Below, piece by piece: positions 1 to 64,000 of a stretch of 64,000 nt of DNA. Source of the DNA: Actinomycetota bacterium (GTDB lineage Bacteria; Actinomycetota; UBA4738; JBBDHU01); the NCBI GenBank assembly GCA_040880465.1, contig JBBDIK010000012.1, forward strand, positions 2,353-66,352. Reading direction: 5' to 3'. How positions within the stretch are numbered: position 1 is the stretch's first letter; every line of letters begins with the position of its first letter. The notes under the pieces are model-generated. The model had not been told where the DNA came from, ran no database searches, and was given only the letters and a program-made list of their open reading frames with translations. The translations under genes and the position numbers were made by a program.

Positions 1-2
1 CC

Positions 3-674
3 AAGCTCAACGTTGGTCTCACTCAGGCGGACTTTGGCTCCGCGGTCGCGGACGCCAATGTGGCGATGGACAGGGTCGATGCCCCCTCACTACCGGGCGA
101 GTGCGCTGGAATCTTCCAAGGACCGATGATTGACGCGATTGAGCTATACACCTCCACGAACACTGAATGGAACGACTGCATCACCACGACCGCCTGCGAC
201 ACGGATAGGCTCAACATGCAACCCGACTGGACCGAAGCTTCGATCGCGATTGCCACAGCTCACGAGCAACTCGATGCGGTTGAGCAGCTTGATGTGGCAG
301 TCGCCATGGAGGGGAGCCTTGCCCCATCTGCGGATAGTGCAGCCGACTCGGACATGATGCAGGACAGGCTCCGAAACAGCATCGCCGCGGCCAAGATCTA
401 CTGGACTGAAGGGGGCACCTACTCAGGCCTTGACGCGGCTCAAGCCAGTGCCTTGGAACCGAGCAATCACTGGGCTGACGGGTCGGCGCCGACGCCTGGG
501 CAGGTGTCGATCGTCGTTGCTAGCGGCAACACGATTCAGCTGGTGGCTGGATCGGATGAGGGAATGTTCCTCTGCTACTACGAGGACCTGGACACCCAGG
601 GCTACAACGCAAGCATGGACTTCGCAGATGTGGACGGCATCGGAGAGTGCGGCAACCCCGTGCCCTGGCTCTGA
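3..674 (+). CDS. hypothetical protein, possibly 5'-truncated by the window edge (first in-window start is GTG at 60)
   Basis: Frame is open from nt 3 to the stop at 674. Composition is protein-like (acidic, Thr/Ser-rich), unlike the Arg/Pro-rich overlapping frames. No family recognised. Confidence 0.45.
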   Translation, partial: KLNVGLTQADFGSAVADANVAMDRVDAPSLPGECAGIFQGPMIDAIELYTSTNTEWNDCITTTACDTDRLNMQPDWTEASIAIATAHEQLDAVEQLDVAVAMEGSLAPSADSAADSDMMQDRLRNSIAAAKIYWTEGGTYSGLDAAQASALEPSNHWADGSAPTPGQVSIVVASGNTIQLVAGSDEGMFLCYYEDLDTQGYNASMDFADVDGIGECGNPVPWL

Positions 675-1188
675 CCCGCTCAGCAGGATTGACGGGGTCG
701 CGGGGTCACGCATCTGCCCAGTGAAGGTTCTCCACATATCGAATCGAGCGGAGGGTGCGGTGAGCATTTCCGCTCTTGCGCCATCTTTGACCGTGGGGGA
801 AACCTCAGCGCCAGGGCATGGTGGGCGGGATAGAGGTGACGAAGAAGGTCTGCGTCCGTCCGCGAACCCTGCCGATTCGCCTCAAGCAAGGCGTCCATGA
901 ATCCCCCACGCTTCTCGGATCGATCTCGCGCCGAAACGATGGGCGTTCAGGTGTTCTTGTGGAACCCGCGGCACGCGTCCGAACAGGCCCTGGATCAGCT
1001 AAGCCTCAGCCTCACGTGGTGTCCACCGAATCAGGGCGCCTTCTGCGACTGAACCTGCAAACGAACTGCAAACGCGCTGCGGGAATCTGGGGGAATCGCG
1101 ATGCCGGACACCCCGTCGAACTTTCCCAACACGCCCGTATTCTTTGGGTGAAGGTCGCGCCAGGATGGCCCCGGTCAGGTGCGTTCTA

Positions 1189-1233
1189 GAACTGTTAATC
1201 CGTAGGTTCTGGGTTCGAGTCCCAGCCCCGGAG
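1189..1233 (+). other. tRNA-Asn(GUU) 3'-half fragment (anticodon loop to discriminator), an att-like remnant
   Basis: ACTGTTAATCCGTAGGTTCTGGGTTCGAGTCCCAGCCCCGGAG reads as anticodon loop CUGUUAA, T arm CTGGG/TTCGAGT/CCCAG and a 3' acceptor strand. No complementary 5' acceptor strand (TCCGGGG) or D arm lies upstream, so it is not a complete gene. Confidence 0.6.
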
Positions 1234-1354
1234 CATCATCCCGACGACCTCTTGCCCCGGTGCCTGGGCGAAGAGAGCGTCGCGCGGCGCTTTTCCACAC
1301 ACCCGCATCCGGCTTAGCGGAAATGGCGTAAAGGCGGCCCCGAGGTGATCCGAT

Positions 1355-1810
1355 GTGTGGGATATGGAACGCTTGAAAACCATGCTCTGCGTGTCGATCG
1401 TCGCGGCGCTTATCGGCGCGGGCCTGCCCTCGCAGGTTGCGGTGGCCGGCACGAGTTCGGATCAGGAAACGATGGCCGACCTCACGAACCGGGCCCGCGA
1501 GCGGAGAGACATCCGTCCGCTCTCGCTGAACCGCCAGCTCTCGGACTACGCCCAGCGTCATAGCGCGCAGATGGCCCGGCGAGGGCGGCTGTTCCACACC
1601 GGGAACCTGGCCAGGGTGCTCGACGGCATCAACTGGTCGCGGGCCGGCGAGAACGTCGGCGTCGGCGGGAGCCTCCCGGTCGTCCAGGACGCATTCATGA
1701 ACAGCCCGGGGCATCGCGCGAACATCCTTGACCGGCGGTTCGACCATGTGGCGACCGGCGTGGTGCACCGGGGCGGACGGTACTGGATCACGGTCATCTT
1801 CTACGGCTAG
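1355..1810 (+). CDS. secreted CAP/SCP (PR-1/YkwD-like) domain protein
   Basis: N-terminal signal peptide (LCVSIVAALIGAGLPSQVAVA). CAP-family motifs are HSAQMARRGRLFH, GENVG, SPGHRANIL and HVATGV. An alternative ATG lies at 1364. Confidence 0.8.
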   Translation: MWDMERLKTMLCVSIVAALIGAGLPSQVAVAGTSSDQETMADLTNRARERRDIRPLSLNRQLSDYAQRHSAQMARRGRLFHTGNLARVLDGINWSRAGENVGVGGSLPVVQDAFMNSPGHRANILDRRFDHVATGVVHRGGRYWITVIFYG

Positions 1811-1902
1811 CGTTCGATCCACGGGCCGTTGGGCCGGGCGGTCCGTCGATCCGCGCGAGGCCCGCACCCCGGAGGGGCGATCGCCGCCGGCGTTGTCGAC
1901 CG

Positions 1903-2448
1903 GTGGTGGACTCGGGGATACTCCACCGAATGATCCCGCAAGCGCAGATCCTCGGTGGACCGGTGACGTTCGTTGGGACCAGGCTTCGCCCGCTCCGGGG
2001 CGGAGCGAGGTTCCGAAAGGAGGGCTCCGTCCGCTGGAACGACGGTGGTATCCGCGTCGACGGTTCCCACCTCATGAAGTCGGGGATCCGAGCGGTCGTG
2101 ATCGTGCTCGGCCTGTTCCTGGGGGTCATCGGGGTTCTCCTCATGGTGATCCTGACCGAGAACGCGTTCCTCACCTCCGCATCGCTCGCACTGGGCTGGG
2201 ATGAGGTCTCCAGGTTCGCCTACTTCCAGAAGAAGGGAGTCATCTCCATCGACCTGGGGGGCCGGGAACTCTCTCCCGTCACGTTCAAGGGGGAAGCCGC
2301 GCTGGCCCTTGCGGAGGCCCTTCGGGCACGACACCCGGACCGGGAAGTCGAAGTGAAGGGAACGACCGATATCGGTCTGCTCGTGGCTGCGCTCGTCATG
2401 CTGGCGATCATCATCGGCATCGTGGCCTTCGTACTCGTGCGGTACTAG
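1903..2448 (+). CDS. hypothetical membrane protein (two TM helices)
   Basis: Hydrophobic segments IRAVVIVLGLFLGVIGVLLMVIL and IGLLVAALVMLAIIIGIVAFVLV. The start codon is uncertain. Confidence 0.5.
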   Translation: MVDSGILHRMIPQAQILGGPVTFVGTRLRPLRGGARFRKEGSVRWNDGGIRVDGSHLMKSGIRAVVIVLGLFLGVIGVLLMVILTENAFLTSASLALGWDEVSRFAYFQKKGVISIDLGGRELSPVTFKGEAALALAEALRARHPDREVEVKGTTDIGLLVAALVMLAIIIGIVAFVLVRY

Positions 2449-2472
2449 CCGCGGAGAGGAAAGGACCGGCTG

Positions 2473-4920
2473 GTGAGCGGTCGGCGGATCGTGATCATCG
2501 GCGCCGGGGTCGTCGGCGTCGGATTGGCCGACGAACTCGCCCGGCTCGGTGAGCGAGATATCACGGTCATCGACAAGGGCCCGCTGTTCGCGACGGGCGG
2601 CTCCTCCGCGCACGCGCCGGGACTGGTGAGCCGGACCAGCACGTCGAAGTTCCTCTCGGACACCGCCGATTACACCATCCGCAAGTTCCAGGCGCTCTCG
2701 ACCGGGGAGGGACCGGCGTTCCCGGGACTCGGAACGCTCGAGGTCGCCTACAACGAGGCGCGACTGCAGGAGCTTTGGCGCCGACACGACGCCGCGCGAT
2801 CGTTCGGGTGGCGCGGCCGGATGATCGAGCCCGATGAGGCGCTTTCGCTCTGGCCGATCATCAACCCGGACGGCTTGATCGGCGCCTACACCACCGAGGA
2901 CGAAGGGCTCGCTGCATCCCTACGAGCCGTGGAGGCTATGGGCGAGCGTGCCGCAGATGCCGGTGTCACGTTCCTGGGTGAGACCGAAGTGACCGGATTC
3001 CAGACCACGGAAGGGAAGGTGACGGGTGTCGTGGTTGCCGGCGGCGGCGGCGGCGGCGACGCGATCCCGGCCGACGTCGTGATCTGCTGTGCAGGCGTGT
3101 GGGGGCCGAAACTCGGGGCCAGCGTGGGTCTGACGCTGCCCGTCATGCCGATGGAGCATCAGTACGCCATCACGACCGACATCCCGCAGCTCGCCGGGAA
3201 CGCCGCCCGCGAGGCAACCATGCCGATCCTTCGTCACCACGACATCGGCATCTACTTCCGAGATCACGGCGCCGGCGTCGGGATCGGTTCGTTCCATCAC
3301 CGGGCGCTGCCCGTGGCCCCTGAGGCGATCGACGGGCATGAACGAAACGTCGAGGACGGCCTCGCGTTCGCGTTCACCGACGAGGACTGGACGGAGGCCT
3401 GGGAGCTCGTTGCCGAGTTCCTCCCGCCGGTCGCGGACGCCGGGCTCGCGAGCAAGTTCAACGGCATCTTCGGCTTCACGCCGGACGGGTATCCGGTTGT
3501 GGGGGAGCATCCGGAACTCGCCGGACTCTGGTTCGCGCTCTCCATCTGGGTGACGCATTCCCAGGGCGTCGCGCGGGCGGTGGCCCAGACGCTGGTCGAT
3601 GGAGGCTCGGAGATGGATCTATCGCCGGCGGATCTGTCACGGTTCGACGAACGGGAGCTGGAACCCTCCTTCTTCGAACCGCGGTGCGAGGACCAGTACC
3701 GGGACGTCTACGTCGCTCACCATCCCGTCGAGCCCGGCGTTTCCGCGCGCGACATCCGGTTCTCGCCGTTCGCCGAACGCCAGCGCGAGCTCGGCGCGGT
3801 GTTCTTCAACGTCGCGACCTGGGAACGTCCCCAGTGGTACGAGGCGAACGCCACGCTCGCTGACGGCCTGCCGCCACTCTCACGCGATGAGTGGTCCGGC
3901 CGCCATTGGTCGCCGATCGCGGTCGCGGAGCATCTGGCTACGCGGGAGCGGGCCGGGCTCTTCGACATGACGCCGCTGTATCGCATCGAGGTGACCGGAC
4001 CGGGGGCCGAGGCGTTCCTGCTGCGGATGATCGCCGCGCGCACCGATCGACCGGTCGGATCGGTCGTCTACTCGGTGTTGCTCGACGAACGGGGCGGCAT
4101 CCGCTCGGACGTCACGGTAACGCGGCTGGCGGAGGATCGCTACTGGATCGGCGGCAACGGCCCGCGCGATCTGGCGTGGATCCGCGCGCATGCGCCGTCC
4201 GACGGCTCCGTCGCGCTGCGCTTCATCTCAGACGACGTCGCGTGTGCAGGCCTGTGGGGACCGGCGGCGCGAGACATCCTGTCGTCGGTGACAGATGCGG
4301 ATCTATCGAACGATGCGTTCCCGTACCTGACCACGCAGGAGATATCGGTCGCCGGCGTGAGGGTCACCGCCGTCCGGATCTCGTATGCGGGTGAGCTGGG
4401 GTGGGAGTTGACGTCGACCGCGACCGACGGACCGGCGTTGTGGGACTCGCTGTGGTCGGCGGGGCAGGCGCGGGGACTGGTCGCGGGGGGACGGGCGGCG
4501 CTCGGAACGCTCCGGCTCGAGAAGGGCTACCGCGCATGGGGAACCGAACTGACTCCGGAGTACGGCCCGGTCGAGTCCGGGCTCGGGTTCGCGGTTCGCC
4601 GTGATGACTCCGAGTTCCTGGGCCGGGCCGGTGTCCTCGAACGTGGCGAGGCTGCGGCGCGCCGCCTCCGGTGCCTCGTCCTCGAAGGTGAGCAAGTCGT
4701 GATGGGATCGGAGCCGGTGATGGCGGGTGACGAGTGCGTGGGCTACGTGACGAGCGGCGGCTGGGGAGCCTCCGTCGGCGAGAGTATCGCCTACGGGTGG
4801 GTAGACGACCTTCTCGGCGAGGGTGACGCCGTCGAGGTCTGGTACTTCGACCGGCACCTGGCGGCGACCATCGCATCCGAACCCCGGTTCGACCCTGCCG
4901 GCGAACGCGTTCGCTCGTAA
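2473..4920 (+). CDS. FAD-dependent oxidoreductase fused to an aminomethyltransferase (GcvT) domain; dimethylglycine/sarcosine dehydrogenase family
   Basis: GTG start preceded by GGAGAGGAAAGG. N-terminal dinucleotide fold IVIIGAGVVGVGLADEL. The C-terminal half has GcvT-like folate-binding motifs (ISYAGELGWEL, LRLEKGY). Confidence 0.9.
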   Translation: MSGRRIVIIGAGVVGVGLADELARLGERDITVIDKGPLFATGGSSAHAPGLVSRTSTSKFLSDTADYTIRKFQALSTGEGPAFPGLGTLEVAYNEARLQELWRRHDAARSFGWRGRMIEPDEALSLWPIINPDGLIGAYTTEDEGLAASLRAVEAMGERAADAGVTFLGETEVTGFQTTEGKVTGVVVAGGGGGGDAIPADVVICCAGVWGPKLGASVGLTLPVMPMEHQYAITTDIPQLAGNAAREATMPILRHHDIGIYFRDHGAGVGIGSFHHRALPVAPEAIDGHERNVEDGLAFAFTDEDWTEAWELVAEFLPPVADAGLASKFNGIFGFTPDGYPVVGEHPELAGLWFALSIWVTHSQGVARAVAQTLVDGGSEMDLSPADLSRFDERELEPSFFEPRCEDQYRDVYVAHHPVEPGVSARDIRFSPFAERQRELGAVFFNVATWERPQWYEANATLADGLPPLSRDEWSGRHWSPIAVAEHLATRERAGLFDMTPLYRIEVTGPGAEAFLLRMIAARTDRPVGSVVYSVLLDERGGIRSDVTVTRLAEDRYWIGGNGPRDLAWIRAHAPSDGSVALRFISDDVACAGLWGPAARDILSSVTDADLSNDAFPYLTTQEISVAGVRVTAVRISYAGELGWELTSTATDGPALWDSLWSAGQARGLVAGGRAALGTLRLEKGYRAWGTELTPEYGPVESGLGFAVRRDDSEFLGRAGVLERGEAAARRLRCLVLEGEQVVMGSEPVMAGDECVGYVTSGGWGASVGESIAYGWVDDLLGEGDAVEVWYFDRHLAATIASEPRFDPAGERVRS

Positions 4921-4930
4921 GCTGCTGGCC

Positions 4931-6094
4931 ATGGATCGCCCGGAAGGTCTGACGCTCTCGAACTGGCTCGATGCGCCGTACAACCGGTGGGGGTTCTGGC
5001 ACGTCCGCCAGATGACCAGGACGGCACGGATCTCGCGCGGTGAGGGTCCGGTCACCCACCTGCCCCGCGCGGAGCGTTCGTTCGACGACATCGTCGTCGA
5101 GTACGAAGGCGAGCGGTTCGACTGGGACCGGTACCTGGCGGAGACGTTCACGGATGCGCTCGTCGTGATCCACGATGGGACGCTCATCCACGAGTGGTAC
5201 GCCGGCGGCTACGGGCCCACCGACACGCATCTGCTCATGTCCTGTTCGAAGTCGCTGACCGCGACGTACCTGGGCGTGCTCGTCGGCGACGGCCGGGTCG
5301 ACCCATTGGCGACCGTGCCCGACTACATCCCGCGGCTGCGCGGCACGGCGTGGGAAGGGTGCATCGTGCAGTCGGTGCTCGATATGCGCGCCGGTGCTCG
5401 GTTCGACGAGAGCGACTACGACAACCCGGAGAGCGACGGGCGGCTCATCGAGGAGGTCTCGGGCTACCGCCCACGCGTTCGTGAAGGACTGCCGGCCGAT
5501 ACCGCTGCGTGGATCGCCGGTATCGAGAACGAACGCGAACACGGAGGCATCTTCGAATACCGCTCGATCCTGACCGACGTGCTGGCCTGGATCATCCAGG
5601 AGGTCACCGGCGAGCACTTCGCGACGGGGTTCTCGCGCGATGTCTGGAGCCGGATCGGCGCCGAGCGCGATGCGGACCTGATCGTGGACGAGGCCGGGTT
5701 CCCCGTCGTGGAGGGCGGTATCTCCACGAGCGCCCGCGACTTCGCGCGATTCGGCTTGATGTGCTTGCAGGGCGGCGAGATCGACGGGAAGCGCGTCATC
5801 CCGGCCGACTGGCTGGGGCGCCTGCAGGTGCGCGATCAGGATCTGATCGACGCATACATCGCGACTCAGGGCGTGGACCCGGCTTTCCCCGACTCGTTCT
5901 ACCACGACCAGTGGTGGGTGCTCGACCCGGCAGCGGGCATCTATTCGGGCTATGGGATCAACGGCCAGCAGCTCTTGATCCACCACCCGTCGGAAACCGT
6001 CGTCGCCAAGTTCTCGACGTGGCCGACCGCGGACAGCGGGCTCGGGCTTCAGGACGCCGGGCTGGCCGCAGCATGCGGTCGCCTGCTCGGATGA
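4931..6094 (+). CDS. serine hydrolase, beta-lactamase/transpeptidase-like family
   Basis: S-x-x-K motif (SCSKS) in a class-C beta-lactamase-like context. ATG at 4931 lies 11 nt after the upstream stop. Its stop overlaps the next start (ATGA at 6091-6094). The ORF-track extension to 4823 overlaps the preceding gene. Confidence 0.85.
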   Translation: MDRPEGLTLSNWLDAPYNRWGFWHVRQMTRTARISRGEGPVTHLPRAERSFDDIVVEYEGERFDWDRYLAETFTDALVVIHDGTLIHEWYAGGYGPTDTHLLMSCSKSLTATYLGVLVGDGRVDPLATVPDYIPRLRGTAWEGCIVQSVLDMRAGARFDESDYDNPESDGRLIEEVSGYRPRVREGLPADTAAWIAGIENEREHGGIFEYRSILTDVLAWIIQEVTGEHFATGFSRDVWSRIGAERDADLIVDEAGFPVVEGGISTSARDFARFGLMCLQGGEIDGKRVIPADWLGRLQVRDQDLIDAYIATQGVDPAFPDSFYHDQWWVLDPAAGIYSGYGINGQQLLIHHPSETVVAKFSTWPTADSGLGLQDAGLAAACGRLLG

Positions 6095-8601
6095 GCGGAG
6101 CAGAAGCCTTCCCGGACGAGCGGCTGCTGGACGATTCCATCAGTGCGGCATCGTTCCTCGGGGCGGATGCCGTCACCGCTCCGCTCCCGTCGCGAGCGCG
6201 CATCGTCGTCATCGGCGCGGGCATCGTCGGCGCTGCCACCGCGGCGCATCTCGCGGAGCTCGGCGAACGGGACGTGTTGCTCCTCGAGCGCGACCGGGTG
6301 GCCTCGGGGACGTCATGGCACGCCGCCGGACTGCTCGCCCGGATGCGCGGTTCGCATGCCCTGACGGAACTCTCCAGCTATGGCGTCGAGGTCTACCGCG
6401 GGCTCGAGGCGAGGACCGGCCTCCCGCTAGCCTTCAACGAGAACGGTTCGCTCACGCTCGCACGCCAGCCCGGACGGGTCGATGAGTTGAAGTCCATGGG
6501 CGTGATGGCCCGCCATCACGACGTCGAGGCGCACCTGCTGACTCCCGACGCCCTTGCGGGCGTGCATCCGCTCGTCTCGGCCGACGGCGTGCTCGCGGCG
6601 CTTCATCAACCGGGTGACGCGATGATCAATCCCGGGTGGGGCGCCGCAGCGATGGTCAAGTGGGCATCCGACGCTGGGGTGAGCGTTCGCGAGGGCGCGC
6701 GCATCACGGGATTGAAGGTAGACGACGTGGCCGGCATGCCTCGCGTGACGGGTGTCACGACCGAGCAGGGCGATGTGGAGGCCGAGGTCGTGGTCCTGTG
6801 CGCGGGCATCTGGACCCGGGAACTCGCGGCGTCGGTCGGGGCGCTCGTGCCCCTCTACGCGGCCGAGCACGTTCACGTAACGACAGGACCGGTACGTGGC
6901 GCGGTGCCGTCCATGCCGCTCATCCGCGACCTGGACGGGTACCTGTACGTGCGGCACCACCAGGGCTGCTTGGTCGTAGGCGCGTTCGAACCGGACGGCA
7001 AGCCCCGCGCGATGGACACGATCGGTGATGACTTCTCGTTCGGCGAGTTCGAACCCGACTGGGAGCACTTTCGGCCCGTCCGCGAGAACGCCGAGCGCGC
7101 GGTGCCCACGTTGCGTGACACCACCTACGAGCGGTTCCTGTGCGCCCCGGAGTCCTTCACGCCGGACGTCAACTTCTGCTTGGGAGAGACGCCCGAAGTC
7201 GCGGGCCTCTACGTCGGCGCCGGGTTCAACTCGCAGGGGATCATCTTCGCGCCGGGGGTTGGGAGGGCACTGGCCCAGTGGATCGTCGGCGGGGCACCCG
7301 CCTTCGATGCGTCGGCCGTCGACGTGGCCCGGTTCGATGCCGCGCAGGGGGATCCCGGATACCTGCACGAGCGCACGCGGGAGAGCCTGGGCCGCCTCTA
7401 CGCGATGCACTGGCCGCACATCCAGTCGGAGGCGGCCCGCGGATTGCTTCATACACCGCTCACCGAACGACTGCGCGACGCCGGCGCCTTCCTCGGGGAG
7501 GCGAACGGGTGGGAGCGCCCGATGTGGTTCGCGCGCGGCGGGCAGGAGCCGGAGATCGTCTACTCGTATAGGCGGCAGAACTGGTTCGATGCTTCGGGGG
7601 AAGAGCATCGCGCGGCGCGGGAGGGCGTGGCGTTCTTCGATCTGTCCTCGTTCGCGAAGACCGAGGTGGCGGGGCCCGAGGCGGCCGTCGCCGTTCAGCA
7701 GGTTTGCACCGCCGACATCGGCGCCCTGCCGGTCGGCCGTGCCGTCTACACCTTGATGCTCAACCGGCGGGGCGGGATCGAGGTCGACGGCACCGTTCTG
7801 CGGCGCGGCCCTGATCGCTTCCTGGTCATCACGCCGACCCTTGCGCAGCGGAAGACCGAGTGGATCATCCGGCGCTCCGCGGCCGGGCGCGACGCTACGG
7901 TGACGAACGTCACGGGCGACATCGCGGTGCTGCATCTGGCCGGGCCAGGGAGCTTGGATCTCTTGCAGCGACTCACGTCGGACGATGTGGCCGGTCTCGG
8001 TCGGTTCGCTGCGCGGGACATCCAGGTCGCCGGTGTCGCCGGGACCGTCCTTCGCGTTTCGTTCACGGGGGAGCGCGGATACGAACTGTACGTCCCGGCG
8101 GGGCACGCGCTCGCGGTGTTCGAGCGGATCGTCGAGGCCGGGAAGGAGTTCGACCTGCGTCTCGCCGGACTGAACGCGCTGGATTCCCTCCGCGCGGAGG
8201 TCGGGTACCGCCACCTCGGCCACGACATCGGTCCGGCCGACGACCCGTTCGCCGCAGGCCTCGACCGGTTCGTCGCGATGGACGCGGAGGGTGGGTTCAC
8301 CGGACGCGAAGCGTTGGAAGGCGTGTCGCGCGAGCGACGGCAGGTCCTCCTCCTCCTCGACGACCCCGACCCCGTGCTGTACCACGGCGAGTCGGTGCTT
8401 GCCGACGGCCGTATCGTCGGCGAGGTGACCAGCGCAGCCTACGGCCACACGCTTGGCGCGGCGTGCGGACTCGCGATGCTCGAGCCTGAGGTCGTTGCTT
8501 CGATCCCGGCTGGCGGAACGTCACCAGTGACCGTCGATGTGTTGGGAACCGCGATCCCGGGGCGCGTTTCCCTCGAACCCTTCCGCCGCCCCAAGGGGTA
8601 G
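6091..8601 (+). CDS. second FAD-dependent oxidoreductase/GcvT fusion (dimethylglycine/sarcosine dehydrogenase family paralog)
   Basis: IVVIGAGIVGAATAAHL dinucleotide fold, SWHAAGLL, and a C-terminal GcvT-like domain (SFTGERGYELY). The 1030-aa ORF-track version has an Arg-rich N-extension that overlaps the previous gene and is rejected. Confidence 0.9.
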   Translation: MSGAEAFPDERLLDDSISAASFLGADAVTAPLPSRARIVVIGAGIVGAATAAHLAELGERDVLLLERDRVASGTSWHAAGLLARMRGSHALTELSSYGVEVYRGLEARTGLPLAFNENGSLTLARQPGRVDELKSMGVMARHHDVEAHLLTPDALAGVHPLVSADGVLAALHQPGDAMINPGWGAAAMVKWASDAGVSVREGARITGLKVDDVAGMPRVTGVTTEQGDVEAEVVVLCAGIWTRELAASVGALVPLYAAEHVHVTTGPVRGAVPSMPLIRDLDGYLYVRHHQGCLVVGAFEPDGKPRAMDTIGDDFSFGEFEPDWEHFRPVRENAERAVPTLRDTTYERFLCAPESFTPDVNFCLGETPEVAGLYVGAGFNSQGIIFAPGVGRALAQWIVGGAPAFDASAVDVARFDAAQGDPGYLHERTRESLGRLYAMHWPHIQSEAARGLLHTPLTERLRDAGAFLGEANGWERPMWFARGGQEPEIVYSYRRQNWFDASGEEHRAAREGVAFFDLSSFAKTEVAGPEAAVAVQQVCTADIGALPVGRAVYTLMLNRRGGIEVDGTVLRRGPDRFLVITPTLAQRKTEWIIRRSAAGRDATVTNVTGDIAVLHLAGPGSLDLLQRLTSDDVAGLGRFAARDIQVAGVAGTVLRVSFTGERGYELYVPAGHALAVFERIVEAGKEFDLRLAGLNALDSLRAEVGYRHLGHDIGPADDPFAAGLDRFVAMDAEGGFTGREALEGVSRERRQVLLLLDDPDPVLYHGESVLADGRIVGEVTSAAYGHTLGAACGLAMLEPEVVASIPAGGTSPVTVDVLGTAIPGRVSLEPFRRPKG

Positions 8602-8628
8602 CCTCCGCGAAAGTGGCGGACGAACTCG

Positions 8629-9744
8629 GTGAGGGCCCCTGGTAGGGTCCGCGGCATGCCCGAACCGCATGACCAGGTCGGGGCCGCCGCGCCGCCGCCA
8701 GCGCCGCCTGCGCCCGAACCCGCCTCGGATCCCGCATCCGAACCTGCAGATGAACCGGCGGCGAGTCGGACCGAGCGAGGTGCGGAACGTCGCGCGTCCC
8801 GCGGCCGTGCGTGGCTGATCGCCATCGCGGTGCTCGTCCTCATCGCCCTCATCGCTGCGGCGGTCGTGGCCCTCACCGGAGGACGCCGTCAGCGGTTCCA
8901 TCCCGAACCCGGACCCGGGGCCTACCGCGGCCTCGGCACCTGGGTCGACGTCTACGAGACCGGGGTATGGAACGATCCGGAAGGCGCGGTCGAACGGATG
9001 GAGGCGCGCGGCATCGAGACCGTGTACCTCCAGACCTCCAACTATTCGCGCGACACCGCCATCGTCTTCCCCGAGCCGACCAGCCGGTTCATCGAGGCCG
9101 CCCACGACGCCGACATGCGGGTGGTTGCCTGGTACCTCCCCGGTCTCATCGACCCGAAGCTCGACCTCGAGTATTCGATGGCGGCGATCGACTTCGAATC
9201 CGAAGGCGGCGACCGCTTCGACTCATTCGGACTCGACATCGAGGCCCGCGAGGTCAAGGACCCGGCCGAGCGTTCCAAGATCCTGGTGAAGCTCTCGCGT
9301 CAGATCCGGGACGCGGCAGGTGAGGACTATCCGCTCGGCGCCATCACCCCGAATCCGATGCGCATCGAACACGAACTCGGGTATTGGCCCGGGTTCCCGT
9401 ACGCGGAGATCGCCATGCTCTACGACGTCATCGTTCCGATGGACTATTTCGGGGCGGTGGACGAAGCGGCTGACAAGTCCGGTGCGTTCCGCTACACGCT
9501 GGACGGCATCCGCCTCATCCGCGAGGGTTCCGACCGGCTGAGCGTTCCGATCCACGTGATCGGCGGATTGGCCGAGGATGTCACCGCCCCCGAGCTGCGT
9601 GGGTTCCTGAAGGCGGCGCACAGAGGACGCGCCATCGGCTGGAGCCTGTACAACTTCACGACGACCGGTGACGCCGACTGGGCCGAGCTCGAGGCTGCGT
9701 CTCCGCCGAACGTTCCGCCTATGTCGCCGGGCGCTTCGCCGTAG
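8629..9744 (+). CDS. membrane-anchored hypothetical protein (possible glycoside-hydrolase-like TIM barrel)
   Basis: Pro/Ala-rich N-terminus, one TM helix (WLIAIAVLVLIALIAAAVVAL), then a globular domain. The functional guess is weak. An alternative ATG lies at 8656. Confidence 0.55.
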   Translation: MRAPGRVRGMPEPHDQVGAAAPPPAPPAPEPASDPASEPADEPAASRTERGAERRASRGRAWLIAIAVLVLIALIAAAVVALTGGRRQRFHPEPGPGAYRGLGTWVDVYETGVWNDPEGAVERMEARGIETVYLQTSNYSRDTAIVFPEPTSRFIEAAHDADMRVVAWYLPGLIDPKLDLEYSMAAIDFESEGGDRFDSFGLDIEAREVKDPAERSKILVKLSRQIRDAAGEDYPLGAITPNPMRIEHELGYWPGFPYAEIAMLYDVIVPMDYFGAVDEAADKSGAFRYTLDGIRLIREGSDRLSVPIHVIGGLAEDVTAPELRGFLKAAHRGRAIGWSLYNFTTTGDADWAELEAASPPNVPPMSPGASP

Positions 9745-9762
9745 CTTGGCGACAGCGTCGCC

Positions 9763-10740
9763 CTAGCCTTCCTCGCAGTCGACCTGCTTGATCTCCTGGC
9801 GGGTCGGCGTGTCCTGCGTCAGTAGGGTGGTGAGGTTGACCGCCCGGAGGCCTTTCGCTTCGATCATGTCGAGGATCTGCGGCAGGGCGTTCTGCGTGGT
9901 ACCGCGGTTCTCGTGCATCAGGATGATGTCGCCGGACGAAAGTCCCTTGTCGACGTTCTTGATGATGTCATCGGTATTGGTGCCGGTCGTAGCGTCGAGC
10001 GAGTCGAGGCTCCACATGACCGAGATCATGTCCTCGGACTGCACGAACTCGTCCAGCGCCTTGTCCCGCGAGCCCCACGGCGGGCGGAAGTACCACACCA
10101 CCTGATCGGTGACGTCCTCGATGATGCGCTTCGGTTTGGCCACCTCTCGCTGGAGTGTGCCCTGTGGCTCGCCGGACAGTCCGAAGTGCGTCATGCTGTG
10201 GTCGGCAACCTCACTGAACCGCGCCTCCTCGCGGGCAAGTTTCGCGTATCCCTCGACGAGCTTGCCGGCGAGGAAGAACGTGGCCTTCGCTCCGCGCGAC
10301 CGCAGGTAGTCCAGCGTCTTCTGCGTGTACGGGCCGGGTCCGTCGTCGAAGGTCAGGGCCACCATGTTCGCGCGACCGCCTCCGCAGTAGATGGGCAGGC
10401 CCCACTCCATGATCTGCTGGATCTCGGGCGGCATGCCCGTCGCGCTGACGGGGGGCTCACCTCCGTCCGGCGGGTTGGGTTCCTCCCCGGTGCCGGTTCC
10501 CGTCCCGGTTCCCGTCGCCGCGTTCCCATCCCCCTGCATGGCATCTGTCGAGGGGATCGCCTGGTCCGGCGTGACGGGCGTCTCGTCGCCCGAGAACGCG
10601 ACGTTCCACACGATGATGATGCCGATCAGGGCCGCGACGCCGACGATGATCGTCCTGATGAGACGCCGCCGACGTTGCCTGCGGCCGAAGCTGAAGTGCG
10701 AGGCCGTTCCGCGGCCTCGTTCGTCGTAGTAGGAAGGCAT
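9763..10740 (-). CDS. polysaccharide deacetylase (NodB homology domain), membrane-anchored
   Basis: TM anchor, Gly/Thr/Pro linker, then NodB motifs TFDDGP, ATFF, HSMTH, RPPWG and ILMHE. Confidence 0.85.
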   Translation of the reverse strand: MPSYYDERGRGTASHFSFGRRQRRRRLIRTIIVGVAALIGIIIVWNVAFSGDETPVTPDQAIPSTDAMQGDGNAATGTGTGTGTGEEPNPPDGGEPPVSATGMPPEIQQIMEWGLPIYCGGGRANMVALTFDDGPGPYTQKTLDYLRSRGAKATFFLAGKLVEGYAKLAREEARFSEVADHSMTHFGLSGEPQGTLQREVAKPKRIIEDVTDQVVWYFRPPWGSRDKALDEFVQSEDMISVMWSLDSLDATTGTNTDDIIKNVDKGLSSGDIILMHENRGTTQNALPQILDMIEAKGLRAVNLTTLLTQDTPTRQEIKQVDCEEG

Positions 10741-10840
10741 GGCGCTCGGCTCGCTCGGGAAGCCTCAGTATAGGTCGGCCCACGACGCAGATGGGGAACT
10801 TCGGGGTAGACGCTGCGGCTTTCGGGCTGGGAATTGGCGG

Positions 10841-12541
10841 CTACGCCGCCGGGGAGGCCGGAACCTGGGCGCCCATCGTCGCAAGGGCCTCCCGGGCCGC
10901 GCGTTCACCGGTCTCGACCGCTCCGTTCATGAAGCCGAAGAAGTTGAGGCTCGTGTGCTCCCCGGCGAACAGGACCTTGCCTTCGGGGAGCTTCGCGGCG
11001 CCGAAGATGGTGGAGTACTCGCCGGGAGTCGGGCACGAGTAGGAGCCCAGCGCCCATGGGTCGGCGACCATGAACGAGAGGTAAGCCTTTCCGTTCCAGG
11101 CCTCCGTGGCGCCGTGGATCAGGACCTCGATATCCTTGAGGGCAGCCTGCGAGACGGCCTCGGGCGCCGGCGCGTGCGACGCCGACACCGGATACGACGC
11201 TCCGGCGGTTCCGCCCGTGTAGTTGTCCAGGATGCCGGTCGAACCGTGGATCGGATATACGACCGTCAGCGACTGGATCGGCAGGTCGCACACGACGTCT
11301 CCGGACAAGTGGCTCGCGTGCCACACTTGCTCGTCGAACTGCAGATGCAGTTTCGAGTTCGTCCCCATGCCGAGTTCGTTGATCGTCTTTCGCTTCAGCT
11401 CGCTCCACCCGGCCTTGTCCAGGTCAACCGCCCGCAACGCCGTGAACGGCGCCGTCATCACAACGATATCGGCGGTGACATCGGTCGGCGAGCCGCCGTC
11501 CGGCTCGAACGTGAGGGTCGTCGTCTCATCCCCGTTGCGGCGCACCGCGACCAGGGGCGAGCCCAACTCCACGGTCCCGGCGGGAAGCTGGTCATCGGCG
11601 ATCGTCGTAGCGACGAGGTCATTCCCCCCGGCGATGCGCCACTTCCAATCCTGGTTGCCGTAGAGTCGCGGGTTGTTCTTGCTCGAGAACCCCGCCTCGA
11701 ACATCAGGTTCAGCGAACTCTGGTCTTCGATGTCCAGCCCGTACTCGCCGGCGTATCCGACCTCGATCAGCTTGCCGAACCGGGACTTCCGTCCGCCGGG
11801 CACGTTGCGCTCGACCCACTCGGCGAGGGTCGTGTTGTCGAGCTTCACTCCCGCGGGCGTGCTCGTGTCGTAGGTCGTTGGCCAGCCGGCGGCGAGGCGG
11901 TCCTCGAGGATCTTCGGGAACACTTCCTCGAGGTCGGCGGCCATGTCCTGGTGGGAGTACGGCTTGCCGTCGAAGTACAGCAGCCCATGTACGCCGCGGG
12001 GATAATAGGACCAGAGGTTGTCCTCCATCAGTCCGAGTTCGGCGGCAAGCGACCGGATGGCCTTGTGATCGGAGTTGATGTACTCGCCGCACAGCTCGGC
12101 GGTCTCGTCGTTGTCGAAGAACCCTCGGAGGGTGCGCGTTCGTCCGCCGGCGCGTTCGCTGGCCTCGTAGACGGTGGAGGAGAAGCCCGCCTGGTGAAGG
12201 CGCAGCGCCGCGGTCATCCCGGCGAGTCCGGCACCGACGATCGCGATCCGAGGGCCGTCCCTGCCGCCGCCGGTCGCCCCCGGTGAACCGGCCGGGGGAC
12301 CTTGCTTCGCGACGGGGGTGCACGCGGCGAGTGCGGCTAGAGCCGGAGTGGCGAGGGCGGCGGCCGTTCCGAAGCGCCCGGCTGTGCGCAGGAAGTCGCG
12401 GCGATCGATCCGAACGGGGGCCTGGGCGGCTCGTTCGGCCCAGACGTCGCTCAGCTCATCCGTGGGGATGCCGGTTCGCCGCGACACGTGCTGGAGTGCC
12501 AGGAGGTGATCGAGCAGGTCTCCGAGCGGGGTGCGAGCCAT
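10841..12541 (-). CDS. Tat-exported flavin-dependent amine oxidase
   Basis: Twin-arginine motif RRDFLRTAG followed by a lipobox-like AAC. FAD fold IAIVGAGLAGMTAALRL...YEASERAGGR. C-terminal FAGEHTS. Confidence 0.85.
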   Translation of the reverse strand: MARTPLGDLLDHLLALQHVSRRTGIPTDELSDVWAERAAQAPVRIDRRDFLRTAGRFGTAAALATPALAALAACTPVAKQGPPAGSPGATGGGRDGPRIAIVGAGLAGMTAALRLHQAGFSSTVYEASERAGGRTRTLRGFFDNDETAELCGEYINSDHKAIRSLAAELGLMEDNLWSYYPRGVHGLLYFDGKPYSHQDMAADLEEVFPKILEDRLAAGWPTTYDTSTPAGVKLDNTTLAEWVERNVPGGRKSRFGKLIEVGYAGEYGLDIEDQSSLNLMFEAGFSSKNNPRLYGNQDWKWRIAGGNDLVATTIADDQLPAGTVELGSPLVAVRRNGDETTTLTFEPDGGSPTDVTADIVVMTAPFTALRAVDLDKAGWSELKRKTINELGMGTNSKLHLQFDEQVWHASHLSGDVVCDLPIQSLTVVYPIHGSTGILDNYTGGTAGASYPVSASHAPAPEAVSQAALKDIEVLIHGATEAWNGKAYLSFMVADPWALGSYSCPTPGEYSTIFGAAKLPEGKVLFAGEHTSLNFFGFMNGAVETGERAAREALATMGAQVPASPAA

Positions 12542-12597
12542 CGCGCGTCACGCTAGGGGGCGGAGGAGGTTCGTGCAAGCCACAGCGTGGGACGAGT

Positions 12598-14001
12598 TCA
12601 GTCCTCGGACGACCCGCTCTGGCCGGCAGAGACGGGGGCCGGGGACGAGTCGTTTCCCTCCGAGCGGCCCAGACGCAGGAGGACCAACTCGTAGGTGACC
12701 ACGATCGCCCCGATGACCAGGAAGGAGAACCATGACGTGTCGATGAGGAATAGCAGCAGAACCGCGATCACCGGACCGGCGAGCTGCAACGCCTCCCGGT
12801 GTTCGCGAACCCACGCCAGCGTTGCGTCGTCGGTGGCGCGGTCGCGCGTGCCCTCGATGAAGCCGCGAACGAGGTCCGAGGCGAACCGGCGCGTCTTCAT
12901 GGCCCACGGGTACGGCCCGGTCACCAAGGCCATCACGAGGATGGCGAGCAGGATCATCATCTGCACGCCGGTCGCGTACAGGTAGCTGTCGAGGAATCGC
13001 TCGGAGGCAGCCTGAACGACGCCCTTCGCGGTGCCGGCCGGGGCAGCCTCGACGATGTTCGACTCCAGGGCGCGTGCCAGCTGGCGCACGACCACCAAGC
13101 CGACCAGGATCCCCACGTCGAGCTGCAGCAGCGTGCGCCGGCGCGATCGTGAAACCCACAGGGCCGCGGGGATCATCAAGAGCGTGAGGATGCCGAGTCC
13201 CCAGGCCACCGTGTTGAACAGCTTCACGCCGTTCTGCGCCGCAACGAGGTACTCGGTCGGGAACAGCGGAACGGTGCCGAAGTTCTCCGGAAGGGAGACG
13301 CCGAGCAAGCCCTCGATCTGCGAACGTGCCCTCGCCGGGTCCTCACTGATGCTGATCTCGGGGAGCGACACGTCACCGAACAGGCTCGAGGCGCCCGACT
13401 CGATCTTTGCGATGACGTTATTCACCAGCGGGAACATGCTCAGGACGACCTCGTCGCCCTCGGTGGTGACCAGCTCGCTCTTGCCCTCGATGATGTCCAT
13501 CATCTTCTGGTGCGCGAGTCGGTTCGCCTCGATCCACGTGTCCTCGAATTCTGGGGTGGCGAGCACGCCCTCCACCTTTCCGTGGACGAAGTCCTGGAGC
13601 CCGCCGCTGATCGGACCGGCGAGGAACGAGACCTTCTCCGGAAGGATGTCCGTGAGCGTCTGCTCGACCGGGATCGCCTCGAACAATCCTGTTGTCAGGC
13701 CCTCTGCGATGCCGGCTTGGATACGGGGGTCCTTGCCGAGCGGCGCGACGATCTCGACGTACTTCTCGGTGTTGAACAGGCGCCGGTCTGCCCAGATGAC
13801 CGTGGCGCCGAGCACGTATCCGATGATCGAGAGGATGACGAGCGTACCGGCGACGACGCGGCGGACGCGTGGTCCGAGGATGGTCGTGTCGTCGCCCGAT
13901 GCCGTCTTCGTCTTCGCAAGCTCGACCGCGAGTCGCTCGCGCTCGGCCCGAAGTTCTTCGAGTTCGTGCTGGAGCTGCTCGCGGTCCTCGTCGTCGGGCA
14001 T
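12598..14001 (-). CDS. hypothetical integral membrane protein with an N-terminal coiled coil
   Basis: Charged coiled N-terminus (EELRAERERLAVELAK) and several TM helices. No family recognised. Confidence 0.7.
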   Translation of the reverse strand: MPDDEDREQLQHELEELRAERERLAVELAKTKTASGDDTTILGPRVRRVVAGTLVILSIIGYVLGATVIWADRRLFNTEKYVEIVAPLGKDPRIQAGIAEGLTTGLFEAIPVEQTLTDILPEKVSFLAGPISGGLQDFVHGKVEGVLATPEFEDTWIEANRLAHQKMMDIIEGKSELVTTEGDEVVLSMFPLVNNVIAKIESGASSLFGDVSLPEISISEDPARARSQIEGLLGVSLPENFGTVPLFPTEYLVAAQNGVKLFNTVAWGLGILTLLMIPAALWVSRSRRRTLLQLDVGILVGLVVVRQLARALESNIVEAAPAGTAKGVVQAASERFLDSYLYATGVQMMILLAILVMALVTGPYPWAMKTRRFASDLVRGFIEGTRDRATDDATLAWVREHREALQLAGPVIAVLLLFLIDTSWFSFLVIGAIVVTYELVLLRLGRSEGNDSSPAPVSAGQSGSSED

Positions 14002-14079
14002 CAGGGGAGACCGTACACCAGGCTCCGGGGGCGGCGCGCGATCCCACCGAAGGGTCGGCGTACTAGGCTGGGGCCCGCA

Positions 14080-14153
14080 GGGGCGGTAGCTCAGTTGGTC
14101 AGAGCGGGGGACTCATAATCCCTTGGTCGCAGGTTCGAGTCCTGCCCGCCCCA
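14080..14153 (+). tRNA. tRNA-Met (anticodon CAT), elongator-type (or Ile2 if lysidinylated)
   Basis: Full cloverleaf: acceptor GGGGCGG/CCGCCCC, D arm GCTC...GAGC, anticodon loop CTCATAA, T arm GCAGG/TTCGAGT/CCTGC. The G1-C72 pair argues against an initiator. Confidence 0.9.
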
Positions 14154-14206
14154 CCGAGCACGTTGGTGGTCAGATATCGAAGGTCCGCGCCGCCTAAGCT
14201 GGCGGG

Positions 14207-17065
14207 ATGGTGATCGGCGAGACTCGGAGTCCGAACTTCGACAAGGGGCGTAAGCGCCGCAGGCCTTCCGCGGTCGTCGTTCACACGACCGACGGTTCGT
14301 TCGGGGCCGCTGCCGCCTGGATGACCGATCCGGCGAGCGGTGTCAGCGCCCACTACCTGGTCGGACTTGACGGTTCGGTCCTGCAGCTCGTCGACGAAAG
14401 GGACACGGCCCGCCATGCGGGTGTCCTTGTGGAGCCGGCCGCGAAGATCACCGCCACCCTCGGTGACGATCCGAACCTCAAGACGATCGGGATCGAGTTC
14501 GCCGACGACGGGAACCCCGGGGGGATCAACCGGCCCGACGCGCAGTACGAGGTAGGTGCCGAACTGCTGCGGGCGATCTCCGATAGATGGAAGATCCCAC
14601 TCGACCGAGAGCATGTTCTCGGTCACCGGGAGTTGCGCGCGGACAAGACGTGTCCCGGCAACTTCGACATCGACCGGCTCATCCTGGATGCCGGGGCACC
14701 GTTCCTTCTCTGTCTGCTCCCGATGAGGAACGAAGAGAGCAACCTCCCGGGGTGGCTGGAGTCTGCGCCCGGATTCTGCGAGGCGGTGATCGCGCTCGAT
14801 GACGGTTCGACCGACCGGACGGCCGAGATCCTGGAGGGACACGACCTCTTCGCGCGGATCCTGCGGGCTCCGCAGCGCGAAGGGTACGCGGGGTGGGACG
14901 ACGCCACGAACCGGCGCCTGTTGCTGGAAGCGGCCGCGGAACTGCGCCCCCGATGGATCATCCAGGTCGATGCCGATGAGCGGATCGACGCCGACGACGC
15001 GCAGGCGCTCCGCTCCTTCCTGGAGGAGGAGGCCATCGAGGGCTGCGCGTACGGCCTGCGGCACTACCGCCAGTGGGGCGAGAGGGTCGACCCTCAGCAC
15101 GTCTGGGTGTATCGGATCTTCCGGTGGCGCCCGGGACTGACCCTGCCCCAAGATCGCCGCCTCCACTTCAACCCGGTGCCGGTCTCGATCCCGCGCGGTG
15201 CGTGGATCCGTACGACCATCCGCCTCCGGCACGTCGGGGCGTCCGACGAAGCGGGGGTCGCGGCCCGCGCGGCCAAGTACGCCGCCGCCGACCCCGACCG
15301 GGAGTTCGAGGCCAACACGAGCGGGATGGATGCCGCTCCGACGCCCGATACTCAGCTCGCGGAGTGGGAACCGCGTGACCCTGAGATGCCGGTGCTCGTT
15401 ACTCCGTCCGAACAGGCCATCAGCCGCGGCGGCCGGCCGGACCTGGTGGTCCTTCTGCCCGTGCGGAACGGAGCCGGCGACCTTCCGCGGTTCTTCGACG
15501 CGGCCCGTCGGTTCGCCGACTCCGTGATCGCACTGGATGACGGGTCGACGGACGGAACGGCGACGTTGTTACGCGACGAACCGCTGGTCGCGACGATCCT
15601 GTCGAACCCCGTCCGGGAGACGTGGTCGGGATGGGATGAGCCCCGCGACCGCAGCCGTCTCCTGGAAGCCGCCGCCGAACTCCGGCCTCGCTTCGTGCTC
15701 TTCCTGGATGCCGACGAGCGGATCGATGCCGACGACGGGGCGGCGTTGCGCGGTTTCGTTGAGCGGGACGCCCTCCCCGGGTTCGCCTACGGGATGCGTG
15801 TGCATCGGATGGTTCGGCCGGAGCCGCCGGGCTACGACCGGGCCGACCTCTGGGCCTACCGGTTGTTCGCGTGGGAACCGGATCAGGTCCTGCCGTCGCA
15901 GTCGCTGCATCTGGTCCCGGTGCCGATCTCGATCCCGCGACCCAACTACATGCAGACGACGATCCGCATCCAGCACCACGCGAGCGAGACGTCCCAGCGG
16001 CGACGGCTCCGTTACGAGAAGTACGAGGAGCTCGATCCGGCACGCCGGTGGCAGTCGGGCTACGAGCACCTGTTGGACGAACCCGGACAGATCCGCGCCT
16101 GGGAGCCGCGTCTCGCAGGGCTTCCGGTCGTCGCCGAGCCCGACGTCGACCTGACGGCGCCCGTCCTTTCGGTCGTCGTGATCGCACGGGATGACGGCGA
16201 ACGCATCGACCCGGTCCTGCGTTCCGTCCAGGAACAGGAAACGGAGGAGGCGTTCGAGACGATCGTGGTGGTGTCCGGGTCACCGCAGACGGCGGCCGTC
16301 GTGCGGGACCGGTTCCCCGAAGTGACGCTCGTCGATCTGGAACGGCCGGTCTTCCCCGGCGCTGCTCGCAACGCCGGCCTGCGGATCGCCCGGGGGGACT
16401 ACGTGTCTTTCCCCGGGTCGCACGTCGTGCTGTCGGCCGGGAGTCTCCGGGCCCGGATGAAGGCCCACGAGTTGGGCTACCCGATGGTCACCGGCAGCAT
16501 CCGCAACGGGACCCGAACGCCCTCGGGGTGGGCGAACTACTTCCTCGATCATTCGACGGCCCTTCCCGGGCGGCCGGCGGGGGAGTTGCGCTCGCCGCCA
16601 GCCCACTGCTCCTACGACCGCGACCTGCTGATCGCGGCCGGCGGGTTCCCCGAGGATCTGCGCGCGGGCGAGGACACGTTCGTCAACAACCGGATGTTCG
16701 GGGCGGGCCTGAAAGCCTATCGCTCGCCCGAGATCGAGCTCACGCACGCGACCCGGTGCGACCGGCCCACGGCGTTGCTCGCACATCACTGGAACCGCGG
16801 TCGTGCGCTCGGCCGCCTGCTATTCGATCCGGCGTTCGTCCTCCCCGTCGAGCGGCGCGGCATCGGCAGGATGGTCGCCTCCCTGGTGCCCCGCCGGGTC
16901 ACCGCGACCGCGCGGGCCGTAGCGAAGTGGGGGGGACCACAGGAGCGGCGCGCCTACCGGGAGTCACGCCTGCTCATCATCGCGGCAGCGGTCGCGTCGT
17001 GGTGCGGGACGCTCTTCGAAGCGGGGATGGTGAAAGCGGCGCAGGTGCTCGAAGCTAGGCGTTGA
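14207..17065 (+). CDS. multidomain protein: N-acetylmuramoyl-L-alanine amidase (amidase_2/PGRP-like) fused to three glycosyltransferase family 2 domains
   Basis: N-terminus has VVVHTTDGSF...SAHYLV...HVLGHREL...CPGNFD. Three GT2-like modules follow, each with L(L/V)PxRNE/G...ALDDGSTD(R/G)T or VVVIARDD...GAARNAG. Confidence 0.8.
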   Translation: MVIGETRSPNFDKGRKRRRPSAVVVHTTDGSFGAAAAWMTDPASGVSAHYLVGLDGSVLQLVDERDTARHAGVLVEPAAKITATLGDDPNLKTIGIEFADDGNPGGINRPDAQYEVGAELLRAISDRWKIPLDREHVLGHRELRADKTCPGNFDIDRLILDAGAPFLLCLLPMRNEESNLPGWLESAPGFCEAVIALDDGSTDRTAEILEGHDLFARILRAPQREGYAGWDDATNRRLLLEAAAELRPRWIIQVDADERIDADDAQALRSFLEEEAIEGCAYGLRHYRQWGERVDPQHVWVYRIFRWRPGLTLPQDRRLHFNPVPVSIPRGAWIRTTIRLRHVGASDEAGVAARAAKYAAADPDREFEANTSGMDAAPTPDTQLAEWEPRDPEMPVLVTPSEQAISRGGRPDLVVLLPVRNGAGDLPRFFDAARRFADSVIALDDGSTDGTATLLRDEPLVATILSNPVRETWSGWDEPRDRSRLLEAAAELRPRFVLFLDADERIDADDGAALRGFVERDALPGFAYGMRVHRMVRPEPPGYDRADLWAYRLFAWEPDQVLPSQSLHLVPVPISIPRPNYMQTTIRIQHHASETSQRRRLRYEKYEELDPARRWQSGYEHLLDEPGQIRAWEPRLAGLPVVAEPDVDLTAPVLSVVVIARDDGERIDPVLRSVQEQETEEAFETIVVVSGSPQTAAVVRDRFPEVTLVDLERPVFPGAARNAGLRIARGDYVSFPGSHVVLSAGSLRARMKAHELGYPMVTGSIRNGTRTPSGWANYFLDHSTALPGRPAGELRSPPAHCSYDRDLLIAAGGFPEDLRAGEDTFVNNRMFGAGLKAYRSPEIELTHATRCDRPTALLAHHWNRGRALGRLLFDPAFVLPVERRGIGRMVASLVPRRVTATARAVAKWGGPQERRAYRESRLLIIAAAVASWCGTLFEAGMVKAAQVLEARR

Positions 17066-17717
17066 ACGACGAGCGGGGCGACCAGCCGAGCGCGACCTGT
17101 GTGTTGATGTTGCGCAGGCGCCCGCGGAAGTAGTGCCGGCCTTCCTTCCTGGTGCGGTAGGTCGCCGTGAACCCGCCAACGCCGTCCCTCCACGTCGCCC
17201 ATTGTTGCCCGGGCTTCTTCACCTGGACGTCGTAGCGAAGGTTCGGGTGGAAGGGGTCGTTCGACAGGTCACGGTTGCCCCACTGCACCATCGCCGTCGA
17301 CCGCGCGTTCGTCTTCTGGACGAGGACGGGGGAAAGGATCACGCCGTTCATCGGAACGTGTGAGGTGTCCTTGCACTCGTACTCGTACCGTCCGGCGGCC
17401 CAGAAGCCGAACCCGAAGTCGGTGACCCAGTTATAGACGGGCGGCGGTGTCGGGTTGAGCACCGGGCTGCTGTCGAAGATGTTGAGGCCCGAGGTGTCGG
17501 TGACGGAGTGGCCAGAGGCGCCGTTCCACTGCCAGTAGACGTAGTCGTCCGGGTAGTCGAGCCGGAGTGGATCGGGCGAGAAGGAGTAGTCGAAGACGTA
17601 TTCGTACTGAGTCATCGCCTGAGCCGGGTTGGCCAGGATCAGATCCGCGAACATCGCGGCGCCGGTCAGCGTGGCGCCGGTCGCCACCGCCCGCCGGATG
17701 AATACCCGGCGGCTCAT
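17055..17717 (-). CDS. Tat-signal secreted hypothetical protein (cupredoxin-like plus Ig/Fn3-like, tentative)
   Basis: ATG at 17717 gives MSRRVFIRRAVATGATLTGAAMFA, a twin-arginine signal. Only the last 220 codons of the 508-aa ORF-track frame look protein-like. Confidence 0.6.
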   Translation of the reverse strand: MSRRVFIRRAVATGATLTGAAMFADLILANPAQAMTQYEYVFDYSFSPDPLRLDYPDDYVYWQWNGASGHSVTDTSGLNIFDSSPVLNPTPPPVYNWVTDFGFGFWAAGRYEYECKDTSHVPMNGVILSPVLVQKTNARSTAMVQWGNRDLSNDPFHPNLRYDVQVKKPGQQWATWRDGVGGFTATYRTRKEGRHYFRGRLRNINTQVALGWSPRSSFNA

Positions 17718-18003
17718 CTGTCCCTCTGCGAACGCCTGAACGAGCTCTTCCACGCGACCCCTCCGTGGCCCTGGTTCCAGCAGCAACGATAGTCCTTCCT
17801 GGCAAGTGCGGCTAGGCATGTCCTCGGCCCCGGCCGGGGTCGTTCGCGAGCTGACCTCCCAGCCGAACGTGTTTGCGCTGGTAGACTGCCAGATACGGAC
17901 GTCAGGTGACGTCCCGTGAGGTTCCTTCCTGGTTTCGCCTTCTGGTGGCTTCGGGTGAGTGACCTCGATAGCCCCGAGACACACAGACAGAAGGAGAGAC
18001 CAT

Positions 18004-19179
18004 ATGACGTCCCCGCGATTCTCCGACCTTGGCGTATCCACGCCGGTTTCCGATGCCCTCGCCGCTCGCGGCATCGATGTGCCGTTCCCGGTGCAGGAAC
18101 TGGCCATCCCCGACGCCCTCGCCGGCAAGGACGTGCTCGTGCGTTCGCGTACCGGCTCCGGAAAGACCCTTGCCTTCGCCCTCCCGATCGTGGAGCGACT
18201 CAAGAACGACGCGCCACGACCCGCAGTCGTCATCCTGGTCCCGACCCGCGAGCTGTGTTCGCAAGTGGCGGAGGAGTTCGACGACTTGGCACGGGCCAAG
18301 GGACTTCGCAGTGCGGCCGTGTACGGCGGCGTTTCGATCCAGGTGCAGTCCAAGGCGGCCGGCAAGGCGCACATCTTGATCGCGACCCCGGGCCGCCTCG
18401 AGGACATCTCCGAGCGGCGGATGGTCGATCTCAGCAAGGTCCAGATCCTGGTCCTGGACGAGGCCGACCGCATGCTCGACATGGGATTCCAGCCGCAGGT
18501 CGACCGGATCGTGCGCCGCATCCCCAAGGACCGCCAGACGATGTTCTTCTCGGCCACCCTCGACGGCGCGGTCGGCAACATGGCCTCGCACTACACGCGA
18601 GACGCCGTTCGCCATGAGATCGTCGGCGCGACCGAAACCGTCGACGAGGCGGACCACCGGTTCATCCCGGTCGAGCCCGGCAAGAAGGTCGAGATGCTGA
18701 TCGAGATCCTGGCCGAGGACGACCGCGGCCTGGCGCTGGTCTTCGTACGGACCAAGCACGGCGCGGACCGGCTCGTCCACAAGCTCAAGCGTCAGGGGGT
18801 TCACGCGGCCGCGATGCACGGGGACATGACCCAGGCCGCGCGCGAGAAGGCGTTCGCGAGGTTCGAAGCCGAACATGTGAACGTGCTGATCGCCACCGAC
18901 GTCGCTGCTCGCGGCCTCGACCTAGACAACATCTCGCACGTCATCAACTTCGATCCACCCAACGACGACAAGAGCTACCTGCACCGCGTCGGGCGAACGG
19001 CCCGCGCGGGTCGCAGCGGAACGGGCGTCACGTTCGTCCAACCGCTGGAACAAGGCGATGTCGGCCGCATGGCCGCGCGCTTGAAGCTGCACGATGAGTT
19101 CCAGGGCGAAGGGATGAAGGTTGCCCCACCGCGCACCGTGTTCTCCTCGCGCGGACGCGGCAGCCGGCGTCGCCGCTAG
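18004..19179 (+). CDS. DEAD-box ATP-dependent RNA helicase
   Basis: AAGGAGAG lies 5-6 nt before the ATG at 18004. Q motif FPVQ, motif I SRTGSGKT, DEAD, SAT, and HRVGRTARAG in motif VI. Confidence 0.92.
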   Translation: MTSPRFSDLGVSTPVSDALAARGIDVPFPVQELAIPDALAGKDVLVRSRTGSGKTLAFALPIVERLKNDAPRPAVVILVPTRELCSQVAEEFDDLARAKGLRSAAVYGGVSIQVQSKAAGKAHILIATPGRLEDISERRMVDLSKVQILVLDEADRMLDMGFQPQVDRIVRRIPKDRQTMFFSATLDGAVGNMASHYTRDAVRHEIVGATETVDEADHRFIPVEPGKKVEMLIEILAEDDRGLALVFVRTKHGADRLVHKLKRQGVHAAAMHGDMTQAAREKAFARFEAEHVNVLIATDVAARGLDLDNISHVINFDPPNDDKSYLHRVGRTARAGRSGTGVTFVQPLEQGDVGRMAARLKLHDEFQGEGMKVAPPRTVFSSRGRGSRRRR

Positions 19180-19216
19180 CCACCGCGCGCTCATTCCGCG
19201 CAAGCATCGGATCTGA

Positions 19217-21034
19217 CTACTGCCCGGTGTACTCCGTGAACACCTGCACGTTGCCGTCGGGATCGGTCGCCACGACCTGCGTGTAGCCGGGCTGTGGGTC
19301 GATGCCCTTGCGGGTGTTGATGGCCGGGATCAACGGGAACGTCGAACCGGTCTGCTTGAGCCGGTTGTATGTCATCTCCGCCGAGGCGATCCAGAAGCTC
19401 ATGTACCCGCTCGGCACGCCGGCCCTGGGCAGTCCGTCGCGCGATGGCTTGGCGATGTAGATCCCGAACACGACGCCGCTGTCGGCCCACCAGCCTCGGT
19501 ACCCGGAGTCCGGGTACGGACGCCCGAGTTTCATGACGTCGCGGTAGAAGGTCTCGGCGGCCGTCAGGTCACTCACGGGGTAGCCCGAGTAGTCCAGCGA
19601 CAGGGCCCCGCCCGCGTGGACCTCCGCACCGACCACCATCGTCACGAGAGGCCTGGCGTTCGCGTTCAGCACGTGCGTAACGAATGCCGTGTCCCGGAAC
19701 GGGTGCGCACCGGTTCCCGTCAAGACCATCTCGTAGCTCACGACCGAACGGGTGCCGAGCGGCCGCACGCGGACCGAGTTGGCAGCCATGCTGGCGACCA
19801 GTCCACCGGAGGTGCGGTCGTAGCCGGACCAGTACTCGTTCGCCAGGGTGGTCGCCAGCGTCGAACCGGCCTCCAGCCCTCGCACGCGCGTCCGCGTGTC
19901 GTCGAACCAGCGGCCGGCCTTGTACATCGTCTGCATCGTGGCTCCATCCGTTCGCAGCCACGCGGTCGCGATCTTCTTCGCGGCGAGCGTCCTCGCATCC
20001 GTTCCGGTGAACCCGGTCGGCTCGGGCGGGACCCCAGAGCCGGCCGCCGTGAAGTTGCGCTGCAGGATGACGAACGGGTTCTCGGTCGGCCGGTCCAGCC
20101 CGACCGCGTACAGGTCCGATCCCTGCTTCAACAGGGTCGTGTCCGTGCCCTGGACGAACCGCACGCCGGCGGCCTTGAGTCGATCGCGTTCGGCCCGCAC
20201 ATCATCGACGTAGAAGACCGCCCAGCCGTTCGGCTTGCCGGGGGTGATCGTCGCCAGGCCGTTCAGCCGGGTCCGGTCCAGGATGAAGTGAGCGCCCTTG
20301 AGCTGGAACGAGGCTCGGTCGGCCGTGACGTACTCCGGCGGCCCGGCGAACTGCGAGTAGAAGGCAACTTGTCGGTTCATATCCTTGACCGGGGTCACCC
20401 AGTCGAACGGGAACGTCTCGGCGCCCGGCCTGCTGCGGCCGACCCGGAAGCTCAGGTTCCACGAGTCGGTCTGATGGGCGATCTTCCAGGAGCTGCCCAC
20501 CTTCGTGAACGCCTGCACGACCAGGCCCTGATCGGTGTAGCACCAGCGGGCGCCGCCCCGGACGTCGACCCAGTAGAGAGCGGTGGCCGACGAGCCCTCC
20601 GCCCACAGCTCCGCATGGTTGATCTTGAAGCTCTCGGCGATGACGCCGGTCGGGCGTTCGTAGGCGGTCCACTCGACCGGCAGGGCCGATGCCACCGCGT
20701 CGGCGCCCTGCTGGAGGCCGCTCGCGCCCCAGCGTCCGCTCATCTTCGTGACGTCGGAGGTGACGTAGGTGCGGTAGCCGGAGACGTCCATCGCGAGGTA
20801 GCGCTGCCAGGACTTGGTGATCGTCGAGATGAGCGCGTTCTTGTCGGCGGTGCTCGCGCTCGACGAAACGACCTCGGTGGCGGGGAACGAGACGGCGCCC
20901 GGCCCATCGCCACACACGGCGTTCGCCGGTTGCGCCGCAGACGTGATGCTCAGCACGATCGCGAACGCGGCGGTGATCGCCCCGTTGCGAAGGAGGTGTC
21001 CCCGTCGGCGCTGTGTCCTGCTCATCCCCATCAC
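19217..21034 (-). CDS. secreted protein with a duplicated (NTF2/SnoaL-like + VOC/glyoxalase-like) module
   Basis: Signal peptide (AITAAFAIVLSITSAAQPANA). There are two VOC-like segments, GWAVFYVDDV...AAGVRF and YMSFWIASAEMTYNRL...VATDPDGNVQVF. Each is preceded by an NTF2-like segment. Confidence 0.7.
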   Translation of the reverse strand: MMGMSRTQRRRGHLLRNGAITAAFAIVLSITSAAQPANAVCGDGPGAVSFPATEVVSSSASTADKNALISTITKSWQRYLAMDVSGYRTYVTSDVTKMSGRWGASGLQQGADAVASALPVEWTAYERPTGVIAESFKINHAELWAEGSSATALYWVDVRGGARWCYTDQGLVVQAFTKVGSSWKIAHQTDSWNLSFRVGRSRPGAETFPFDWVTPVKDMNRQVAFYSQFAGPPEYVTADRASFQLKGAHFILDRTRLNGLATITPGKPNGWAVFYVDDVRAERDRLKAAGVRFVQGTDTTLLKQGSDLYAVGLDRPTENPFVILQRNFTAAGSGVPPEPTGFTGTDARTLAAKKIATAWLRTDGATMQTMYKAGRWFDDTRTRVRGLEAGSTLATTLANEYWSGYDRTSGGLVASMAANSVRVRPLGTRSVVSYEMVLTGTGAHPFRDTAFVTHVLNANARPLVTMVVGAEVHAGGALSLDYSGYPVSDLTAAETFYRDVMKLGRPYPDSGYRGWWADSGVVFGIYIAKPSRDGLPRAGVPSGYMSFWIASAEMTYNRLKQTGSTFPLIPAINTRKGIDPQPGYTQVVATDPDGNVQVFTEYTGQ

Positions 21035-21263
21035 CCTTCCGTTGTCGGCGTTCCTACCCCTGTCATCGAGAGGAGAACGCGGCGACTGAACGTGTTTGCC
21101 CTGCGGTTTCCGACAGATAGGCCTGTCGGTTGTTGGTGATTCCGCAGCGCTAGTCCGGAATGACTACGCGAACCGAGTCATTGCGGGTCATCCTGGCGGG
21201 GAAGGCTCAGCCGGTGGGGCGCACATGCCGACAACCGGGGACAACGGATCAGGAGGTGCGGCG

Positions 21264-21740
21264 ATGGTGACGAGGATGCGATTCGACGAACTGGACCGGC
21301 AGATCGTCCACGTCCTACAAGGCGACGGCCGGGCATCGTTCGCCGAGTTGGCGCGAGAGTTGGGGGCGTCCGAGGCGACGATCCGCGCGCGGGTGGCGCG
21401 CCTGCTGCGCAGCGGCGCCGTGAAGGTCGTCGCGTCGGTGGATGCCTTGGAACTCGGATTCACGGTGGCGTACATCGGTGTTCGCGTCCGAGGGGGAGCG
21501 CTGGACCGGGTCCTGAAGGCCATGCGGGCAACGCCGGAGGTCACGTACGTGGTCGTGTGCGCGGGTTCGTTCGACCTGTTCGTCGAAGTGGTGTGCACGG
21601 ACGGTCCGGCACTGATGCGCCTCTTGGATGAGCGGATCAGACAGGCTCCCGGGGTCGAGTACGCGGAGACGTTCACCGTGCTGGATATCGCCAAGGATGA
21701 GTACCAATGGCCGGAGTCCGGCGTCTCGATCCCGGCCTGA
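21264..21740 (+). CDS. Lrp/AsnC family transcriptional regulator
   Basis: AGGAGG lies 7 nt upstream of the ATG at 21264. HTH segment DELDRQIVHVLQGDGRASFAELARELGASEATIRARVARL, followed by an AsnC-type ligand-binding fold. Confidence 0.85.
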   Translation: MVTRMRFDELDRQIVHVLQGDGRASFAELARELGASEATIRARVARLLRSGAVKVVASVDALELGFTVAYIGVRVRGGALDRVLKAMRATPEVTYVVVCAGSFDLFVEVVCTDGPALMRLLDERIRQAPGVEYAETFTVLDIAKDEYQWPESGVSIPA

Positions 21741-21741
21741 A

Positions 21742-22395
21742 CTACGCGCTGTAGCCGCGGAGGCCGCGGAGCTGGTCATCGACCGAGAGCATCGAGTTAT
21801 CCAGGTCGAAGCGTGCATACTCGGCGAAGAGTGGCGTCCAGACGGAGCCGAAGATCCGAGCGGGGGGCCCTTCCGCCTTGCCGCCGACCCGGTTCGTGGC
21901 GAACGGGAAGAGTGGGGAACCTTCGACCTTCTGCTCGCCGTTGGCGTCGAGGTTCGCGTCGAACCGGAACGCGCACGCGCCTTCGATCTTGATGATGGGG
22001 GAGGTTCCCTTCTCGACCTTGATGGCGGCTCGCTCCATCCCGATGTACTCGCCGATCAGCTCCTGGATGTCCGAGAACGGGCCGCCGTGGCGGCCGCTCA
22101 GGATCTCCTCGACCGCGCGGGCAACGTCGTCGGACGCCGACTCATCGACGATGATCCCCATCTCCCAGAACTCGCTGGTCCCGAGCTTCTCCGGGAAGAA
22201 GTTCACGAGTGCGAAATCCGAGCCGGAGAGGTCCGCGTGCTGGGTGGCGCCTTCGAGCTTCCCTTCCTGGACGCGGAAGAGGACGATGCCCTTGCACCCT
22301 CCGTGCGTGTCGTTAAGGCGGCCGTCGATCTGCCAGTGCTCGTCGACGTTGCACGAACACGTGGCGATGTACGCTCCGGCGATCCGCCAATCCAT
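21742..22395 (-). CDS. DUF1326-like protein
   Basis: N-terminal W-x-I-x-G...C-S-C pattern and a size typical of DUF1326. The assignment is from memory of the family. Confidence 0.6.
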   Translation of the reverse strand: MDWRIAGAYIATCSCNVDEHWQIDGRLNDTHGGCKGIVLFRVQEGKLEGATQHADLSGSDFALVNFFPEKLGTSEFWEMGIIVDESASDDVARAVEEILSGRHGGPFSDIQELIGEYIGMERAAIKVEKGTSPIIKIEGACAFRFDANLDANGEQKVEGSPLFPFATNRVGGKAEGPPARIFGSVWTPLFAEYARFDLDNSMLSVDDQLRGLRGYSA

Positions 22396-22507
22396 GGCCC
22401 CGCACCAGCTCCTTCACAGGTGGCCGTGAGGGAAGTATGCCCCATCCCGCACGCACACGCGAGGGGTGTCCCAGGCACCGCACCTCCGGGAGTCCTAGAG
22501 TCGCAGC

Positions 22508-22795
22508 GTGACTGCAGGCAGCGATGGACCGGAAGGGGGCCTCGCGGAAGGCGATGAGGTCGCTCCCGGGTGCCGGTACTGCGGGCGAGCAACGTTCGAT
22601 CCGGACAAGCGAGACCGGCCGTGGGTCCGCGGCGTGGCTGCTGGGCTTCAGGTCCTCGTTTGCCCGGCGTGCCAGGCGGATCGGGCAGGCTGGGCCGACG
22701 AGCTGGACCGATGCACGGCGTGCGATTCCCCCCGGCTCTCTGCCATGCTTGGAGAGATCGTGTGCCGCGCATGTGGGCATGCATCGGGCGCTTAG
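22508..22795 (+). CDS. small Cys-rich protein with four CxxC pairs (double zinc-ribbon-like)
   Basis: CRYC, CPAC, CTAC and CRAC motifs. The 3' end overlaps tRNA-Val by 10 nt. No family recognised. Confidence 0.4.
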   Translation: MTAGSDGPEGGLAEGDEVAPGCRYCGRATFDPDKRDRPWVRGVAAGLQVLVCPACQADRAGWADELDRCTACDSPRLSAMLGEIVCRACGHASGA

Positions 22796-22860
22796 CTCAG
22801 TGGGAGAGCACTTCCCTTACAAGGAAGGGGTCGGGGGTTCAAATCCCTCAGCGCCCACCA
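22786..22860 (+). tRNA. tRNA-Val (anticodon TAC), CCA encoded
   Basis: Acceptor GGGCGCT/AGCGCCC, D arm GCTC/GAGC, anticodon arm CTTCC-CTTACAA-GGAAG, T arm GGGGG-TTCAAAT-CCCTC, then ACCA. Confidence 0.92.
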
Positions 22861-23203
22861 AAGAAATGCCAGGTCAGCAGTGTTGTCGTTCGCATCGCAC
22901 GTCTCGGATCCGCTGGCCTCGCTCGCTACGGTCAAGCGAAAGTCAATCGCACTCCTCACCCCACAGTTGAGCACTTCCCTCGGGGGCGCAAAGCACTCAC
23001 GCACTTGACCCGATGGTGTCGGGCAAGCAAGCTTGCCCGATGAACGCTCCTCACCCCGATCGGTGCCGCGGCACGGCTAGTCTTCGCCGATGAGAGTCGC
23101 GGAATCCCGTTTCGAGCATCTCGGAAGTGCCCAGGGTGCAATGGGCTTTCGTCTCGGTGGGCCTCACACGAACCAACGGATGGTCACATGCGAGGGCGAA
23201 GAC

Positions 23204-23929
23204 ATGTACGACCTCAGTGTCCACTGCGAAACGTGCGCGTTCACGTTTGAACGGGTTGGTGTTCCGAATCCATCCGCGCTGCCTGTATCGGTTCTTCGCG
23301 GTCGGCTTCGGCGGGGGCTGGAATCGCTCGATCGGGAGGTGGTCGAGGCGTACGCCGAGATTTTGCCGGAGGGTGACTACGTCGTCTCGCTCAGCGATCT
23401 CCGCCCCAAGCTCGTGCACCCGCTCGATGAGGATGACTATTTCGCGAATGAAGGTCGTGCGCTGTTCGGAACCGAGGCCCCCTTCTACGATCTCCCAGCA
23501 ACTCCGAGGACTCCCTACTACCGGGCGGATGGGGAAAGGACGTTCAACCCCGTCGGGAAGATGTGGGGATACAACACGGACGAGCCGTGGCCGCAAAGGG
23601 CAGCAAGCTTTGTCTTCCTTGCCCCAATGAACTCGATTAGTAGCCTCGACCCGAACACCCTGGCTGAGTACCGATCCTCCGCCGGTCGGGGTACCGCAGT
23701 CGCATTGTCCGTGCTCGATGCGAAGGCTCCGGTCGTCGGCTTCGACGCTGATCCTGACTATGAGGTCGACGCTCACTGGTGCTGGACCCACTACCTCCTG
23801 GATGGTCATCACAAGACTCGGGCCACTTCTCTCGAAGGGGACTCGCTCTCCCTGCTGTCGTTCACCGCCCTTGAAGAGGGCGTTTCCACGCGAGCCGATG
23901 TTGAGCAGTTGATAGCCCTCCTTGGGTGA
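23204..23929 (+). CDS. hypothetical protein (cassette 1)
   Basis: Protein-like composition from the ATG at 23204 (MYDLSVHCETCAF...). The opposite-strand 342-aa ORF is Arg/Gly-rich and starts inside repeat R1. No family recognised. Confidence 0.55.
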   Translation: MYDLSVHCETCAFTFERVGVPNPSALPVSVLRGRLRRGLESLDREVVEAYAEILPEGDYVVSLSDLRPKLVHPLDEDDYFANEGRALFGTEAPFYDLPATPRTPYYRADGERTFNPVGKMWGYNTDEPWPQRAASFVFLAPMNSISSLDPNTLAEYRSSAGRGTAVALSVLDAKAPVVGFDADPDYEVDAHWCWTHYLLDGHHKTRATSLEGDSLSLLSFTALEEGVSTRADVEQLIALLG

Positions 23930-23995
23930 ACCCCCCTGCCGCGATCGGGTGGAGAGGTCTTCATGCGACCACGCACCCTTGGTGCCCTCGATTCC

Positions 23996-24167
23996 GGTCA
24001 AGAAATAGTCAAGGAGCCGACGGTACTTGCCGGTACTTGTGTGACTCATGTGACTGCGGAAAACGAACGACTCCCGCATACATGCTGGTCAGAGCGTCGC
24101 AGCGCCGAGATAGAGAGTCTCTCTTACAAGGAAGGGGTCGCAGGTTCAAATCCTGCAGCGCCCACCA
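23996..24167 (+). repeat. R1: 172-bp arm + tRNA-Val 3'-half repeat
   Basis: GGTCAAGAAATAGTCAAGGAGCCGACGGTACTTGCCGGTACTTGTGTGACTCATGTGACT...CTTACAAGGAAGGGGTCGCAGGTTCAAATCCTGCAGCGCCCACCA. Confidence 0.95.
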
Positions 24168-24198
24168 ACCACGGGGGTTTCACGCGAGTGCTTTTCGT

Positions 24199-24223
24199 CC
24201 GGTCAAGCAGAATCCTTGACCGG
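24199..24223 (-). terminator. 9-bp stem / 7-nt loop hairpin 20 nt downstream of the 24244..24924 stop
   Basis: CCGGTCAAG-cagaatc-CTTGACCGG. There is no U tract on either strand, so it may be a protein-binding inverted repeat (it contains the GGTCAAG motif) rather than a terminator. Confidence 0.3.
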
Positions 24224-24243
24224 CTGGCGCGCGCGCCTCTTGC

Positions 24244-24924
24244 TTAGTCGAGCTGGATTCCAAGCCGACGCGAGACCTCCCGAACGAACGGAAGGTGGCG
24301 ATCGTTCGCGGCGGCCGCGTGTGCCTGCATGAGAGATGTTGCAGTCGCGAGGTCGCCGGATGCGTGACGCATGACGGCAAGGTCGAAGAGAGGTCGGGGG
24401 TATCTGAACGGGTCGTCGCCAGCGTCCCACTTCGCATGGATGGCCTCTCGGTCTGGGAAGGAATCGAGATAGGGAATCCCATACTCGGAGATGAGTTCTG
24501 ACATGCGAAGCCCGATCTCGGGAGTAGGTGGGTCAAGGCTCCACCAGCCCTCATCCCCGCGCTCCATGATGTGCCCAAGCCGTTGCAGGATCTGACAGTC
24601 GTGTGCACCGATGAAAGTCGGAGTTGTGGAGAACTGCACGCGGTGTATCTCTGGGATGAAGACTCCAAGGTTCACAGTGAAGGAGCCGTACTTCGAGGGT
24701 CCGAGTACCCGGGCGCGGCTCTCCATGACTCGTCGCTGGTCCCCAGCGGATAGATTTGGCGGGATCGGTTCGAAACGAGCCATCTCGAAGCCCAAGACAT
24801 GGGTGAGGCCGTCAGCAGTCAAACGGTTGAAGTTGTTTGCGCGCTTCCGGAAGCCAGCGGCCTTCATGATCGGGGCGACGTAGGTTGCCACGTCCTTCAT
24901 GCGCACTGCGATCTCGGTCGGCAT
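24244..24924 (-). CDS. DUF4304-like protein (cassette 2)
   Basis: N-terminal AAGFRKRANNFNR...HVLGFE pattern resembles DUF4304. This is the only cassette gene on the minus strand. Confidence 0.6.
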   Translation of the reverse strand: MPTEIAVRMKDVATYVAPIMKAAGFRKRANNFNRLTADGLTHVLGFEMARFEPIPPNLSAGDQRRVMESRARVLGPSKYGSFTVNLGVFIPEIHRVQFSTTPTFIGAHDCQILQRLGHIMERGDEGWWSLDPPTPEIGLRMSELISEYGIPYLDSFPDREAIHAKWDAGDDPFRYPRPLFDLAVMRHASGDLATATSLMQAHAAAANDRHLPFVREVSRRLGIQLD

Positions 24925-24964
24925 GAGGACGAGGATAGTCCCGACTCACGGGCGCAAGGTAGCC

Positions 24965-25135
24965 GGTCAAGAAATAGTCAAGGAGCCGACGGTACTTGAC
25001 GGTACTTGTGTGACTCATGTGACTACAGAAGGCGAACGCCTCCCGCATACATGCTGGTCACAGCGTTGTCGGGTGGGGTGGGCGTTCTCCCTTACAAGGA
25101 AGGGGTCGCAGGTTCAAATCCTGCAGCGTCCACCA
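24965..25135 (+). repeat. R2: 171-bp arm + tRNA-Val 3'-half repeat
   Basis: 7 mismatches to R1 over the first ~102 nt (hand alignment). The linker differs. The tRNA half is identical to R1 except AGCGTCC in place of AGCGCCC. Confidence 0.95.
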
Positions 25136-25281
25136 AGGCTTGTCGTGTTTCGGGTGATGCTTGACGGAAGCATGACGAACATGCTGTGGTGAACCTGGCT
25201 AGCGGCTGACCCCGAAGGTCAAAGCGGGGTTCAATGACTCCCACCCGAGGGGTCCTGAGCCTGGTGGACGAGGAGGCGGTT

Positions 25282-26622
25282 ATGCGGCGAAGGATCACTA
25301 CCGCCATCGGCGTGGCCGGCGTAGTCGTTGCCTTGCTCGCGCCGGCAGGCCCCGTTCAAGCCGAAGCCCAGATCCGCTGGAGCGCTGAACACTCGGTGAC
25401 TGACGGGCCGGATGCTGCCTTCGACATCGCGCTCAGTCCTGACGCGGGAAGCGTGTATGTGACCGGCACTGTCACGATCGCGTACGACTCGGCTACTGGC
25501 TCGGAGCTATGGGTCGCCCCACCGGGGGGTCGCGCGATAGCCGTCAGCGGCGATGGTTCGATGGTGTTCGTCTCACAGGTCGCTGGCGGCGCACCCGTTT
25601 GCGGCGGCGAGACTACCGCGCTGGATTCCGAGACCGGTCTGACGCTTTGGAGCGTCCCCTTCGGCGGGCTCCTCACCTCAGATCCGGTCGGGTCAGCCCT
25701 CTATGTTGGAAACAGCGCAACGTCGTCATTCTGGCCTGACTGCCAAGGGCGCCTGATCGCTCTCAACCCAGAGGACGGCGTCGTCCGATGGCAACGGAAC
25801 CTTGCGAACGACGTGAGCATCAGGGCCATCGAGGTCTCCCCGGACGGACGGCGTGTCTTCGCCGCAGGTTCACAACTGTGGTGGGACGACTACGCCTGCG
25901 AGGAAGAGGGGCTTCCCGGAGGGAACATGTGGATTGCGACATTCCGGGCGGTTGGTGGCTCCCGCGTCTGGGACCGGACGATAAGTGCGCCGGGCTCCTC
26001 GGTTGACGGCACATCGTCTCTTGCCTTGTCCCCCTCAGGGGACCGCGCGTATCTGTACGGGGATTGGCACCCGTACGGAAGTTCGTGTTGGGGAAGGTCC
26101 GCGCCACGCGCGGCGACGCTCACGCTTCGGGCAGCGACCGGCCAGGAACAAGAAGTGGCGGTGTTCAATCACCGCAATCCGCAGATCTTCGGATGCGAGG
26201 GAGGAAGCCCCGCGGCAGGCCTCCTCGCAATCGCTCCAAGTGGACGAGCTTTGGTACATGCGGGGATCCAGTCAGGTGATTGCAAGTCCACCAACATCGT
26301 GATCGTGGCTAGTGACACACGCGGCAACGTTGAGTGGTCGCGTGAGATTGACTTGGGATCCGATGACCGTCCGCTCAGTGTGCTGTATGGACCGCAGGGC
26401 GGACGCGTGTACGTCGGGGGCGTAAGTGGCGACAGCGTGTTCGTGACCTCGCTCTCCAAGAAGAATGGGAGTCGACAGTGGCTCCAGCAGATTCCAGGAG
26501 CAGACTTTGGAGCGATGGGTGTGGGCGGCCCCGATCCATCCGTTTTCATAGCCGGATCAACGGGTGGCCCGGATTCAGACATGCTTACGGCGTCGATTGG
26601 CCCAGCGCAGTCACCGCCGTGA
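25282..26622 (+). CDS. secreted PQQ-like/BamB-like beta-propeller repeat protein (cassette 3)
   Basis: GAGGAGG lies before the ATG at 25282. Signal peptide (AIGVAGVVVALLAPAGPVQA). Repeated G-x-x-x-W/LW blade-like motifs. Confidence 0.7.
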   Translation: MRRRITTAIGVAGVVVALLAPAGPVQAEAQIRWSAEHSVTDGPDAAFDIALSPDAGSVYVTGTVTIAYDSATGSELWVAPPGGRAIAVSGDGSMVFVSQVAGGAPVCGGETTALDSETGLTLWSVPFGGLLTSDPVGSALYVGNSATSSFWPDCQGRLIALNPEDGVVRWQRNLANDVSIRAIEVSPDGRRVFAAGSQLWWDDYACEEEGLPGGNMWIATFRAVGGSRVWDRTISAPGSSVDGTSSLALSPSGDRAYLYGDWHPYGSSCWGRSAPRAATLTLRAATGQEQEVAVFNHRNPQIFGCEGGSPAAGLLAIAPSGRALVHAGIQSGDCKSTNIVIVASDTRGNVEWSREIDLGSDDRPLSVLYGPQGGRVYVGGVSGDSVFVTSLSKKNGSRQWLQQIPGADFGAMGVGGPDPSVFIAGSTGGPDSDMLTASIGPAQSPP

Positions 26623-26699
26623 GCGGACCGCTCGCCCCTTCCCTGAGCACCGGCATGACACATGCGAGGCGACCAAGAGCGTCTCGGTAGACGCTGAGC

Positions 26700-26833
26700 A
26701 GTCAAGAAATAGTCAAGGAGCCGACGGTACTTGCCGGTACTTGTGTGACTCATGTGACTGCGGAAAACGAACGCTCCCCGCATCCATGCTGGTCAGAGCG
26801 TCGTTGCGCGAGATGGAGAGTCTCTCTTACAAG
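26700..26833 (+). repeat. R3: arm copy truncated in the anticodon loop (ends ...CTCTTACAAG)
   Basis: The arm matches R1 closely, including the linker GAGATGGAGAGTCT. Similarity stops at 26833 and 15 nt later tRNA-Val #2 begins. Confidence 0.9.
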
Positions 26834-26848
26834 CACGAGTTCATATCG

Positions 26849-26921
26849 GGGCGCTTAGCTCAGTTGGGAGAGCGCCTGCTTTACACGCAGGAGGCCGGGG
26901 GTTCGAGTCCCTCAGCGCCCA
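26849..26921 (+). tRNA. tRNA-Val (anticodon TAC), second copy
   Basis: Acceptor GGGCGCT/AGCGCCC, D arm GCTC/GAGC, anticodon arm CCTGC-TTTACAC-GCAGG, T arm GGGGG-TTCGAGT-CCCTC, discriminator A then CC. Confidence 0.88.
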
Positions 26922-26938
26922 CCGACTAAAGTGATGCG

Positions 26939-27982
26939 ATGCCGAAGACGGAAGGGGCACGGGCGCCGATGAAGATTCTTGCCGTGTGCGCGCTCCTCGT
27001 TGTCGCCTGCGTAGCCTGCTCAAACGACCCGTCCTCGGACGGATCAGCAGCGTCGCCCTCATCCAACGCGGAAACGCCGCCGAGTGATCAGAAGACGTTC
27101 ACGCACGAGGGGATCGAACTTCAGTATCCGGCTGATTGGTCGCTTGCCGTTGCTCTCGAAGGCGCAGGCGTGTCGAACGGTTGCTCCGAGGGATTCTGGG
27201 CTGCGAGGACAGAGATCCCCGGCGGTGGGATTGCAGGCGTAGGACGCTGTCCGTCGTCCTTTGATTGGCCGCCTGAAGGCGAGACGATTCCAGAAGCGCT
27301 CCGACGAGAGCTTGCGATGAAGTCACCGGAGGATGTTGTCTCTATCCGCGCTCTAGATGCGAGCGAGATGCAAGGGGCCGAGGGAATCTGGATTGCGACA
27401 TCTTTGGATGCCGCAGCAGCGAAGAACTTCGGCATCTCGGGGCCATCCGACGGTGTGATTATTCGCGCCGCGGTTCCTTCTGAGGACCCAATGCGGCCCG
27501 ACATCTATGAAGTCTTCTGCCAAGTGCCAGCGGCTGATGCAAACATCGGCTTGAACGGATGCGAACTGATGGCGGAAACATTCCAGTTGACGCCGAGTTT
27601 GAGTTCTCCTATCAAGGCCGCCAGCGTCGATTGCAACCCGTCGGAGGTGCAACTGGGCGAGATTCTCGTCGAGAATGGCAACGCGATTGTGGCCCTTGCT
27701 GAAAACCAGACCCCCGGTGGCTACAAGCACTATGTCCAAGAGGCGGGAGTCTTCCTGGACGACGCGCGTGCTGCAGCGGAGAGCGCGCCTCCAGAGTTGG
27801 CTCCGTCGTGGGAGACGGCCATCGACGGGCTGGAACACATCCGAAGTGGCTACGCAGACTCGATCACGGCCTCGACAAGCCGAGAGCAAGATGCGGCGTA
27901 CCAGGAAGTCCTGCGCGGTCAGCAACTCCAAGCGACGGTCTTCAACGATCTAGATCAACAGGGATGCATCACTGGTGTCTAG
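26939..27982 (+). CDS. lipoprotein, function unknown (cassette 4)
   Basis: Signal peptide with a lipobox (MKILAVCALLVVACVAC-S). An alternative ATG lies at 26969. Confidence 0.7.
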   Translation: MPKTEGARAPMKILAVCALLVVACVACSNDPSSDGSAASPSSNAETPPSDQKTFTHEGIELQYPADWSLAVALEGAGVSNGCSEGFWAARTEIPGGGIAGVGRCPSSFDWPPEGETIPEALRRELAMKSPEDVVSIRALDASEMQGAEGIWIATSLDAAAAKNFGISGPSDGVIIRAAVPSEDPMRPDIYEVFCQVPAADANIGLNGCELMAETFQLTPSLSSPIKAASVDCNPSEVQLGEILVENGNAIVALAENQTPGGYKHYVQEAGVFLDDARAAAESAPPELAPSWETAIDGLEHIRSGYADSITASTSREQDAAYQEVLRGQQLQATVFNDLDQQGCITGV

Positions 27983-28016
27983 CCACGGTGCCTCCGGCAC
28001 CACTCGGATTGCGCGA

Positions 28017-28469
28017 ATGGTTGCTCATCGGTGCCTCGCAGTATTCATGCTGCTGGTGCTGTCGGGATGTTCGGGCAGCACGCCGCCCGTTGAGCCAGAT
28101 GCGCCGCCTGAAGAGTCGAGTCCAGGCCACTCCATCCACTACGAGGTGCGGCTTCGGGACGGCGGATCGGCCCCCTTCACTGCGACATTCACCTCCCCGA
28201 CAGGCACGGTGAGCACGTTTGAGGGAAGCACTCCTTGGGCCAGCGAGACGGAGGACTTTCAGGACGGTTCGATGCTGTCATTGCAGGCCGAGATATCCCA
28301 TGAGCAGAAGAGCCCGCTGCTGTGCAATCTGGTCGATGATGGCGGCGGAGGCTCCTGGACGATGGGACAGATGGGTGATCCGATTGATGCGTGCGCAGTG
28401 ACGTACACGCTCGGCCTGTGGCCGCCCGACGACAACGACCTTTCGAGCCCCCTGATCCGCGACGGTTGA
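28017..28469 (+). CDS. small lipoprotein, MmpS-like pattern (cassette 4)
   Basis: MVAHRCLAVFMLLVLSGC lipobox. The HYEV...PW...C...DG...C pattern is reminiscent of MmpS (tentative). An alternative GTG at 27975 overlaps the upstream stop. Confidence 0.6.
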   Translation: MVAHRCLAVFMLLVLSGCSGSTPPVEPDAPPEESSPGHSIHYEVRLRDGGSAPFTATFTSPTGTVSTFEGSTPWASETEDFQDGSMLSLQAEISHEQKSPLLCNLVDDGGGGSWTMGQMGDPIDACAVTYTLGLWPPDDNDLSSPLIRDG

Positions 28470-28527
28470 AGCCGCTCAATCCAATCAACCGGCTGTGCTG
28501 GCTAGACACTCTGCCAACCCCGGCCCC

Positions 28528-28697
28528 GGTCAAGAAAGAGTCAAGGAGCCGACGGTACTTGACGGTACTTGTGTGACTCATGTGACTACGGAAAACGAAC
28601 GCTCCCCGCATACATGCTGGTCAGAGCGTTGCGCAGCGCGGAGGACTATCTCCCTTACAAGGAAGGGGTCGCAGGTTCAAATCCTGCAGCGCCCACC
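28528..28697 (+). repeat. R4: 170-bp arm + tRNA-Val 3'-half repeat
   Basis: Full-length copy. The tRNA half is identical to R1 through GCGCCCACC. Confidence 0.95.
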
Positions 28698-28816
28698 GAT
28701 TGTTCTCGGAGGTCAAGCACGCTGTCCGGTCATTCATGACCATTCGGTAATCGGCATGTGCTCTTCGTCTTGCGACGACAAGGAGATTGCCCAGTGGCCG
28801 GGCGCACCCGGGCGGC

Positions 28817-29194
28817 ATGGGTCATGATCGCCCCGTGAAGGCCATTGGGTTGCTTGCGTTCATGCTTGCCCTTCTAACCGCGTGCGCGGCATCGGTGCCC
28901 TCCGCTGTCAACGGGTCACCGCATGAAGACGCGGAGCAGTATTGCCTGTTCGACTCTGGCTTGGAGACGGTCTGGCAGGGGACTCCGGAGACCATGGATC
29001 GTCCATGGAATGAGCTCTGTGTCATGCGCGGAATGGTCCCCCGGCTTGCACGACGTTGCACCGACGCTGACAAGCTCGAGCGATGGGTTCGCAGTCTCGA
29101 CCCAGCTGGTCGAAGGGAAACGCGAGAGGACTGTCGGAAGGAAGTGTCTGATCGCCCTCAGCCGGTTCCCGCTCCACCGGGGTGGCAGGGCTAG
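28817..29194 (+). CDS. small lipoprotein, function unknown (cassette 5)
   Basis: KAIGLLAFMLALLTAC lipobox. Start ambiguous: ATG 28817 or GTG 28835. Confidence 0.55.
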   Translation: MGHDRPVKAIGLLAFMLALLTACAASVPSAVNGSPHEDAEQYCLFDSGLETVWQGTPETMDRPWNELCVMRGMVPRLARRCTDADKLERWVRSLDPAGRRETREDCRKEVSDRPQPVPAPPGWQG

Positions 29195-29370
29195 GCCGGT
29201 TGCCAGCGCGCTATTCTTCGCCGATGACCCGCGTGATGGAGTCCCGATTCGAGCCTTGTTGGCGATGCCAAGGGCGAGTCGTTGCCCGAGCAGTTGAGGC
29301 TGAGGGCCCAGCGGATGGACACGGTCTTTCGGTCGCTGCGCGAGGGTCTTCAGAGCGGTAAGGTGGGCAG

Positions 29371-29598
29371 ATGAAGTACTTCCTGATCCGATACGAGAGG
29401 CACACCGGCCTGCTGAAAGGGCTCGACGAGTTCGGGTCGGCGCGGCGCGACGAGGCGCTTCAGGCTCGCTTCCAGTTGGAGCGTGCATCGGACGGGAGCG
29501 ATGACATCGAGATCGCATTGCTCGGCGCCGAGACGTTAGATGATCTGAGGGCAACGCACTCGCGTTACTTCCAACGCGAAGCGCCCATCGCAGTCTGA
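29371..29598 (+). CDS. small hypothetical protein, 75 aa (cassette 5)
   Basis: ATG preceded by GGTAAGGTGGG. Balanced, charged composition (MKYFLIRYERHTGLL...). Confidence 0.45.
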   Translation: MKYFLIRYERHTGLLKGLDEFGSARRDEALQARFQLERASDGSDDIEIALLGAETLDDLRATHSRYFQREAPIAV

Positions 29599-29620
29599 AC
29601 GCCCTACTCGAAGGGCGGCC

Positions 29621-29803
29621 ATGTTCGGGAAGAAGCGCGGCGGCGCACCGGGCGTTGCGGAGGTCGATACCTTCTGGGGATTCGTGATCGCGCTGATGGC
29701 GACAGCAGCCGACTATGGCGTGCGTCTGGCAAGTGAGTTCGCGAGGGAACGCCCACCTCCGATGATCCTTGCGGAGATGCGGGGGGAGGGGGCAGATGAC
29801 TGA
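29621..29803 (+). CDS. small hypothetical protein, 60 aa (cassette 5)
   Basis: ORF only, with one hydrophobic segment (FWGFVIALMATAA). Weak support. Confidence 0.25.
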   Translation: MFGKKRGGAPGVAEVDTFWGFVIALMATAADYGVRLASEFARERPPPMILAEMRGEGADD

Positions 29804-29841
29804 GGAAGGCATTAGGGGATCAGGGGAAAGGGCGTGAGCGG

Positions 29842-30318
29842 ATGAAGCGAAGCCGGATCTTGGTCGCCGCCACGCTTGGGCTCGCGGTGGTCTTCATCGC
29901 AGTGCTGGCGATGGCCCTGGTTCGGGCTGGCCACAATGGTCCCGCGGGAGAGGGCTGGGAAAACGCCGGATCACTGGAGGAACTCGACGCAACCAGGGTG
30001 GTCAAGGTCCCTGATCAGACCGTGTATCTGGTTGCCAGCGACCTCACACCCCTGGCGCTTTCGGCGGTTGATCCGCACTTGGGTGAGATCATCGCGTACT
30101 GCGAAAGCAGCGGCTGGTTCGAGGATCCTGATCACGGCTCGAAGTACGACGGGCAGGGGTACTACGCGATGGGTCCCTCACCTCGCGGAATGGATCGAGT
30201 AGCCGTGACGGTGTTCCAGGGCGATGTGTGGATCCAGCCTGCGAACGATACGGAGGGTCCTCCGCGCGGGGCCGACAACCCTGCGCACGAGGATCCGCGA
30301 GGTCCCTTCTGTTCGTGA
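29842..30318 (+). CDS. membrane-anchored Rieske-fold-like protein lacking the cluster-binding Cys residues (cassette 5)
   Basis: Signal anchor. DPHLGE...DPDHGSKYD aligns with the Rieske boxes CPHLGC...CPCHGSxF, with Asp/Glu where the Cys residues should be. Confidence 0.6.
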   Translation: MKRSRILVAATLGLAVVFIAVLAMALVRAGHNGPAGEGWENAGSLEELDATRVVKVPDQTVYLVASDLTPLALSAVDPHLGEIIAYCESSGWFEDPDHGSKYDGQGYYAMGPSPRGMDRVAVTVFQGDVWIQPANDTEGPPRGADNPAHEDPRGPFCS

Positions 30319-30356
30319 GCGAACGCCCTCACCGATGTGAATCAGCGCGAGGTCTC

Positions 30357-30422
30357 GGTCAAGGAATAGTCGAGGAGCCGACGGTACTTGTCGGTACTTG
30401 TGTGACTCATGTAACTACGGAT
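30357..30422 (+). repeat. R5: truncated arm copy (first ~65 nt only, no tRNA half)
   Basis: GGTCAAGGAATAGTCGAGGAGCCGACGGTACTTGTCGGTACTTGTGTGACTCATGTAACTACGGA, after which similarity is lost. Confidence 0.9.
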
Positions 30423-30489
30423 AGTGTTTCGGATCGCCTCTTTCCCCGGTTCTGGGACCGCTTCGGTCACGTTGAGGAGGGCACACGTC

Positions 30490-30780
30490 ATGGGAAAGTT
30501 CTTGATCGAGATCCCTCATGCGGAGGACGCCGCGGAGTGCACCGGGATCGTCAAGGTGTTTCTGTCGTCCGGCTCCCACCTGCTAACCAACGCGGAATGG
30601 GGATGCATGGACGGCGTGCACAACGCATGGATCATCGTGGAGGTGGACACGAAGGACGAGGCTCTCGCCATCGTCCCCCCAGCACTTCGCTCCGTCGCCA
30701 CAGTGACTGCGCTCAACTCCTTCACCTTGGACTACATCAACGCGGAGATCGAGCGCCTTGCGGGCGACGGCGTGGGGTAG
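30490..30780 (+). CDS. small hypothetical protein, 96 aa
   Basis: GAGGAGG lies 10 nt before the ATG at 30490. Its stop is 9 nt before the arr start. Confidence 0.55.
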   Translation: MGKFLIEIPHAEDAAECTGIVKVFLSSGSHLLTNAEWGCMDGVHNAWIIVEVDTKDEALAIVPPALRSVATVTALNSFTLDYINAEIERLAGDGVG

Positions 30781-30789
30781 CGAGACGGT

Positions 30790-31206
30790 ATGGGGAGCAA
30801 GCCGGTGGCAGCCACCGACGGCCTGAGTTCGCAGCACTTCTACCACGGTACGCGGGCTGATCTGAAACTCGGAGACCTCGTCGAGCCCGGCCAAACCTCT
30901 AACTACGGCAAGAGGAACAAGACGGTCTACGTCTATCTGACCGGCACCCTGGATGCGGCCATCTGGGGGGCGGAGCTAGCCCTCGGCGAAGGACCCGGCA
31001 GGATCTACGTGGTGGAACCGACCGGCCCGATCATGGACGACCCCAATCTGACAAACACGAGATACCCGGGGAATCCGACGAAGTCATACCGCTCCCGGGA
31101 GCCGCTGCGGGTCACGGGCGAAGTCGCAGAGTGGCAAGGGCACTCCCCCGAGACGATCCAGGCCATGAGGGACAGGATCAAGGGTCTTGAGCCGATCGAC
31201 GACTAG
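30790..31206 (+). CDS. arr: NAD+--rifampin ADP-ribosyltransferase
   Basis: Arr-family signature blocks FYHGT(R/K)A, WGAELA, GRIYVVEPTGP..DDPNLT and PGNPTKSYRS.EPLRV.GEV..W.GH. Confidence 0.9.
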   Translation: MGSKPVAATDGLSSQHFYHGTRADLKLGDLVEPGQTSNYGKRNKTVYVYLTGTLDAAIWGAELALGEGPGRIYVVEPTGPIMDDPNLTNTRYPGNPTKSYRSREPLRVTGEVAEWQGHSPETIQAMRDRIKGLEPIDD

Positions 31207-31230
31207 TGTTCCCTCGTAGGAAGGAGTGGG

Positions 31231-32121
31231 ATGGACTCGCGACCGATGACCGAGGACGACATCTCGTCCTGTGTCGACATCTTCTACACCTCGTTCAATG
31301 CCCTTCATCGCCAGCACGGTTTGGCGGAAGAGGACGCCGCAGACTCCGGATGGCTGGCGGGTGCACTTCGACACTTCCTCGAGACGGACCCGCACGGCGG
31401 CCGGATCGCGATGCAGGATGGCAACCCGGTCGCGTTCGCGTCGGCGTTCCGACGGCACCGTTACTGGTTCCTCTCGTTCTTGTTCGTCCTCCCTGATGCG
31501 CAGGGATACGGGATCGGACGGTCACTCCTCGACGAGCTGGTGCCACAGGAGGATCCGGCCGATGTCGTCCGGGCCACGGTCGTGGAGTCGTTCCAGCCGG
31601 TCTCGACGGGGTTGTACGCGAGCTACGGCATGACGCCCCGGTCGATCCGATACGGGCTCAGCAGGGTCGGCCGGCCGGACGCACTCCCTGAACTTCCCGC
31701 CGACCTCGGGAAGGAGGAGTTGGCTCCGGCCGATCTCGAGGACATGGCGAAGCTCGATGGGCGGATCCTGGGCTTCGAGCGGTCGGCCGACCACGGGTGG
31801 TGGGATGCCTCCGGCATGAAGGGGTACGTCTATCGGCACGGCGACGAACCGGTGGGATACGCGTACGTGGACGACGGTTTCGTCGGGCCGGCTCTTGCGA
31901 TCGATGAGCAAACCTTGTGTTCGATGGTCGCCGATATCGTGCGCGATGCAGATGATCCCGCGGCCGTGACGGTGAATACCTATGGTGATGCCGCTGCGGT
32001 GTTCCAGATGCTCCTTCGTGCAGGCGCTCGGATCGATGATGACAAGCACCGATTCGTCTACGGCTCCAGTTCCGGACCATTGCCTCCCAGCTACATCAAT
32101 TTCTCCGGCTTCCTGCCGTAG
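31231..32121 (+). CDS. GNAT family N-acetyltransferase
   Basis: Acetyl-CoA motif A (LFVLPDAQGYGIGRSLL). The substrate is unknown. Confidence 0.75.
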   Translation: MDSRPMTEDDISSCVDIFYTSFNALHRQHGLAEEDAADSGWLAGALRHFLETDPHGGRIAMQDGNPVAFASAFRRHRYWFLSFLFVLPDAQGYGIGRSLLDELVPQEDPADVVRATVVESFQPVSTGLYASYGMTPRSIRYGLSRVGRPDALPELPADLGKEELAPADLEDMAKLDGRILGFERSADHGWWDASGMKGYVYRHGDEPVGYAYVDDGFVGPALAIDEQTLCSMVADIVRDADDPAAVTVNTYGDAAAVFQMLLRAGARIDDDKHRFVYGSSSGPLPPSYINFSGFLP

Positions 32122-32140
32122 TTCGGGGCAGGGCTTAGCG

Positions 32141-32587
32141 TCAGCGGGCGCCGATCACCTTGAACAGGTGGCCGCAGTCGATGCACTTCGTGTTGACGCG
32201 GGCGGCCGGGCCGGCGTGGCCGAACGGCTGGGTGTGCTTGGATCCGCACGAGGGACAGACCGTCCGTCCGGCCCCGGCGCCGCGGTCGACCCACACGCGT
32301 TCGATCGAGACGGTTCCCCCCGCTTCCTCCAAGATGTCGAACGCCGACGAGGCCTCCTCCCGCGATGGGGTCTCCAGGACGAGCAGCGGAATGGCGTCGC
32401 CGGGGGAGGACGGGGGCTCGGGCATGAGGGCGGCGAGCGCCGCCGCGAGTTCGGTCTTCCGACCGGGGTCGAGGGCGGTCAGCGTCACCCGTGCCCCCAA
32501 GACTTGGTCGGGTCCCCCGCTTGCCTCTTCCATCACGCCCTCATCGTGTCCTGAGATGACAGTATGGGGGATAGCCCGGTGCACCAT
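32141..32587 (-). CDS. hypothetical protein with a C-terminal zinc ribbon (CPSC...CIDC)
   Basis: ORF with two CxxC pairs. An alternative ATG lies at 32533. Confidence 0.45.
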   Translation of the reverse strand: MVHRAIPHTVISGHDEGVMEEASGGPDQVLGARVTLTALDPGRKTELAAALAALMPEPPSSPGDAIPLLVLETPSREEASSAFDILEEAGGTVSIERVWVDRGAGAGRTVCPSCGSKHTQPFGHAGPAARVNTKCIDCGHLFKVIGAR

Positions 32588-32608
32588 CCGGATCTGGAGG
32601 AGGGGCTG

Positions 32609-32728
32609 ATGGCGAACAAGGACAAGGGCGGCAAATCCAGCAAGAAGGCTGCGTCCCAGGGCCTGAAGGAGAAGCGGGCCGCCAAGAAGAGCAAGAAGGC
32701 GGCCAAGGCCAAGAAGAACTCGGAATAG
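32609..32728 (+). CDS. 39-aa lysine-rich small basic protein
   Basis: Not in the ORF track because it is under 60 aa. GGAGGAGGGG lies 3-4 nt before the ATG. Sequence is MANKDKGGKSSKKAASQGLKEKRAAKKSKKAAKAKKNSE. Confidence 0.45.
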   Translation: MANKDKGGKSSKKAASQGLKEKRAAKKSKKAAKAKKNSE

Positions 32729-32778
32729 GGGGGTTCGCTCCGGCGTTCCGGGGATAAGCGGAACGAGAGGGGCGCTCC

Positions 32779-33270
32779 ATGGCGATCAAGCGGATGAACC
32801 ACGCGGTTCTCTACGTCCGCGATGCCGACCGTACGTTCGCGTTCTACCGGGACGTGCTCGGGTTTCGGACGGTCGGGGAGATGCCCGGCGCGAAGTTCCT
32901 CCAGGCACCCGACTCTACGAACGACCACGACCTCGCGCTGTTCTCCATCGGGGAGCAGGCGGGGGATTCGACCGCCGGGCGCAGCACGGTCGGTCTGTAC
33001 CACATCGCGTGGGAAGTCCAGACCCTCGGTGACCTCCAGGAGGTGGCGGTCCGGCTGACCGAAGCCGGCGCCCTGACGGGCGCGACCGACCACGGGACGA
33101 CCAAGGCCCTTTACGCGCAGGATCCCGATGGGCTCGAGTTCGAGGTGTGCTGGATCGTTCCCGAGGAGCTGCAGGACGAAGAAGTGATTGCCGCCAAGAC
33201 GCAGCTCCGGCCCCTGGACCTGGTTGCCGACATCGAACGCTACGGCGTGGAGACCGTCGGCGGCGTCTGA
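32779..33270 (+). CDS. VOC family protein (glyoxalase/extradiol dioxygenase-like)
   Basis: MNHAVLYVRDADRTFAFYRDVLGF...HIAWEV...DPDGLEFEV. Confidence 0.8.
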   Translation: MAIKRMNHAVLYVRDADRTFAFYRDVLGFRTVGEMPGAKFLQAPDSTNDHDLALFSIGEQAGDSTAGRSTVGLYHIAWEVQTLGDLQEVAVRLTEAGALTGATDHGTTKALYAQDPDGLEFEVCWIVPEELQDEEVIAAKTQLRPLDLVADIERYGVETVGGV

Positions 33271-33338
33271 GGCAGCGTCCGGCCGGGCCACGGCCAGTGC
33301 GTGTCCCGCGGTCATGTCGTGTATGGCAAGCTGGCCCG

Positions 33339-34520
33339 ATGACGGTAGGAGACCTGAACGTGCGGGTGGACGGACGGCGCCTCCGCGAGGGCCGGTTGGC
33401 GCGGTTGCAGGAGGCGATGCGTGCGAACGATGTCGAGGCGTGTCTCCTGTTCAACCCGGCGAACGTTCGCTACGCGACCGGCGCCACGACCATGACCGTC
33501 TATTGCCTCGGTTCGTTCGTCCGGTGTGCCCTGGTGCCGGCCGAGGGCCGTCCGATGCTGTGCGAGCACCCGAACTCGATCCACCTGTTCGGTGACATCG
33601 AGGCTGACGTGCGCCCCTTCCACGCGTGGGAGTTCTACGACGACCCCGATGCGGAGGCGGTCATCTGGGCGAAGGAGACCGCCGACGCGATCCGCGAACT
33701 GGGGGTGACCGGTGACCGTGTCGCGATCGACAAGATCGCGCCGGTCGCATCCCGGGCACTCGAACGCGAGGGGTTCGAGATCACGGAGTCGGGCAACGTG
33801 ACGATGGACGCCCGAGCGGTCAAGACGCTCGAGGAGATCGAACTGTTCCGCGTCAACGGACGGTTGACCATGGACATGCTATCGGCGTTCGAGGCGGCGC
33901 TGGAACCCGGGGTCCGCGAGTGGGACCTCGTCGCCGTATCGACCGATGTGCTGATCCGCGGTGGCGGCGAGTACCTCATCACGCGCGGGGTCGCGTCGGG
34001 CCCCAACACCAACCCGTGGCGGCAAGAGGCAACCGACCGGATGATCGAGGCCGGTGACCTCGTGTACATCGACACGGACATGAACGGCGTCGAGGGGTAC
34101 TTCTATTGCGTCTCCCGGACGCTGGTGTGCGGTGATACCGATCCGACGCCCGAGCAACGCGACACGTATCGCGTCGCCCGCGACTGGGTGCTGCAGATGC
34201 GCGAGCTGATCCGTCCCGGACTCGGGTTCCGCGAGCTGGCGGAGCGTGCACCCAAGCTGCCCGAGCGTTTCGCGGCGCAGCGATACGAGACCCTCATGCA
34301 CAGCTGTGGGCTTGAGGATGAAGGCCCGAGCGTGTCCTACCCGGACGTCGGCCAGCCGAACCCCGACCGCTCGATCGAGCCCGGCATGGTGGTGGTGGCA
34401 GAGGCGTATTTCGGCGAGGTGGGCGCGCCCTTCGGGATCAAGCTCGGGGACGAGCTGCTGATCACCGACGACGGGGCCGAACTCTTGGCGCCGTACCCGT
34501 TCGCCGGCGCGTTCCTCTGA
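33339..34520 (+). CDS. M24 family metallopeptidase (Xaa-Pro dipeptidase/creatinase-like fold)
   Basis: Creatinase/prolidase N-domain followed by the pita-bread domain, with apparent metal ligands (IDTDMNG, HSCG, VVAEAYFGE). The 64-codon Arg-rich N-extension in the ORF track is rejected. Confidence 0.8.
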   Translation: MTVGDLNVRVDGRRLREGRLARLQEAMRANDVEACLLFNPANVRYATGATTMTVYCLGSFVRCALVPAEGRPMLCEHPNSIHLFGDIEADVRPFHAWEFYDDPDAEAVIWAKETADAIRELGVTGDRVAIDKIAPVASRALEREGFEITESGNVTMDARAVKTLEEIELFRVNGRLTMDMLSAFEAALEPGVREWDLVAVSTDVLIRGGGEYLITRGVASGPNTNPWRQEATDRMIEAGDLVYIDTDMNGVEGYFYCVSRTLVCGDTDPTPEQRDTYRVARDWVLQMRELIRPGLGFRELAERAPKLPERFAAQRYETLMHSCGLEDEGPSVSYPDVGQPNPDRSIEPGMVVVAEAYFGEVGAPFGIKLGDELLITDDGAELLAPYPFAGAFL

Positions 34521-34654
34521 TCCGGACGCGGAGCAGGGAGTACCCCCGGACGGCGGACGATCCGTGCCCGTCTTGACCGCAGTGGTAGAAGAGAACTCTG
34601 GAGCGAGCCGGGCCACTTCCCCGCTCGCGCGACCCGGGAAGGGGGTGCTGGCTC

Positions 34655-35071
34655 ATGGCCGCACTCGGAACGAAGGACATCAGCCTGGATCAGGCGAACG
34701 CCGCACTCGAGTCGGCGATCAAGAAGTCCGAGGAGATCGGCACCAAGATGGATATCGCCGTCGTGGATGCCGGTGGGAACCTGAAGGCGTTCGTGCGCCA
34801 GGACGGTGCGTGGATCGGCAGCATCGACATCTCGCAGAAGAAGGCACGCACCGCCCGCTACTTCGATATGAACACCGGCGACATCGGTAGCTTGTCACAG
34901 CCCGGCGGCCCGCTCTACAACATCGAGCACTCGAACGGTGGACTCATCACGTTCCCCGGCGGCGTGCCGATCAGGGACGGCGGCACTGTTATCGGTGCGA
35001 TCGGGGTATCCGGGTCGAGCGTCGAGGATGACCACACCGTCGCGCAGGCGGGAGCGGACGCGGTCCAGTAG
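34655..35071 (+). CDS. GlcG/HbpS-like heme-binding (DUF336) protein
   Basis: [16 protein letters not shown]...S...KA.TA and GG.PI...G..IGAIGVSG motifs. Confidence 0.85.
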
Positions 35072-35128
35072 CCCGACCCTCCTTCACCGCCGAAGGCATC
35101 GTCCGAACGACCGAGGAGGAGGAGAGGT

Positions 35129-36319
35129 ATGGCTGACAACCGCGGGGTCGCCTACATCGAGCCGGGGGTGGTCGAGCTTCAAGCCATCGAGTACCCGGAA
35201 CTTGCGTTGGGCGATCGATCATGCGAACACGGCGTCATCCTCAAGACCGTCGCCACGAACATCTGCGGAAGCGACCAGCACATGGTTCGTGGGCGCACGA
35301 CGGCGCCGGAGGGGCTGATCCTGGGACACGAGATCACCGGCGAGGTGGTCGAGAAGGGTCGCGACGTCGAGTTCATCGAGGTCGGAGACATCGTCTCCGT
35401 TCCGTTCAACATCGCCTGCGGGCGGTGCCGCAACTGCAAGGAAGGCAAGACGGGCATCTGCCTGAGCGTGAATCCGGCTCGTCCCGGTGCCGCGTACGGC
35501 TACGTCGACATGGGCGGCTGGATCGGGGGTCAGGCGGAATACGTCATGGTGCCCTACGCCGACTGGAACCTGCTCAAGTTCCCGGACCGGGATCAGGCGA
35601 TGGCGAAGATCAAGGATCTCGCGTTGCTCTCCGACATCTTCCCGACCGGGTTCCACGGCGCGGTCACGGCCGGGGTCGGGCCCGGATCGACCGTGTACGT
35701 CGCAGGTGCGGGGCCGGTCGGCCTCGCGTGTGCGACGGGCGCGCAGCTGCTGGGTGCGGCCGTGGTGATCGTCGGTGACCTGATCGACGAGCGTCTCGCA
35801 CAGGCCCGGAGTTTCGGGTGCGAGACTATCGACCTGAAGAAGGAGGCATCGCCGTCCGATCAGATCGAGCAGATCCTCGGTGTTCCCGAGGTCGACAGTG
35901 CGGTCGACTGCGTGGGCTTCGAGGCTCGCGGACATGGCGATGACGCCGGAGTCGAGAGGCCGGCCACCGTGCTGAACTCCGTGATGGAGATCACACGGGC
36001 CGGTGGTGCCATCGGGATCCCGGGTCTGTACGTGACCGGCGATCCGGGTGGCGTCGACGAGGACGCCAAGATCGGGCAGCTGGGCATCCGGATCGGGCTC
36101 GGGTGGGCGAAGTCCCACTTCTTCACGACGGGACAATGTCCGGTGATGAAGTACAACCGCAGCCTGATGATGGCGATCCTGCACGACAAGACCACGCCGG
36201 CAAAGAACGTCAACGTTCAGGCCATCTCGCTGGACGATGCCCCACAAGGGTATTCGGACTTCGACAAGGGTGCGGCGACCAAGTTCGTGATCGACCCTCA
36301 CGGGGTGATCGGGAACTAG
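35129..36319 (+). CDS. fdhA: glutathione-independent formaldehyde dehydrogenase (Zn-dependent MDR family)
   Basis: NICGSDQHMVRGR, LGHEITGEV, and the structural-Zn Cys cluster CGRCRNCKEGKTGIC. Length and GAGPVGLA are typical of FdhA. Confidence 0.85.
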   Translation: MADNRGVAYIEPGVVELQAIEYPELALGDRSCEHGVILKTVATNICGSDQHMVRGRTTAPEGLILGHEITGEVVEKGRDVEFIEVGDIVSVPFNIACGRCRNCKEGKTGICLSVNPARPGAAYGYVDMGGWIGGQAEYVMVPYADWNLLKFPDRDQAMAKIKDLALLSDIFPTGFHGAVTAGVGPGSTVYVAGAGPVGLACATGAQLLGAAVVIVGDLIDERLAQARSFGCETIDLKKEASPSDQIEQILGVPEVDSAVDCVGFEARGHGDDAGVERPATVLNSVMEITRAGGAIGIPGLYVTGDPGGVDEDAKIGQLGIRIGLGWAKSHFFTTGQCPVMKYNRSLMMAILHDKTTPAKNVNVQAISLDDAPQGYSDFDKGAATKFVIDPHGVIGN

Positions 36320-36377
36320 GCACACGTTGTGGGGGAAGGGCCGGTCTTCGGACCGGCCCTTCCCTAGTATCGAGGGC

Positions 36378-37457
36378 ATGGCTCGTCGGATCGTGCTCGC
36401 CGCCGTCCTCGCTCTGGCGCTCTCGGGGTCTTCGGTGGCCGAGGTCCGTGCGGGCGACTCGACGCCCGTGGAGTCTTCAGGGCCGCTTCGTTCGTTCGAC
36501 CTCGCAGCGAGCGGGGACATCCTGGTGCATTCGTCGGTGTGGAAGCGAGCCCGTGCGTATGCGACCGGTGGCGCACGCTTCGACTTCCGGCCGATGTTCG
36601 CGCAGGTTCGCAGCCTCATCGAGCCCTACGACCTGGCGCTCTGTCATCTCGAAACCCCGCTCTCGCGCAATGACACGAGCCTGTCCTCGTATCCCGTGTT
36701 CAACACTCCGCACGAGATCGCCGATGCGATCCGCTACGCGGGCTACGACGGGTGTTCGACCGCATCGAACCACTCGCTGGACCAGGGCTCGGCCGGGATC
36801 GACTCGACGCTGGACTGGCTCGAGAAGAAGGGTCTCGGCCATGCCGGAACCGCGCGCACCAAGGCCGAGTCACGCGGAACGACGTTCTACGATGTGAACG
36901 GCGTTCAGGTGGCTCACCTCTCGTATGCGTACGGGTTCAACGGGTTCGTCCCGCGCCATCCGTGGGAGGTGAACCGGATCCGGAGCAAGATGATCATCGC
37001 CGACGCGAAGCGTGCGCGCGACCGCGGCGCTGAGTTCACGATCGTCAGCCTCCACTGGGGGTGGGAGTACGTCACGATGCCGAGCGGGTACCAGCGGCGC
37101 GTGGCCCGGCAGATCATGCGCTCACCGGCCGCCGACCTGATCCTCGGCCATCACGCGCATACGGTGCAGCCGATCGGGTTCCGCTCGCAGAAGGTCGTGG
37201 TGTTCGGGATGGGGAACTTCTTGTCGGGCATGTTCCGGACTGCGGACCGACCCGGTGTCCAGGACGGCGTCGTCGTTCACCTGATGGTGCAGGAGCAGGC
37301 CGGTGGTGATCTCGAGGTGAGCGACGTCAGCTACACGCCGACCTGGGTGGATGCTGGCTCGTGGAAGATCTCACCGGCGACCGGGGCCTCCCGAACCCGT
37401 ACGATCAAGGCGATCAACCGCATGGGCGCGAACGACGACGGGGTGCACCCGGACTAA
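36378..37457 (+). CDS. CapA family (PGA_cap metallophosphatase-like) secreted protein
   Basis: Signal peptide. CapA-like blocks are DL.LCHLE.P, STASNHSLD, SLHWG.EY and LILGHHAH..QP. Confidence 0.75.
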   Translation: MARRIVLAAVLALALSGSSVAEVRAGDSTPVESSGPLRSFDLAASGDILVHSSVWKRARAYATGGARFDFRPMFAQVRSLIEPYDLALCHLETPLSRNDTSLSSYPVFNTPHEIADAIRYAGYDGCSTASNHSLDQGSAGIDSTLDWLEKKGLGHAGTARTKAESRGTTFYDVNGVQVAHLSYAYGFNGFVPRHPWEVNRIRSKMIIADAKRARDRGAEFTIVSLHWGWEYVTMPSGYQRRVARQIMRSPAADLILGHHAHTVQPIGFRSQKVVVFGMGNFLSGMFRTADRPGVQDGVVVHLMVQEQAGGDLEVSDVSYTPTWVDAGSWKISPATGASRTRTIKAINRMGANDDGVHPD

Positions 37458-38056
37458 GCGTCGGACTCCGCGGTCGCGTGGAGCCCGAGTTCGTGATCGA
37501 GCGCGCGGACCATCTCCGTGCGGGCGTCGTCGACCGTGATCCATCCGATCACGTTCTGCTTGGCGAGTGAATCCTGGATCAGGCAGAGCCGCAGGGCCGA
37601 CGCGTCGGGGTCGAGGTGCTCATCGATGTTCCCCTCGCTCTGAACCGCGCGGATCAGGCCGGCGATCATCGCGAGCCACATGCCGGTCTGGTCGGTCACG
37701 ACCTCGCGGATCCCCGGGTCGTAGATCGCGCCCGTCTCGAGTTCCATCCAGAAGATCCAGTCTTCGCGGATCTCAGGGGCGTCGTCGATGTAGAACGTGA
37801 GCAGGTGCGTCAGTCGTTGGACCGTGGTTTCGGCTTGGATGCGATCGGCAACGTATGCGGTGGCTCGCCCGTCGGCGTGGTCGAACGCGGATGAGATCAG
37901 CTCCATCTCGGTGGGGAAGTGCCGGTCGACCTCGTCGAAGGAGAGGCCCATCTGGTCGGCGACCTTCTGCAGGCTGAGGTCGCGCACGCCGCCCTGCGCC
38001 ACGATCATGCAGGTGGCCTCCAGGATCTCCGTCCGGCGGTCGTTCATGGAAAGCAC
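37454..38056 (-). CDS. TetR family transcriptional regulator
   Basis: N-terminal HTH (RRTEILEATCMIVAQGGVRDLSLQKVADQMGLS). Confidence 0.8.
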   Translation of the reverse strand: MLSMNDRRTEILEATCMIVAQGGVRDLSLQKVADQMGLSFDEVDRHFPTEMELISSAFDHADGRATAYVADRIQAETTVQRLTHLLTFYIDDAPEIREDWIFWMELETGAIYDPGIREVVTDQTGMWLAMIAGLIRAVQSEGNIDEHLDPDASALRLCLIQDSLAKQNVIGWITVDDARTEMVRALDHELGLHATAESDA

Positions 38057-38136
38057 CCCTTCGGAACATCATGGCACGGAGGGTCGGCCGCGCGCGAGCC
38101 CCCATCTGGGGGTCCCCTCGGGGTAGGCTCCCGGGC

Positions 38137-38679
38137 ATGAGCAAGCGGGAACCGGATCTGACCCTGCATCTGGATCGTGTCGAGGACCTGTTCGTTGCCT
38201 CCCATGTGGATCTGGCGGCGGGCAAGCTGGACGTCGACGCGGGGATGGATCAGCTCATGAGTGAGCTGCGCGCGCATCGCGGTCCCACCAAGGTGCGGGT
38301 CACGATCGCACTCCCTCGCGACGCGGCCGATCAGGTGTCGCGCGATCGGGTCCTTGAGCTGATCCGAACCTACTGCACGTCGACGATCCACCGGAACGAG
38401 AACGAGATCAAAGCCACACTGCGTGAGGGCGCGCGCTCGATGTTCCCGGCGACGCTCCTGCTGGCGGGGTGTCTCGCCCTCGCATTCGTCCTCGCCGCGT
38501 CGAAGGCCCTCGGTGAGGCAGGGACGCGGCTCGTCGGTGCCGGTCTCGGGATCGTTGGGTGGGTCGGGATGTGGCAGCCGCTCCAGCAGCTCCTCTATGA
38601 CTGGTGGCCCTGGCATCGCGACAACAAGCTGTACGCGATCCTGATGGCGATGGATCTCACCGTCCAAACCGAACGCTGA
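38137..38679 (+). CDS. hypothetical membrane protein
   Basis: ATG at 38137. Two C-terminal TM helices. No family recognised. Confidence 0.55.
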   Translation: MSKREPDLTLHLDRVEDLFVASHVDLAAGKLDVDAGMDQLMSELRAHRGPTKVRVTIALPRDAADQVSRDRVLELIRTYCTSTIHRNENEIKATLREGARSMFPATLLLAGCLALAFVLAASKALGEAGTRLVGAGLGIVGWVGMWQPLQQLLYDWWPWHRDNKLYAILMAMDLTVQTER

Positions 38680-38694
38680 GCCGCTCCCTTCGAC

Positions 38695-40071
38695 TCACTC
38701 CGCGCTGACGAGTTTCACCAGCGGCCACCCGCCGATCGCCAGACCGGTGATGTGGCCGGTGGGCCCGCGCCGGAAGGTGCAGGGCTCGCCGTTCCCGCGC
38801 CCCCCGTGGACGACGAAGACCAGCGGGTCGTCGGTGGGTTCGAGGACGCTGAGCTGCTCCCCGTGGCGTTCGTCGAACGACGAGAGTACGAGCCGGCCGC
38901 GGAGCCACTCGACGCGGGCGGGCGCGCTGTGGTCCTTCCAGGCGTAGATCCCGAGGAACTCTCCGAACGGCACCGGCACCGGCTGGGGAAGGTCGGGTGC
39001 GCCGCCGGGCGTCGGTGTCGACGCCCGGTCCAGGTCCTCGAGCCGAAGCAGGCGGGCCGCGAGCTTGCCCGTCGGGCCCTCGCCGTTCGTCAGCGCGACG
39101 ACCCCGACCCCGCGAGCGGGGGAGAAGAGGGCCATCCCGGTGAAGCCGAACGTTCCTCCGGCGTGGCCGATGTGGATCTCCCCATCCTCGCGTCGGTAGA
39201 CGCGCCATCCGAGCCCCATGGCCTGTGTCCAGTCGCGGTTCAGCACCCGCCGAGGACGGTGCATGTCCGCTAGCGAAGGGCCGGAGAGCACTTGGTCGCC
39301 ACCGCTGAGTTGCACGTCGGTTCGGAACTGCAGACGCAGCCACTTGGCGACGTCTTCCACCGAGGAACACAGCCCGCCGTCGGCGTCGGTCGCCTTGAGA
39401 CGGTCCGGCGAGGGTTGGAGCCGGTCGGAGAAGGCCGGCGGCTCATGCCCTCGTGCCGCCCGAGGGGCGAGCTCGCCGTCCAGTTCGAACGCGGTTGAGT
39501 CCATGCCCAGCGGTTCGAGCAGATGCTCGGTGATGTAGGTGCGGTACGGCTTTCCACCCGAACGCGCGATCACCTCGCCCAGCAGCTGGTAGCCCAGGTT
39601 CGAGTACTTCACTTCGCCGTCCGGTTCCACGGCAAGGGTCGTCTCCGGGAACCCCGCGATGATGTCGTCGATCGAGGGGAACCTGCGTTCGTCCCAGTCG
39701 AACGCAGTGGATTCGACCGGGACGCCGGCCTCGTGCGTCAAGAGCCGTCGCACGGTGACGTCCTCGATCGGTCCGAAGGGGTTCGTGACTTGCGCGAACT
39801 CGGGGATGTGCTCGACGAGCGGGTCGTCGAGTCGCAATCGGCCGGTGTCACGGAGCTGCAGGACCGACGCTGCGGTGAACGTCTTGGTGATGGACCCGAT
39901 CCGGTAGACGGTCGATGGGGAGGCCTCGGTCTCGGCGTCGAGGTCGGCGTGGCCGTAGGCGAGCGTTCGGACCGGGCCGTCGGCAGCGACGAGCGCAACG
40001 GCCACGCTCGGCAGCCGGTGCTCGCGGGCGAACGCGGCGATCAGTTCCTCGGAGCTCAGGTCCGTCGTCAT
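38695..40071 (-). CDS. serine hydrolase (beta-lactamase/D-Ala carboxypeptidase-like family)
   Basis: SITKTFTA (S-x-x-K) and YSNLGY (Y-x-N) motifs. Confidence 0.85.
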   Translation of the reverse strand: MTTDLSSEELIAAFAREHRLPSVAVALVAADGPVRTLAYGHADLDAETEASPSTVYRIGSITKTFTAASVLQLRDTGRLRLDDPLVEHIPEFAQVTNPFGPIEDVTVRRLLTHEAGVPVESTAFDWDERRFPSIDDIIAGFPETTLAVEPDGEVKYSNLGYQLLGEVIARSGGKPYRTYITEHLLEPLGMDSTAFELDGELAPRAARGHEPPAFSDRLQPSPDRLKATDADGGLCSSVEDVAKWLRLQFRTDVQLSGGDQVLSGPSLADMHRPRRVLNRDWTQAMGLGWRVYRREDGEIHIGHAGGTFGFTGMALFSPARGVGVVALTNGEGPTGKLAARLLRLEDLDRASTPTPGGAPDLPQPVPVPFGEFLGIYAWKDHSAPARVEWLRGRLVLSSFDERHGEQLSVLEPTDDPLVFVVHGGRGNGEPCTFRRGPTGHITGLAIGGWPLVKLVSAE

Positions 40072-40139
40072 CCCTGAGACGGTACCGAACTCCGGGCTGT
40101 GTCCGGGCCCGGCCCCTCGCGGTCGCCTACGCTTGCCGC

Positions 40140-40565
40140 ATGGGATGGGAGGTGCTCATCGGGATCGCGACCGCGCTGGCGGCGGCGTGGCTGCTCCTAC
40201 TGATTGCGCTCCTGATCGCCCGGCCCAAGGGGTCCGGTGCCGGTGAAGCGCTCCGGATCTTGCCGGACACGCTGAAGCTGCTGCGGCGGCTCGCGACCGA
40301 CCCGCGGGTCCCGCGAGGGGTTCGTATCGGGCTTTGGCTGCTCATCGCGTACCTGCTGTTCCCCCTCGATCTGGTGCCAGACTTCCTCCCGGTGATCGGG
40401 TACGCGGACGACGCGATCATCGCCGGTGTCGCGCTGCGGCTCGTGATCCGACACGCGGGGGCAGATGCCGTTCGGCGTCACTGGAGTGGGACCGAAGACG
40501 GTCTGGCGGCAGTGTGGAAGCTCGCGGGCTTGCCCGGGGAGCCGCCCGTGACGCCGGTGGCCTAG
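40140..40565 (+). CDS. DUF1232 (YkvA-like) membrane protein
   Basis: Signature DLVPDFLPVIGYADD. Confidence 0.75.
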   Translation: MGWEVLIGIATALAAAWLLLLIALLIARPKGSGAGEALRILPDTLKLLRRLATDPRVPRGVRIGLWLLIAYLLFPLDLVPDFLPVIGYADDAIIAGVALRLVIRHAGADAVRRHWSGTEDGLAAVWKLAGLPGEPPVTPVA

Positions 40566-41524
40566 CTCGACGCGGGCTCGGCGGGGATCGCGCCCATGCG
40601 ACCCGCCTGGTAGTCCTCGATCGCCTCGACGATCTCGTCCTTCGTGTTCATGACGAACGGGCCGTACCACGCGATCTGTTCGCGGATCGGGAGTCCGCCG
40701 AGCAGGAGCACCTCGACCGTCGGGTTGTGCGCGTCCTGGGACTCATCTGCCCGGAGTTCGAAGACGTCACCGTCGCCGAACACCGCGAGTTGTCCCTCAT
40801 CGATCGGGGTGCGCTCGACCCCGACGGATCCGCGGCCCGCCAGAACGTAGACGAGCGCGTTGAAGTCCTTGCGCCACGGCAGACGCAGACGCGCACCGGG
40901 CGAGATGCTGGCGTGCGCGTACGAGATCGGTGTCCTGGTCGCGCCGGGGCCCGCGTTCCCGGCGAGGTCCCCGGCGATGAGGCGAAGGACGGCCCCGCCG
41001 TCGTCGGTGGTCATGAGCGAAACAGCGTCGGCGTCGATGTCCTGGTAGCGCGGCGGGGACCACTTCTGATCCTTGGGCAGGTTCACCCAGAGCTGCACGC
41101 CGTGGAAGAGCCCGCCGCCGTCCAACAGGTCATCGGTCGGCATCTCCGAATGCACGATGCCGGCGCCGGCGGTCATCCACTGCGTGGCGCCGTCGGTGAT
41201 GACCCCGCCGCCGCCGTTGGAGTCTCGGTGGCGGATCTTGCCGTCCAGCATGTACGTCACGGTCTCGAACCCTCGGTGAGGATGGTCCGGCGCGCCCTTG
41301 GCCTCGCCGGGCGCGTACTCGACGGCCCCCATGTGGTCCAGCAGCAGGAACGGATCGGCGAAGCGCAGGTCGATGCCGGCGAACGCGCGTCGGACCTCGA
41401 ACCCCTCGCCCTCGAGGAACCGCGGGGCGTCCACGACCACGACGACCGGGCGGTCGGTTCCGGCCTCGGGCGGCGCCACGATCCGCGGCAGCGCCAGGGG
41501 ATCGTCCGGTGTGACGGCGGGCAT
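40562..41524 (-). CDS. pirin family protein
   Basis: HPHRGFETVTYML.G...H.DS.G and QLWVNLP motifs. The ATG at 41524 gives 320 aa. The upstream part of the 447-aa ORF is Ser/Arg-rich junk. Confidence 0.88.
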   Translation of the reverse strand: MPAVTPDDPLALPRIVAPPEAGTDRPVVVVVDAPRFLEGEGFEVRRAFAGIDLRFADPFLLLDHMGAVEYAPGEAKGAPDHPHRGFETVTYMLDGKIRHRDSNGGGGVITDGATQWMTAGAGIVHSEMPTDDLLDGGGLFHGVQLWVNLPKDQKWSPPRYQDIDADAVSLMTTDDGGAVLRLIAGDLAGNAGPGATRTPISYAHASISPGARLRLPWRKDFNALVYVLAGRGSVGVERTPIDEGQLAVFGDGDVFELRADESQDAHNPTVEVLLLGGLPIREQIAWYGPFVMNTKDEIVEAIEDYQAGRMGAIPAEPASS

Positions 41525-41600
41525 CAGGTCCTCTCCGGTCGGTGTGGCTGTTCCAACACACTCGTGGAAGAGCCTATTCCGTCCGTTAGCATCCGTGGTC

Positions 41601-42122
41601 ATGGACGATACGCCCAGCCGCGATGAAGCGCTTCGCATCATGCAGGACGAGCACCTACAGGTCGGGTCGCTCGTGGCGGCTCTGGATGATGAGGCCTTCA
41701 CACGCGCGGCTACGATCGGCGGTGGCGACTGGTCGGCTAAGGATCTCGTTGGGCACCTGACCACGTGGGAGGAGATCGCCCTCCGGTCGCTGGATGAGTG
41801 GCGGCTCGGCGATCGGCCGTGGATCGAAGAGGCGTCCGATGGGACGGCCGACGACGTCAACGCCGAGGCGCAAGGCCGGAAGTCGGGGCTCAGCGCCGCC
41901 GACATCCTCGGCGCCTTCGATGGCGTGTTCGAGCGGCTCGTCGGAGCGTTCCGGACGATCGCCGAGAACGAGTGGCGGCAGCCGGCCTCCTTCGACGCCG
42001 CGCCCGGAACGACGCTCGGCTCCTTCCTGGGCGACGTGCTCGGTGGACCGGCGGGGCCGTTCGCGCATGCGTCGGCGCATCTGGACGACCTGCGCGCCTA
42101 CGTCGAACGAGCTCGGGACTAG
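41601..42122 (+). CDS. DinB-like (four-helix-bundle, MDMPI_N/DinB_2-type) protein
   Basis: WSAKDLVGHLTTWEE...H...H pattern. The family-level call is tentative. Confidence 0.55.
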   Translation: MDDTPSRDEALRIMQDEHLQVGSLVAALDDEAFTRAATIGGGDWSAKDLVGHLTTWEEIALRSLDEWRLGDRPWIEEASDGTADDVNAEAQGRKSGLSAADILGAFDGVFERLVGAFRTIAENEWRQPASFDAAPGTTLGSFLGDVLGGPAGPFAHASAHLDDLRAYVERARD

Positions 42123-45100
42123 GCTGCCGTCCGCCGGCGATCTGCTTTGGCAGCGGCTTTCGCCGTTGCCTTTGCCGATGCCTTCTCGGCGTCCTCGGCT
42201 GCCTTCTTCTCGGCGTAGGCCTCGAACTTCTTGCCGCCCTCCAAGCTGAGTTGTGGCGTGATCTTGTCCAGCCACTTCGGATACCACCAGGCTTTGCGTC
42301 CCATGAGGGCCAGGATCGACGGGACGAGCAGCATCCGGATGATGGTCGCATCGACGGCGACGGCCACGGACAGCCCGACGCCGAACTGCTTGACCGTCGG
42401 GTCGCTCTCGAGGATGAAGCTCGCGAACACCGACACCATGATCATCGCGGCGGCCGTGATGACGCGTGCGCTGGTGGACAACCCCGCAACGATGGAATCG
42501 TGCGGGTTCATCCCATCCTGATAATGCTCGCCGATCGCGCTCATCAGGAAGACCTCGTAGTCCATGGACAAGCCGAACAGGACCGCGAACATCATGAGCG
42601 GCACGTAGCTCGCGATCGGCACGTGGTCGGCGCCATGGATGCCGAGGAACTCGAGACCCCAGCCCCACTGGAAGAGCGCGGTCAGCACGCCGAACGCCGC
42701 CAGTACGGATAACAGGTTCATCGCCGCGGCCTTGGCCGGGACCAGGATGGACCGGAAGGCCAGCATGAGCAGGACGAACGATAAGGCGATCACGACGCCG
42801 ATCACGAGGGGGAGTGCGGCCGAGATGTCGACGGCTAGATCGATGTAGGAGGCGGTCTGGCCGCCGACGTAGACCGTCAGCCCCGTCGCTTTCTCCTCCG
42901 GTGGGATCGTCGTGGCCCGGAGCGCGTTCACCAGATCGTTCGTGCGTTGGGAGGACGGAGCGGAGTCGGAGACGACGCTCAGGACGGAAGCGGTTCCCGA
43001 GTCGTTCACGTCGGGCGCCGAGACCTGGACGACACCGGTCGCAGCGGCCATGTCGGTCTTCAGGGCTTGCAGGCGGCTGTCGGTGGCGCGGCGCTTCCCA
43101 CCTGCGTCCCGCAGCATCTTGTGCAGTTCGGGCTTGAGAACCTTGCCTTCCTGGACGAGCCGGCGTTTCCGTTGTCGGAACAGCGGCGCGCGTCCCTTCG
43201 CACGATGGACCTGCTTCTTGAGCGTGTCGCCTTGTCTCGTCAGCCGCTTCTCCTTGCGCTCAAGAGGCCGGGACTCACGCTGGAGCTGGAGCCCCTCACG
43301 CTCGAGCCGTGTCTTCTCGCGCTCCAATGCCGCTGCCTCTCGCTCCAAGCGGAGCCCTTGCCGCTGGAGCTGCGTTCCCTGCCGCTCGAGGGCGAGGAGC
43401 TGGCTCTTGACGCGCTCTCCCTGCTCGATCGTTCGCTCCAGCTTCTTAGCGACCTTCTCGGCCCGCGCTTCGATCCGCTCGAGTTTCGCTACGAGCCGGG
43501 CCAGCTTGGCGGGATCGCTGGTGTGGGCGATCTTCCTGAGCACCTTCACCGCCGTCTTCGCCATCTGTTCGAGCTGAGCGACGTAATGCTCGGCCTTGGC
43601 TTCCAGGTGCTGGCCTTTGTTCAGGAGCGCGGCCCCCCGCGCCTCCAGGTGAGCCTTCCGAGCCTCCAGCGCTGCGGCCTGCCGGGTCAGCGCTTCGCCT
43701 TGCCGGACGAGCTGCTCGCCTTGGGCCTCCAGACGGGCCTCCTCGGCCTGCAGCGGAGCGGCCTCCGCCTCCAACTCGTCTCCTTGGGCGGTGAGCGTCG
43801 CCTCCCGGTCCTTGAAATGTTGCTCCTCGGCGCGTGTCTCCCGCTTGAGGCGGGCGCCGGTCTCGTGCAATCCGATCGCGCGCGAGCGCTTCGCCACGTA
43901 GTCCGAGCCGGCGTGAGCCGGCGTCGGCAGCTCGACGGCGATCAGGAGCGGGCCGTTGTAGCCAGGGCCGAATCCCTCCTCGATGAGGTCGTAGGCCTGC
44001 CGCTGTGACTGGGACGGCGGGTCGACCGCGACGTCCGGCTGGCCGTACTCCAGTGAGAAGAACGGGTAGATCATCGGCGCCAGAACGATCGTCGCCATCG
44101 TGATCCCGCGCCACGGATGTCCGGCGATGGCGTGCGCGGCCTTGGCCCAGAACGTGTCCTTCGGGTCCTTCTCTTTCGGGTGCAGCCACTTCGGGAGCTT
44201 CAGCGAGAACAGATGCTTGCCCAGGAGGGCGAAGATGGCCGGCACGAGCGTCACGGCAGCCAGGACCGCGATGACCACGGCGATGGCGGATACGTACCCC
44301 ATCGAGGTGACGATCGGGATCCCGGCGAGGCCGAGCGAGGCGATGGCGATAACCACGGTCGTACCCGCGAAGACGATAGCGCCCCCGGACGTCGCGGTCG
44401 TCCGCGCGATGGACTCGCGGATGTCCATGCCTTCACCGACCTGACGCTTGTGCCGTGTGACCATGAACAGCGCGTAGTCGATGCCGACGCCTAACCCGAG
44501 CATGGTCGCCAGCGTCGGCGCGACATCGGGGATCGTGAAGATGTGTTCGAGCAGCGTGATGATGCTGAGCGCGATCCCCAAGCCGAAGACGGCCGTCACG
44601 ACCGGCACGCCCATCGCCACCAACGATCCGAACGTGAACGTCAGGATGATGATCGCCGCCAGCAGTCCGATCTTGTCCGCGTTGTCCGTCGTCGTATTCG
44701 CGAGTTCGGAGCCGACCGGTCCGCCTACGGCGACGTGCATCCCGACGCGGTCGGCCGGCCCCTTGGCGGTCGCGAGGACCTTCTGCGCGATCGGCATCGT
44801 GAGTTGCGCGTTCTCGACCTTGAGCAGGACCGGGATGTAGGCGATCTGTTCGTTGTCGCTGCGGAGCGCTTTCGCGTAGTCCTCCATCGGATTGACGACG
44901 CTGTACACCTCCGGCAGGGTCTTGAGGCTCTTCGACGCCTCGTTGATGGCGCTCTTGTAGGGCTCGTCGGTGAGCTTGCCGGACTCGATGGAGAAGACCA
45001 CCGGGCTGCTTCCGTTCTGCTCCGGCGGGAACTCCTTGGTGAGCAGGTCCGTTGCGTCCTGGCTTCCGGTACCGGGCAGCGAGAGGTCGTTGTAGGTCTG

Positions 45101-45217
45101 GGGTCCGGCGGCCTGCCCAGCCGAGATGATGAGACCGGCGGCGACCAACCACAGGACGAGGACGCCCCACCGGAGCTTGACCATCAACCGGGCGAGCGCG
45201 TACAGGACCTTGCTCAA
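42119..45217 (-). CDS. MMPL family (RND superfamily) transporter with a long coiled-coil insertion
   Basis: Two 6-TM bundles with MMPL-type motifs (GVGIDYALF, GLSMDYEVFL). A ~270-aa Glu/Arg/Leu/Gln heptad-like insertion sits between them. Confidence 0.88.
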   Translation of the reverse strand: MSKVLYALARLMVKLRWGVLVLWLVAAGLIISAGQAAGPQTYNDLSLPGTGSQDATDLLTKEFPPEQNGSSPVVFSIESGKLTDEPYKSAINEASKSLKTLPEVYSVVNPMEDYAKALRSDNEQIAYIPVLLKVENAQLTMPIAQKVLATAKGPADRVGMHVAVGGPVGSELANTTTDNADKIGLLAAIIILTFTFGSLVAMGVPVVTAVFGLGIALSIITLLEHIFTIPDVAPTLATMLGLGVGIDYALFMVTRHKRQVGEGMDIRESIARTTATSGGAIVFAGTTVVIAIASLGLAGIPIVTSMGYVSAIAVVIAVLAAVTLVPAIFALLGKHLFSLKLPKWLHPKEKDPKDTFWAKAAHAIAGHPWRGITMATIVLAPMIYPFFSLEYGQPDVAVDPPSQSQRQAYDLIEEGFGPGYNGPLLIAVELPTPAHAGSDYVAKRSRAIGLHETGARLKRETRAEEQHFKDREATLTAQGDELEAEAAPLQAEEARLEAQGEQLVRQGEALTRQAAALEARKAHLEARGAALLNKGQHLEAKAEHYVAQLEQMAKTAVKVLRKIAHTSDPAKLARLVAKLERIEARAEKVAKKLERTIEQGERVKSQLLALERQGTQLQRQGLRLEREAAALEREKTRLEREGLQLQRESRPLERKEKRLTRQGDTLKKQVHRAKGRAPLFRQRKRRLVQEGKVLKPELHKMLRDAGGKRRATDSRLQALKTDMAAATGVVQVSAPDVNDSGTASVLSVVSDSAPSSQRTNDLVNALRATTIPPEEKATGLTVYVGGQTASYIDLAVDISAALPLVIGVVIALSFVLLMLAFRSILVPAKAAAMNLLSVLAAFGVLTALFQWGWGLEFLGIHGADHVPIASYVPLMMFAVLFGLSMDYEVFLMSAIGEHYQDGMNPHDSIVAGLSTSARVITAAAMIMVSVFASFILESDPTVKQFGVGLSVAVAVDATIIRMLLVPSILALMGRKAWWYPKWLDKITPQLSLEGGKKFEAYAEKKAAEDAEKASAKATAKAAAKADRRRTAA

Positions 45218-45272
45218 CGACGGAGCCCTCTCACGGGGTCGAGCATAGCCCGGGACCGGGGTTCAGGCGTGC

Positions 45273-45710
45273 CTACGGGCGGGTCATCGTGTCGGGTGCG
45301 TCGGAGCCGGGCTCCGCAAGCTCGAATCCCTCGAAGGTGAACGCCGGAGAGACGGTGCAGCCGACGAGCGACCAGACGCCGGTCGATCGCGCGCTTTGCC
45401 ATGCGTGCTCCGGGACGGTGAACTGCGGGCGCTGGCCGGCGCGCAGGTCGGTTCCGATGAGGTGCGTGGTCGCCTCGTTCATCTGCATGCCGGCCCGAAG
45501 CTCCACGGGGTCGCCGGCGTAGAAGTGCCATGTCTCGGCGGCATCGACCCGATGCCTGGCGGACTCAAGCCCGTCGCGGAGCAGGAAGTAGATGGCCGAG
45601 CCGTGTCCGCGGCCGCCCTCCTCGGGGGTGTGGCGCCAGGTCTCCACGTAATGGCCGCCCTCGGGGTGCGGTTGCATCTGCAGGAGCTCGACGATCTCGT
45701 CGGCGTTCAT
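45273..45710 (-). CDS. cupin domain protein (DUF985 family)
   Basis: L.PHPEGG.Y.ET...S.IY.LL and W.LVGCTV.P.F.F..FEL motifs. The start overlaps the ABC-F stop (ATGA). Confidence 0.8.
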   Translation of the reverse strand: MNADEIVELLQMQPHPEGGHYVETWRHTPEEGGRGHGSAIYFLLRDGLESARHRVDAAETWHFYAGDPVELRAGMQMNEATTHLIGTDLRAGQRPQFTVPEHAWQSARSTGVWSLVGCTVSPAFTFEGFELAEPGSDAPDTMTRP

Positions 45711-47326
45711 CCGGCGACGCGCGCTTCCTCGTACGGGGGTTCGAGCAGCTGGCGGATGGAGCCGTCCTCGTCGAAAGAGAGGAAGCGATCCATGCCCTGC
45801 ATGAACCAGCGGTCGTGCGTGACGGCGATCACCGTTCCCTCATAGCGGGACAGGGCGTCTTCGAGCGCCTCCGCCGAGTGCAGGTCGAGGTTGTCCGTCG
45901 GCTCGTCCAGGAGAAGCATCGTTGGGCTCTGCACCTCCATGAGCAGCAGTTGGAACCGCGCCTGCTGGCCACCCGACAGGAGTCCGAACGGGTTGCGGGC
46001 GGCGTTCTGGAGTTCGTACCGCTTCAGGGTCGACATCGCCTCACTCATCCCCATCCCGCTCGATCGAAGGATCTCCAGGATGGGGGAGTCCGACAGGTCG
46101 GGCCGGTGATGGAGCTGGGTGAACAGGCCGGGCTCGACGCGCGCGCCGAGGCGCCACTCGCCCTCGTGGGCGATGTCCTCGCCGGCGAGCAGCCGGAGGA
46201 AGTGCGTCTTGCCGGTCCCGTTCGGTCCGACGACCCCGACGCGCTCGCCGAACCAGATCTCGGCGTCGAAGGGGAGGATCAGTCCGGGCATGCCGAAGGA
46301 GGTGAGCCGCAGCGCCATCTTCCCCGTGCGGCCGCCCGCGATCGCCATCTGCACGTTCTGCTCGGCGGCCTTCTCCCGTGGGGCCTTCTGCACCTCGTAC
46401 CGCTCGATCCGCTTCTCCATCGACCGGGCCTTCGTGGCCCAGCCGTCGTTGTAGGCAGCCTTGCGTTTCATCTCTTTCATCGCGGCGACCAGGCGTTTGT
46501 GCTCCTCGTTGTAGCGCCGGTGTTCCTCGTCGATCCGTTCGAGTCGCGCCTCGCGTGCCTCGGCGAAGGTTGCGTAGTTGTCCGGATGCACCCACGCTCC
46601 GTGGCCCTCCAACGTGATGACGCGCGTCGTCGTCGCGGCGAGCAGCGTTCGGTCGTGGCTGACGAACAGGATGGTCTTGTCGCTCCCGCGGATCGTGCGC
46701 TCCAGCCAGCGCTTCCCGTCGATGTCCAAGAAGTTGTCCGGTTCGTCCAGCAGGAGGACTTCGAACGGTGACCGGAAGAGCAACTCAAGCGCGAGCCGCT
46801 TCTGTTCGCCGCCGGACAGCGTCGCGACCAGGCGCTCACCCACGTCGGCGAGTGTCTCGCCCATCGCGGCTACGCTGCAGACGTCCCACTGGACCTCGGC
46901 GTCGTAGCCGCCGGCCTCCTCCCAGGCCGCGAGCGCGTCGGCGTACGCGAGCTGTGCCGCATCCCCGACATCGCCCGACGCGAGTCGCAGCTCCGCCTCC
47001 CGGACCGCGTCGGCGGCTTCGATGAGGCGCGGTTCGGCGAACGAGAGCAGGAATCCGCGGATCGTCGGTGACCCCGCCGGTTCGGCGATGAACTGCCGCA
47101 TGTATCCGAGGCGGCCGTCGACGTTGATCGTTCCCTGCGTCTCACCGGTTCCGGCGACCCCGCCGGCCGTCGCCGCGATCGTCCTGAGTAGCGTCGTCTT
47201 GCCGACCCCGTTCGCGCCGACCAGGGCCGCGTGATGCCCGTCGGGCACGCGGAACGTGACCCCGTCGAACAGGGTCCAGCCGCCGGGCAGGGCGACCCGC
47301 ACGTCGGAACAATCGATGAGCGCCAT
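45707..47326 (-). CDS. ABC-F family ATPase (two ABC domains, no TM domain)
   Basis: Two Walker A sites (GANGVGKT, GPNGTGKT), two LSGG(E/Q)Q signatures, and Walker B LLLDEP twice. Confidence 0.9.
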   Translation of the reverse strand: MALIDCSDVRVALPGGWTLFDGVTFRVPDGHHAALVGANGVGKTTLLRTIAATAGGVAGTGETQGTINVDGRLGYMRQFIAEPAGSPTIRGFLLSFAEPRLIEAADAVREAELRLASGDVGDAAQLAYADALAAWEEAGGYDAEVQWDVCSVAAMGETLADVGERLVATLSGGEQKRLALELLFRSPFEVLLLDEPDNFLDIDGKRWLERTIRGSDKTILFVSHDRTLLAATTTRVITLEGHGAWVHPDNYATFAEAREARLERIDEEHRRYNEEHKRLVAAMKEMKRKAAYNDGWATKARSMEKRIERYEVQKAPREKAAEQNVQMAIAGGRTGKMALRLTSFGMPGLILPFDAEIWFGERVGVVGPNGTGKTHFLRLLAGEDIAHEGEWRLGARVEPGLFTQLHHRPDLSDSPILEILRSSGMGMSEAMSTLKRYELQNAARNPFGLLSGGQQARFQLLLMEVQSPTMLLLDEPTDNLDLHSAEALEDALSRYEGTVIAVTHDRWFMQGMDRFLSFDEDGSIRQLLEPPYEEARVAG

Positions 47327-47338
47327 GACCCATCCAGA

Positions 47339-48130
47339 CTACGCGTCGGGGCGGCGTTCCCTGAACTCCTTGCGGATGAGGACGAGCCAGCCTCCGACCG
47401 CGATGAGCGCGAACACGAACCACTGGATGGCGTAGGACAGGTGGGGCCCGTCGGTGAGTTCAGGGAGCGGGACGGGCCTAGGCAGTCCGCTCGCCTGCTG
47501 AGGCGACTGCGTCCGGAGCCACAGGTAGCCGGGGCACATCTCCGCGCCGTTCAGCTGGCCGGCGATCTCGTCCACGTCGACGGAGGAGAGGGTCGTGATG
47601 CGGCCGTCGGCGCTCCGGATGACGTTATCGGCGGGAGCGGACGGGAACAGGACGCCTGTGACGTCCACCTCACCGGCGACCCCGGCCTCCTCCACCGGCG
47701 GCGTATCCATCTCGTATGGAACCCAGCCGCGATCCACGATCAGGATGCAGCCCGCTTGCCCGACGGACCTCGCTGGGGCCAGCGGGTTCAGGACGTGGTT
47801 ACCGGGCTGCTCGTCGAGCGAACGACCGTAGAGGATCACCTCGTCGGGGATGTCGAACGTGCCCTGGGCCTGGACTCGCCGGTACAGGAGTTCGCCCGGC
47901 GGGCCTTCGTGTTCGGCCAGGTCGACCAGTGACAACGGGGGCTCGGCCCTCCTGGCGGTGAGCGTCTCGTTGTACGTGCGCTTCTCGTCGAGCCGGTCGA
48001 GTTGCCAGAACCCGAGCCGGACGCAGACGACCGCGACCACGATCGCGAGCAGCGTGCCGATGAGCCACTTGGGTGTCAGCAGGAACCGGAGCACGCCCCG
48101 AGGATAGTCGCGGGCGCCGGGTAGGCTCAT
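47339..48130 (-). CDS. SURF1 family cytochrome oxidase assembly protein
   Basis: N-terminal TM segment plus GFWQLDR. C-terminal HLSYAIQWF followed by a TM segment. The start is uncertain: ATG 48130 or GTG ~48094. Confidence 0.8.
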   Translation of the reverse strand: MSLPGARDYPRGVLRFLLTPKWLIGTLLAIVVAVVCVRLGFWQLDRLDEKRTYNETLTARRAEPPLSLVDLAEHEGPPGELLYRRVQAQGTFDIPDEVILYGRSLDEQPGNHVLNPLAPARSVGQAGCILIVDRGWVPYEMDTPPVEEAGVAGEVDVTGVLFPSAPADNVIRSADGRITTLSSVDVDEIAGQLNGAEMCPGYLWLRTQSPQQASGLPRPVPLPELTDGPHLSYAIQWFVFALIAVGGWLVLIRKEFRERRPDA

Positions 48131-49499
48131 GGCCGTGACCAAGCCTCCCGAGCCGGCCGCGCACGTCCGCGACCTCATGCCGCAGGCGCTGGACGAACTC
48201 GAGCGCCTGGTCCGCATCCCGTCGGTCGCGTTCGACGGGTTCCCATGGGAGCCCGTGACGGAAGCGGCCGAGCTCACCGCCGAACTCTTCTCGCACGCCG
48301 GCGTCGAAACGCGGTTGATCCAGATGCCCGTCGGTGCACCGTTTGTCTACGGAGAGCTTGCAGGGGCCACCGGAGCGCCGACCGTTCTGCTGTACGCGCA
48401 TTACGACGTGCAACCGGCGGGCGAACTGGCGGACTGGGATACGCCGCCGTTCGAACCGGTCCGTGCCGACGGACGTCTGTTCGGGCGTGGATCCTCGGAC
48501 GACAAGTCCGGGATCGTTGGGCATCTGGCCGCGATCCGCGCGTTCGATGGATCTCCGCCCGTGACGATCAAGGTCGTCATCGAGGGGGAGGAGGAGACGG
48601 GCGCGAGCAACCTCGAGACCTACGTTCCCGAGCATCAAGATCTCTTCGACGCCGATGTCATGGTCGTGGCCGACATGGGGAACCGGACGTTGGGGGTCCC
48701 CGCGCTCGTGACGTCACTGCGGGGCATGGCGGTCATGACCATCGAGGTGCAGACGCTGGAGAAGGAGGTGCACAGCGGGTACTTCGGCGGCCCCGCGCCG
48801 GACGCATTCGTGGCGCTCACCAAGATACTGGCCACCCTTCACGACGATCAGGGGAACGTGACGGTCGACGGGCTGGAGCCCGGGCGGTGGGATGGCGCCG
48901 AGGTCGACGAGGCGGCGTTCCGCGAGAACGCCGGGGTGCTGGACGGCGTCGGACTCATCGCTTCGGGTGGGGTCGGCGAGCGCCTGTGGTCGGGGCCGTC
49001 CATCAACGTCATCGGGATCGACGCACCGCCGGTGGAGGGCGCGCGCAACGTCCTCCTGCATCGAGTTCGTGCCCGCCTGGCGATCAGGGTTCCGCCGGGC
49101 GAGGATCCCGTCCGCGCCGAGCACCTGATCGTCGAGCACCTGCGTGGCGTCACCCCGTGGAACGCCACGGTTGGGATCGACTCGGGCAACGTCGGTGCGG
49201 GGTTCACCGCGCCGACCGGCGGCCGCGGGTTCGCCGCGGCGAGGGCCGCGATGCGCGAGGCGTACGGAGGGGTGGAGCCCGAGTTGATCGGCAGCGGCGC
49301 GTCGATCCCGTTGCTCGAAGTCCTGCACAGGGCGGTGCCGGCGGCCGAGTTCGTCCTTTGGGGAACCGAGGAGCCGAAGGCGAACGTCCATGCGCCCAAC
49401 GAGAGCGTCGATCTGCGGGAGCTGGAGCGGATCACGCTGGCAGAGGTGCTCTTGATCGGCGGGCTGGGTTCGGCGACGCCGTCGGCGGCGGGTAGTTAA
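48129..49499 (+). CDS. M20 family dipeptidase
   Basis: YAHYDVQP, GRGSSDDKSG and IEGEEE(T)G motifs. Confidence 0.88.
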   Translation: MAVTKPPEPAAHVRDLMPQALDELERLVRIPSVAFDGFPWEPVTEAAELTAELFSHAGVETRLIQMPVGAPFVYGELAGATGAPTVLLYAHYDVQPAGELADWDTPPFEPVRADGRLFGRGSSDDKSGIVGHLAAIRAFDGSPPVTIKVVIEGEEETGASNLETYVPEHQDLFDADVMVVADMGNRTLGVPALVTSLRGMAVMTIEVQTLEKEVHSGYFGGPAPDAFVALTKILATLHDDQGNVTVDGLEPGRWDGAEVDEAAFRENAGVLDGVGLIASGGVGERLWSGPSINVIGIDAPPVEGARNVLLHRVRARLAIRVPPGEDPVRAEHLIVEHLRGVTPWNATVGIDSGNVGAGFTAPTGGRGFAAARAAMREAYGGVEPELIGSGASIPLLEVLHRAVPAAEFVLWGTEEPKANVHAPNESVDLRELERITLAEVLLIGGLGSATPSAAGS

Positions 49500-50230
49500 G
49501 GTCCGAGCGAGATCCCGAGGACTCCGGCGGCCACCCGACCGCCCAGGTAGGCCGACACGTTCAGCGCGGTGTGGGCGATGACGGGAGCAGCGACGCTTTC
49601 GCTCTTGTCTCGCAGCAGGGCGAACCCGTACCCGGCCGCCGCCGTGAGCAGCACGATACCGCCGACGACGCCAGTCTTGGCCAGCGTGCTGCTGCCTACC
49701 ACGTTTCCCGCGGGGTTGGTATCGAGCTGGTTGATCGTCGGCAGCACGTGCCAGAGGCCGTACATCAGGCCGGACAGAGCATCGGCCACCCGCCGCGACC
49801 GTCGGCGTTCGAAGATACCAAGGAGAGCGCCACGGAAGAGGATCTCCTCGGCGAGGGCCGTGCCGATCGGGATCTTGAAGAGGACCTCGAAGAGAACGTC
49901 ACCCGTGGATGCGCCGACGATCTGCTCGTCGGCGAAGAACTGGCGGGTCGCCGGGATGGCCACGCCGACCGCTACGACCGCGACGATGGGGACGGACGCC
50001 TTCAGCCCCCACTTGATGCCGCTGGGGAGCTTCGACGGCTCCATGCCCATGTCGGACCACGTCGCGCCTTCCCGGCGCGCGAACCAGGTGAGCAGTCCCG
50101 CCGCTCCGAGGTTGGCGGGGATCGCGGCGCCCGGCGGCAGCAGGCGGTTGGCGGCGATGTTCGCAGCGGCCGTCAAGGCGATGGCGGCGACCGAGACCTT
50201 GGCCGGCAGCCGTTTCGGGCGCTTGCTCAT
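49496..50230 (-). CDS. CPBP family intramembrane glutamic endopeptidase (CAAX protease-like)
   Basis: EEILFRG motif and downstream His motifs in TM helices. The ATG at 50230 overlaps the upstream stop (ATGA). Confidence 0.8.
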   Translation of the reverse strand: MSKRPKRLPAKVSVAAIALTAAANIAANRLLPPGAAIPANLGAAGLLTWFARREGATWSDMGMEPSKLPSGIKWGLKASVPIVAVVAVGVAIPATRQFFADEQIVGASTGDVLFEVLFKIPIGTALAEEILFRGALLGIFERRRSRRVADALSGLMYGLWHVLPTINQLDTNPAGNVVGSSTLAKTGVVGGIVLLTAAAGYGFALLRDKSESVAAPVIAHTALNVSAYLGGRVAAGVLGISLGP

Positions 50231-52425
50231 CCCTCGGCGGATCCCTCGTCGGCCTGGGAGTCCGGGGACTTCGGCGCCCGCTTCGTGCGCGTCGTCCGTC
50301 GCGGTTTGGCGGCACGCTTGGTCGCGCTCTTCGTCGCGGAGCCGACCGAACGCTTCGCAGTCGTTCTCTTCGCCTTCGTCTCGCTCGCTCGCTTCGCAAC
50401 TGGCCTCTTCTCGACCGGCTTCTGCGCCGCCCGCTTCGCCGACGACGTCGACTTGAGCGGCGACGGTGGTGTCGTCTGGCCGGATCCCTCGGTCGGCTCG
50501 GGGCCGTCGCTCACGCTCTGCTTGTCCGGCCTCTTGTCCATCTCCTTGATCCAGTCGGCCCGTTCCAGTTCGTACCGGCGCATGGCCTCGACGATCCGCT
50601 TGAGCTGCGCTCCGGTTGCCGTGAGGCCGTAGGCCCATCGCACGAAGGGGGCGAGGTCGGCGCGGTAGTCGTGGCCCTTGGCCTCGAAGACGCCCGGGAC
50701 AACGTTCGCGGCGTTCTTCATGTCGACGAGCGTCTGCACGAACGTGATGGGCGACCACCAGCGTTCGCTCTTGGGGACCGACGCCGGACGCCACGCGGGA
50801 TCCTGGAGCCAGTACGGCGCCTGCACGGCCAGGTCCGGACTGAAGTGCACGACCGCGTCATTGTCGTGCGAGATCATCACGTAGCGGATCGCGTCGCGCA
50901 CGGATGGCGTGAGAGCCTCGACGTCTTCGAAGCTGTTGAACTCGCCGATCAGCGCCGGGTCGATGTCGGGAGACGCCGGTCCGTGGATCTGCTTGTGCCA
51001 CTTCCCGGCGAACGGCGATCCGATCCACAGGGCCCGGTCGAGCCCGTGGGCCTGGAGCCCGACGGTTCCGGTTCCCTCGAACGCGTCCTGACTGGTCCAC
51101 GCCCCGAGGCTCTCCCCGAACGCGACCACCTTCGGACGCTTGTTCTTCGGCCGGTCGCGCAGCCGCTGGTCGATCGCCTCGATCAGCATGCGGTACTGCT
51201 CCTCGCCTTCGCCCGCGCGATCCAGCGACAGGAAGGACGGCCGCTTCGAGTACTGGAGCGTGACCGCCGCCGAGTTCCCGAGTGTCATGTACTCGGTCGA
51301 CTCGACGGCCACGTAGTTGACGTAGCCGGTGCCGGTGGGGGAGATGACCATCAGGATCTCGCGGTCGAACGCGTTCGTCCGTTCGATCTCGTCCATCGCC
51401 AGCTGGACGCGTTCGGTTTCGGTGGCCGCACTGTCGATGCCGACGAAGATCCGGATCGGCTCCGTCTTCGCCTTCTTGCCCATGACCTTCTTGATCCAGT
51501 CGGGATGCAGCGCGGTGCTCACGTGACGCCTTCCCTGTTTGGAGAGCGTGTCCCACTTCACGTGACTCGCCGGACTGCCCGACATGAGCGGCGAGGTCGG
51601 TGGTTCCGCGAACGCCGGCTCGATCTTCTCGGCCTTGTCCTCGATGCCCTTGTACGCCTGCTCGACGGCCTTCTTGATGGTGAACCCGGCGATCCCCAAC
51701 GCCGCGACGTGGCCGGCGGGACGCCAGAAGCGTGGCGAGCCGGGCAGGAACTTCGACAGGCCGCTCGCGATGGTGTGAGCGAACATGCGCTCGCTCTTGG
51801 TCAGGCCGAACAATCCGACGGTAACTCCCGCGCCCGTCGCGAGCGACTTCAGGGCCGTGATGGGCGTGTCCTCGTCCCCGTCGGTCCCCGCGGCCTTCTC
51901 CTCCATCCGCCGGCGGAGGTCGATCCCGGCGGCGAGCAAGCCGGCGGCGGGCAAGGCGAGCGAGAGCGGGCCGAACTCGCGGTCGGGCCTGCGCGATCGG
52001 AGGATCTCCTGGGTGAGGCCCACGGCGAACCCGGCACCGGCGGCGCTGGAGAGCCACCAACCCGCCGTGCGAGCGGTCGCCTGCGCGATGGTCTCGTCGG
52101 GCTGCTGCCGGTACCGCGACTGCAACGCGAACCCGGCCGCGATCGCCCCGAGGTCCATCGCCATGGCGACCCGGCGCCACCGCAGGTCGACGGTCTCGTC
52201 CTCGGCCTGCGCGTTCGCCAGCCGGAACGCGATGGACTCGATGCCGTCCTGGATCAGGGTCGCCAGCGCGTAGTCCAGCGCCATCGTGGTTCCCGTGATC
52301 AGGCCTTGGTCCATCGTGCTTCGGGGCATCAGGGTCTTCTGGAAGGTCCCCGGGACCGCCGCGGCCGCGACGAACATCCCCGCTGCCTCTGCGCGGGACC
52401 GCATGCGCTTGTGGTGGTGACTCAC
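50227..52425 (-). CDS. membrane-bound alpha/beta-hydrolase family protein (Abhydrolase_9-like) with a Lys/Arg-rich C-terminal tail
   Basis: GTG start 4 nt after GGAGG. N-terminal multi-TM region, then a hydrolase-like domain (FGESLGAW nucleophile elbow), then a basic tail KRAAQKPVEKRPVAKR... Confidence 0.75.
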   Translation of the reverse strand: MSHHHKRMRSRAEAAGMFVAAAAVPGTFQKTLMPRSTMDQGLITGTTMALDYALATLIQDGIESIAFRLANAQAEDETVDLRWRRVAMAMDLGAIAAGFALQSRYRQQPDETIAQATARTAGWWLSSAAGAGFAVGLTQEILRSRRPDREFGPLSLALPAAGLLAAGIDLRRRMEEKAAGTDGDEDTPITALKSLATGAGVTVGLFGLTKSERMFAHTIASGLSKFLPGSPRFWRPAGHVAALGIAGFTIKKAVEQAYKGIEDKAEKIEPAFAEPPTSPLMSGSPASHVKWDTLSKQGRRHVSTALHPDWIKKVMGKKAKTEPIRIFVGIDSAATETERVQLAMDEIERTNAFDREILMVISPTGTGYVNYVAVESTEYMTLGNSAAVTLQYSKRPSFLSLDRAGEGEEQYRMLIEAIDQRLRDRPKNKRPKVVAFGESLGAWTSQDAFEGTGTVGLQAHGLDRALWIGSPFAGKWHKQIHGPASPDIDPALIGEFNSFEDVEALTPSVRDAIRYVMISHDNDAVVHFSPDLAVQAPYWLQDPAWRPASVPKSERWWSPITFVQTLVDMKNAANVVPGVFEAKGHDYRADLAPFVRWAYGLTATGAQLKRIVEAMRRYELERADWIKEMDKRPDKQSVSDGPEPTEGSGQTTPPSPLKSTSSAKRAAQKPVEKRPVAKRASETKAKRTTAKRSVGSATKSATKRAAKPRRTTRTKRAPKSPDSQADEGSAEG

Positions 52426-52548
52426 GGGGCCTCCCCGGCTTCACCCTGTCGGGCCTGAAGTCCCAGTATCGGCGAGCGCGGCCGTTCGGGCGAATCGAGC
52501 GCGGCATGGGCCTGCGACCGGCCCATCGCACGGACGAGGGCCCGATCC

Positions 52549-53598
52549 CTAGACATGGGCCCGGGTCGCCTTCCCGGTCTTCACGTCGCGGCGCCAGAGC
52601 AGGTAGGTCACGCCCCCGACGGGGATGGGGAACAGGTAGGTGCAGGCGCGGAACAGCAGCACGGCGGCGACCGTCTCGGCGTTCGGGGCGCCCGCGGCGA
52701 CGAGCAGGCCGATGTACGCGGCCTCAGCCGTCCCCACCGCCCCGGGTGTGATCGGGATCGCCGACGCGAGTCGCCCGAACGCGAACGCCGCGAACGTCTC
52801 CGCCCAATCCACCTCGGCCGAGGTCACCCCGACCCCGCGGAGCGCGACCAAGAGCACGATGTAGTACGCCAGGTTGTTCGCCACGGCCGTCAGGGTGAGG
52901 ATCTGCCATCGGTGCTTGACGAGGCCGATGGTGTGGGTGCGGAACGTGACGGCCTGGTCGCCGAGGGTCGTGATCGGCGGCTTGTGGATGAGCTTCAGGA
53001 CCCACGAGACGATCCGTCCCACCAGGTTCCCGATGCGGCGCGCGAGCGACTCCTTCCAGAGGACCAGGGCCATCAGGCCGAGCGCGACGACGAGTGCGGC
53101 GATCCCGATGAGCGCCGTGGTCATGATCCCGGACGAGTGATCGCCGGAGATCAGCAGGAACGCGACCGCCAGGACCGGGATGATGAACTTGCCGAACACG
53201 TTCCAGATACCCCCGACCCCGACCATCAACACGATCGAGTCGGTGCTGAAGCGGTACGAATGCAGGATCTCGTACGTGAGGCCCAGAGAGATCGGGCCTC
53301 CGGCGGGGACGGTGTTGGCGACGGCGTAGGAGCTCTGCGTGGAGTAGGCCGACTGGTGGAACCCGAGGCCCGGCAGGGCCGCCATGTTCATCCACCAGAA
53401 GGTCAGCATCGTGAGTATGGAGCCGACGGCGATGAAGGCGGTTTCGAGCGGCCCGAGCGCCCCCAGCGTTGCCCAGACCTTGTCGTAGTTCGCCACCTTG
53501 GGGAGCATGAACCCGAAGACCGCGACGACCACCGCGACCGTGATGACCGCGCCGATGATCGTGTTGCGGCGGGAGTGTTTCGATCGGGCAGTGCTCAA
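52549..53598 (-). CDS. lysylphosphatidylglycerol-synthase TM-region-like (UPF0104/flippase-like) membrane protein
   Basis: Multi-TM protein with IPITPGAVGTAEAA, typical of the family. The TTG start at 53598 is inferred so that the first TM helix is kept. The longer ORF overlaps the divergent K+ channel gene. Confidence 0.65.
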   Translation of the reverse strand: MSTARSKHSRRNTIIGAVITVAVVVAVFGFMLPKVANYDKVWATLGALGPLETAFIAVGSILTMLTFWWMNMAALPGLGFHQSAYSTQSSYAVANTVPAGGPISLGLTYEILHSYRFSTDSIVLMVGVGGIWNVFGKFIIPVLAVAFLLISGDHSSGIMTTALIGIAALVVALGLMALVLWKESLARRIGNLVGRIVSWVLKLIHKPPITTLGDQAVTFRTHTIGLVKHRWQILTLTAVANNLAYYIVLLVALRGVGVTSAEVDWAETFAAFAFGRLASAIPITPGAVGTAEAAYIGLLVAAGAPNAETVAAVLLFRACTYLFPIPVGGVTYLLWRRDVKTGKATRAHV

Positions 53599-53664
53599 GG
53601 TCTGGTCACGATAGCCGTCCGGCGCTCCTCGCGCATCCGGGGTTCGTGCTCTACGCTTGCCGCC

Positions 53665-54396
53665 ATGGCGGCGGAAGGGACCCAGGGGCGGAGGGAGACC
53701 ACCCCCGGCGCACACAAGCGACGCCTCCGGCTGCCGGAGACGGACGCCTACGGGCTCGTCTTCCTGATGATCATCGCCACGCTCTGGCTCACCGCGACGC
53801 GAGGTGACCAGTCCTGGGGCCGGGTCGCGGCCGTCGTGATCCAAGGCGCGACCCTACTCCTGATCCTGTGGACGTCGCAGGCGCGTTCGTGGGTCCGCCG
53901 CGCTTCCACCGCGCTCGTCGCCGTCGGGATCGCCGCCGCGGCGATCTCGGCCCTCGTCGGCGAGGGAGCCGTGGATCTCGAGGTGACGCACGTCGTGCCC
54001 CTGCTATTGGCGGTGCTGGCTCCGGCGGCGATCGTGTTGCGTATCGTCGAGCATCCGGTGGTGACGCTCAAGACCATCCTCGCTGCGCTCTGTCTGTATC
54101 TGCTCATCGGGTTCTTCTTCGCCACCCTGTTCGGGGCAGTCCAGAAAGTGGACCAGGGGGTCTTCTTCGCGCAGGAGCAGAATGCCGGCTCGAGCGACTT
54201 CATCTACTTCAGCTACGTCACGCTGGCGACGCTCGGCTATGGCGACCTCACACCGGTGACCGAGGCCGGACGCATGCTGGCCGTGTCCGAAGCCATCCTC
54301 GGGCAGCTCTACCTGGTCAGCGTGGTCGCGCTGCTGATCGGCAACCTGGGTCAGCCCGGCCGCAAGGCCCGGAAGAACGCGGCGAGCGATACCTAG
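53665..54396 (+). CDS. potassium channel protein (ion_trans_2-type pore)
   Basis: Selectivity filter TLGYGD flanked by TM helices. ATG at 53665. Confidence 0.85.
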   Translation: MAAEGTQGRRETTPGAHKRRLRLPETDAYGLVFLMIIATLWLTATRGDQSWGRVAAVVIQGATLLLILWTSQARSWVRRASTALVAVGIAAAAISALVGEGAVDLEVTHVVPLLLAVLAPAAIVLRIVEHPVVTLKTILAALCLYLLIGFFFATLFGAVQKVDQGVFFAQEQNAGSSDFIYFSYVTLATLGYGDLTPVTEAGRMLAVSEAILGQLYLVSVVALLIGNLGQPGRKARKNAASDT

Positions 54397-56141
54397 TCGG
54401 CGTCGGGTTCGATCCGGAAGGGTTCCTCGATGAGCTGGCACTCGATCTCGCGATCGACGGGCTCGAACCACGGATCGGTCGGCTCTCGATCCGCGACGTA
54501 GCGCCACTTCCGCGGCACCTTGCGCATCCCGATCGGGAACAGCGTCAGTCCGCCGTCTCGGTCGAACCGGAGCCGGATGAAGCTCCGATAGTCCTGGAGG
54601 TGTTGCGATGAGAACGAATGCGTCGCATGGCGTTTGAACAGCGCCTGCATCAGGAACAGGTAGATCGCGAAGAGCTGGGCGCCGAGGTACCCACCGATGA
54701 CCAGCACGATGGTGCCGAACGTGAGCGCGTACAGCGTCGGGTCCATCGCCGGGAGCGACCGGCCGATCAGCCAGACAGTGGTCACGATCAGGAGCAGGTG
54801 CAGGTCCCCATGGATGACGCCGATGATGATGCGCCTGGGCCAGGACTTCGCATCTGTGAAGATGACGATCCCCGCCCCGATGACGGCGATCGCGAAGAAG
54901 CTCACGGGACTGTTGAACAGGACCTGGATCAGGTCCTCCGGTCCGAGCAGCTGGAGCTTGGTGTGGAAGCGTTCGCCCTGGCCGGCCGCGATCCCGAATC
55001 GGATCAAGAGCGCGAAGAAGAGGTAGATGGCGCCGACGAAGAACACGAAGCTCGGATTCTTGAACGGGGCGAGCAGCGTCCCCCACCGGGCCCGCCTCGA
55101 CGCTGCTGCGTCGGGGTAGATCGCCTTCCGTTCGAATTCGGCGAGCCGTCCGCGATCGGCCCACCGGAAGGCTTCCGGGAGGTTGTGCGTCGGGTAGATG
55201 AACGCCGCTCCTGATCCGGACACGATGCGCTGCTGGCCACTTGCGCTGACGTACCGGTTGTAGTGGTGGATATCCCCGGCGAGCACGAGCGGCATCCGCA
55301 GCCCGTTCGCGGCGATGATCTCGCGCTCGAACTTATGCAGGTTCGAGTCCGAATCCGGGGCGTACAGCAGAGGGTCCGAATGCAGCGGTCCGAACAGCCA
55401 ATACGGACGGTGCAACGAGAGGATGACCTTGTCGCCGGGCTTCATCTGCTCCTTCGCCACCTTTCGGAAGAAGTCCATCTGCGGGATGTCGATGAAGTAG
55501 TCGAACGCGAAGTCCGGACACACCAGCCACCAGTCGTGGGGGAGCTTGGTGATGAAGTAGCTGCGGGTCTGCCGCGTCTGCCATGCCCCGATCCGCGCCT
55601 GGTCGGTGAACACCCGCAGGAAGCTGGTGAGGCCGTCGAGCCAGTCGTGGTTCCCGGCGACGGCGAGCATGAGTGGTCGTTCCTCGCCCTCAGCCACTTC
55701 CGGGAACGCGGTCCGGAAGGGTCCGTGGAACCGGTTGTTGAACTCGATGAGCGAGGCCGCGGGGTAGGCGATGTCGCCACCCAGGAGCAGCACGTCGCCG
55801 CGAGGCGTCAGGTGGGTGGTACCCGACCCGTCGGTGAGGTCGATGGAGGGCTCGGCCAGCGCGCGCGCAACCGCGTACGTCGGGTTGAAGCCGTCGCCGG
55901 TGTCCGCCATGAAGTCGAGCCAGAGCTCGTCCTTCGCAGACAGATCCAGGTCACTGGGTTCCTTGAGCGCGGCTTGCATCTCGCGCTTGTCGGCGTAGGC
56001 CCCGAAGATCCCCGAGACCCCGACCATCCCGCCGGTGATCATCAGACCGCGCGGCGAGAGCCAGCGCACCATCGGCTGCGGCTGGAACCCGAGGGTCCTG
56101 TAGTCGGGCTCGTCCTTGATGTCGAAGAAAGGTGCGCGCAT
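54393..56141 (-). CDS. metallophosphoesterase with a C-terminal multi-TM domain
   Basis: Calcineurin-like motifs (DTGDG, GGDIAYP, GNHDW), followed by four or more TM helices. Confidence 0.8.
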   Translation of the reverse strand: MRAPFFDIKDEPDYRTLGFQPQPMVRWLSPRGLMITGGMVGVSGIFGAYADKREMQAALKEPSDLDLSAKDELWLDFMADTGDGFNPTYAVARALAEPSIDLTDGSGTTHLTPRGDVLLLGGDIAYPAASLIEFNNRFHGPFRTAFPEVAEGEERPLMLAVAGNHDWLDGLTSFLRVFTDQARIGAWQTRQTRSYFITKLPHDWWLVCPDFAFDYFIDIPQMDFFRKVAKEQMKPGDKVILSLHRPYWLFGPLHSDPLLYAPDSDSNLHKFEREIIAANGLRMPLVLAGDIHHYNRYVSASGQQRIVSGSGAAFIYPTHNLPEAFRWADRGRLAEFERKAIYPDAAASRRARWGTLLAPFKNPSFVFFVGAIYLFFALLIRFGIAAGQGERFHTKLQLLGPEDLIQVLFNSPVSFFAIAVIGAGIVIFTDAKSWPRRIIIGVIHGDLHLLLIVTTVWLIGRSLPAMDPTLYALTFGTIVLVIGGYLGAQLFAIYLFLMQALFKRHATHSFSSQHLQDYRSFIRLRFDRDGGLTLFPIGMRKVPRKWRYVADREPTDPWFEPVDREIECQLIEEPFRIEPDAD

Positions 56142-56180
56142 GGCCGTGCGAGCCTACCCCGGTGGGAGCGGCCCCGCACT

Positions 56181-56963
56181 ATGCTCGTCGCCGTGACGAC
56201 GACCCACGAGCATCTTGACCATCAGGTGCGGCTGCGGATACCCCCGCTCCTGCGGCACGCCTTCCAGATCTACCGTCGCCGGTTCTGGCGTGTCGCCCTC
56301 AGCGCGATCGTGGTCTTCGTTCCCATCACGGTCATCGAGGTGGCGGCGGAGCCGATCCTGGAAGACCCATTCGAGCACGGATTCGGGGTTGTCACTGCGC
56401 TCGTGCTGGCGCTCATCACCGGCTTCCTCGCGTCCTTCGGCGAGATCTTCTACGCAGGCCTGCTGGACGAGGTCGTCGGTTCGGATCTTCAGGGCAAGCC
56501 TCTGCCCTCGACGGCAACGGTCATGCGCGACCTTCCCTGGGTGCGGCTCCTCCTGGCCGATCTGGTGTTCGTCGCGGTCGTCGGGGTCGGCTTCGTGCTG
56601 GCCGTCATCCCGGGTATCGTCGCGTTCGTCCTCTTCGGCCTGGTCGGCGCGGTCATCAATATCGAACGGAGGGGCGTCTTCGCGTCCTTCCGCCGGACCG
56701 CCTCGCTCGTCGCGAGGCGCTTCATCCTCGTCGGCGTCCTCATCCTCGTCCCGACGGCGGTCGAGTCGGTGGTGGACGACTGGTTCATCCGTTTCGAACA
56801 CGATGCCTCCTGGGTGGCCGTCATCGGCGTATCGGCTCTCATCGCTGTCGCAGTCGGGAGCGTGGTCGGGCTGATCGAGGTCACGCTTGCGCACGTGCTC
56901 ATCGCCCGGGATCGTGCGCGGAAGGCCGGAGAAGCTGCCGCGCAGGGCACCTCGTCGGGCTAG
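56181..56963 (+). CDS. hypothetical integral membrane protein
   Basis: ATG at 56181 with five or more hydrophobic helices. The upstream 306 codons of the ORF-track frame are antisense to the phosphoesterase gene. Confidence 0.6.
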   Translation: MLVAVTTTHEHLDHQVRLRIPPLLRHAFQIYRRRFWRVALSAIVVFVPITVIEVAAEPILEDPFEHGFGVVTALVLALITGFLASFGEIFYAGLLDEVVGSDLQGKPLPSTATVMRDLPWVRLLLADLVFVAVVGVGFVLAVIPGIVAFVLFGLVGAVINIERRGVFASFRRTASLVARRFILVGVLILVPTAVESVVDDWFIRFEHDASWVAVIGVSALIAVAVGSVVGLIEVTLAHVLIARDRARKAGEAAAQGTSSG

Positions 56964-56972
56964 GCTTGCCGG

Positions 56973-58211
56973 ATGAGCGACGACCCGGCCGGCCGCCAGA
57001 GCGTCACCCCGACCGACGCGGGGCTGGGGCAGCCCGAGGATTCGCTCACGGCCGGCATGCCGCCGTGGATCCCCCGGTTGATCCTGCTGATCATCCTCTC
57101 GGGATTCCTGGCGATCGGGGTGGCCTGGCTCGCGCTTCGGCTGCACACGCTGTTCGGCTGGCTCCTCATCTCCCTGTTCCTGTCCTTCGCGCTGGAGCCG
57201 GCAGTCAACTTCCTGGCGCGCCGCGGCTGGCGGCGCGGCCTGGCGACCGGGTTCGTGATGCTGGTCGTGTTCGTGGCGATCGTCGGGCTGTTCGTGCTGG
57301 TCATGCCGGTCTTCGTCAAGGAGCTGACGTCGTTCATCCAGAACCTGCCGCAGACGCTGGAGAAGATCAGCTCGTTCACGCAGAAGTGCTGCAAGCTGGA
57401 CCTGACCGACCCGAACGTCCTGGACAAGATCTCGGGCCTGGGCTCGGCCGTAAAGGAGGTCGCGAGCAACGCGCTGGCCATCGGGGCCTACATCGTCGGG
57501 CTCCTCCTCTCGTTCCTGTCGATCGCGACGTTCACGTTCTTCTTCCTGGCGTACGCGCCTCGGGTACGCCGCGCGGTGTGCTCGCTGTTCCCTCCGCGGC
57601 GCCAGGAGATCGTGTTGCATACGTGGGAGGTGGCGATCGACAAGACCGGGGGTTACTTCTACTCGCGGGTCCTGCTCGCGATCGTGTACAGCACCGTCAG
57701 CTTTTTCGTGTTCTCGTTCCTCGGGGTGCCGTTCGCGCTGGTTCTCGCCATCTTCCTCGGCGTCGTCGCTGAGTTGATCCCGACCATCGGGCCGTGGATC
57801 GGCGGCATCCTTCCTGCGGCCGTCGCCCTCGCGGACGATCCGAAGAAAGGGCTGTACGTCATCATCTACCTGTTCGTGTATCAGATGATCGAGAACTTCA
57901 CGCTGGTCCCGAAGATCTCGGCGCGAACGATGAAGATGAACCCGGCGATGGCGTTCGGCGCGATGATCGCCGGCGCGTCAGTCGCCGGCATCATGGGGAT
58001 GATCCTGGCGCTTCCCGTCGCCGGCATCATCCAGACCTCGTTCAACGAGTATCTGGACCGGACCAAACGCCGGTACGAGGTCATCGAGGACGACATGACC
58101 CAGGAGCCGGCCCCGGATGACGACGACGAAGACGGGCCCGACAAGCCGTCGATGCGGGAACGGCTGAAGGAGAAGGTCGCGCGCCATCCCAACGGCGGGG
58201 CGCCCGACTAG
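56973..58211 (+). CDS. AI-2E family transporter (PerM/UPF0118)
   Basis: Multi-TM protein with a family-typical C-terminal block (IPTIGPWIGGILPA...LVPKI...M..NP). Confidence 0.85.
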   Translation: MSDDPAGRQSVTPTDAGLGQPEDSLTAGMPPWIPRLILLIILSGFLAIGVAWLALRLHTLFGWLLISLFLSFALEPAVNFLARRGWRRGLATGFVMLVVFVAIVGLFVLVMPVFVKELTSFIQNLPQTLEKISSFTQKCCKLDLTDPNVLDKISGLGSAVKEVASNALAIGAYIVGLLLSFLSIATFTFFFLAYAPRVRRAVCSLFPPRRQEIVLHTWEVAIDKTGGYFYSRVLLAIVYSTVSFFVFSFLGVPFALVLAIFLGVVAELIPTIGPWIGGILPAAVALADDPKKGLYVIIYLFVYQMIENFTLVPKISARTMKMNPAMAFGAMIAGASVAGIMGMILALPVAGIIQTSFNEYLDRTKRRYEVIEDDMTQEPAPDDDDEDGPDKPSMRERLKEKVARHPNGGAPD

Positions 58212-58244
58212 CGGCGCAGGCTCCGCCCCCGGTACCGTGTGCTC

Positions 58245-59951
58245 ATGACCAGCCATCGGCCGTGGTTCGCCAGCTACCCCGAGGGGGTCCCGCACACCCT
58301 CGAGCCGTACCCGGAGCGTTCGCTCTTCTCGCTGCTCGAGGAGGCGGTCGGGTCGATGCCCGATCGGACCGCGATCGCGTTCTTCGGGAAGCACACGTCG
58401 TACGGGCAGCTGCTTGCCGAGGCCGAGCGGTTCTCGGCGGTGCTTGCATCGCTCGGCGTGCAGCGTGGCGACCGGGTCGCGTTCGTCATGCCGAACTGCC
58501 CGCAGCTCGCGGCCGCGTTCTTCGGTGCTCAGCGGCTGGGGGCGATCGCCGTGCCGAACAATCCCCTGTACACGCCGCGGGAGCTGTCGCACCAGCTCAC
58601 GGACTGCGGCGCGCGCGTCGTGCTGGTCCTGGATCAGCTCTATCCGCTGCTGGAGAAGGCTCGCGAGGGGACCGAGGTCGAGCATGTCATCGTCACCAAG
58701 GTCACCGACGCGATGAAGTTCCCACTGAACCTGCTCGCGCCACTGAAGTTCAAGAAGGAGGCGAAGGCCGAGGGCAAACCGTGGCCGCCGGTCCCTGCCG
58801 ATGCCGACGTGTTGTGGTGGCGGGACGTGATGCGCGGCGGCGATCCCTTGCCGCCGGCGGGCCAGGTCAGCCCTCGGGAGGATGCGGCCGCGCTCGTGTA
58901 CACGGGTGGGACGACCGGTGTGTCCAAGGGCGCGATGCTCTCGCACTTCAACATCGTCTCGAACGCCATGCAGGCGAAGGCCTGGATCACGACGGTGGGG
59001 GAGGGGACCGACGTCGTGATGCTGGCGCTGCCGCTGTTCCACTCCTACGGGCTCATGTGCTTCATGTTCGCGGTCATCACGAAGAACACCACGGTCATGG
59101 TCCCGCGGTTCGAGCTGGGGATGGTCCTCAAGCAGCTCGCGAAGGAGAAGGTGACGCTGTTCCCCGGTGTGCCGCGGATGTACCTGGTGATGAACGAGGC
59201 GCCCGAGACGCGCAAGTTCGACCTGCGCTCGGTCAAGATCTGCGTGTCGGGAGCCGCACCGCTACCGCTGGCCGTCGCGCGGAGATTCGAGGAGGTGACG
59301 GGCGGCGCGCAGGCGGTCGAGGGGTACGGGCTGACGGAGACCTCACCCGTGACGCACGTGAACCCGATCGAGGGCGTTCGCAAGGAGGGTTCGATCGGGC
59401 TGCCGCTGCCCGACACCGACTGCAAGATCGTGGACCTGGAGGACCCAGAACACGAGATGGGCGCCGGCGAGCCGGGCGAGCTGTGCATGCGCGGGCCGCA
59501 GGTGATGCTGGGCTACTGGAACCGGCCCGAGGAGACCGCGGCCATGATCCGCAACGGCTGGCTGCACTCGGGCGATGTCGCGCAGTTCGACGAGCAGGGG
59601 TACTTCTCGATCGTGGACCGGCTGAAGGACATGGTCATCGTGTCGGGGTTCAACGTGTACCCGACGGCGGTGGAGGAGGCGCTGTACCGGCACCCGAAGA
59701 TCCTGAAGGCGGCCGTGATCGGCGTGCCGGATGACGTGACCGGCGAGGCGCTGAAGGCGTTCGTGGTGCTGCGGCCGGGCGAGACTGCGACGGCTCAGGA
59801 GATCGTGGCGTGGTGCCGCGATCCGGAGGGCGGGGGCCTAACTGCGTACCGGGTTCCCAAGCAGATCGAGTTCCGGGATTCGCTACCGGAGACGCTCATC
59901 GGCAAGGTCCTGCGCCGCGTCCTCCAGGAGGAAGAACGCGCAAAGCGCTGA
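58245..59951 (+). CDS. long-chain-fatty-acid--CoA ligase (AMP-dependent synthetase)
   Basis: AMP-binding motif YTGGTTGVSKG, plus GYGLTE, SGD and GKV.RR. An alternative GTG lies at 58239. Confidence 0.9.
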   Translation: MTSHRPWFASYPEGVPHTLEPYPERSLFSLLEEAVGSMPDRTAIAFFGKHTSYGQLLAEAERFSAVLASLGVQRGDRVAFVMPNCPQLAAAFFGAQRLGAIAVPNNPLYTPRELSHQLTDCGARVVLVLDQLYPLLEKAREGTEVEHVIVTKVTDAMKFPLNLLAPLKFKKEAKAEGKPWPPVPADADVLWWRDVMRGGDPLPPAGQVSPREDAAALVYTGGTTGVSKGAMLSHFNIVSNAMQAKAWITTVGEGTDVVMLALPLFHSYGLMCFMFAVITKNTTVMVPRFELGMVLKQLAKEKVTLFPGVPRMYLVMNEAPETRKFDLRSVKICVSGAAPLPLAVARRFEEVTGGAQAVEGYGLTETSPVTHVNPIEGVRKEGSIGLPLPDTDCKIVDLEDPEHEMGAGEPGELCMRGPQVMLGYWNRPEETAAMIRNGWLHSGDVAQFDEQGYFSIVDRLKDMVIVSGFNVYPTAVEEALYRHPKILKAAVIGVPDDVTGEALKAFVVLRPGETATAQEIVAWCRDPEGGGLTAYRVPKQIEFRDSLPETLIGKVLRRVLQEEERAKR

Positions 59952-59982
59952 GGAGGTCCTTCGGAGGGGCCGTCGGGATTCC

Positions 59983-60585
59983 CTATGTGCTGACCGAGGT
60001 TGATCTGAGGGCCTGCTCGCACAGGTCGCGCGATCGTTGTCGGCGGGATATCTCGTAGAGACACGCGATCGAGTACTGCTGGTTCCCGTTCACGACGAAG
60101 AGCACTGTGCCCTCCATCCGGTGACCCGACGCCGTGAGTGTTCCTTCGGCCCTCCATGCCGGGTTCCCATCGATATCACTTCGCTCGAAGCTGAGCACAT
60201 CCCCTCCTTGACTCTCTATGAGCTGGTGGAAGAGCTGCTCGAAGTCTCGACCGATCTGCTCCACCGATGTCGGATCGTCAACTGATCGCAGGAGCCGGAA
60301 CGCCGCGATGTCCAGGGCGTTGAAGGAGTCGACACCGATATTCTCGCGGAAGACGGGGTGGGTATCGCCCTCCCCTCCCGCGGGAGGGACAGGTTTCCAA
60401 CCCGCTGGGGCGCGAAGCGAGATGCCCCAGCATTCGAAATTGGGAAGGGCATCGGTCCGGCACGTGATGCGCTCATGTGGGCTCGCGGTGTTCTCCGTCG
60501 ACGAGGGCCACACCGTGAAGGAGCAGCCGGAGAGGATCAAGCCAGCGACGATAGCGGTCGTTGCGGCCGAGCGTCCGCTCCACAT
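59983..60585 (-). CDS. lipoprotein, function unknown
   Basis: Signal peptide with lipobox AIVAGLILSGC. Confidence 0.65.
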   Translation of the reverse strand: MWSGRSAATTAIVAGLILSGCSFTVWPSSTENTASPHERITCRTDALPNFECWGISLRAPAGWKPVPPAGGEGDTHPVFRENIGVDSFNALDIAAFRLLRSVDDPTSVEQIGRDFEQLFHQLIESQGGDVLSFERSDIDGNPAWRAEGTLTASGHRMEGTVLFVVNGNQQYSIACLYEISRRQRSRDLCEQALRSTSVST

Positions 60586-60975
60586 CTACTGGCGGCTCTC
60601 GCGCATCAGGCCGTGGATCGCGAACGCGGCCAATGCGAGTCCGGGGGGCACCAGGATGAGTCCGTAGATCAGTCCCGCACCTGCCAGCAGCAGTCCGAGG
60701 ACGAAGAAGATGGGCCACACGGTGACGGCCGGGAAGGACCCCACGCTCGTACCGGCGTCGGTCGAAGGATCGGCGTTCGGGTCGTCTTCGGGCGCGACCG
60801 GTGCGTTCCGCGAAGCGCCGTGGCGCAGCGCCCACAGCCCCACGATCAGCGGCATCAACCCGAACGCCCAAAGCAGTACCGCCCCGGTGACCTCGTGGGC
60901 GATGAACCAGTAGAGCGTTCCTACGCCGAGGCCGAACGCCGTCAGCACCCACAGGTAGCGCACGAACGGCTTCAT
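60586..60975 (-). CDS. ctaF: cytochrome c oxidase subunit IV, actinobacterial type
   Basis: ~130 aa with four TM segments, lying directly after ctaD with an ATGA overlap, as in the actinobacterial CtaF family. Confidence 0.75.
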   Translation of the reverse strand: MKPFVRYLWVLTAFGLGVGTLYWFIAHEVTGAVLLWAFGLMPLIVGLWALRHGASRNAPVAPEDDPNADPSTDAGTSVGSFPAVTVWPIFFVLGLLLAGAGLIYGLILVPPGLALAAFAIHGLMRESRQ

Positions 60976-62591
60976 CCGTCGGCCCCCTCGTGGTGCAGGT
61001 CGAACGCCGGCCGCTCCGAGCGGATCGGCGGGATCGCGTCGAAGTTGTGCTCGGGAGGGGGCGACGTGGTCGCCCACTCGAGCGAGTACCCGTCCCACGG
61101 ATCATCGCCCGCCTCCACCGGCTTGCGTTTCGAAACCCACAGGTCCGCGAGGAAGAACAGGACACCGACAGCCATCACGACATACCCGAGCGAGGAGAGC
61201 AGGTTCGGCGTCTCGTAGCCGGCGTTCGCGGGGTAGTCGACGACCCGGCGCGGCATCCCGCGAAGACCGGCCTCGAACTGCGGCCAGAACGTCACGTTGA
61301 ACCCGATGAACATCAGCGCGAACACGGCCTTGCCCATCCGTTCGCGCAGCATCCGGCCGGTCATCTTCGGGTACCAGAAGTAGATCGCGGCGAAGATGCC
61401 GAACACCGCTCCGCCCATCATCGTGTAGTGGAAGTGCGCGACCAGGAAGTAGGAGTCCGCCGCGTGGAAGTCGATGGCCGGGGCCGCCAGCATCACGCCG
61501 GTCACCCCGCCGATCAGGAAGTTCAGCAGGAACCCGATCGAGAACAGCATCGCCGTCGGGAAGACGATCTTGCCGCCCCACATCGAGCCGGTCCAGTTGA
61601 AGAACTTCACGCCGGTCGGCACGGCGATCAGCAATGTCATCGCGGCGAAGAACGGGTTATCCACCGCGCCGGTCGTGAACATGTGGTGCGCCCACACGCC
61701 GGTCGACAGCGCCCCTATCGCCAGGGTCGCCAGCACGAACCCCGTGTAGCCGAACAATGGCTTGCGCGAGAAGACCGGGATGATCTCGGTGATCACGCCG
61801 AAGAACGGCAGGATCAGGATGTACACCTCGGGATGGCCGAGGAACCAGAAGAGGTGCTGGAAGATGACCGGATCCCCGCCTGCCGCGGGCGCGAACGCGA
61901 GCCCTCCCATCCGTCGTTCCAGGAACAGGAGTGCGAACCCCGCCAGCGCCGGCGGGAACGCGACCAGACCGAGGATCGAGACGATGACCATGTTCCACGT
62001 GAAGATCGGCAGGCGCCACATGGTCATCCCCGGCGCCCGGTACAGGAACACGGTCGTGACGATGTTGACCGCGGTCATGACCGCGGCGACCGCGACGAGC
62101 CCGAGGCCCAGGATCCAGATGTCCGGTCCGACGCCCGGCGACATGCGCCCGGCTGACAGCGGCGGGTATGCGTACCAGCCCATCTGCGCGCCGCCACCTG
62201 CCGACGCAACACCGCTCAGCAGGATCAGGCAGCCGCCGCTGGTGAACAGCCAGTAGGACATCAGGTTCAGCCGCGGGAACGCCATGTCCGGGGCGCCGAT
62301 CTGCAGCGGGATGAGGTAGTTGGCGAGGCCGCTCCCGAACGGGGCGACGAACAGGAAGATCATCACCGTGCCGTGGATGGTGAAGAGTCCGTTGTAGGTG
62401 CCCGGCTCGAAGAACGCGCGGCCGGGGTCGGCGAGTTCGAGCCGCATCATGCCCGCCAGCGTCCCGCCGACGAGGAAGAAGGCGAACGCGGTGACGCAGT
62501 AGAGGACGCCGATCTTCTTGTGGTCGGTCGAGGTGAGCCACGAGACGACGCCCGAGTGCTCGCGTCGCGCGGCTGCTGCTGCGGTGCTCAT
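60972..62591 (-). CDS. ctaD: cytochrome c oxidase subunit I
   Basis: DHKKIG, GAPDMAFPRLN, WAHHMFTTG and HFHY motifs. The ATG at 62591 overlaps the ctaC stop. Confidence 0.95.
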   Translation of the reverse strand: MSTAAAAARREHSGVVSWLTSTDHKKIGVLYCVTAFAFFLVGGTLAGMMRLELADPGRAFFEPGTYNGLFTIHGTVMIFLFVAPFGSGLANYLIPLQIGAPDMAFPRLNLMSYWLFTSGGCLILLSGVASAGGGAQMGWYAYPPLSAGRMSPGVGPDIWILGLGLVAVAAVMTAVNIVTTVFLYRAPGMTMWRLPIFTWNMVIVSILGLVAFPPALAGFALLFLERRMGGLAFAPAAGGDPVIFQHLFWFLGHPEVYILILPFFGVITEIIPVFSRKPLFGYTGFVLATLAIGALSTGVWAHHMFTTGAVDNPFFAAMTLLIAVPTGVKFFNWTGSMWGGKIVFPTAMLFSIGFLLNFLIGGVTGVMLAAPAIDFHAADSYFLVAHFHYTMMGGAVFGIFAAIYFWYPKMTGRMLRERMGKAVFALMFIGFNVTFWPQFEAGLRGMPRRVVDYPANAGYETPNLLSSLGYVVMAVGVLFFLADLWVSKRKPVEAGDDPWDGYSLEWATTSPPPEHNFDAIPPIRSERPAFDLHHEGADG

Positions 62592-63388
62592 GCGGCGGCC
62601 TCCTCCGGCGAGGGCGAGGTTGCGGGCAGGACCGCCGACGACGCGGACTGCGAGGCGGTCCACGCGGCGAACTCCTCGGGCGAGACAACCGTCACGTGGA
62701 ACGTCATGTACGCGTGGTTCCAGCCGCACAGCTCGGCGCAGGCGCCGTGATAGGTGCCCTCCGTCGTCGGCGTCACGTCGAATTCGGTCGTGCGACCGGG
62801 GATCGCGTCGCGCTTGAAAAGGAACCCCGGCACCCAGAACGCGTGGATCGTGTCGTTGGACGTCAACACGATGCGCGTCGTCTGGCCGGACGGCAGGACC
62901 AGCTCCGGGCCTTCGCCGACGGCATCGTCGTTGCCGACCGGCTCGCTGACCACTTCGACGCCCTGCTCGGGATACGTGAACCGCCAGCCCCACGCGAACG
63001 CCTCGACGTTGACGACCAGATCCGGGTCGGGTGCGACGGCGGTGACCTCGTTCTCCGTTCCGACGGAAAGGAAGAACAGCCCGACGACGATCACGATCGG
63101 GATCACGGTGTAGACGATCTCGAGCGGGAGGTTCTCGCGGAACGACGCGCCGCGGGCGCCCTCGGGGTCGCTCCGACGCCGTCGGTAGCGGATGATCGAC
63201 CACGCGATCAGGCCGTATACGATGAGCGCCACGACGATGCCGGCGATCATGAAGACGTTCCACAGGTCCAGGGTCGCCTCGCCCTGCTTCGACGCCGGAT
63301 CGGGCATGCCGTACCGGGCGCCACAGGAGACGGCCAGCAGCGAGAGGGCGGCGAACGCAGCCGCGCGGACGAGAAGGCCGCGCTTCAA
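62588..63388 (-). CDS. ctaC: cytochrome c oxidase subunit II
   Basis: CuA site HGACAELCGWNHAYM and lipoprotein-type signal LSLLAVSCG. The inferred TTG start at 63388 overlaps the qcrB stop (TTGA). The longer ORF-track start would overlap qcrB by 150 nt. Confidence 0.85.
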   Translation of the reverse strand: MKRGLLVRAAAFAALSLLAVSCGARYGMPDPASKQGEATLDLWNVFMIAGIVVALIVYGLIAWSIIRYRRRRSDPEGARGASFRENLPLEIVYTVIPIVIVVGLFFLSVGTENEVTAVAPDPDLVVNVEAFAWGWRFTYPEQGVEVVSEPVGNDDAVGEGPELVLPSGQTTRIVLTSNDTIHAFWVPGFLFKRDAIPGRTTEFDVTPTTEGTYHGACAELCGWNHAYMTFHVTVVSPEEFAAWTASQSASSAVLPATSPSPEEAAA

Positions 63389-64000
63389 GACTCCTCCACG
63401 TCGTCGAACCCTCCGGCCGCGTTGCGCCGCAGCACCATCCGCGAGTGTTTCGAGATCGGATGCGCGTCCCGCCGTTGCAGGTCCCGGCAGACGCGCCACG
63501 TGGCCCATCCGGCGACCGGCGGCACGACGAACACCAACCACTTCAGGACCGAGTTGAACGTGTCGACCTCGATGTTCAGCATCTTCGAGAGCACGTCGTT
63601 GCTGCCCGCGATCAGCAGCACCGTCATGAACGCGATCCCGGCCGCTCCGATCCCGCTGCGGACCGGCGCCTCACGCGGCTTCTGCGCGAAGTTGTGCCAG
63701 CCCTTGTCACCGGTCACGCGAGCTTCGATGAACGGCCAGAGCGCCAGGACCGTGAACATGATCCCGGGGATCACGACCGAGGGTAAGAACAGCTCACCGA
63801 TCGTGTGGCCGAAGACCGTGAACTCCCAGTTCGGCCACAGACGTAACAACCCCTCAAGCCACCCGGCGTAGTAGTCGGGTTGGGCGGGGGACGGTCCGGA
63901 GTACGGGACGAACTGCCCGTAGAGCCACACCGGGTTGATCTGGAACAGCCCCCCGAGCGCGACCAGGATCGCGAACGTCATGAACCCCAGTCCGGTGGAT
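63385..64000 (-). CDS. qcrB: cytochrome bc1 complex cytochrome b subunit, C-terminal part (gene continues beyond the window)
   Basis: INPVWLYG..VPY...AQPDYY and downstream TM helices, typical of actinobacterial QcrB. The frame stays open to nt 64000. Confidence 0.8.
   Translation of the reverse strand, partial: STGLGFMTFAILVALGGLFQINPVWLYGQFVPYSGPSPAQPDYYAGWLEGLLRLWPNWEFTVFGHTIGELFLPSVVIPGIMFTVLALWPFIEARVTGDKGWHNFAQKPREAPVRSGIGAAGIAFMTVLLIAGSNDVLSKMLNIEVDTFNSVLKWLVFVVPPVAGWATWRVCRDLQRRDAHPISKHSRMVLRRNAAGGFDDVEES

Follow-up and report, generated by a model that had tools for sequence, protein, structure and literature searches.

A tRNA-Val-anchored series of five integrase-less cassettes with a recurring attP-like arm in an uncultured member of the Actinomycetota

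Recombinase-less modules that stack at one chromosomal site are familiar from the SCC composite islands at rlmH and from Xer-dependent modules (IMEX, pdif modules). In both, the modules have a copy of the target's 3' end at their borders and depend on a recombinase encoded elsewhere. SCC uses Ccr serine recombinases and the Xer modules use XerCD, their sites are short and simple without long arms, and their targets are not tRNA genes. Among tRNA-integrated islands, Islander counts arrays only if every member has its own integrase, and 4 tandems of three or more were found among 3919 islands (PMC4383910). CIMEs, such as ICESt1/CIME of Streptococcus thermophilus and the toxicogenic regions of Streptomyces, are by definition what is left of decayed ICEs or IMEs, and they usually comprise several kb with recognizable remnants; their accretion has been reviewed (PMC5704250). 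Tandem elements separated by partial tRNAs were described for the tycheposons, which are defined by a tyrosine or large serine recombinase together with replication genes (10.1101/2020.12.28.424599).

The locus described here lies in a stretch of 64,000 nt (hereafter the window) of a metagenome-assembled genome (MAG) from an uncultured Actinomycetota bacterium (GCA_040880465.1, JBBDIK010000012.1:2353-66352). A 101-nt arm occurs five times in direct orientation (R1 to R5) downstream of a tRNA-Val(TAC) gene, where it closes five cassettes (E1 to E5; Table 1). An earlier note on this DNA had described an array that starts at a single intact tRNA-Val; ARAGORN and Rfam found this gene (tRNA-Val #1), along with a second intact tRNA-Val (#2) that had been missed. 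The five direct copies and their start-to-start spacings of 969, 1735, 1828 and 1829 bp were reproduced, and the 7 differences in about 102 positions counted by hand between R1 and R2 agree with the 94 of 101 positions that match in our alignment. A 39-nt arm pattern has exactly five matches in the window and none in 100 shuffles, and an arm-profile nhmmer search of the window returned these five copies only. The proposed anatomy of a copy (conserved arm, variable linker, tRNA half) stands as well, except that what had been called a linker is the 5' half of a tRNA in a decayed state. This linker and the tRNA-Val 3' half of 44-47 nt, which spans the anticodon loop (CTTACAAGG) to CCACC(A/G)A and is 98-100% identical between copies, are present in R1, R2 and R4, while R3 breaks off within the anticodon loop and R5 ends about 68 nt into the arm. 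R4 is accepted as a tRNA by ARAGORN and rejected by Rfam. As claimed, the segments between copies are unrelated apart from one imperfect repeat (about 150 bp, 73% identity). The repeats do end at R5, but the variable region continues to about position 32140.

Table 1. Features of the tRNA-Val locus, in window positions; domain assignments of the distal genes are from Pfam.
Feature	Position	Strand	Remarks
tRNA-Val(TAC) #1	22786-22860	+	Intact; ARAGORN and Rfam, 73.6 bits
Cassette E1	22861-24167	+	Arm and tRNA half (R1) at right end
GGTCAAGC motif in E1	22930-22937		
E1 gene	23204-23929		241 aa, also called with 241 aa by NCBI; no Pfam family
R1	arm 23996-24097, linker 24098-24122, tRNA half 24123-24167	+	
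Cassette E2	24168-25135	+	R2 at right end
GGTCAAGC motif in E2	24201-24208		Inverted copy at 24215
E2 gene	24244-24924	-	DUF4304
R2	arm 24965-25066, linker 25067-25090, tRNA half 25091-25135	+	
Cassette E3	25136-26833	+	R3 at right end
GCTTGAC in E3	25159-25165		Inverted motif
E3 gene	25234-26622		Secreted PQQ_2 beta-propeller
R3	arm 26700-26801, linker 26802-26825, core stub CTTACAAG 26826-26833	+	Broken in anticodon loop
Cassette E4	26834-28697	+	Contains tRNA-Val #2; R4 at right end
tRNA-Val(TAC) #2	26849-26923	+	Intact; ARAGORN and Rfam, 72.2 bits
E4 genes	26939-27982, 27975-28469		Two predicted lipoproteins
R4	arm 28528-28629, linker 28630-28653, tRNA half 28654-28697	+	Ends CCACCGA, like the relatives' native gene
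Cassette E5	28698-30424	+	Truncated R5 at right end
GGTCAAGC motif in E5	28711-28718		
E5 genes (four small genes)	28787-29194, 29371-29598, 29621-29803, 29842-30318		First: lipoprotein
R5	truncated arm 30357-30424	+	Without linker or tRNA half
Distal variable region	30425-32140	+	No att repeat at right end
Distal gene	30490-30780		96 aa
Distal gene	30790-31206		Arr-ms rifampin ADP-ribosyltransferase
Distal gene	31231-32121		GNAT acetyltransferase

Each arm contains three tandem direct-repeat pairs (GTCAAG, CGGTACTTG and TGTGACT, each twice) with a period of 9-11 bp, roughly 75-125 nt from the core, an architecture typical of a lambda-type attP. All five arms share the same left boundary to the nucleotide, and all ten occurrences of GGTACTTG in the window fall within arms. 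Each of the four complete cores is followed by one GTCAAGC motif at a distance of 15-70 nt (15, 24, 35 and 70 nt, once inverted), and these account for four of its seven occurrences in the 64 kb; none follows tRNA-Val #2. The arm appears to be under constraint, since the full-length arms R1 to R4 are pairwise 91-98% identical over 101 nt against 50-84% for the adjoining, fast-evolving linker of 24-25 nt, and a 34-nt arm block is perfectly conserved in the single copy found outside, on an unrelated metagenome contig (L001), where it is fused to a tRNA-Val(GAC)-like 3' half. GTDB (185,579 species representatives), IMG/VR and the phage and plasmid collections all lack the arm; the family is either tiny or poorly sampled. 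The evidence base consists of one MAG and one metagenome copy, and the array is known from one genome only.

As the earlier note had stated, the window lacks a recognizable recombinase. Pfam searches of the called genes and long island ORFs across the 64 kb detected neither transposase domains nor recombinase domains of the tyrosine or serine type, with Phage_integrase, Resolvase/Recombinase and rve absent from every gene and long ORF. Phage, defence or mobility hallmarks were not found in the cassettes. The search for the repeat elsewhere, which had been proposed at the time, yielded the metagenome copy, but no helper or integrase with this arm among GTDB representatives, IMG/VR, phages, plasmids and JGI metagenomes.

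One indication of site-specific integration comes from the tRNA alleles. Among the relatives compared (83-88% nucleotide identity), the intact syntenic tRNA-Val of two species has the T-stem GCAGG/CCTGC, and the same T-stem is found in the halves R1, R2 and R4. The intact tRNA-Val #1, in contrast, has a foreign, compensated T-stem (GGGGG/CCCTC) and the 3' end CCACCAA, while the end CCACCGA is common to the R4 half and to the intact tRNA of one relative (L048). Another relative (L044) independently displays the same pattern, with an intact tRNA ending in CCACCA and a displaced half ending in CCACCGA. This allele swap is the classical attL/attR signature, with a regenerated tRNA on the left and an arm plus displaced fragment on the right. 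tRNA-Val #1 may accordingly be read as a regenerated attL-type gene, composed of a native 5' part and a T-arm and 3' end from the last-integrated element. The view that arm and tRNA half form an undescribed kind of site was overstated, as a P arm with a displaced tRNA 3' fragment has precisely the make-up of an attR.

Comparison of the tRNA-Val locus across relatives, also suggested earlier, revealed both absence of the array and different content. In L048 there are 1.4 kb between the tRNA-Val and a conserved Zn-ribbon gene, without array, arm or half. In GCA_040960315.1 the left contig has a lipoprotein cassette with its own half, and the genes on the right contig are unrelated. Synteny with two other genomes is lost 3 nt after the tRNA and regained at 32137-32141. 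The locus is thus variable in content with fixed boundaries among relatives.

Taken together, we lean towards reading positions 22786-30424 as a genomic islet that arose by repeated site-specific integration of CIME-like mini-elements at one tRNA-Val, presumably served in trans by a tyrosine integrase. On this best reading the array would be the footprint of a recombinase encoded elsewhere. Each unit would be a non-autonomous element of 0.97-1.9 kb whose circular form consists of little more than an attP and 1-4 cargo genes. Such an attP would comprise the P arm with its three direct-repeat pairs, the degenerate 5' half of a tRNA, a core that corresponds to tRNA-Val between its anticodon loop and its 3' end, and a short P' side with one GTCAAGC. 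A heterobivalent tyrosine integrase, provided by a helper element or another locus, might bind the arm repeats and exchange strands within the segment from anticodon loop to variable loop. With every integration a working tRNA would be restored on the left, and the right side would keep the P arm and the displaced 3' half. Later elements could enter the regenerated tRNA or any resident core, so that cassettes stack, and the arm would recur because related elements integrated repeatedly. E4 appears to be inserted in the R3 core, bringing a complete replacement tRNA-Val rather than a 3' half: tRNA-Val #2 starts 15 nt after the R3 break, differs in its anticodon stem (CCTGC/GCAGG) and T-loop, and is probably carried by this cassette. 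Several points speak against this reading. Its central actor, the integrase acting in trans, is hypothetical, and neither a circular form nor an excision junction or polymorphism within the population was observed. Furthermore, the variable distance and the one inversion of GTCAAGC are atypical for arm-type sites of a single integrase. All cargo proteins stayed singletons when about 15 billion proteins were clustered at 90%, and no cassette is known from a second context. The damage to R3 and R5 leaves at least some of the array inert today, the arm family is tiny or poorly sampled as stated above, and the order of the array is that of a MAG assembly. Nevertheless, of the two origins offered by the earlier note, tandem accretion of cis-mobilizable elements served in trans is the one supported by the allele swap, the differing content in relatives and the recombinase-less cassettes. 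The cargo also looks foreign, with a GC3 of 0.66-0.78 (0.70 for the E1 gene) compared to 0.86-0.89 in flanking genes; the distal region has intermediate values of 0.78-0.85. The E5 lipoprotein is 42% identical to the product of a cassette gene that a relative carries in this locus.

The mini-elements might alternatively be remnants of larger ones. In this scenario, five complete autonomous elements, whether AICE-, prophage- or island-like, would have integrated sequentially by means of their own integrases and then lost their backbone in place, with only the cargo next to the P arm left behind. This classical CIME route has been proposed for most known tandems (PMC5704250), and remnants together with scattered partial tRNAs were reported from Prochlorococcus islands (10.1101/2020.12.28.424599). 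The visible damage to R3 and R5 and the loss of an att site at the far right end fit to it, and autonomous parents could have kept the arm conserved. However, pseudogene fragments of an integrase or a backbone are lacking in all five segments, and the long ORFs of either strand are all Pfam-negative for recombinases. Instead, the segments are nearly filled by intact, unrelated genes: each cassette consists of a short motif, then 1-4 genes of low GC3, then the arm, with gaps of 76-343 nt from core to cargo and of 38-77 nt from cargo to arm. In addition, five independent random deletions would each have had to end at the attP limits on both sides, because the arms start at the same nucleotide and the complete cores have GTCAAGC within 70 nt. 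As far as the DNA itself can tell, the absent remnants and compact boundaries argue against in-place decay of an ICE or IME, and we regard this route as possible but rather unlikely.

The other origin envisioned earlier, an integron-like platform, is clearly less probable still. A specialized, host-encoded tyrosine recombinase would capture, excise and reshuffle attP cassettes at tRNA-Val, and the array would be an adaptive gene reservoir. Cassette size, the 1-4 small and mostly co-oriented genes and their compactness resemble integron cassettes, a homologue of the E1 cargo (43% identical) resides in a classical attC cassette array of another organism (L052), and CALINs lack a neighbouring integrase, too (PMC11389934). 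However, no integrase adjoins the primary site: the genes upstream of tRNA-Val #1 are a Zn-finger ORF, a DUF1326 gene and an AsnC regulator, and the first two are kept in relatives without the array. One cassette is inverted, promoter-like sites were not found, and with one array-bearing genome known no shuffling was observed. The site itself is lambda-type with direct-repeat arms and not a folded attC hairpin. Identity with attC was rejected for R4, which folded as DNA with z = -1.44 for the plus and -1.24 for the minus strand relative to shuffles.

That the array is an assembly artefact, with single cassettes of different strains threaded together via the shared 170-bp repeat, appears very improbable, even though the source is a MAG. 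Cassette order is given as in the MAG assembly; the Logan k-mer assembly of the same run (SRR27977663) breaks at repeats, within tRNA-Val #1 and the R4 half, and the contigs of relatives end inside the locus as well. Each repeat has a unique linker and copy-specific SNPs, however, which makes the order resolvable with long k-mers or read pairs. Even a wrong order would leave cassettes and att ends real, and the integration account would stand with strain-level cassette variation added. Finally, we give hardly any credence to the repeat being no recombination site but an element with a regulatory or RNA function (a processing signal resembling a tRNA, a promoter or terminator module) or a MITE/REP-type repeat: the repeat ends tRNA-like, to the point that ARAGORN accepts R4, and its GTCAAG/TTGAC motifs resemble -35 boxes, but the covariation term is 0.25 kcal/mol with nothing beyond the inherited T-arm, Rfam family matches are true tRNAs only, promoter-like sites were not found and terminator-like sites are not in excess, every arm copy in the window and in L001 is associated with tRNA-Val sequence, and the allele swap between tRNA and halves would be left unexplained.

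How does the locus relate to described systems? With tRNA-integrated islands (Islander/TIGER, anticodon-loop 'A' site) it shares an intact tDNA followed by 3' fragments in the same orientation (ending at 24167, 25135 and 28697), an identity block that starts in the anticodon loop and reaches the 3' end, and an arrangement in which newer elements push older ones outward. The regenerated tDNA has a 3' part that would be element-derived, the fragments carry the ancestral allele, and the site is empty or otherwise filled in relatives, whereas an integrase gene within each island is lacking. Compared to the Islander tandems, the array comprises five members of only 0.97-1.9 kb each and no integrase. 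The resemblance to CIMEs is closer. Every unit has att sequences on both sides (arm and core on the right, core and GTCAAGC motif on the left), integration and transfer genes are absent, the units stand in tandem at the 3' end of the target gene, and they presumably depend on the integrase of a related element. They differ from CIMEs in being minimal (attP plus 1-4 genes), without remnants, in forming a series of five and in having no known helper.

Like the tycheposons of Prochlorococcus (10.1101/2020.12.28.424599), the array is tRNA-anchored, neighbours are separated only by a partial tRNA, and cargo and remnants accumulate at one tRNA. In contrast to these, the hallmark genes (tyrosine or large serine recombinase, primase/helicase) were not detected by Pfam or PHROGs, the host phylum is a different one, and the published description considered here mentions no conserved 101-nt arm that returns with every fragment. 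Integrons and CALINs (PMC11389934) also consist of small, mostly co-oriented cassettes that are unrelated to each other and close with a conserved recombination site, and the E1 cargo family is common to both; yet the present att is double-stranded and lambda-type, with direct-repeat arms and a tRNA-derived core, and intI, attI and Pc are missing. MITE/REP repeats would be dispersed independently of the tRNA and have terminal inverted repeats or target duplications; here, all five window copies belong to the array and the outside copy is again fused to a tRNA-Val-like 3' half. Thus, accretion at a tRNA site and the attR architecture are known, while five minimal members of 0.97-1.9 kb, all integrase-less and all with arms bounded at one and the same position, are genuinely unusual.

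The repeat array anchored at tRNA-Val(TAC) #1, as claimed in the earlier note, was recovered by a repeat finder as five direct copies (R1-R5) with start-to-start spacings of 969, 1735, 1828 and 1829 bp. It was found again with a 39-nt arm pattern (five exact matches in the window vs. 0 in 100 shuffles) and with nhmmer, whose arm profile revealed no sixth copy in the window. The anchoring tRNA gene was likewise confirmed by ARAGORN and Rfam. A full copy consists of a 101-nt arm, a linker of 24-25 nt and a tRNA half of 44-47 nt, and all five arms start at the same nucleotide. The arms of R1-R4 share 91-98% pairwise identity (R1 vs. R2: 94/101), the linkers only 50-84%, and the tRNA half has the same sequence as tRNA-Val over the stretch between the anticodon loop (CTTACAAGG) and CCACC(A/G)A, both included. 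The linker can be aligned with the acceptor and D-arm portion of the tRNA and is thus a decayed tRNA 5' half, which accounts for the third 'tRNA-Val' call by ARAGORN, on R4. R3 stops after CTTACAAG and R5 about 68 nt into the arm. While the repeats stood as described earlier, an intact second tRNA-Val located 15 nt after R3 had been missed, and the variable region continues past R5.

Features of the tRNA-Val array and its surroundings, with positions in the window
Feature	Position	Content
Second variable spot	19189-21745	605-aa ORF and AsnC-type regulator
Cysteine-rich (zinc-finger-like) ORF	22508-22795	95 aa; end overlaps the first bases of tRNA-Val #1
tRNA-Val(TAC) #1	22786-22860	ARAGORN call; Rfam 73.6 bits
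E1	22861-24167	one 241-aa gene, no Pfam family
Shared segment, E1 copy	23040-23215	upstream of the gene
E2	24168-25135	DUF4304 gene on minus strand
E3	25136-26833	secreted PQQ_2 propeller
E4	26834-28697	tRNA-Val #2 and two lipoproteins
tRNA-Val(TAC) #2	26849-26923	intact; ARAGORN call; Rfam 72.2 bits
Third 'tRNA-Val' call (R4)	28624-28697	ARAGORN call; Rfam does not confirm
E5	28698-30424	one lipoprotein and three small genes
Shared segment, E5 copy	29180-29375	between the lipoprotein gene and a 75-aa gene
Distal segment	30490-32121	96-aa protein, Arr-ms rifampin ADP-ribosyltransferase and GNAT acetyltransferase genes

Delimited core to core, that is by the tRNA-Val part from the anticodon loop to the 3' end, the array falls into five cassettes (E1-E5). 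Their cargo differs in GC3 from the flanking genes (0.66-0.78 vs. 0.86-0.89) and the regional GC drops to 0.60-0.64 in the array, while the genes lie 38-77 nt from the following arm and 76-343 nt from the preceding core. Consistent with the earlier note, Pfam searches of all called genes and of the long antisense ORFs in the array revealed no recombinase or transposase domain in the 64 kb. Neither was a phage, defence or mobility family found in the cassettes: the sole PHROG and PADLOC matches fell on one small protein, the former to a PHROG of unknown function, the latter only weakly. Among about 15 billion proteins, no cargo relative with at least 90% identity came from another organism; eight of the 90% clusters contain the window protein alone and two add one short Logan contig. 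The lipoprotein of E5 shares 42% identity with the only gene of a cassette in a relative (contig L044), and the E1 protein family is widespread. One 43%-identical E1 homologue lies in positions 1-10000 of contig_63359 (ENA ERZ25039588), within a long array of small co-oriented genes separated by repeats of ~60-100 nt that resemble attC sites (GCAGCTGAC ... GTTGGGC); the whole resembles a chromosomal integron cassette array of the classical kind. Furthermore, E1 and E5 share a segment of ~150 bp with 73% identity, whose indels are not multiples of three and which may be a shared leader, a regulatory piece or a remnant. The three genes of the distal segment, between R5 and the point where synteny resumes, show intermediate GC3 (0.78-0.85) and are missing from both relatives compared; the right end of this segment carries no att repeat.

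The comparison across relatives proposed in the earlier note was made through cluster members of the DUF1326 protein encoded just upstream of the tRNA. It yielded three related genomes, whose flanks share 83-88% nucleotide identity with the window; all of them possess the syntenic tRNA-Val(TAC), and none contains the arm, even if searched with the arm profile. L048 (GCA_964640385.1) and L047 carry no array: downstream of the tRNA lie 1.4 kb that contain a HemolysinCabind gene, and after these the genes for a Zn-ribbon protein, a 54-aa protein and a glyoxalase; homology to the window ends 3 nt past the tRNA and restarts at 32141. GCA_040960315.1 harbors a different cassette. Its left contig L044 shows tRNA-Val, a gene for a 122-aa lipoprotein and a different upstream sequence that runs directly into a tRNA-Val 3' half, followed by another segment up to the contig end; on its right contig L056, genes for an MFS transporter and a 146-aa protein precede the return of synteny, which occurs at the same place as in the other relatives (window position 32137). 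Since the relatives share the boundaries but differ in content, the interval from tRNA-Val to the Zn-ribbon gene is a hotspot with fixed borders. A search for further syntenic loci through glyoxalase homologues gave two long contigs, both non-syntenic and without tRNA-Val. Two features upstream of the tRNA deserve mention. The 95-aa cysteine-rich ORF is kept in sequence in all three relatives. The 605-aa ORF and the AsnC-type regulator have no counterpart in L047 and L048, where DUF1326 abuts a DEAD-box helicase, and are replaced in L044 by a 792-aa PAS histidine kinase.

The tRNA alleles themselves bear a signature of integration. The intact tRNA of the relatives has the T-stem GCAGG/CCTGC and, in L048, the end CCACCGA; the same T-stem occurs in R1, R2 and R4, and R4 ends in CCACCGA too. 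tRNA-Val #1 carries GGGGG/CCCTC and ends in CCACCAA; as the exchange is compensated, its T-stem is functional. If an integrase inserts an element into a tRNA gene, attP provides the new 3' part and the original one is displaced to the distal end behind the P arm, the attP flank on that side (Islander, PMC4383910). The alleles of the window match this pattern exactly. Independently, the intact tRNA of L044 ends in CCACCA and its displaced half in CCACCGA. Before they diverge, tRNA-Val #1 and R1 have CTTACAAGGAAGGGGTCG in common, and R3 breaks directly behind CTTACAAG; both observations suggest that strands were exchanged in the anticodon-loop region, the common 'A' sublocation.

At R3, the order is arm, linker, CTTACAAG, CACGAGTTCATATCG and then the complete tRNA-Val(TAC) #2, which differs from tRNA-Val #1 in the anticodon stem (CCTGC/GCAGG) and the T-loop, ends in CCACCGA and is not followed by a GTCAAGC motif. 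Most simply, E4 would have inserted into the core of R3 and brought a whole replacement tRNA rather than a 3' half. tRNA-Val #2 is probably cargo of E4 in place of the usual half, and the arrival of E4 would have displaced the half of R3 to its present place behind R4. Equally possible is a deletion between the anticodon loop of R3 and the region upstream of tRNA-Val #2.

The arm comprises three tandem direct-repeat pairs, GTCAAG-N5-GTCAAG (period 11 bp), CGGTACTTG-N-CGGTACTTG (10 bp) and TGTGACT-N2-TGTGACT (9 bp), situated ~75-125 nt from the core. All 10 occurrences of GGTACTTG in the window lie in arms, as do 9 of the 10 of TGTGACT. Such a direct-repeat layout corresponds to the arm-type, Xis-type or accessory-protein sites of lambda-type attP arms. 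In addition, one GTCAAGC is found downstream of each complete core, at +70 (tRNA-Val #1), +35 (R1), +24 (R2, inverted) and +15 nt (R4), and these account for 4 of the 7 occurrences in 64 kb. Because P arm, core and a P'-like motif follow each other, each internal junction structurally represents an attP; the variable spacing of GTCAAGC is a weakness of this reading. Other interpretations of the repeat were considered as well. An attC-like hairpin and a structured-RNA element were rejected, since single-strand folding was unremarkable (z = -1.4 and -1.2, not significant) and no covariation beyond the inherited T-arm and no match to an Rfam family was detected. The minus strand of the arm does read ATG-AGT-CAC (MSHTSTGKYRRLL...), but a gene remnant was dismissed because the differences among copies are non-synonymous and cluster in the stretches that separate the repeats.

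Outside the window the arm family is either rare or thinly sampled. A blastn search of phage and plasmid collections in distant mode matched the tRNA part alone, and an exact 24-nt arm pattern occurred neither in 185,579 GTDB species (one genome each) nor in IMG/VR. Relaxed patterns in IMG/VR picked up nothing but low-GC phage sequences, namely unrelated tandem repeats or iterons, and the native 44-nt tRNA half, used to seek other arrays across GTDB, gave one species with a single copy. The 24-nt arm core matched one JGI metagenome contig (L001, Ga0163144_10081797), which retains 34 identical nt of the repeat block while the remaining arm has diverged. Here, too, the arm runs into a tRNA-like 3' part of Val type (loop CTGACAC, anticodon GAC), which is why the association of arm and tRNA-Val 3' half holds across organisms and isoacceptors. 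An IS3-family insertion (HTH_Tnp_1 orfA and rve orfB, positions 2815-4070) sits in the left arm end of L001, where it removes the first GTCAAG; having inserted into the arm, its transposase was rejected as the cognate recombinase. Apart from the tRNA half itself, the sequence before the displaced half of L044 is not homologous to the arm of the window and was not pooled with its family. It contains (517-640, minus strand) an inverted CATGTGACT, the same 9-mer as in the TGTGACT repeat of the window, which may indicate another arm family or be coincidental.

Based on one MAG-assembled genome and one metagenomic arm copy, the explanation we lean toward is that a tyrosine integrase acting in trans inserted small elements, which carry attP but no integrase, at tRNA-Val in a series of site-specific integrations. 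CIME-like units would have accreted at this tRNA, with the integrase supplied by a helper element or another locus. Tandem accretion serviced in trans had been one of two proposals in the earlier note, and the allele swap between tRNA and halves, the differing relatives and the integrase-less cassettes speak for it. The main rival, in-place decay of five autonomous elements, is possible, if rather unlikely: it agrees with the general literature (PMC5704250; tycheposon remnants, 10.1101/2020.12.28.424599) and with R3, R5 and the distal end being damaged, but no unit retains a backbone remnant and the boundaries are tight and repeated. One might speculate, going beyond serial integration in trans, that the cassettes are minimal 'lambda-type gene cassettes', which a dedicated tyrosine integrase encoded at another site captures and propagates at tRNA-Val. 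A cassette would then exist as a non-replicating circle that combines 1-4 genes with a complete attP, including the arm and a decayed copy of tRNA-Val embedded in it. We regard this as unlikely; if true, Actinomycetota would possess an expandable reservoir with integron-like function based on double-stranded, heterobivalent att chemistry. A dedicated platform of the integron-like kind that was the other earlier proposal is quite improbable: the array does not qualify as an integron, and attC-like folding was insignificant, although a functional analogy may hold. The window is part of a 325-kb contig, and although a Logan assembly of the same run breaks inside tRNA-Val #1 and inside the R4 half, we consider assembly chimerism very improbable. 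A non-recombinational role of the repeat is hardly credible.

Many tRNA-adjacent islets lack an integrase, and their origin is usually written off as decay. At this locus the record is unusually clean, with five minimal cassettes whose complete att arms have been maintained by selection, a regenerated tRNA that bears a foreign compensated T-stem, and relatives that lack the array or contain something else. Provided that the cassettes really are non-autonomous units, an integrase 'hitcher' can consist of as little as an attP and one gene, and tRNA loci can be cassette reservoirs outside the integron world. The arm provides a concrete 101-nt probe for the helper integrase and defines the substrate for a recombination assay. 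Several aspects are already known, namely the regenerated tRNA with displaced fragments, tandem stacking and integrase-less members, from Islander (PMC4383910), CIMEs (PMC5704250), tycheposon islands (10.1101/2020.12.28.424599) and integron CALINs (PMC11389934). However, Islander reported only 4 arrays of at least 3 among 3919 islands and required an integrase in each, whereas the array described here has five members and none. What is unusual is the combination found in this uncultured actinobacterial lineage: five members, each hardly more than an attP with 1-4 genes, an arm that stays 91-98% identical over 101 nt while the adjoining linker drifts, and one whole tRNA.

Follow-up and report, generated by a model that had tools for sequence, protein, structure and literature searches.

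Phased heptamer pairs in a tRNA-Val repeat array of an Actinomycetota genome as candidate arm-type sites of a tyrosine integrase clade

We analysed a 64,000-nucleotide stretch of DNA (the window; contig JBBDIK010000012.1) from an Actinomycetota genome. The window carries an array of small cassettes separated by repeat copies, R1 to R5, in the order tRNA-Val(UAC) #1, cassette, R1, cassette, R2, cassette, R3, tRNA-Val(UAC) #2, cassette, R4, cassette, R5. A full R copy consists of a 125-nt arm joined to a tRNA-Val 3' half that extends from the anticodon loop to CCA. R1 to R5 are the sole copies of this repeat in the 1.74-Mb assembly, which is 86.5% complete. The features are given below with the roles that we propose for them.

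22786..22860, + strand: intact tRNA-Val(UAC) #1, attL core of the array (ARAGORN, Rfam)
22869..22877, + strand: CCAGGTCAG, core-proximal P' motif common to the whole integrase family, +9 after tRNA-Val #1
22930..22947, + strand: P' arm-type pair GGTCAAGcgaaAGTCAAT, 11-bp phase, +70 after the end of tRNA-Val #1
23996..24013, + strand: arm-type pair on the R1 P arm, GGTCAAG aaat AGTCAAG, marking the outer edge of the repeat
24014..24021, + strand: GAGCCGAC block, immediately 3' of the second heptamer of R1
24021..24039, + strand: two CGGTACTTG units in R1, 10-bp phase
24040..24055, + strand: two TGTGACT units in R1, 9-bp phase
24084..24096, + strand: GCTGGTCAGAGCG in R1, core-proximal motif of the P side, akin to CAGGTCAG on P'
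24123..24167, + strand: R1 core, tRNA-Val(UAC) 3' half from anticodon loop to CCA, genus-native type (alignment)
24199..24223, no strand: inverted repeat CCGGTCAAG-N7-CTTGACCGG after R1
24965..25135, + strand: R2, full copy (P arm and core)
25217..25234, + strand: GGTCAAAgcggGGTTCAAT after R2 (+82), overlapping the start of the next gene
26700..26833, + strand: R3, cut just past the anticodon loop (last matching base 26833)
26849..26923: tRNA-Val(UAC) #2, 15 nt after R3
28528..28697, + strand: R4, full copy; the 3' part is called as a tRNA by ARAGORN, not by Rfam
28711..28717, + strand: GGTCAAG at +14 after R4
30357..30422, + strand: R5, first 66 nt of the arm only, all three sub-repeat pairs kept

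The cassettes are 0.8–1.8 kb long, with genes on either strand. Pfam searches of their ten ORFs identified DUF4304, PQQ_2, Arr-ms and GNAT domains and a weak PsbP_2 match below the cut-off, while five ORFs had no match and no recombinase was found among the ten. The Arr-ms match belongs to an arr (rifampin ADP-ribosyltransferase) gene in the last cassette.

A sequence-only reading of the window had described three pairs of phased sub-repeats in the R1 arm, conserved throughout R1–R5, and our inspection agrees on both points. The heptamers GGTCAAG (23996–24002) and AGTCAAG (24007–24013) are set at an 11-bp phase, the two CGGTACTTG units (24021–24029 and 24031–24039) at a 10-bp phase, and the two TGTGACT units (24040–24046 and 24049–24055) at a 9-bp phase. 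All six units are in register in R2–R5 with three single-base deviations, namely AGTCAAG as the first heptamer of R3, AGTCGAG as the second heptamer of R5, and TGTAACT as the second unit of the 9-bp pair in R5.

The units differ in how specific they are to the array. CGGTACTTG has 22 copies genome-wide, ten of which are in the repeats, and TGTGACT has 35 copies on both strands, ten of them in the window and all ten being units of R copies; both are rare outside the repeats. By contrast, general over-representation of GGTCAAG, which would weaken the case, is partly borne out for the bare 7-mer. It is common (416 copies on both strands of the 1.74 Mb, the 87th percentile of 7-mers with four G/C), its genome-wide count equals the Markov expectation, and it is thus weak evidence by itself. 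The phased pair, however, is rare. Only eight GTCAA-type pairs at 10–11 bp spacing are found in the genome, of which five are the R copies and one lies at +70 after tRNA-Val #1. The two pairs outside the array are intergenic GGTCAAG-N4-GGTCAAG sequences at C10:19959 and C11:188050.

We used BLAST to search relatives for the arm, which returned diverged arms fused to tRNA-Val(GAC) halves, and followed this with a pattern scan of one genome per species. The scan yielded 51 true arm homologues from 32 genomes of uncultured Actinomycetota. Of the 54 copies, 52 have their heptamers spaced at 11 bp, and the 30 nt that follow the heptamers have a best period of 10 bp in 53 of 54. The conserved stretch has a sharp edge at the first heptamer. 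Every copy contains GGTCAAGGAGCCGAC, most of whose letters the scan pattern demanded, and the GAGCCGAC block (54/54, demanded by the search pattern in the 51 relatives). The core-proximal motif GCTGGTCAGAGCG is strongly conserved among the homologues, and 14 of the 51 R copies in relatives have the P' motif of the type CAGGTCAG(A/G)GG behind them. Relatives carry three 10-bp units of the type C(C/G)G(A/T)AC(T/C), compared with two in this genome. The expectation that homologous repeats keep the sub-repeats and their spacing therefore holds for the first two pairs, but in part fails for the 9-bp pair: relatives mostly have a single CTGTGACA in place of the TGTGACT pair, and one has a tandem run of GTGTGGCTC units. 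The TGTGACT duplication is thus lineage-specific and peculiar to this genome. The two 10-bp units are scarcely more alike within an element than between elements (similarity 0.689 versus 0.667), which is weak evidence that they co-evolve with a protein.

The arm family spans at least three tRNA targets, Val-GAC, Val-UAC and Ile-GAU. Arrays stand behind a tRNA-Gly/Cys/Val(GAC) cluster in four relatives (G059, G024, G056 and G032), with cassettes of 1.6–11 kb. Both anticodon-stem strands, CTTCC and GGAAG, are kept in relatives, and the 5' strand is partly degenerate in the window copies.

These data bear on the possibility that the sub-repeats bind nothing and are products of slippage or duplication, or else encode the N-terminus of a minus-strand ORF (MSHTSTGKYRRLLDYFLT), and that the downstream GGTCAAG matches arose by chance. 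The abundance of GGTCAAG, the minus-strand ORFs that begin within R1–R4 and the lineage-specific 9-bp pair all fit such an origin. Against it, 32 genomes with unrelated flanks retain the phase and the number of units, the base that varies among R copies falls in the spacer between units, six of the eight phased GTCAA pairs of the genome belong to the array, and the downstream 7-mers exceed chance (P ~2e-5, see below). As for the minus-strand ORF from the arm, relatives lack its ATG and the conservation has no 3-nt periodicity, so we rejected it. The conservation data largely refute this explanation, to which we assign very little probability.

A second possibility is that the repeat encodes a small structured RNA whose 3' end resembles a tRNA, the sub-repeats being motifs of that RNA. 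R4 and two R copies from relatives receive a tRNA call from ARAGORN, and many relatives have an imperfect inverted repeat, CTGA(G/C)CTGC...GC(T/A)GGTCAG. However, the Rfam tRNA model scores below threshold on every R copy, the 5' strand of the acceptor stem is absent, and the truncated R3 and R5 retain the sub-repeat block. Moreover, RNAalifold on the 54 copies supports no helix of the arm, and we found no conserved RNA structure there; the pairs that it returned belong to the T arm inherited from the tRNA, to part of the anticodon stem, to a 3-bp stem near the acceptor and to an invariant 3-bp stem in GGTCAAGGAGCCGAC. An RNA gene is thus highly improbable. The 3-bp stem inside GGTCAAGGAGCCGAC, being invariant, cannot show covariation.

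The sequence-only reading had further noted that GGTCAAG recurs just downstream of the junctions, at equivalent positions and beyond chance. The matches lie where it placed them: GGTCAAGcgaaAGTCAAT at 22930–22947, GGTCAAG at 24201 with CTTGACC at 24215 after R1, GGTCAAA at 25217 after R2, and GGTCAAG at 28711 after R4. No motif of this type was found after tRNA-Val #2. Three of the five junctions have a forward GGTCAAG no more than 100 nt away, for which P is ~2e-5 when computed at the genome-wide GGTCAAG rate. The matches are found at +70, +34 and +14, and the positions are therefore not equivalent.

The idea drawn from these matches, that both arms of an excised form carry the same motif, survives at one junction but not at the other quoted matches. 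After tRNA-Val #1, CCAGGTCAG is present at +9 and the phased pair at +70, and the position and phase of the latter match the P' repeat pairs of integrase-bearing elements in relatives. From this agreement we read the junction as a true P' arm from which the integrase gene has been lost. By its position, the GGTCAAG after R4 corresponds to the family-wide CAGGTCA core-proximal motif and not to an arm-type pair; of the 38 tRNA calls in the genome, 5 have GGTCA at +10 to +13, the pseudo-tRNA call in R4 among them. The inverted GGTCAAG/CTTGACC after R1 forms a hairpin with a 9-bp stem and no U tract (overall z-score of −1.35 on folding), with the stop codon of the DUF4304 gene (minus strand; ORF positions, Pfam match) about 20 nt before it, and is probably a hairpin rather than an arm site. 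The GGTCAAA/CTTGAC matches after R2 are weak and represent a degenerate P' pair at best, the GGTCAAAgcggGGTTCAAT there having been read from the sequence without statistical support. Four of the five junctions in the window lack a convincing P' arm. Family-wide, the 150 nt that follow R copies contain 12 occurrences of forward (G/A)GTCAA(C/G), compared with none in each of two equal-sized control regions, indicating a P' remnant in a minority of copies.

We compared the repeats with integrase-bearing elements of the order. In the same genome, contig C2 carries a tRNA-Val(GAC) followed by a tyrosine integrase, homologues of which are found in 40 of 201 genomes of the order beside many different tRNAs. 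Their junctions share a layout in which CAGGTCAG(A/G)GG is placed 10–14 nt past the tRNA end and a direct-repeat pair with an 11-bp phase lies at +55 to +85. A similar CAGGTCAG(A/G)GG follows about ten of the 16 integrase-adjacent tRNAs listed in relatives (Ala, Met, Val, Gly). Two complete elements, G181 (5.1 kb, tRNA-Gly) and G111 (32 kb, tRNA-Lys), show both arms. G181 has CTGGGGGCAGA ATGGGGGCAGA in the P arm and GGTGGGGGCAC GGTGGGGGCAG in the P' arm, while G111 has CCGTCCCGTCT CCGTCCCGTCA in the P arm and three CGTCCCGTC units in the P' arm. In each, the element-specific 11-bp-phased pair is located 125–137 nt upstream of the displaced tRNA half, with its P' counterpart 55–85 nt past the tRNA, and CAGGT(C/A)-type motifs adjoin the core. 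About ten further attL junctions combine CAGGTCAG at +10 to +14 with an element-specific 11-bp-phased pair, so the repeat sequence at +55 to +85 varies by element.

The layout of R1 consists of the heptamer pair at −127, GCTGGTCAGAGCG at −39 and then the core; the corresponding spot of the P arm is taken by CAGGTCAGAGG in G181 and by CGCAGGTCG in G111. This match indicates that the repeats are P arms in which the heptamer pair stands where the arm-type sites are expected. Integrases of the family have ~60–80 residues N-terminal to the SAM-like core-binding domain, which leaves room for a putative arm-binding domain.

We scanned the order for GGTCAA pairs downstream of a tRNA T-loop, and only the window and one relative, G272, matched. 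There, a tRNA-Val(GAC) is followed by CCAGGTCAG, GGTCAACgggtGGTCAAC and then the truncated N-terminus of an integrase. With this N-terminus as a lead, we identified an intact integrase of 378 residues in G021 (C1:221-1354). Contig C1 of G021 starts with CTGGTCACAGG and GGTCAACgccaGGTCAAC, the integrase gene follows, and an R-type arm 34.8 kb further on closes the element. The closest relative of this integrase, 56% identical, is on contig C8 of G099, where tRNA-Ile(GAU) is followed by GGTCAACataGGTCAAC and the integrase gene, with four R-type arms carrying tRNA-Ile halves at 12, 17, 35 and 39 kb. Elements of the G021/G099 clade thus have a GGTCAAC pair in the P' arm, ahead of int, and R-type arms at their far ends with GGTCAAC-N4-GGTCAAGGAGCCGAC (GGTCAAC-N4-GGTCAAG). 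A decayed integrase follows the same P' pair in G272, in G274 and at locus L078, where the order is R, P' and a 70-residue integrase stub; G048 has kept an integrase fragment and lost the P' pair. Homologues with more than 45% identity to the clade integrase are present in 4 of 294 genomes of the order, and two are intact (G021 and G099). Since other integrases of the wider family have other repeats at the same positions, the GGTCAA(C/G) motif tracks one integrase clade.

An 11-bp heptamer phase has another potential meaning. Regulators of the OmpR/PhoB and SARP types typically bind heptamer direct repeats at this phase, and the pairs may be operators of such a host transcription factor, with the arm as a regulatory module for the cassette genes. 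The two intergenic GGTCAAG-N4-GGTCAAG pairs elsewhere in the genome are compatible with this, and STAND proteins with BTAD and Trans_reg_C domains are recurrent cargo near R copies in relatives. A SARP/BTAD-like family at 48 loci, obtained in a first clustering of ORFs, arose for the most part from ORFs whose translation ran through the repeat itself, and we discarded it. Although repeats and phase are as expected of an operator, no promoter-like hexamer pair was found anywhere in 22500–31300. A tRNA half is invariably joined to the arm, the cargo genes are on either strand, other integrases of the family have quite different repeats at equal distances, and the GGTCAAC pair lies immediately ahead of the cognate integrase gene in four genomes. 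We regard an operator function as unlikely, if somewhat less so than an RNA gene or a chance origin.

We found no cognate integrase either in the window or elsewhere in the assembly, which is 86.5% complete, and PF00589 has no match in the window. The best match to the G021 integrase in this genome is the contig-C2 integrase. Despite its place beside a tRNA-Val(GAC), we rejected the latter as the cognate enzyme, since it is 27% identical to that of G021 and its P' arm has GAGGACCT repeats, not GGTCAA. A search of 50 R-copy loci with the contig-C2 integrase found no integrase, and the same loci searched with the G021 integrase gave one truncated stub (L078); the intact G021 integrase lies at the opposite end of its element, outside these loci. 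Viral contigs scanned with the R, P' and arm-start patterns had no match. A metagenome scan with the P' pattern gave 55 matches, most of them chance, of which four follow a tRNA-like 3' end and none has an integrase within reach.

We also compared the locus with that of G001, a genome of the same genus. The orthologous flanks are 1.4 kb apart in G001 and 9.3 kb apart in the window; the array is an insertion relative to G001. The T stem of the G001 tRNA-Val, GCAGG/CCTGC, is the type found in R1, R2 and R4, and that of the R1 core is identical to it, whereas the 3' half of tRNA-Val #1 has a T stem, GGGGG/CCCTC, that is foreign to the genus. The repeat halves are thus native and the 3' half of tRNA-Val #1 is imported, as integration at the anticodon loop predicts. 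G002, which belongs to the same family, carries a single cassette of 2.3 kb that lacks an integrase and ends in a diverged P arm, whose 11-bp-phased pair is of another sequence.

Comparison of the flanks of 44 usable R copies indicates that R is a recombination breakpoint: seven pairs share upstream cargo and five share the downstream flank, while none shares both. Cargo in these genomes includes secreted beta-propellers, STAND NTPases, ECF sigma pairs and the arr gene. With the repeat masked, the cargo families near R copies in relatives are diverse and include no recombinase.

Taken together, R1–R5 probably represent the arms of attachment sites of a lambda-type tyrosine integrase, with the heptamer pair as the arm-type sites and the array as a set of accreted integrase-less cassettes. 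The earlier proposal that the heptamers are arm-type recombinase sites gains support from the complete elements, the G021/G099 clade and the conserved spacing, all comparative lines of evidence. R1, R2 and R4 carry as their core the tRNA stretch between the anticodon loop and CCA. The same repeat, unlike the core, occurs on both P (23996–24013) and P' (22930–22947). An adjacent cognate integrase is seen in relatives only, not in the window or genome.

Each of R1–R5 would be the P arm and core of a site for a tRNA-Val-targeting integrase with an N-terminal arm-binding domain, the core being the tRNA stretch from the anticodon loop to the 3' end. The GGTCAAG/AGTCAAG pair, at the outer end of the arm and ~127 nt from the anticodon loop, would dock the N-terminal domain, and the matching P' pair survives only behind tRNA-Val #1 (22930–22947). 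A second motif, C(A/T)GGTCAG, flanks the core on both sides (24084–24096 in R1; 22869–22877 after the tRNA) and is shared with the wider integrase family. Arm-type sites are known from mycobacteriophage L5 (P1–P7) and pSAM2 attP, and in lambda and L5 the sites of excisionase and bending proteins lie between the arm-type sites and the core. By their analogous position, the CGGTACTTG and TGTGACT units are most likely sites for an accessory protein (excisionase) or further integrase sites. Protein binding, the roles of the second and third pairs and any present use of the sites in this genome are what we infer from this arrangement. The array would have grown through successive site-specific insertions at tRNA-Val, with subsequent loss of the integrase end (P' arm and int) of each element. 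The remnants would be integrase-less cassettes, each closed by a P arm and tRNA half, that is, cis-mobilizable elements stacked by accretion.

The proposed sites follow the general attP layout (Fogg et al. 2014, PMC4111918). As in lambda (P1/P2/P'1-3), L5 and pSAM2, short direct repeats are found ~100–130 bp on each side of the core, they are common to the P and P' arms and unlike the core sequence, candidate accessory sites lie between arm sites and core, and the integrase (here predicted, from relatives) has an extra N-terminal domain. They differ in the GGTCAA(C/G) motif with pairs at a strict 10–11 bp phase, in the second motif, CAGGTCAG, flanking the core on both sides, and in that this genome has no cognate integrase and one P' arm left.

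Decay to cis-mobilizable elements (CIMEs) followed by accretion at tRNA genes is a published model (PMC5704250). Like the tandem accretion of ICESt1/ICESt3 in Streptococcus thermophilus (PMC5704250), the array consists of units that have lost integrase and transfer genes, retain att sites and have piled up through recurrent site-specific insertion into a single tRNA gene, and an integrase-bearing element is possible at one end, as in G099. The units of the window are bounded by att sites, contain neither integrase nor transfer genes, and appear to derive from integrase-bearing elements by decay, to which the truncated integrases and the int-less P' arm behind tRNA-Val #1 point. That the flanks of R copies assort independently would lend indirect support to excision or transfer by an integrase supplied in cis or in trans. 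Unlike CIMEs, the cassettes are very small (0.8–1.8 kb) in a stack of up to five, each unit keeps the P arm and core only and no full attL/attR pair of its own, and one arm family spans 32 uncultured genomes and at least three tRNA targets. Islands in tRNA and tmRNA genes (Islander, PMC4383910; Dehalococcoides ssrA, PMC3146451) are likewise marked at their ends by a regenerated target gene and displaced 3' fragments and may be in tandem at one target, but they are defined by integrase genes, which most units here lack.

The array also resembles integron cassette arrays, in that small, unrelated and mostly single-gene cassettes, with arr in the last one, are separated by a recurring recombination site. 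However, there is no intI/attI/Pc platform here and no integrase at the anchor, where the upstream gene encodes a conserved CxxC mini-protein. The site is a 125-nt direct-repeat arm, without conserved pairing, plus a tRNA half, rather than a folded attC hairpin, and the cassette genes are on either strand. We tentatively consider that the R arms may still be live, although we think this less likely than decay alone. A rare integrase of the G021/G099 clade, encoded by just a few genomes in the community, would then act in trans or in cis, making the tRNA-Val and tRNA-Ile loci an integron-like platform for cassette exchange. Such a platform may use a lambda-type attachment site instead of attC hairpins, a cassette being cargo plus P arm plus tRNA half.

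The kind of system, lambda-type arm sites in an accretion array, is known, and this family of it is previously undescribed. The comparison provides a sequence-level attachment-site grammar for an undescribed integrase clade of uncultured soil Actinomycetota, comprising a GGTCAA(C/G) pair at 10–11 bp, CAGGTCAG and a tRNA-half core. It also gives a rule for finding arm sites, namely the same 11-bp-phased pair ~125 nt upstream of a displaced tRNA half and 55–85 nt past the intact tRNA, and names proteins (the G021 and G099 integrases) and DNA sites as experimental targets. We propose that this system would account for the recurrent tRNA fragments and small accessory-gene cassettes in these genomes, and, if the sites are active in trans, it may offer an integration tool for high-G+C bacteria.

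The repeat copies behind tRNA-Val(UAC) #1 each join a P arm to the 3' half of tRNA-Val, and the shortened copy R3 stops right past the anticodon loop (...CTTACAAG; window 26826-26923). Fifteen unrelated nucleotides follow the end of R3, and then the whole of tRNA-Val(UAC) #2, the anticodon stem of which differs. The position of the R3 breakpoint fits strand exchange inside the anticodon loop.

Further features lie at the junction with tRNA-Val #1 and at the far end of the array.

Features at the two ends of the array.
Window 22508-22795: CxxC open reading frame of 95 aa, zinc-ribbon, weakly Trm112p-like, overlapping into tRNA-Val #1
Window 30790-32121: last cassette, after the shortened R5, with Arr-ms and GNAT acetyltransferase genes

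The 3' end of the CxxC frame and its tRNA junction are kept upstream of tRNA-Val(UAC) in a same-genus genome without the array (G001) and in a same-family genome (G002), so the frame is a resident gene, outside the mobile system. On the other side of the tRNA there is a partial copy of the tRNA-Val #1 5' half (GAGCACTTCCCT, 22964-22980), which stops where the anticodon loop begins. It lies shortly 3' of the P' pair, the place expected for the integrase gene, and has the look of a product of aberrant recombination in which int was lost. In the last cassette, the rifampin ADP-ribosyltransferase gene matches Arr-ms at 158.8 bits. Comparison with G001 places the end of the island at about 32140, where no terminal att site remains.

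Related arrangements were found in other genomes and on metagenome contigs, and an integrase-linked tRNA cluster lies elsewhere in this genome.

Features outside the window.
G002 contig C4 (L191 2300-2476): single 2.3-kb cassette at tRNA-Val(UAC), two secreted beta-propeller genes
Metagenome contigs L152, L158, L169 and L136: 48-65% G+C
This genome, contig C2, 52296-53625 (L014): tRNA-Gly, tRNA-Cys, tRNA-Val(GAC), then a convergent 412-aa tyrosine integrase

The G002 cassette ends in a diverged P arm that has GCATAACACCT GCGTAACAACT as its phased pair, whereas its GGAACTC/GGACTCCTGAG units are similar to those of the R family. Right after the R copy of another relative (G021 contig C1, L016 1690-2000), an open reading frame that by eye resembles the C-terminus of an IS110-family transposase ends about 25 nt past the tRNA-like end of the copy. 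Three of the metagenome contigs (L152, L158 and L169) share one order, tRNA 3' end, ~12 nt, CAGGTCAGAGG, ~55 nt and GGTCAACaaat(G/A)GTCAA; L136 carries the same CAGGTCAG-to-pair stretch without a tRNA-like end upstream. These lower-G+C contigs suggest that the P' layout may reach past this actinobacterial order.

The contig-C2 integrase lies at the extreme end of its contig, with the other end of the element outside the assembly, and its P' region holds two copies of GAGGACCT, 21 nt apart. Within window 14080-14170, tRNA-Met(CAU) may mark another old attachment junction, because GGTGGTCAGAT, the core-proximal signature of integrase-linked tRNAs, stands at +12 after it. Only two other GGTCAAG-N4-GGTCAAG pairs occur in the genome (C10:19959 and C11:188050), both apparently between coding regions by eye, and one of them a perfect tandem of GGTCAAGGCGG (x2). 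Possible explanations for the two pairs are binding sites of a host regulator and relics of former arms.

Finally, ARAGORN calls a tRNA-Val within R4 (window 28624-28697), and likewise tRNAs in R copies of two relatives (G056 and G032). Scores with the Rfam tRNA model stay below threshold, and the 5' strand of an acceptor stem is absent. The tRNAs called in these R copies are displaced tRNA fragments, open to mis-annotation as genes.

Follow-up and report, generated by a model that had tools for sequence, protein, structure and literature searches.

The five direct repeats (R1-R5, unit ~172 nt) that follow a tRNA-Val(UAC) gene in the 64,000-nt stretch of DNA analysed here, referred to as the window, are probably the att units of integrative elements equipped with a lambda-type tyrosine integrase. 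The tRNA halves contained in them would have been displaced from the resident tRNA gene, and the whole would constitute a decayed tandem array. A compensatory difference between the T stems of the working tRNA and of the halves serves as a natural marker of the replaced portion of the working tRNA and provides evidence for strand exchange 5' of the T arm. The features concerned are located as follows, with the cassettes between the units given last.

22786..22860, + strand: tRNA-Val(UAC) 1 (hereafter tRNA-Val1), intact, read as attL (ARAGORN; Rfam 73.6 bits; comparison with the same-genus genome G001)
22870..22947, + strand: putative P' arm remnant, CAGGTCAG at 22870-22877 (+10) and GGTCAAGCGAAAGTCAAT at 22930-22947 (+70), the latter agreeing with P' at the G014 integrase locus in 16 of 17 positions
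22969..22980, + strand: 12-nt exact copy of tRNA-Val1 positions 22-33 (GAGCACTTCCCT), 110 nt past the gene, stopping at anticodon-loop position 33
23996..24167, + strand: R1, putative att unit (P arm 23996-24099, spacer 24100-24122, anticodon loop and tRNA-Val 3' half 24123-24167)
24965..25135, + strand: R2, putative att unit, half with AGCGTCC, read as one decay substitution in the acceptor strand
26700..26833, + strand: R3, putative att unit, truncated, cut directly after CTTACAAG (tRNA position 39) at the junction with inserted DNA
26849..26923, + strand: tRNA-Val(UAC) 2 (hereafter tRNA-Val2), foreign (ARAGORN; Rfam 72.2 bits)
28528..28697, + strand: R4, putative att unit, half 45/45 identical to the resident G001 tRNA-Val(UAC) 3' half, including ACCGA
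30357..30422, + strand: R5, first 66 nt of the P arm only, at the distal end of the low-GC islet
22861-23995, 24168-24964, 25136-26699 and 26834-28527: cassettes between the units, no recombinase in any of them

Each unit combines an arm of ~105 nt that is 89-96% identical between copies, a spacer of ~23 nt (48-83%) and a tRNA part with 0-3 mismatches, which begins with the anticodon stem and extends to the final base of the tRNA. The segment on which the initial annotation had focused (24118-24167) falls within R1. The combination of divergent arms and near-constant halves fits arms of different element lineages that were joined to copies of one constrained tRNA. In the window, identity with the tRNA starts at positions 27-31, where degenerate TCTCC/TCTCT stands in place of the CTTCC of the family described below, and ends with the discriminator base or with CC; R1 and R2 terminate in CCAA as does tRNA-Val1, R4 in CCGA as does tRNA-Val2. 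The P arm contains a helically phased GGTCAA-N5-GTCAAGG, two GGTAC repeats and two TGTGAC repeats, all of them direct and not inverted. Neither of its strands, taken as ssDNA, forms a better fold than shuffled controls (z -0.46 and +0.59), and an attC-like fold was rejected. The minus strand of the arm (MSHTSTGKYRRLLDYFLT) was considered as a conserved gene start and rejected, the downstream frames being different for each copy and overlapping better plus-strand genes; a coding function of the arm was likewise dismissed, as the homologous arm in G021 runs into a stop after 16 codons. An exact search of metagenomes for the arm subfamily of this genome (GGAGCCGACGGTACTTGNCGGTACTTGTGTGAC) returned 0 matches. 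The arm ends in a segment (AAGyGCTGGTCAGAGCGTTG...) reminiscent of a degenerate acceptor/D-arm, and the attP of the family may descend from a captured whole tRNA gene.

As read from the sequence, the halves of R1, R2 and R4 carry the T arm GCAGG-TTCAAAT-CCTGC (GCAGG at 24140-24144, 25108-25112 and 28671-28675; CCTGC at 24152-24156, 25120-25124 and 28683-28687). In tRNA-Val1, the T arm is GGGGG-TTCAAAT-CCCTC, with GGGGG at 22833-22837, CCCTC at 22845-22849 and a G50.U64 wobble; tRNA-Val2 has the same stem and the loop TTCGAGT (GGGGG-TTCGAGT-CCCTC). Re-reading thus bore out the initial annotation in so far as GCAGG/CCTGC in the three halves stands against GGGGG/CCCTC in both intact genes and as the two alleles are related by compensatory changes. 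Four bases differ between tRNA-Val1 and the halves, corresponding to the two pairs 50:64 (G.U to C-G) and 51:63 (G-C to A-U), which are paired in both alleles. By a simple count, the probability that four substitutions fall on exactly two pairs with pairing restored is ~1e-5, and the pattern is therefore not attributed to chance. The further statement that the halves are otherwise identical to tRNA-Val1 from CTTACAA onwards holds except for the single mismatch AGCGTCC, which had already been reported for R2 and is indeed present in that half, and for ACCG instead of ACCA in R4. In total, the halves differ from tRNA-Val1 by 4-6 mismatches and among themselves by 0-3. The T arm of the tRNA-Val(CAC) that resides on contig C13 of the same genome (GCAGGTTCAAATCCTGC) is as in the halves. 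Only two real tRNA-Val(UAC) genes are present in the window, R4 being called a third tRNA-Val by ARAGORN and not by Rfam.

Which of the two alleles is resident was assessed by comparison with the single other genome available for the genus (G001). Its flanks align to window positions 21746-22862 and 32141-36451, and its syntenic site contains a single tRNA-Val(UAC) with the GCAGG stem, the 3' half of which (CTTACAAGGAAGGGGTCGCAGGTTCAAATCCTGCAGCGCCCACCGA) agrees with R4 at all 45 positions, ACCGA included. Arm repeats were not found in G001. By the same comparison, the 5' part of tRNA-Val1 is genus-type and its T stem differs from the genus allele. The proposal that the halves stem from another tRNA-Val(UAC) allele, a functional one with its pairing preserved, is supported. 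Their designation as element-type is not: GCAGG is the resident allele typical of the genus, and among the distinct element-borne UAC halves from outside this genome (MAGs and metagenomes) 21 of 25 carry GGGGG/CCCTC. The initial annotation had named a resident tRNA-Val with the GCAGG stem at the orthologous locus of close relatives as a finding that would speak against it and for simple local duplication. Such a gene exists in G001 and is a working one; simple local duplication is nevertheless not what it implies, because the cassettes between the repeats are unrelated to each other.

About 60-75 nt past its tRNA-Val(UAC), G001 (L053, G001:C4) contains GCCTCTAGATCAAGG, which resembles the P' motif CCTCTAGTCAACAC of G042, L097 and L107; the seemingly empty site may thus once have been occupied, too. 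Because of this possible P' remnant and because the comparison is limited to one relative, 'ancestral', when applied to GCAGG, strictly means the allele that circulates in the genus. The exact T arm of tRNA-Val1, GGGGG TTCAAAT CCCTC, is absent from 294 genomes of the order and from every element-borne half, and the donor allele pattern GGGGGTTCAAATCCCTCAGCGCCCA found loop variants only in the same 294 genomes. tRNA-Val1 looks like a mosaic: its variable loop GGGTC and its T loop TTCAAAT are genus-type and the stem alone is element-type, which counts against a wholesale swap from a mainstream element because the loops would have changed as well. Gene conversion of tRNA-Val1 by tRNA-Val2 was rejected, as the T loops located between the changed strands differ (TTCAAAT versus TTCGAGT).

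The units are members of a family that was retrieved from genome contigs with the pattern GTCAAGGAGCCGAC-N98-128-GGTTCRARTCC. This search yielded 73 units in 69 blocks, nearly all of them in MAGs of uncultured soil Actinomycetota, and a second pattern added 27 units from metagenome contigs, which brings the total to ~100. The consensus unit reads GGTCAACACCwGGTCAAGGAGCCGAC, CGAACCAGGCGGTACTCGACGGTACTCCTGTGACA, ~20 nt, CTGAGCTGCGAAGACGCTGGTCAGAGCGTTGCGCG.GCCTTCC, anticodon loop, GGAAGAGGTC, T arm and acceptor strand; throughout the family the arm motifs are conserved while the spacers drift. The halves belong to tRNA-Val(GAC), tRNA-Val(UAC) or tRNA-Ile(GAU), which have the anticodon stem CTTCC/GGAAG in common, and in the ~100 units the block identical to the tRNA has its start at this stem and extends as far as the tRNA does. 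The T stem is fully paired in 63 of 66 distinct units, several compensatory variants included, which is expected only if the halves become part of working tRNAs.

In each of the five arrays mapped on long contigs, 3-8 units lie behind an intact tRNA-Val(GAC), tRNA-Val(UAC) or tRNA-Ile(GAU), in the orientation of that tRNA and at a spacing of 1.6-18 kb. Unit spacings of 2.0, 0.96 and 2.1 kb on metagenome contig L177 are like those in the window. In three other families of the same order, an arm of weak similarity is linked to the half of a tRNA-Val(GAC). Units of different tRNA specificity can mix in one array, as observed in G045:C5 (~141,656-141,792, L136), where a degenerate tRNA-Val(GAC) half is located inside a tRNA-Ile array. 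In L184 (metagenome contig Ga0105100_10001008), a second partial half beginning at tRNA position 40 is present 5 nt past a complete half and forms another junction beside the anticodon loop. ARAGORN calls many of the units tRNA-Val (window 28624-28697, L094, L104, L119, L174, L177 and others) and one in G041 tRNA-Leu. Annotators should therefore be aware that tRNA finders report such units as extra tRNA-Val or tRNA-Leu genes, a type of miscall that has been described (PMC9897764).

An integrase is linked to the family in a few relatives. In G044, a tyrosine integrase of 396 aa with Phage_integrase, Phage_int_M and SAM-like domains, i.e. of lambda-type architecture, starts ~115 nt after a tRNA-Ile on the same strand. 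In G044, G258, G225 and G014 alike, the tRNA is followed by ACGAAAC.C.CAGGTCA and then by GGTCAAC-N4-5-GTCAAC just before the start codon of the integrase; the tRNA ahead of the homologues is Ile in G258, Val-GAC in G225 and Ala-UGC in G014, and in G021 the GGTCAAC pair of the integrase locus is found at the contig start. A GGTCAA-N4-5-GTCAA pair not only precedes the integrase genes but also opens the P arm; in the window it is present at 23996-24013 and 22930-22947. Since the same repeat occurs in the P arm and before the integrase, arm-type sites are placed on both sides of the core, as in a lambda-like attP. In the window, an integrase is missing after the P' motif pair, the very place where the start codon is found in the relatives. 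tRNA-Val1 is read as an attL because the P' motifs of the family come next and because both synteny with G001 and native G+C stop at the end of this gene; from its sequence context we infer that the integrase gene has been deleted.

None of the 69 unit-bearing blocks contains an integrase, and a search for PF00589 within ~250 kb of the array in the window gave no match. Integrase homologues at E<=1e-30 are encoded in 18 of the 294 genomes of the order and exceed 50% identity in ~6 of these 294, some of them broken. The ratio of units to integrases is higher than 30:1. Remnants of the integrase N terminus (44-54 aa, ~64% identity) come directly after 2 of the 73 units, in L115 and L085, and P' motifs after ~15-20% of the units. 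On account of these remnants some array members are regarded as decayed full elements, and for most units such decay is assumed. A close homologue of the family integrase was not detected in the genome under study, the best match, on contig C2, being 28% identical. This match (C2 52277-54472, L017) is a tyrosine integrase of 394 aa at the contig end, encoded 36 nt past a tRNA-Val(GAC) on the strand opposite to it, and marks a different, AICE-like element. It was rejected as a partner of the array, since tblastn against all 69 unit-bearing blocks gave no match. Among the homologues of the family integrase, that of G014 (L140, G014:C45) is 39% identical, and the tRNA-Ala(UGC) ahead of it has the anticodon stem CCTGC/GCAGG as in tRNA-Val2, which hints at a sister subfamily with another core specificity.

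From the anatomy of the units, the distribution of the family and of the T-stem alleles and the integrase linkage in relatives, we infer the following order of events, including the position of exchange and the loss of the integrase. The elements would integrate into tRNA genes with the anticodon stem CTTCC/GGAAG, with strand exchange in or beside the 7-nt anticodon loop. The working tRNA would then consist of its own 5' part and the 3' part of the element, followed by the P' arm (attL), and the previous 3' part would be displaced to the far end of the element and joined there to the P arm (attR). Repeated integrations would stack the elements, each internal junction consisting of a P arm and the previous 3' half, and later deletions would have removed the integrase and other mobility genes, thereby leaving cassettes of 1-1.8 kb. 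The GCAGG/CCTGC halves of R1, R2 and R4 would show the genus-type 3' half of tRNA-Val(UAC) as it stood at successive earlier times, the GGGGG/CCCTC stem of tRNA-Val1 would have arrived with the last element, and the two compensatory pairs would be the difference between two functional tRNA-Val alleles. Pairing would be kept because any element-borne half must give a functional tRNA once it has integrated. According to the standard scheme, the 3' part of the regenerated tRNA stems from the incoming element and the old 3' part is displaced beside the P arm of the element (PMC4383910; PMC2440964). Combined with exchange 5' of the T arm, this scheme predicts the stem of the newcomer and a P' arm in the working gene, and an older, genus-type stem in the arm-linked halves, as is indeed observed.

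The neighbourhood of R3 and R4 deserves separate consideration. Between 26825 and 28700, R3 matches the other units up to CTTACAAG (position 39), where the sequence switches to CACGAGTTCATATCG; 15 nt separate R3 from the whole of tRNA-Val2, after which come two lipoprotein genes and R4. The anticodon stem of tRNA-Val2, CCTGC/GCAGG, is unlike that of any target of the unit family, and from the variable loop to ACCGA (AGGCC...ACCGA) this gene is identical to element-borne halves such as L089. The earlier assumption that cassettes accumulated behind both tRNA-Val genes is therefore not supported; more plausibly, tRNA-Val2 was brought in as cargo when an element inserted into R3 at the anticodon loop. 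On the simplest reading, an element whose att site held a whole tRNA-Val and not a half would have inserted into the pre-existing unit. R3 would have kept its arm and loop, and R4 would be the arm of the newcomer that received the old half, which would account for the pristine genus allele in R4.

The islet that extends from tRNA-Val1 to R5 (22861-30422, ~7.6 kb) is foreign by composition, with ~61% versus 67% G+C and a GC3 of ~0.7 versus 0.85. Its cassettes are 1-1.8 kb in size, mutually unrelated in content and mixed in gene orientation, and the cargo comprises a DUF4304 protein, a PQQ-like propeller, lipoproteins and unknowns. Cassettes common to two arrays or genomes were not seen, with only two weak protein matches. 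The gene immediately before R5 (29842-30318) and the one immediately before the unit in L122 (710-1161) are homologues with 35-38% identity, and this pair is the only case of a cargo gene adjoining a unit in two genomes. Right after R5, a block with native-like GC3 (30424-32121) encodes an unknown protein of 118 aa, an Arr rifampin ADP-ribosyltransferase (Pfam 4e-47) and a GNAT acetyltransferase; it is missing from the syntenic region of G001.

Exchange most likely occurred 5' of the T arm, in the anticodon loop, and not in the acceptor segment CAGCGCCCACC. The break of R3 at position 39 and the end of the 12-nt copy at position 33, which may be the scar of an older junction, would bracket the anticodon loop. 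The initial annotation had excluded this loop on the ground that the intact tRNA lacks the element stem and had placed the exchange in CAGCGCCCACC, with GCAGG halves of element type travelling with the arm and both tRNA-Val genes serving as targets. The acceptor segment is indeed common to all partners, the T loop and variable loop of tRNA-Val1 are the same as in the halves, junction-type att sites (T stem/acceptor) are a known class (PMC4383910), and the 3' ends of R1 and R2 agree with tRNA-Val1 and that of R4 with tRNA-Val2. We nevertheless consider exchange at the acceptor end highly improbable. The polarity of the argument is reversed because the arm-linked halves were assumed to be the element's own, whereas it is the intact gene that has the element-typical stem together with P' motifs and the working syntenic tRNA of G001 that has GCAGG. 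Acceptor exchange requires neither a paired anticodon stem-loop nor a paired T arm, yet 63 of 66 units keep them; it leaves the uniform start of identity at the anticodon stem without a reason and is at odds with the R3 junction. Furthermore, the targets share the anticodon stem and not the acceptor end, where tRNA-Ile reads CAGGCCCACC, and tRNA-Val2 is devoid of the common stem. A second possibility is that the T stem of tRNA-Val1 changed in place by compensatory evolution after the integrations, the halves then being fossils that are silent on the site of recombination. The mosaic, in which only two pairs differ and the loops are unchanged, the uniqueness of the exact arm among 294 genomes and the fact that A-U to G-C at 51:63 can proceed via a G.U intermediate speak in its favour. 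We rate it as unlikely, because 50:64 would have to change from C-G to G.U without a paired intermediate and because the fossil halves, although unconstrained, changed less (0-2 over 45 nt) than the working gene (4 changes in 10 stem positions). In addition, the 5' half of the tRNA has only 1 change compared with G001, the new stem is exactly the one typical of the element family, and a P' arm of this family comes directly after tRNA-Val1.

A different view of the array is that of a working gene-capture platform, in which cassettes that have a full att unit but no integrase would leave as circles and be put back in trans by a rare master element bearing the integrase. The high number of units per integrase and the lack of an integrase in any of the 69 blocks point in this direction, as does G041 with six units and only two PF00589 matches, both of Xer strength. 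Small cassettes recur, for instance in L177, arm motifs are conserved while spacers drift, and two units in direct repeat could in principle excise a circle with a full att unit. Against it, no cassette has been seen in two arrays or genomes, the integrase N-terminal remnants after some units indicate that at least part of the arrays are decayed full elements, and MAGs under-assemble mobile elements. A platform of this kind is conceivable but doubtful, and the same degree of doubt applies to its being integron-like or CIME-like, with T-stem alleles recording the traffic of cassettes between hosts. Only tentatively, then, might the tRNA-Val and tRNA-Ile genes with CTTCC/GGAAG be envisaged across the order as anchors of integron-like gene-capture arrays whose cassettes are shuffled in trans. 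If this were true, cassette traffic would be recorded in the T-stem alleles, both those of the halves and those of the working genes.

Taken as the remains of stacked elements at a regenerated tRNA, the array is a decayed tandem array of tDNA islands of a known kind and reflects ordinary biology for tRNA-targeting islands, here in an uncultured soil actinobacterium. Islands with a tyrosine integrase at anticodon-centred tRNA att sites correspond to Islander class A (Williams 2002 NAR 30:866, as quoted in PMC4383910). Actinomycete examples are provided by pSAM2-type AICEs and the tandem pair AICESav3728/3708, and tandem integration of AICEs into the restored tRNA has been described (PMC2440964). 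Like these islands, the array features an intact tRNA with directly repeated 3' fragments in the same orientation, a block of identity from the anticodon stem to the tRNA end, arm-type repeats on the P and P' sides and tandem stacking into the regenerated tRNA. The lambda-type integrase beside the tRNA is shared by intact copies in relatives but not by the window. In contrast to tDNA islands and AICEs, nearly all members of the unit family lack an integrase and one arm family serves three tRNA species with a common anticodon stem; the family integrase and the AICE-like one on contig C2 share only ~28% identity. The arrays are also long (5-8 units), whereas Islander lists only 4 arrays of at least three among 3919 islands (PMC4383910). 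Tycheposons of Prochlorococcus, too, build islands anchored at tRNA genes, where each newcomer shifts its predecessors to the distal side (bioRxiv 10.1101/2020.12.28.424599). As far as island architecture can be compared from the preprint text, scattered partial tRNAs and fragmented integrases are shared, and tycheposon cargo is adaptive. Phylum and integrase lineage are different, replication or PICI-type modules were not seen here, and every fragment is accompanied by a conserved 105-nt P arm, unlike in tycheposons.

With integrons and CALINs the array shares a series of small cassettes that are unrelated in content but all terminate in one recombination-site repeat, and at most one integrase at the fixed end. 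Nevertheless, the array is not an integron: neither an IntI-type integrase nor any recombinase was found beside it, the family integrase is lambda-type, gene orientation is mixed, and the repeat is not an attC-like palindrome but a double-strand lambda-type arm with a tRNA part. CIMEs and site-specific accretion at ICESt1/ICESt3 of Streptococcus thermophilus were reportedly described by Pavlovic and co-workers in 2004. The array may be likened to CIMEs in that integrase-less modules bounded by two functional-looking att sites are stacked, so that mobilisation in trans would be possible in principle; the target, however, is a tRNA gene and not fda, and the array of this genome has no ICE partner. 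What is added here to these known systems is the link between a unit family and an integrase lineage: ~100 orphan repeats of arm and tRNA half from soil Actinomycetota MAGs are tied to one integrase lineage and a common anticodon stem, illustrating how small accessory-gene islets build up at tRNA genes in small genomes. Within this setting, it is unusual that arrays are so long, that units exceed integrases so far in number and that one arm family serves three tRNA species.
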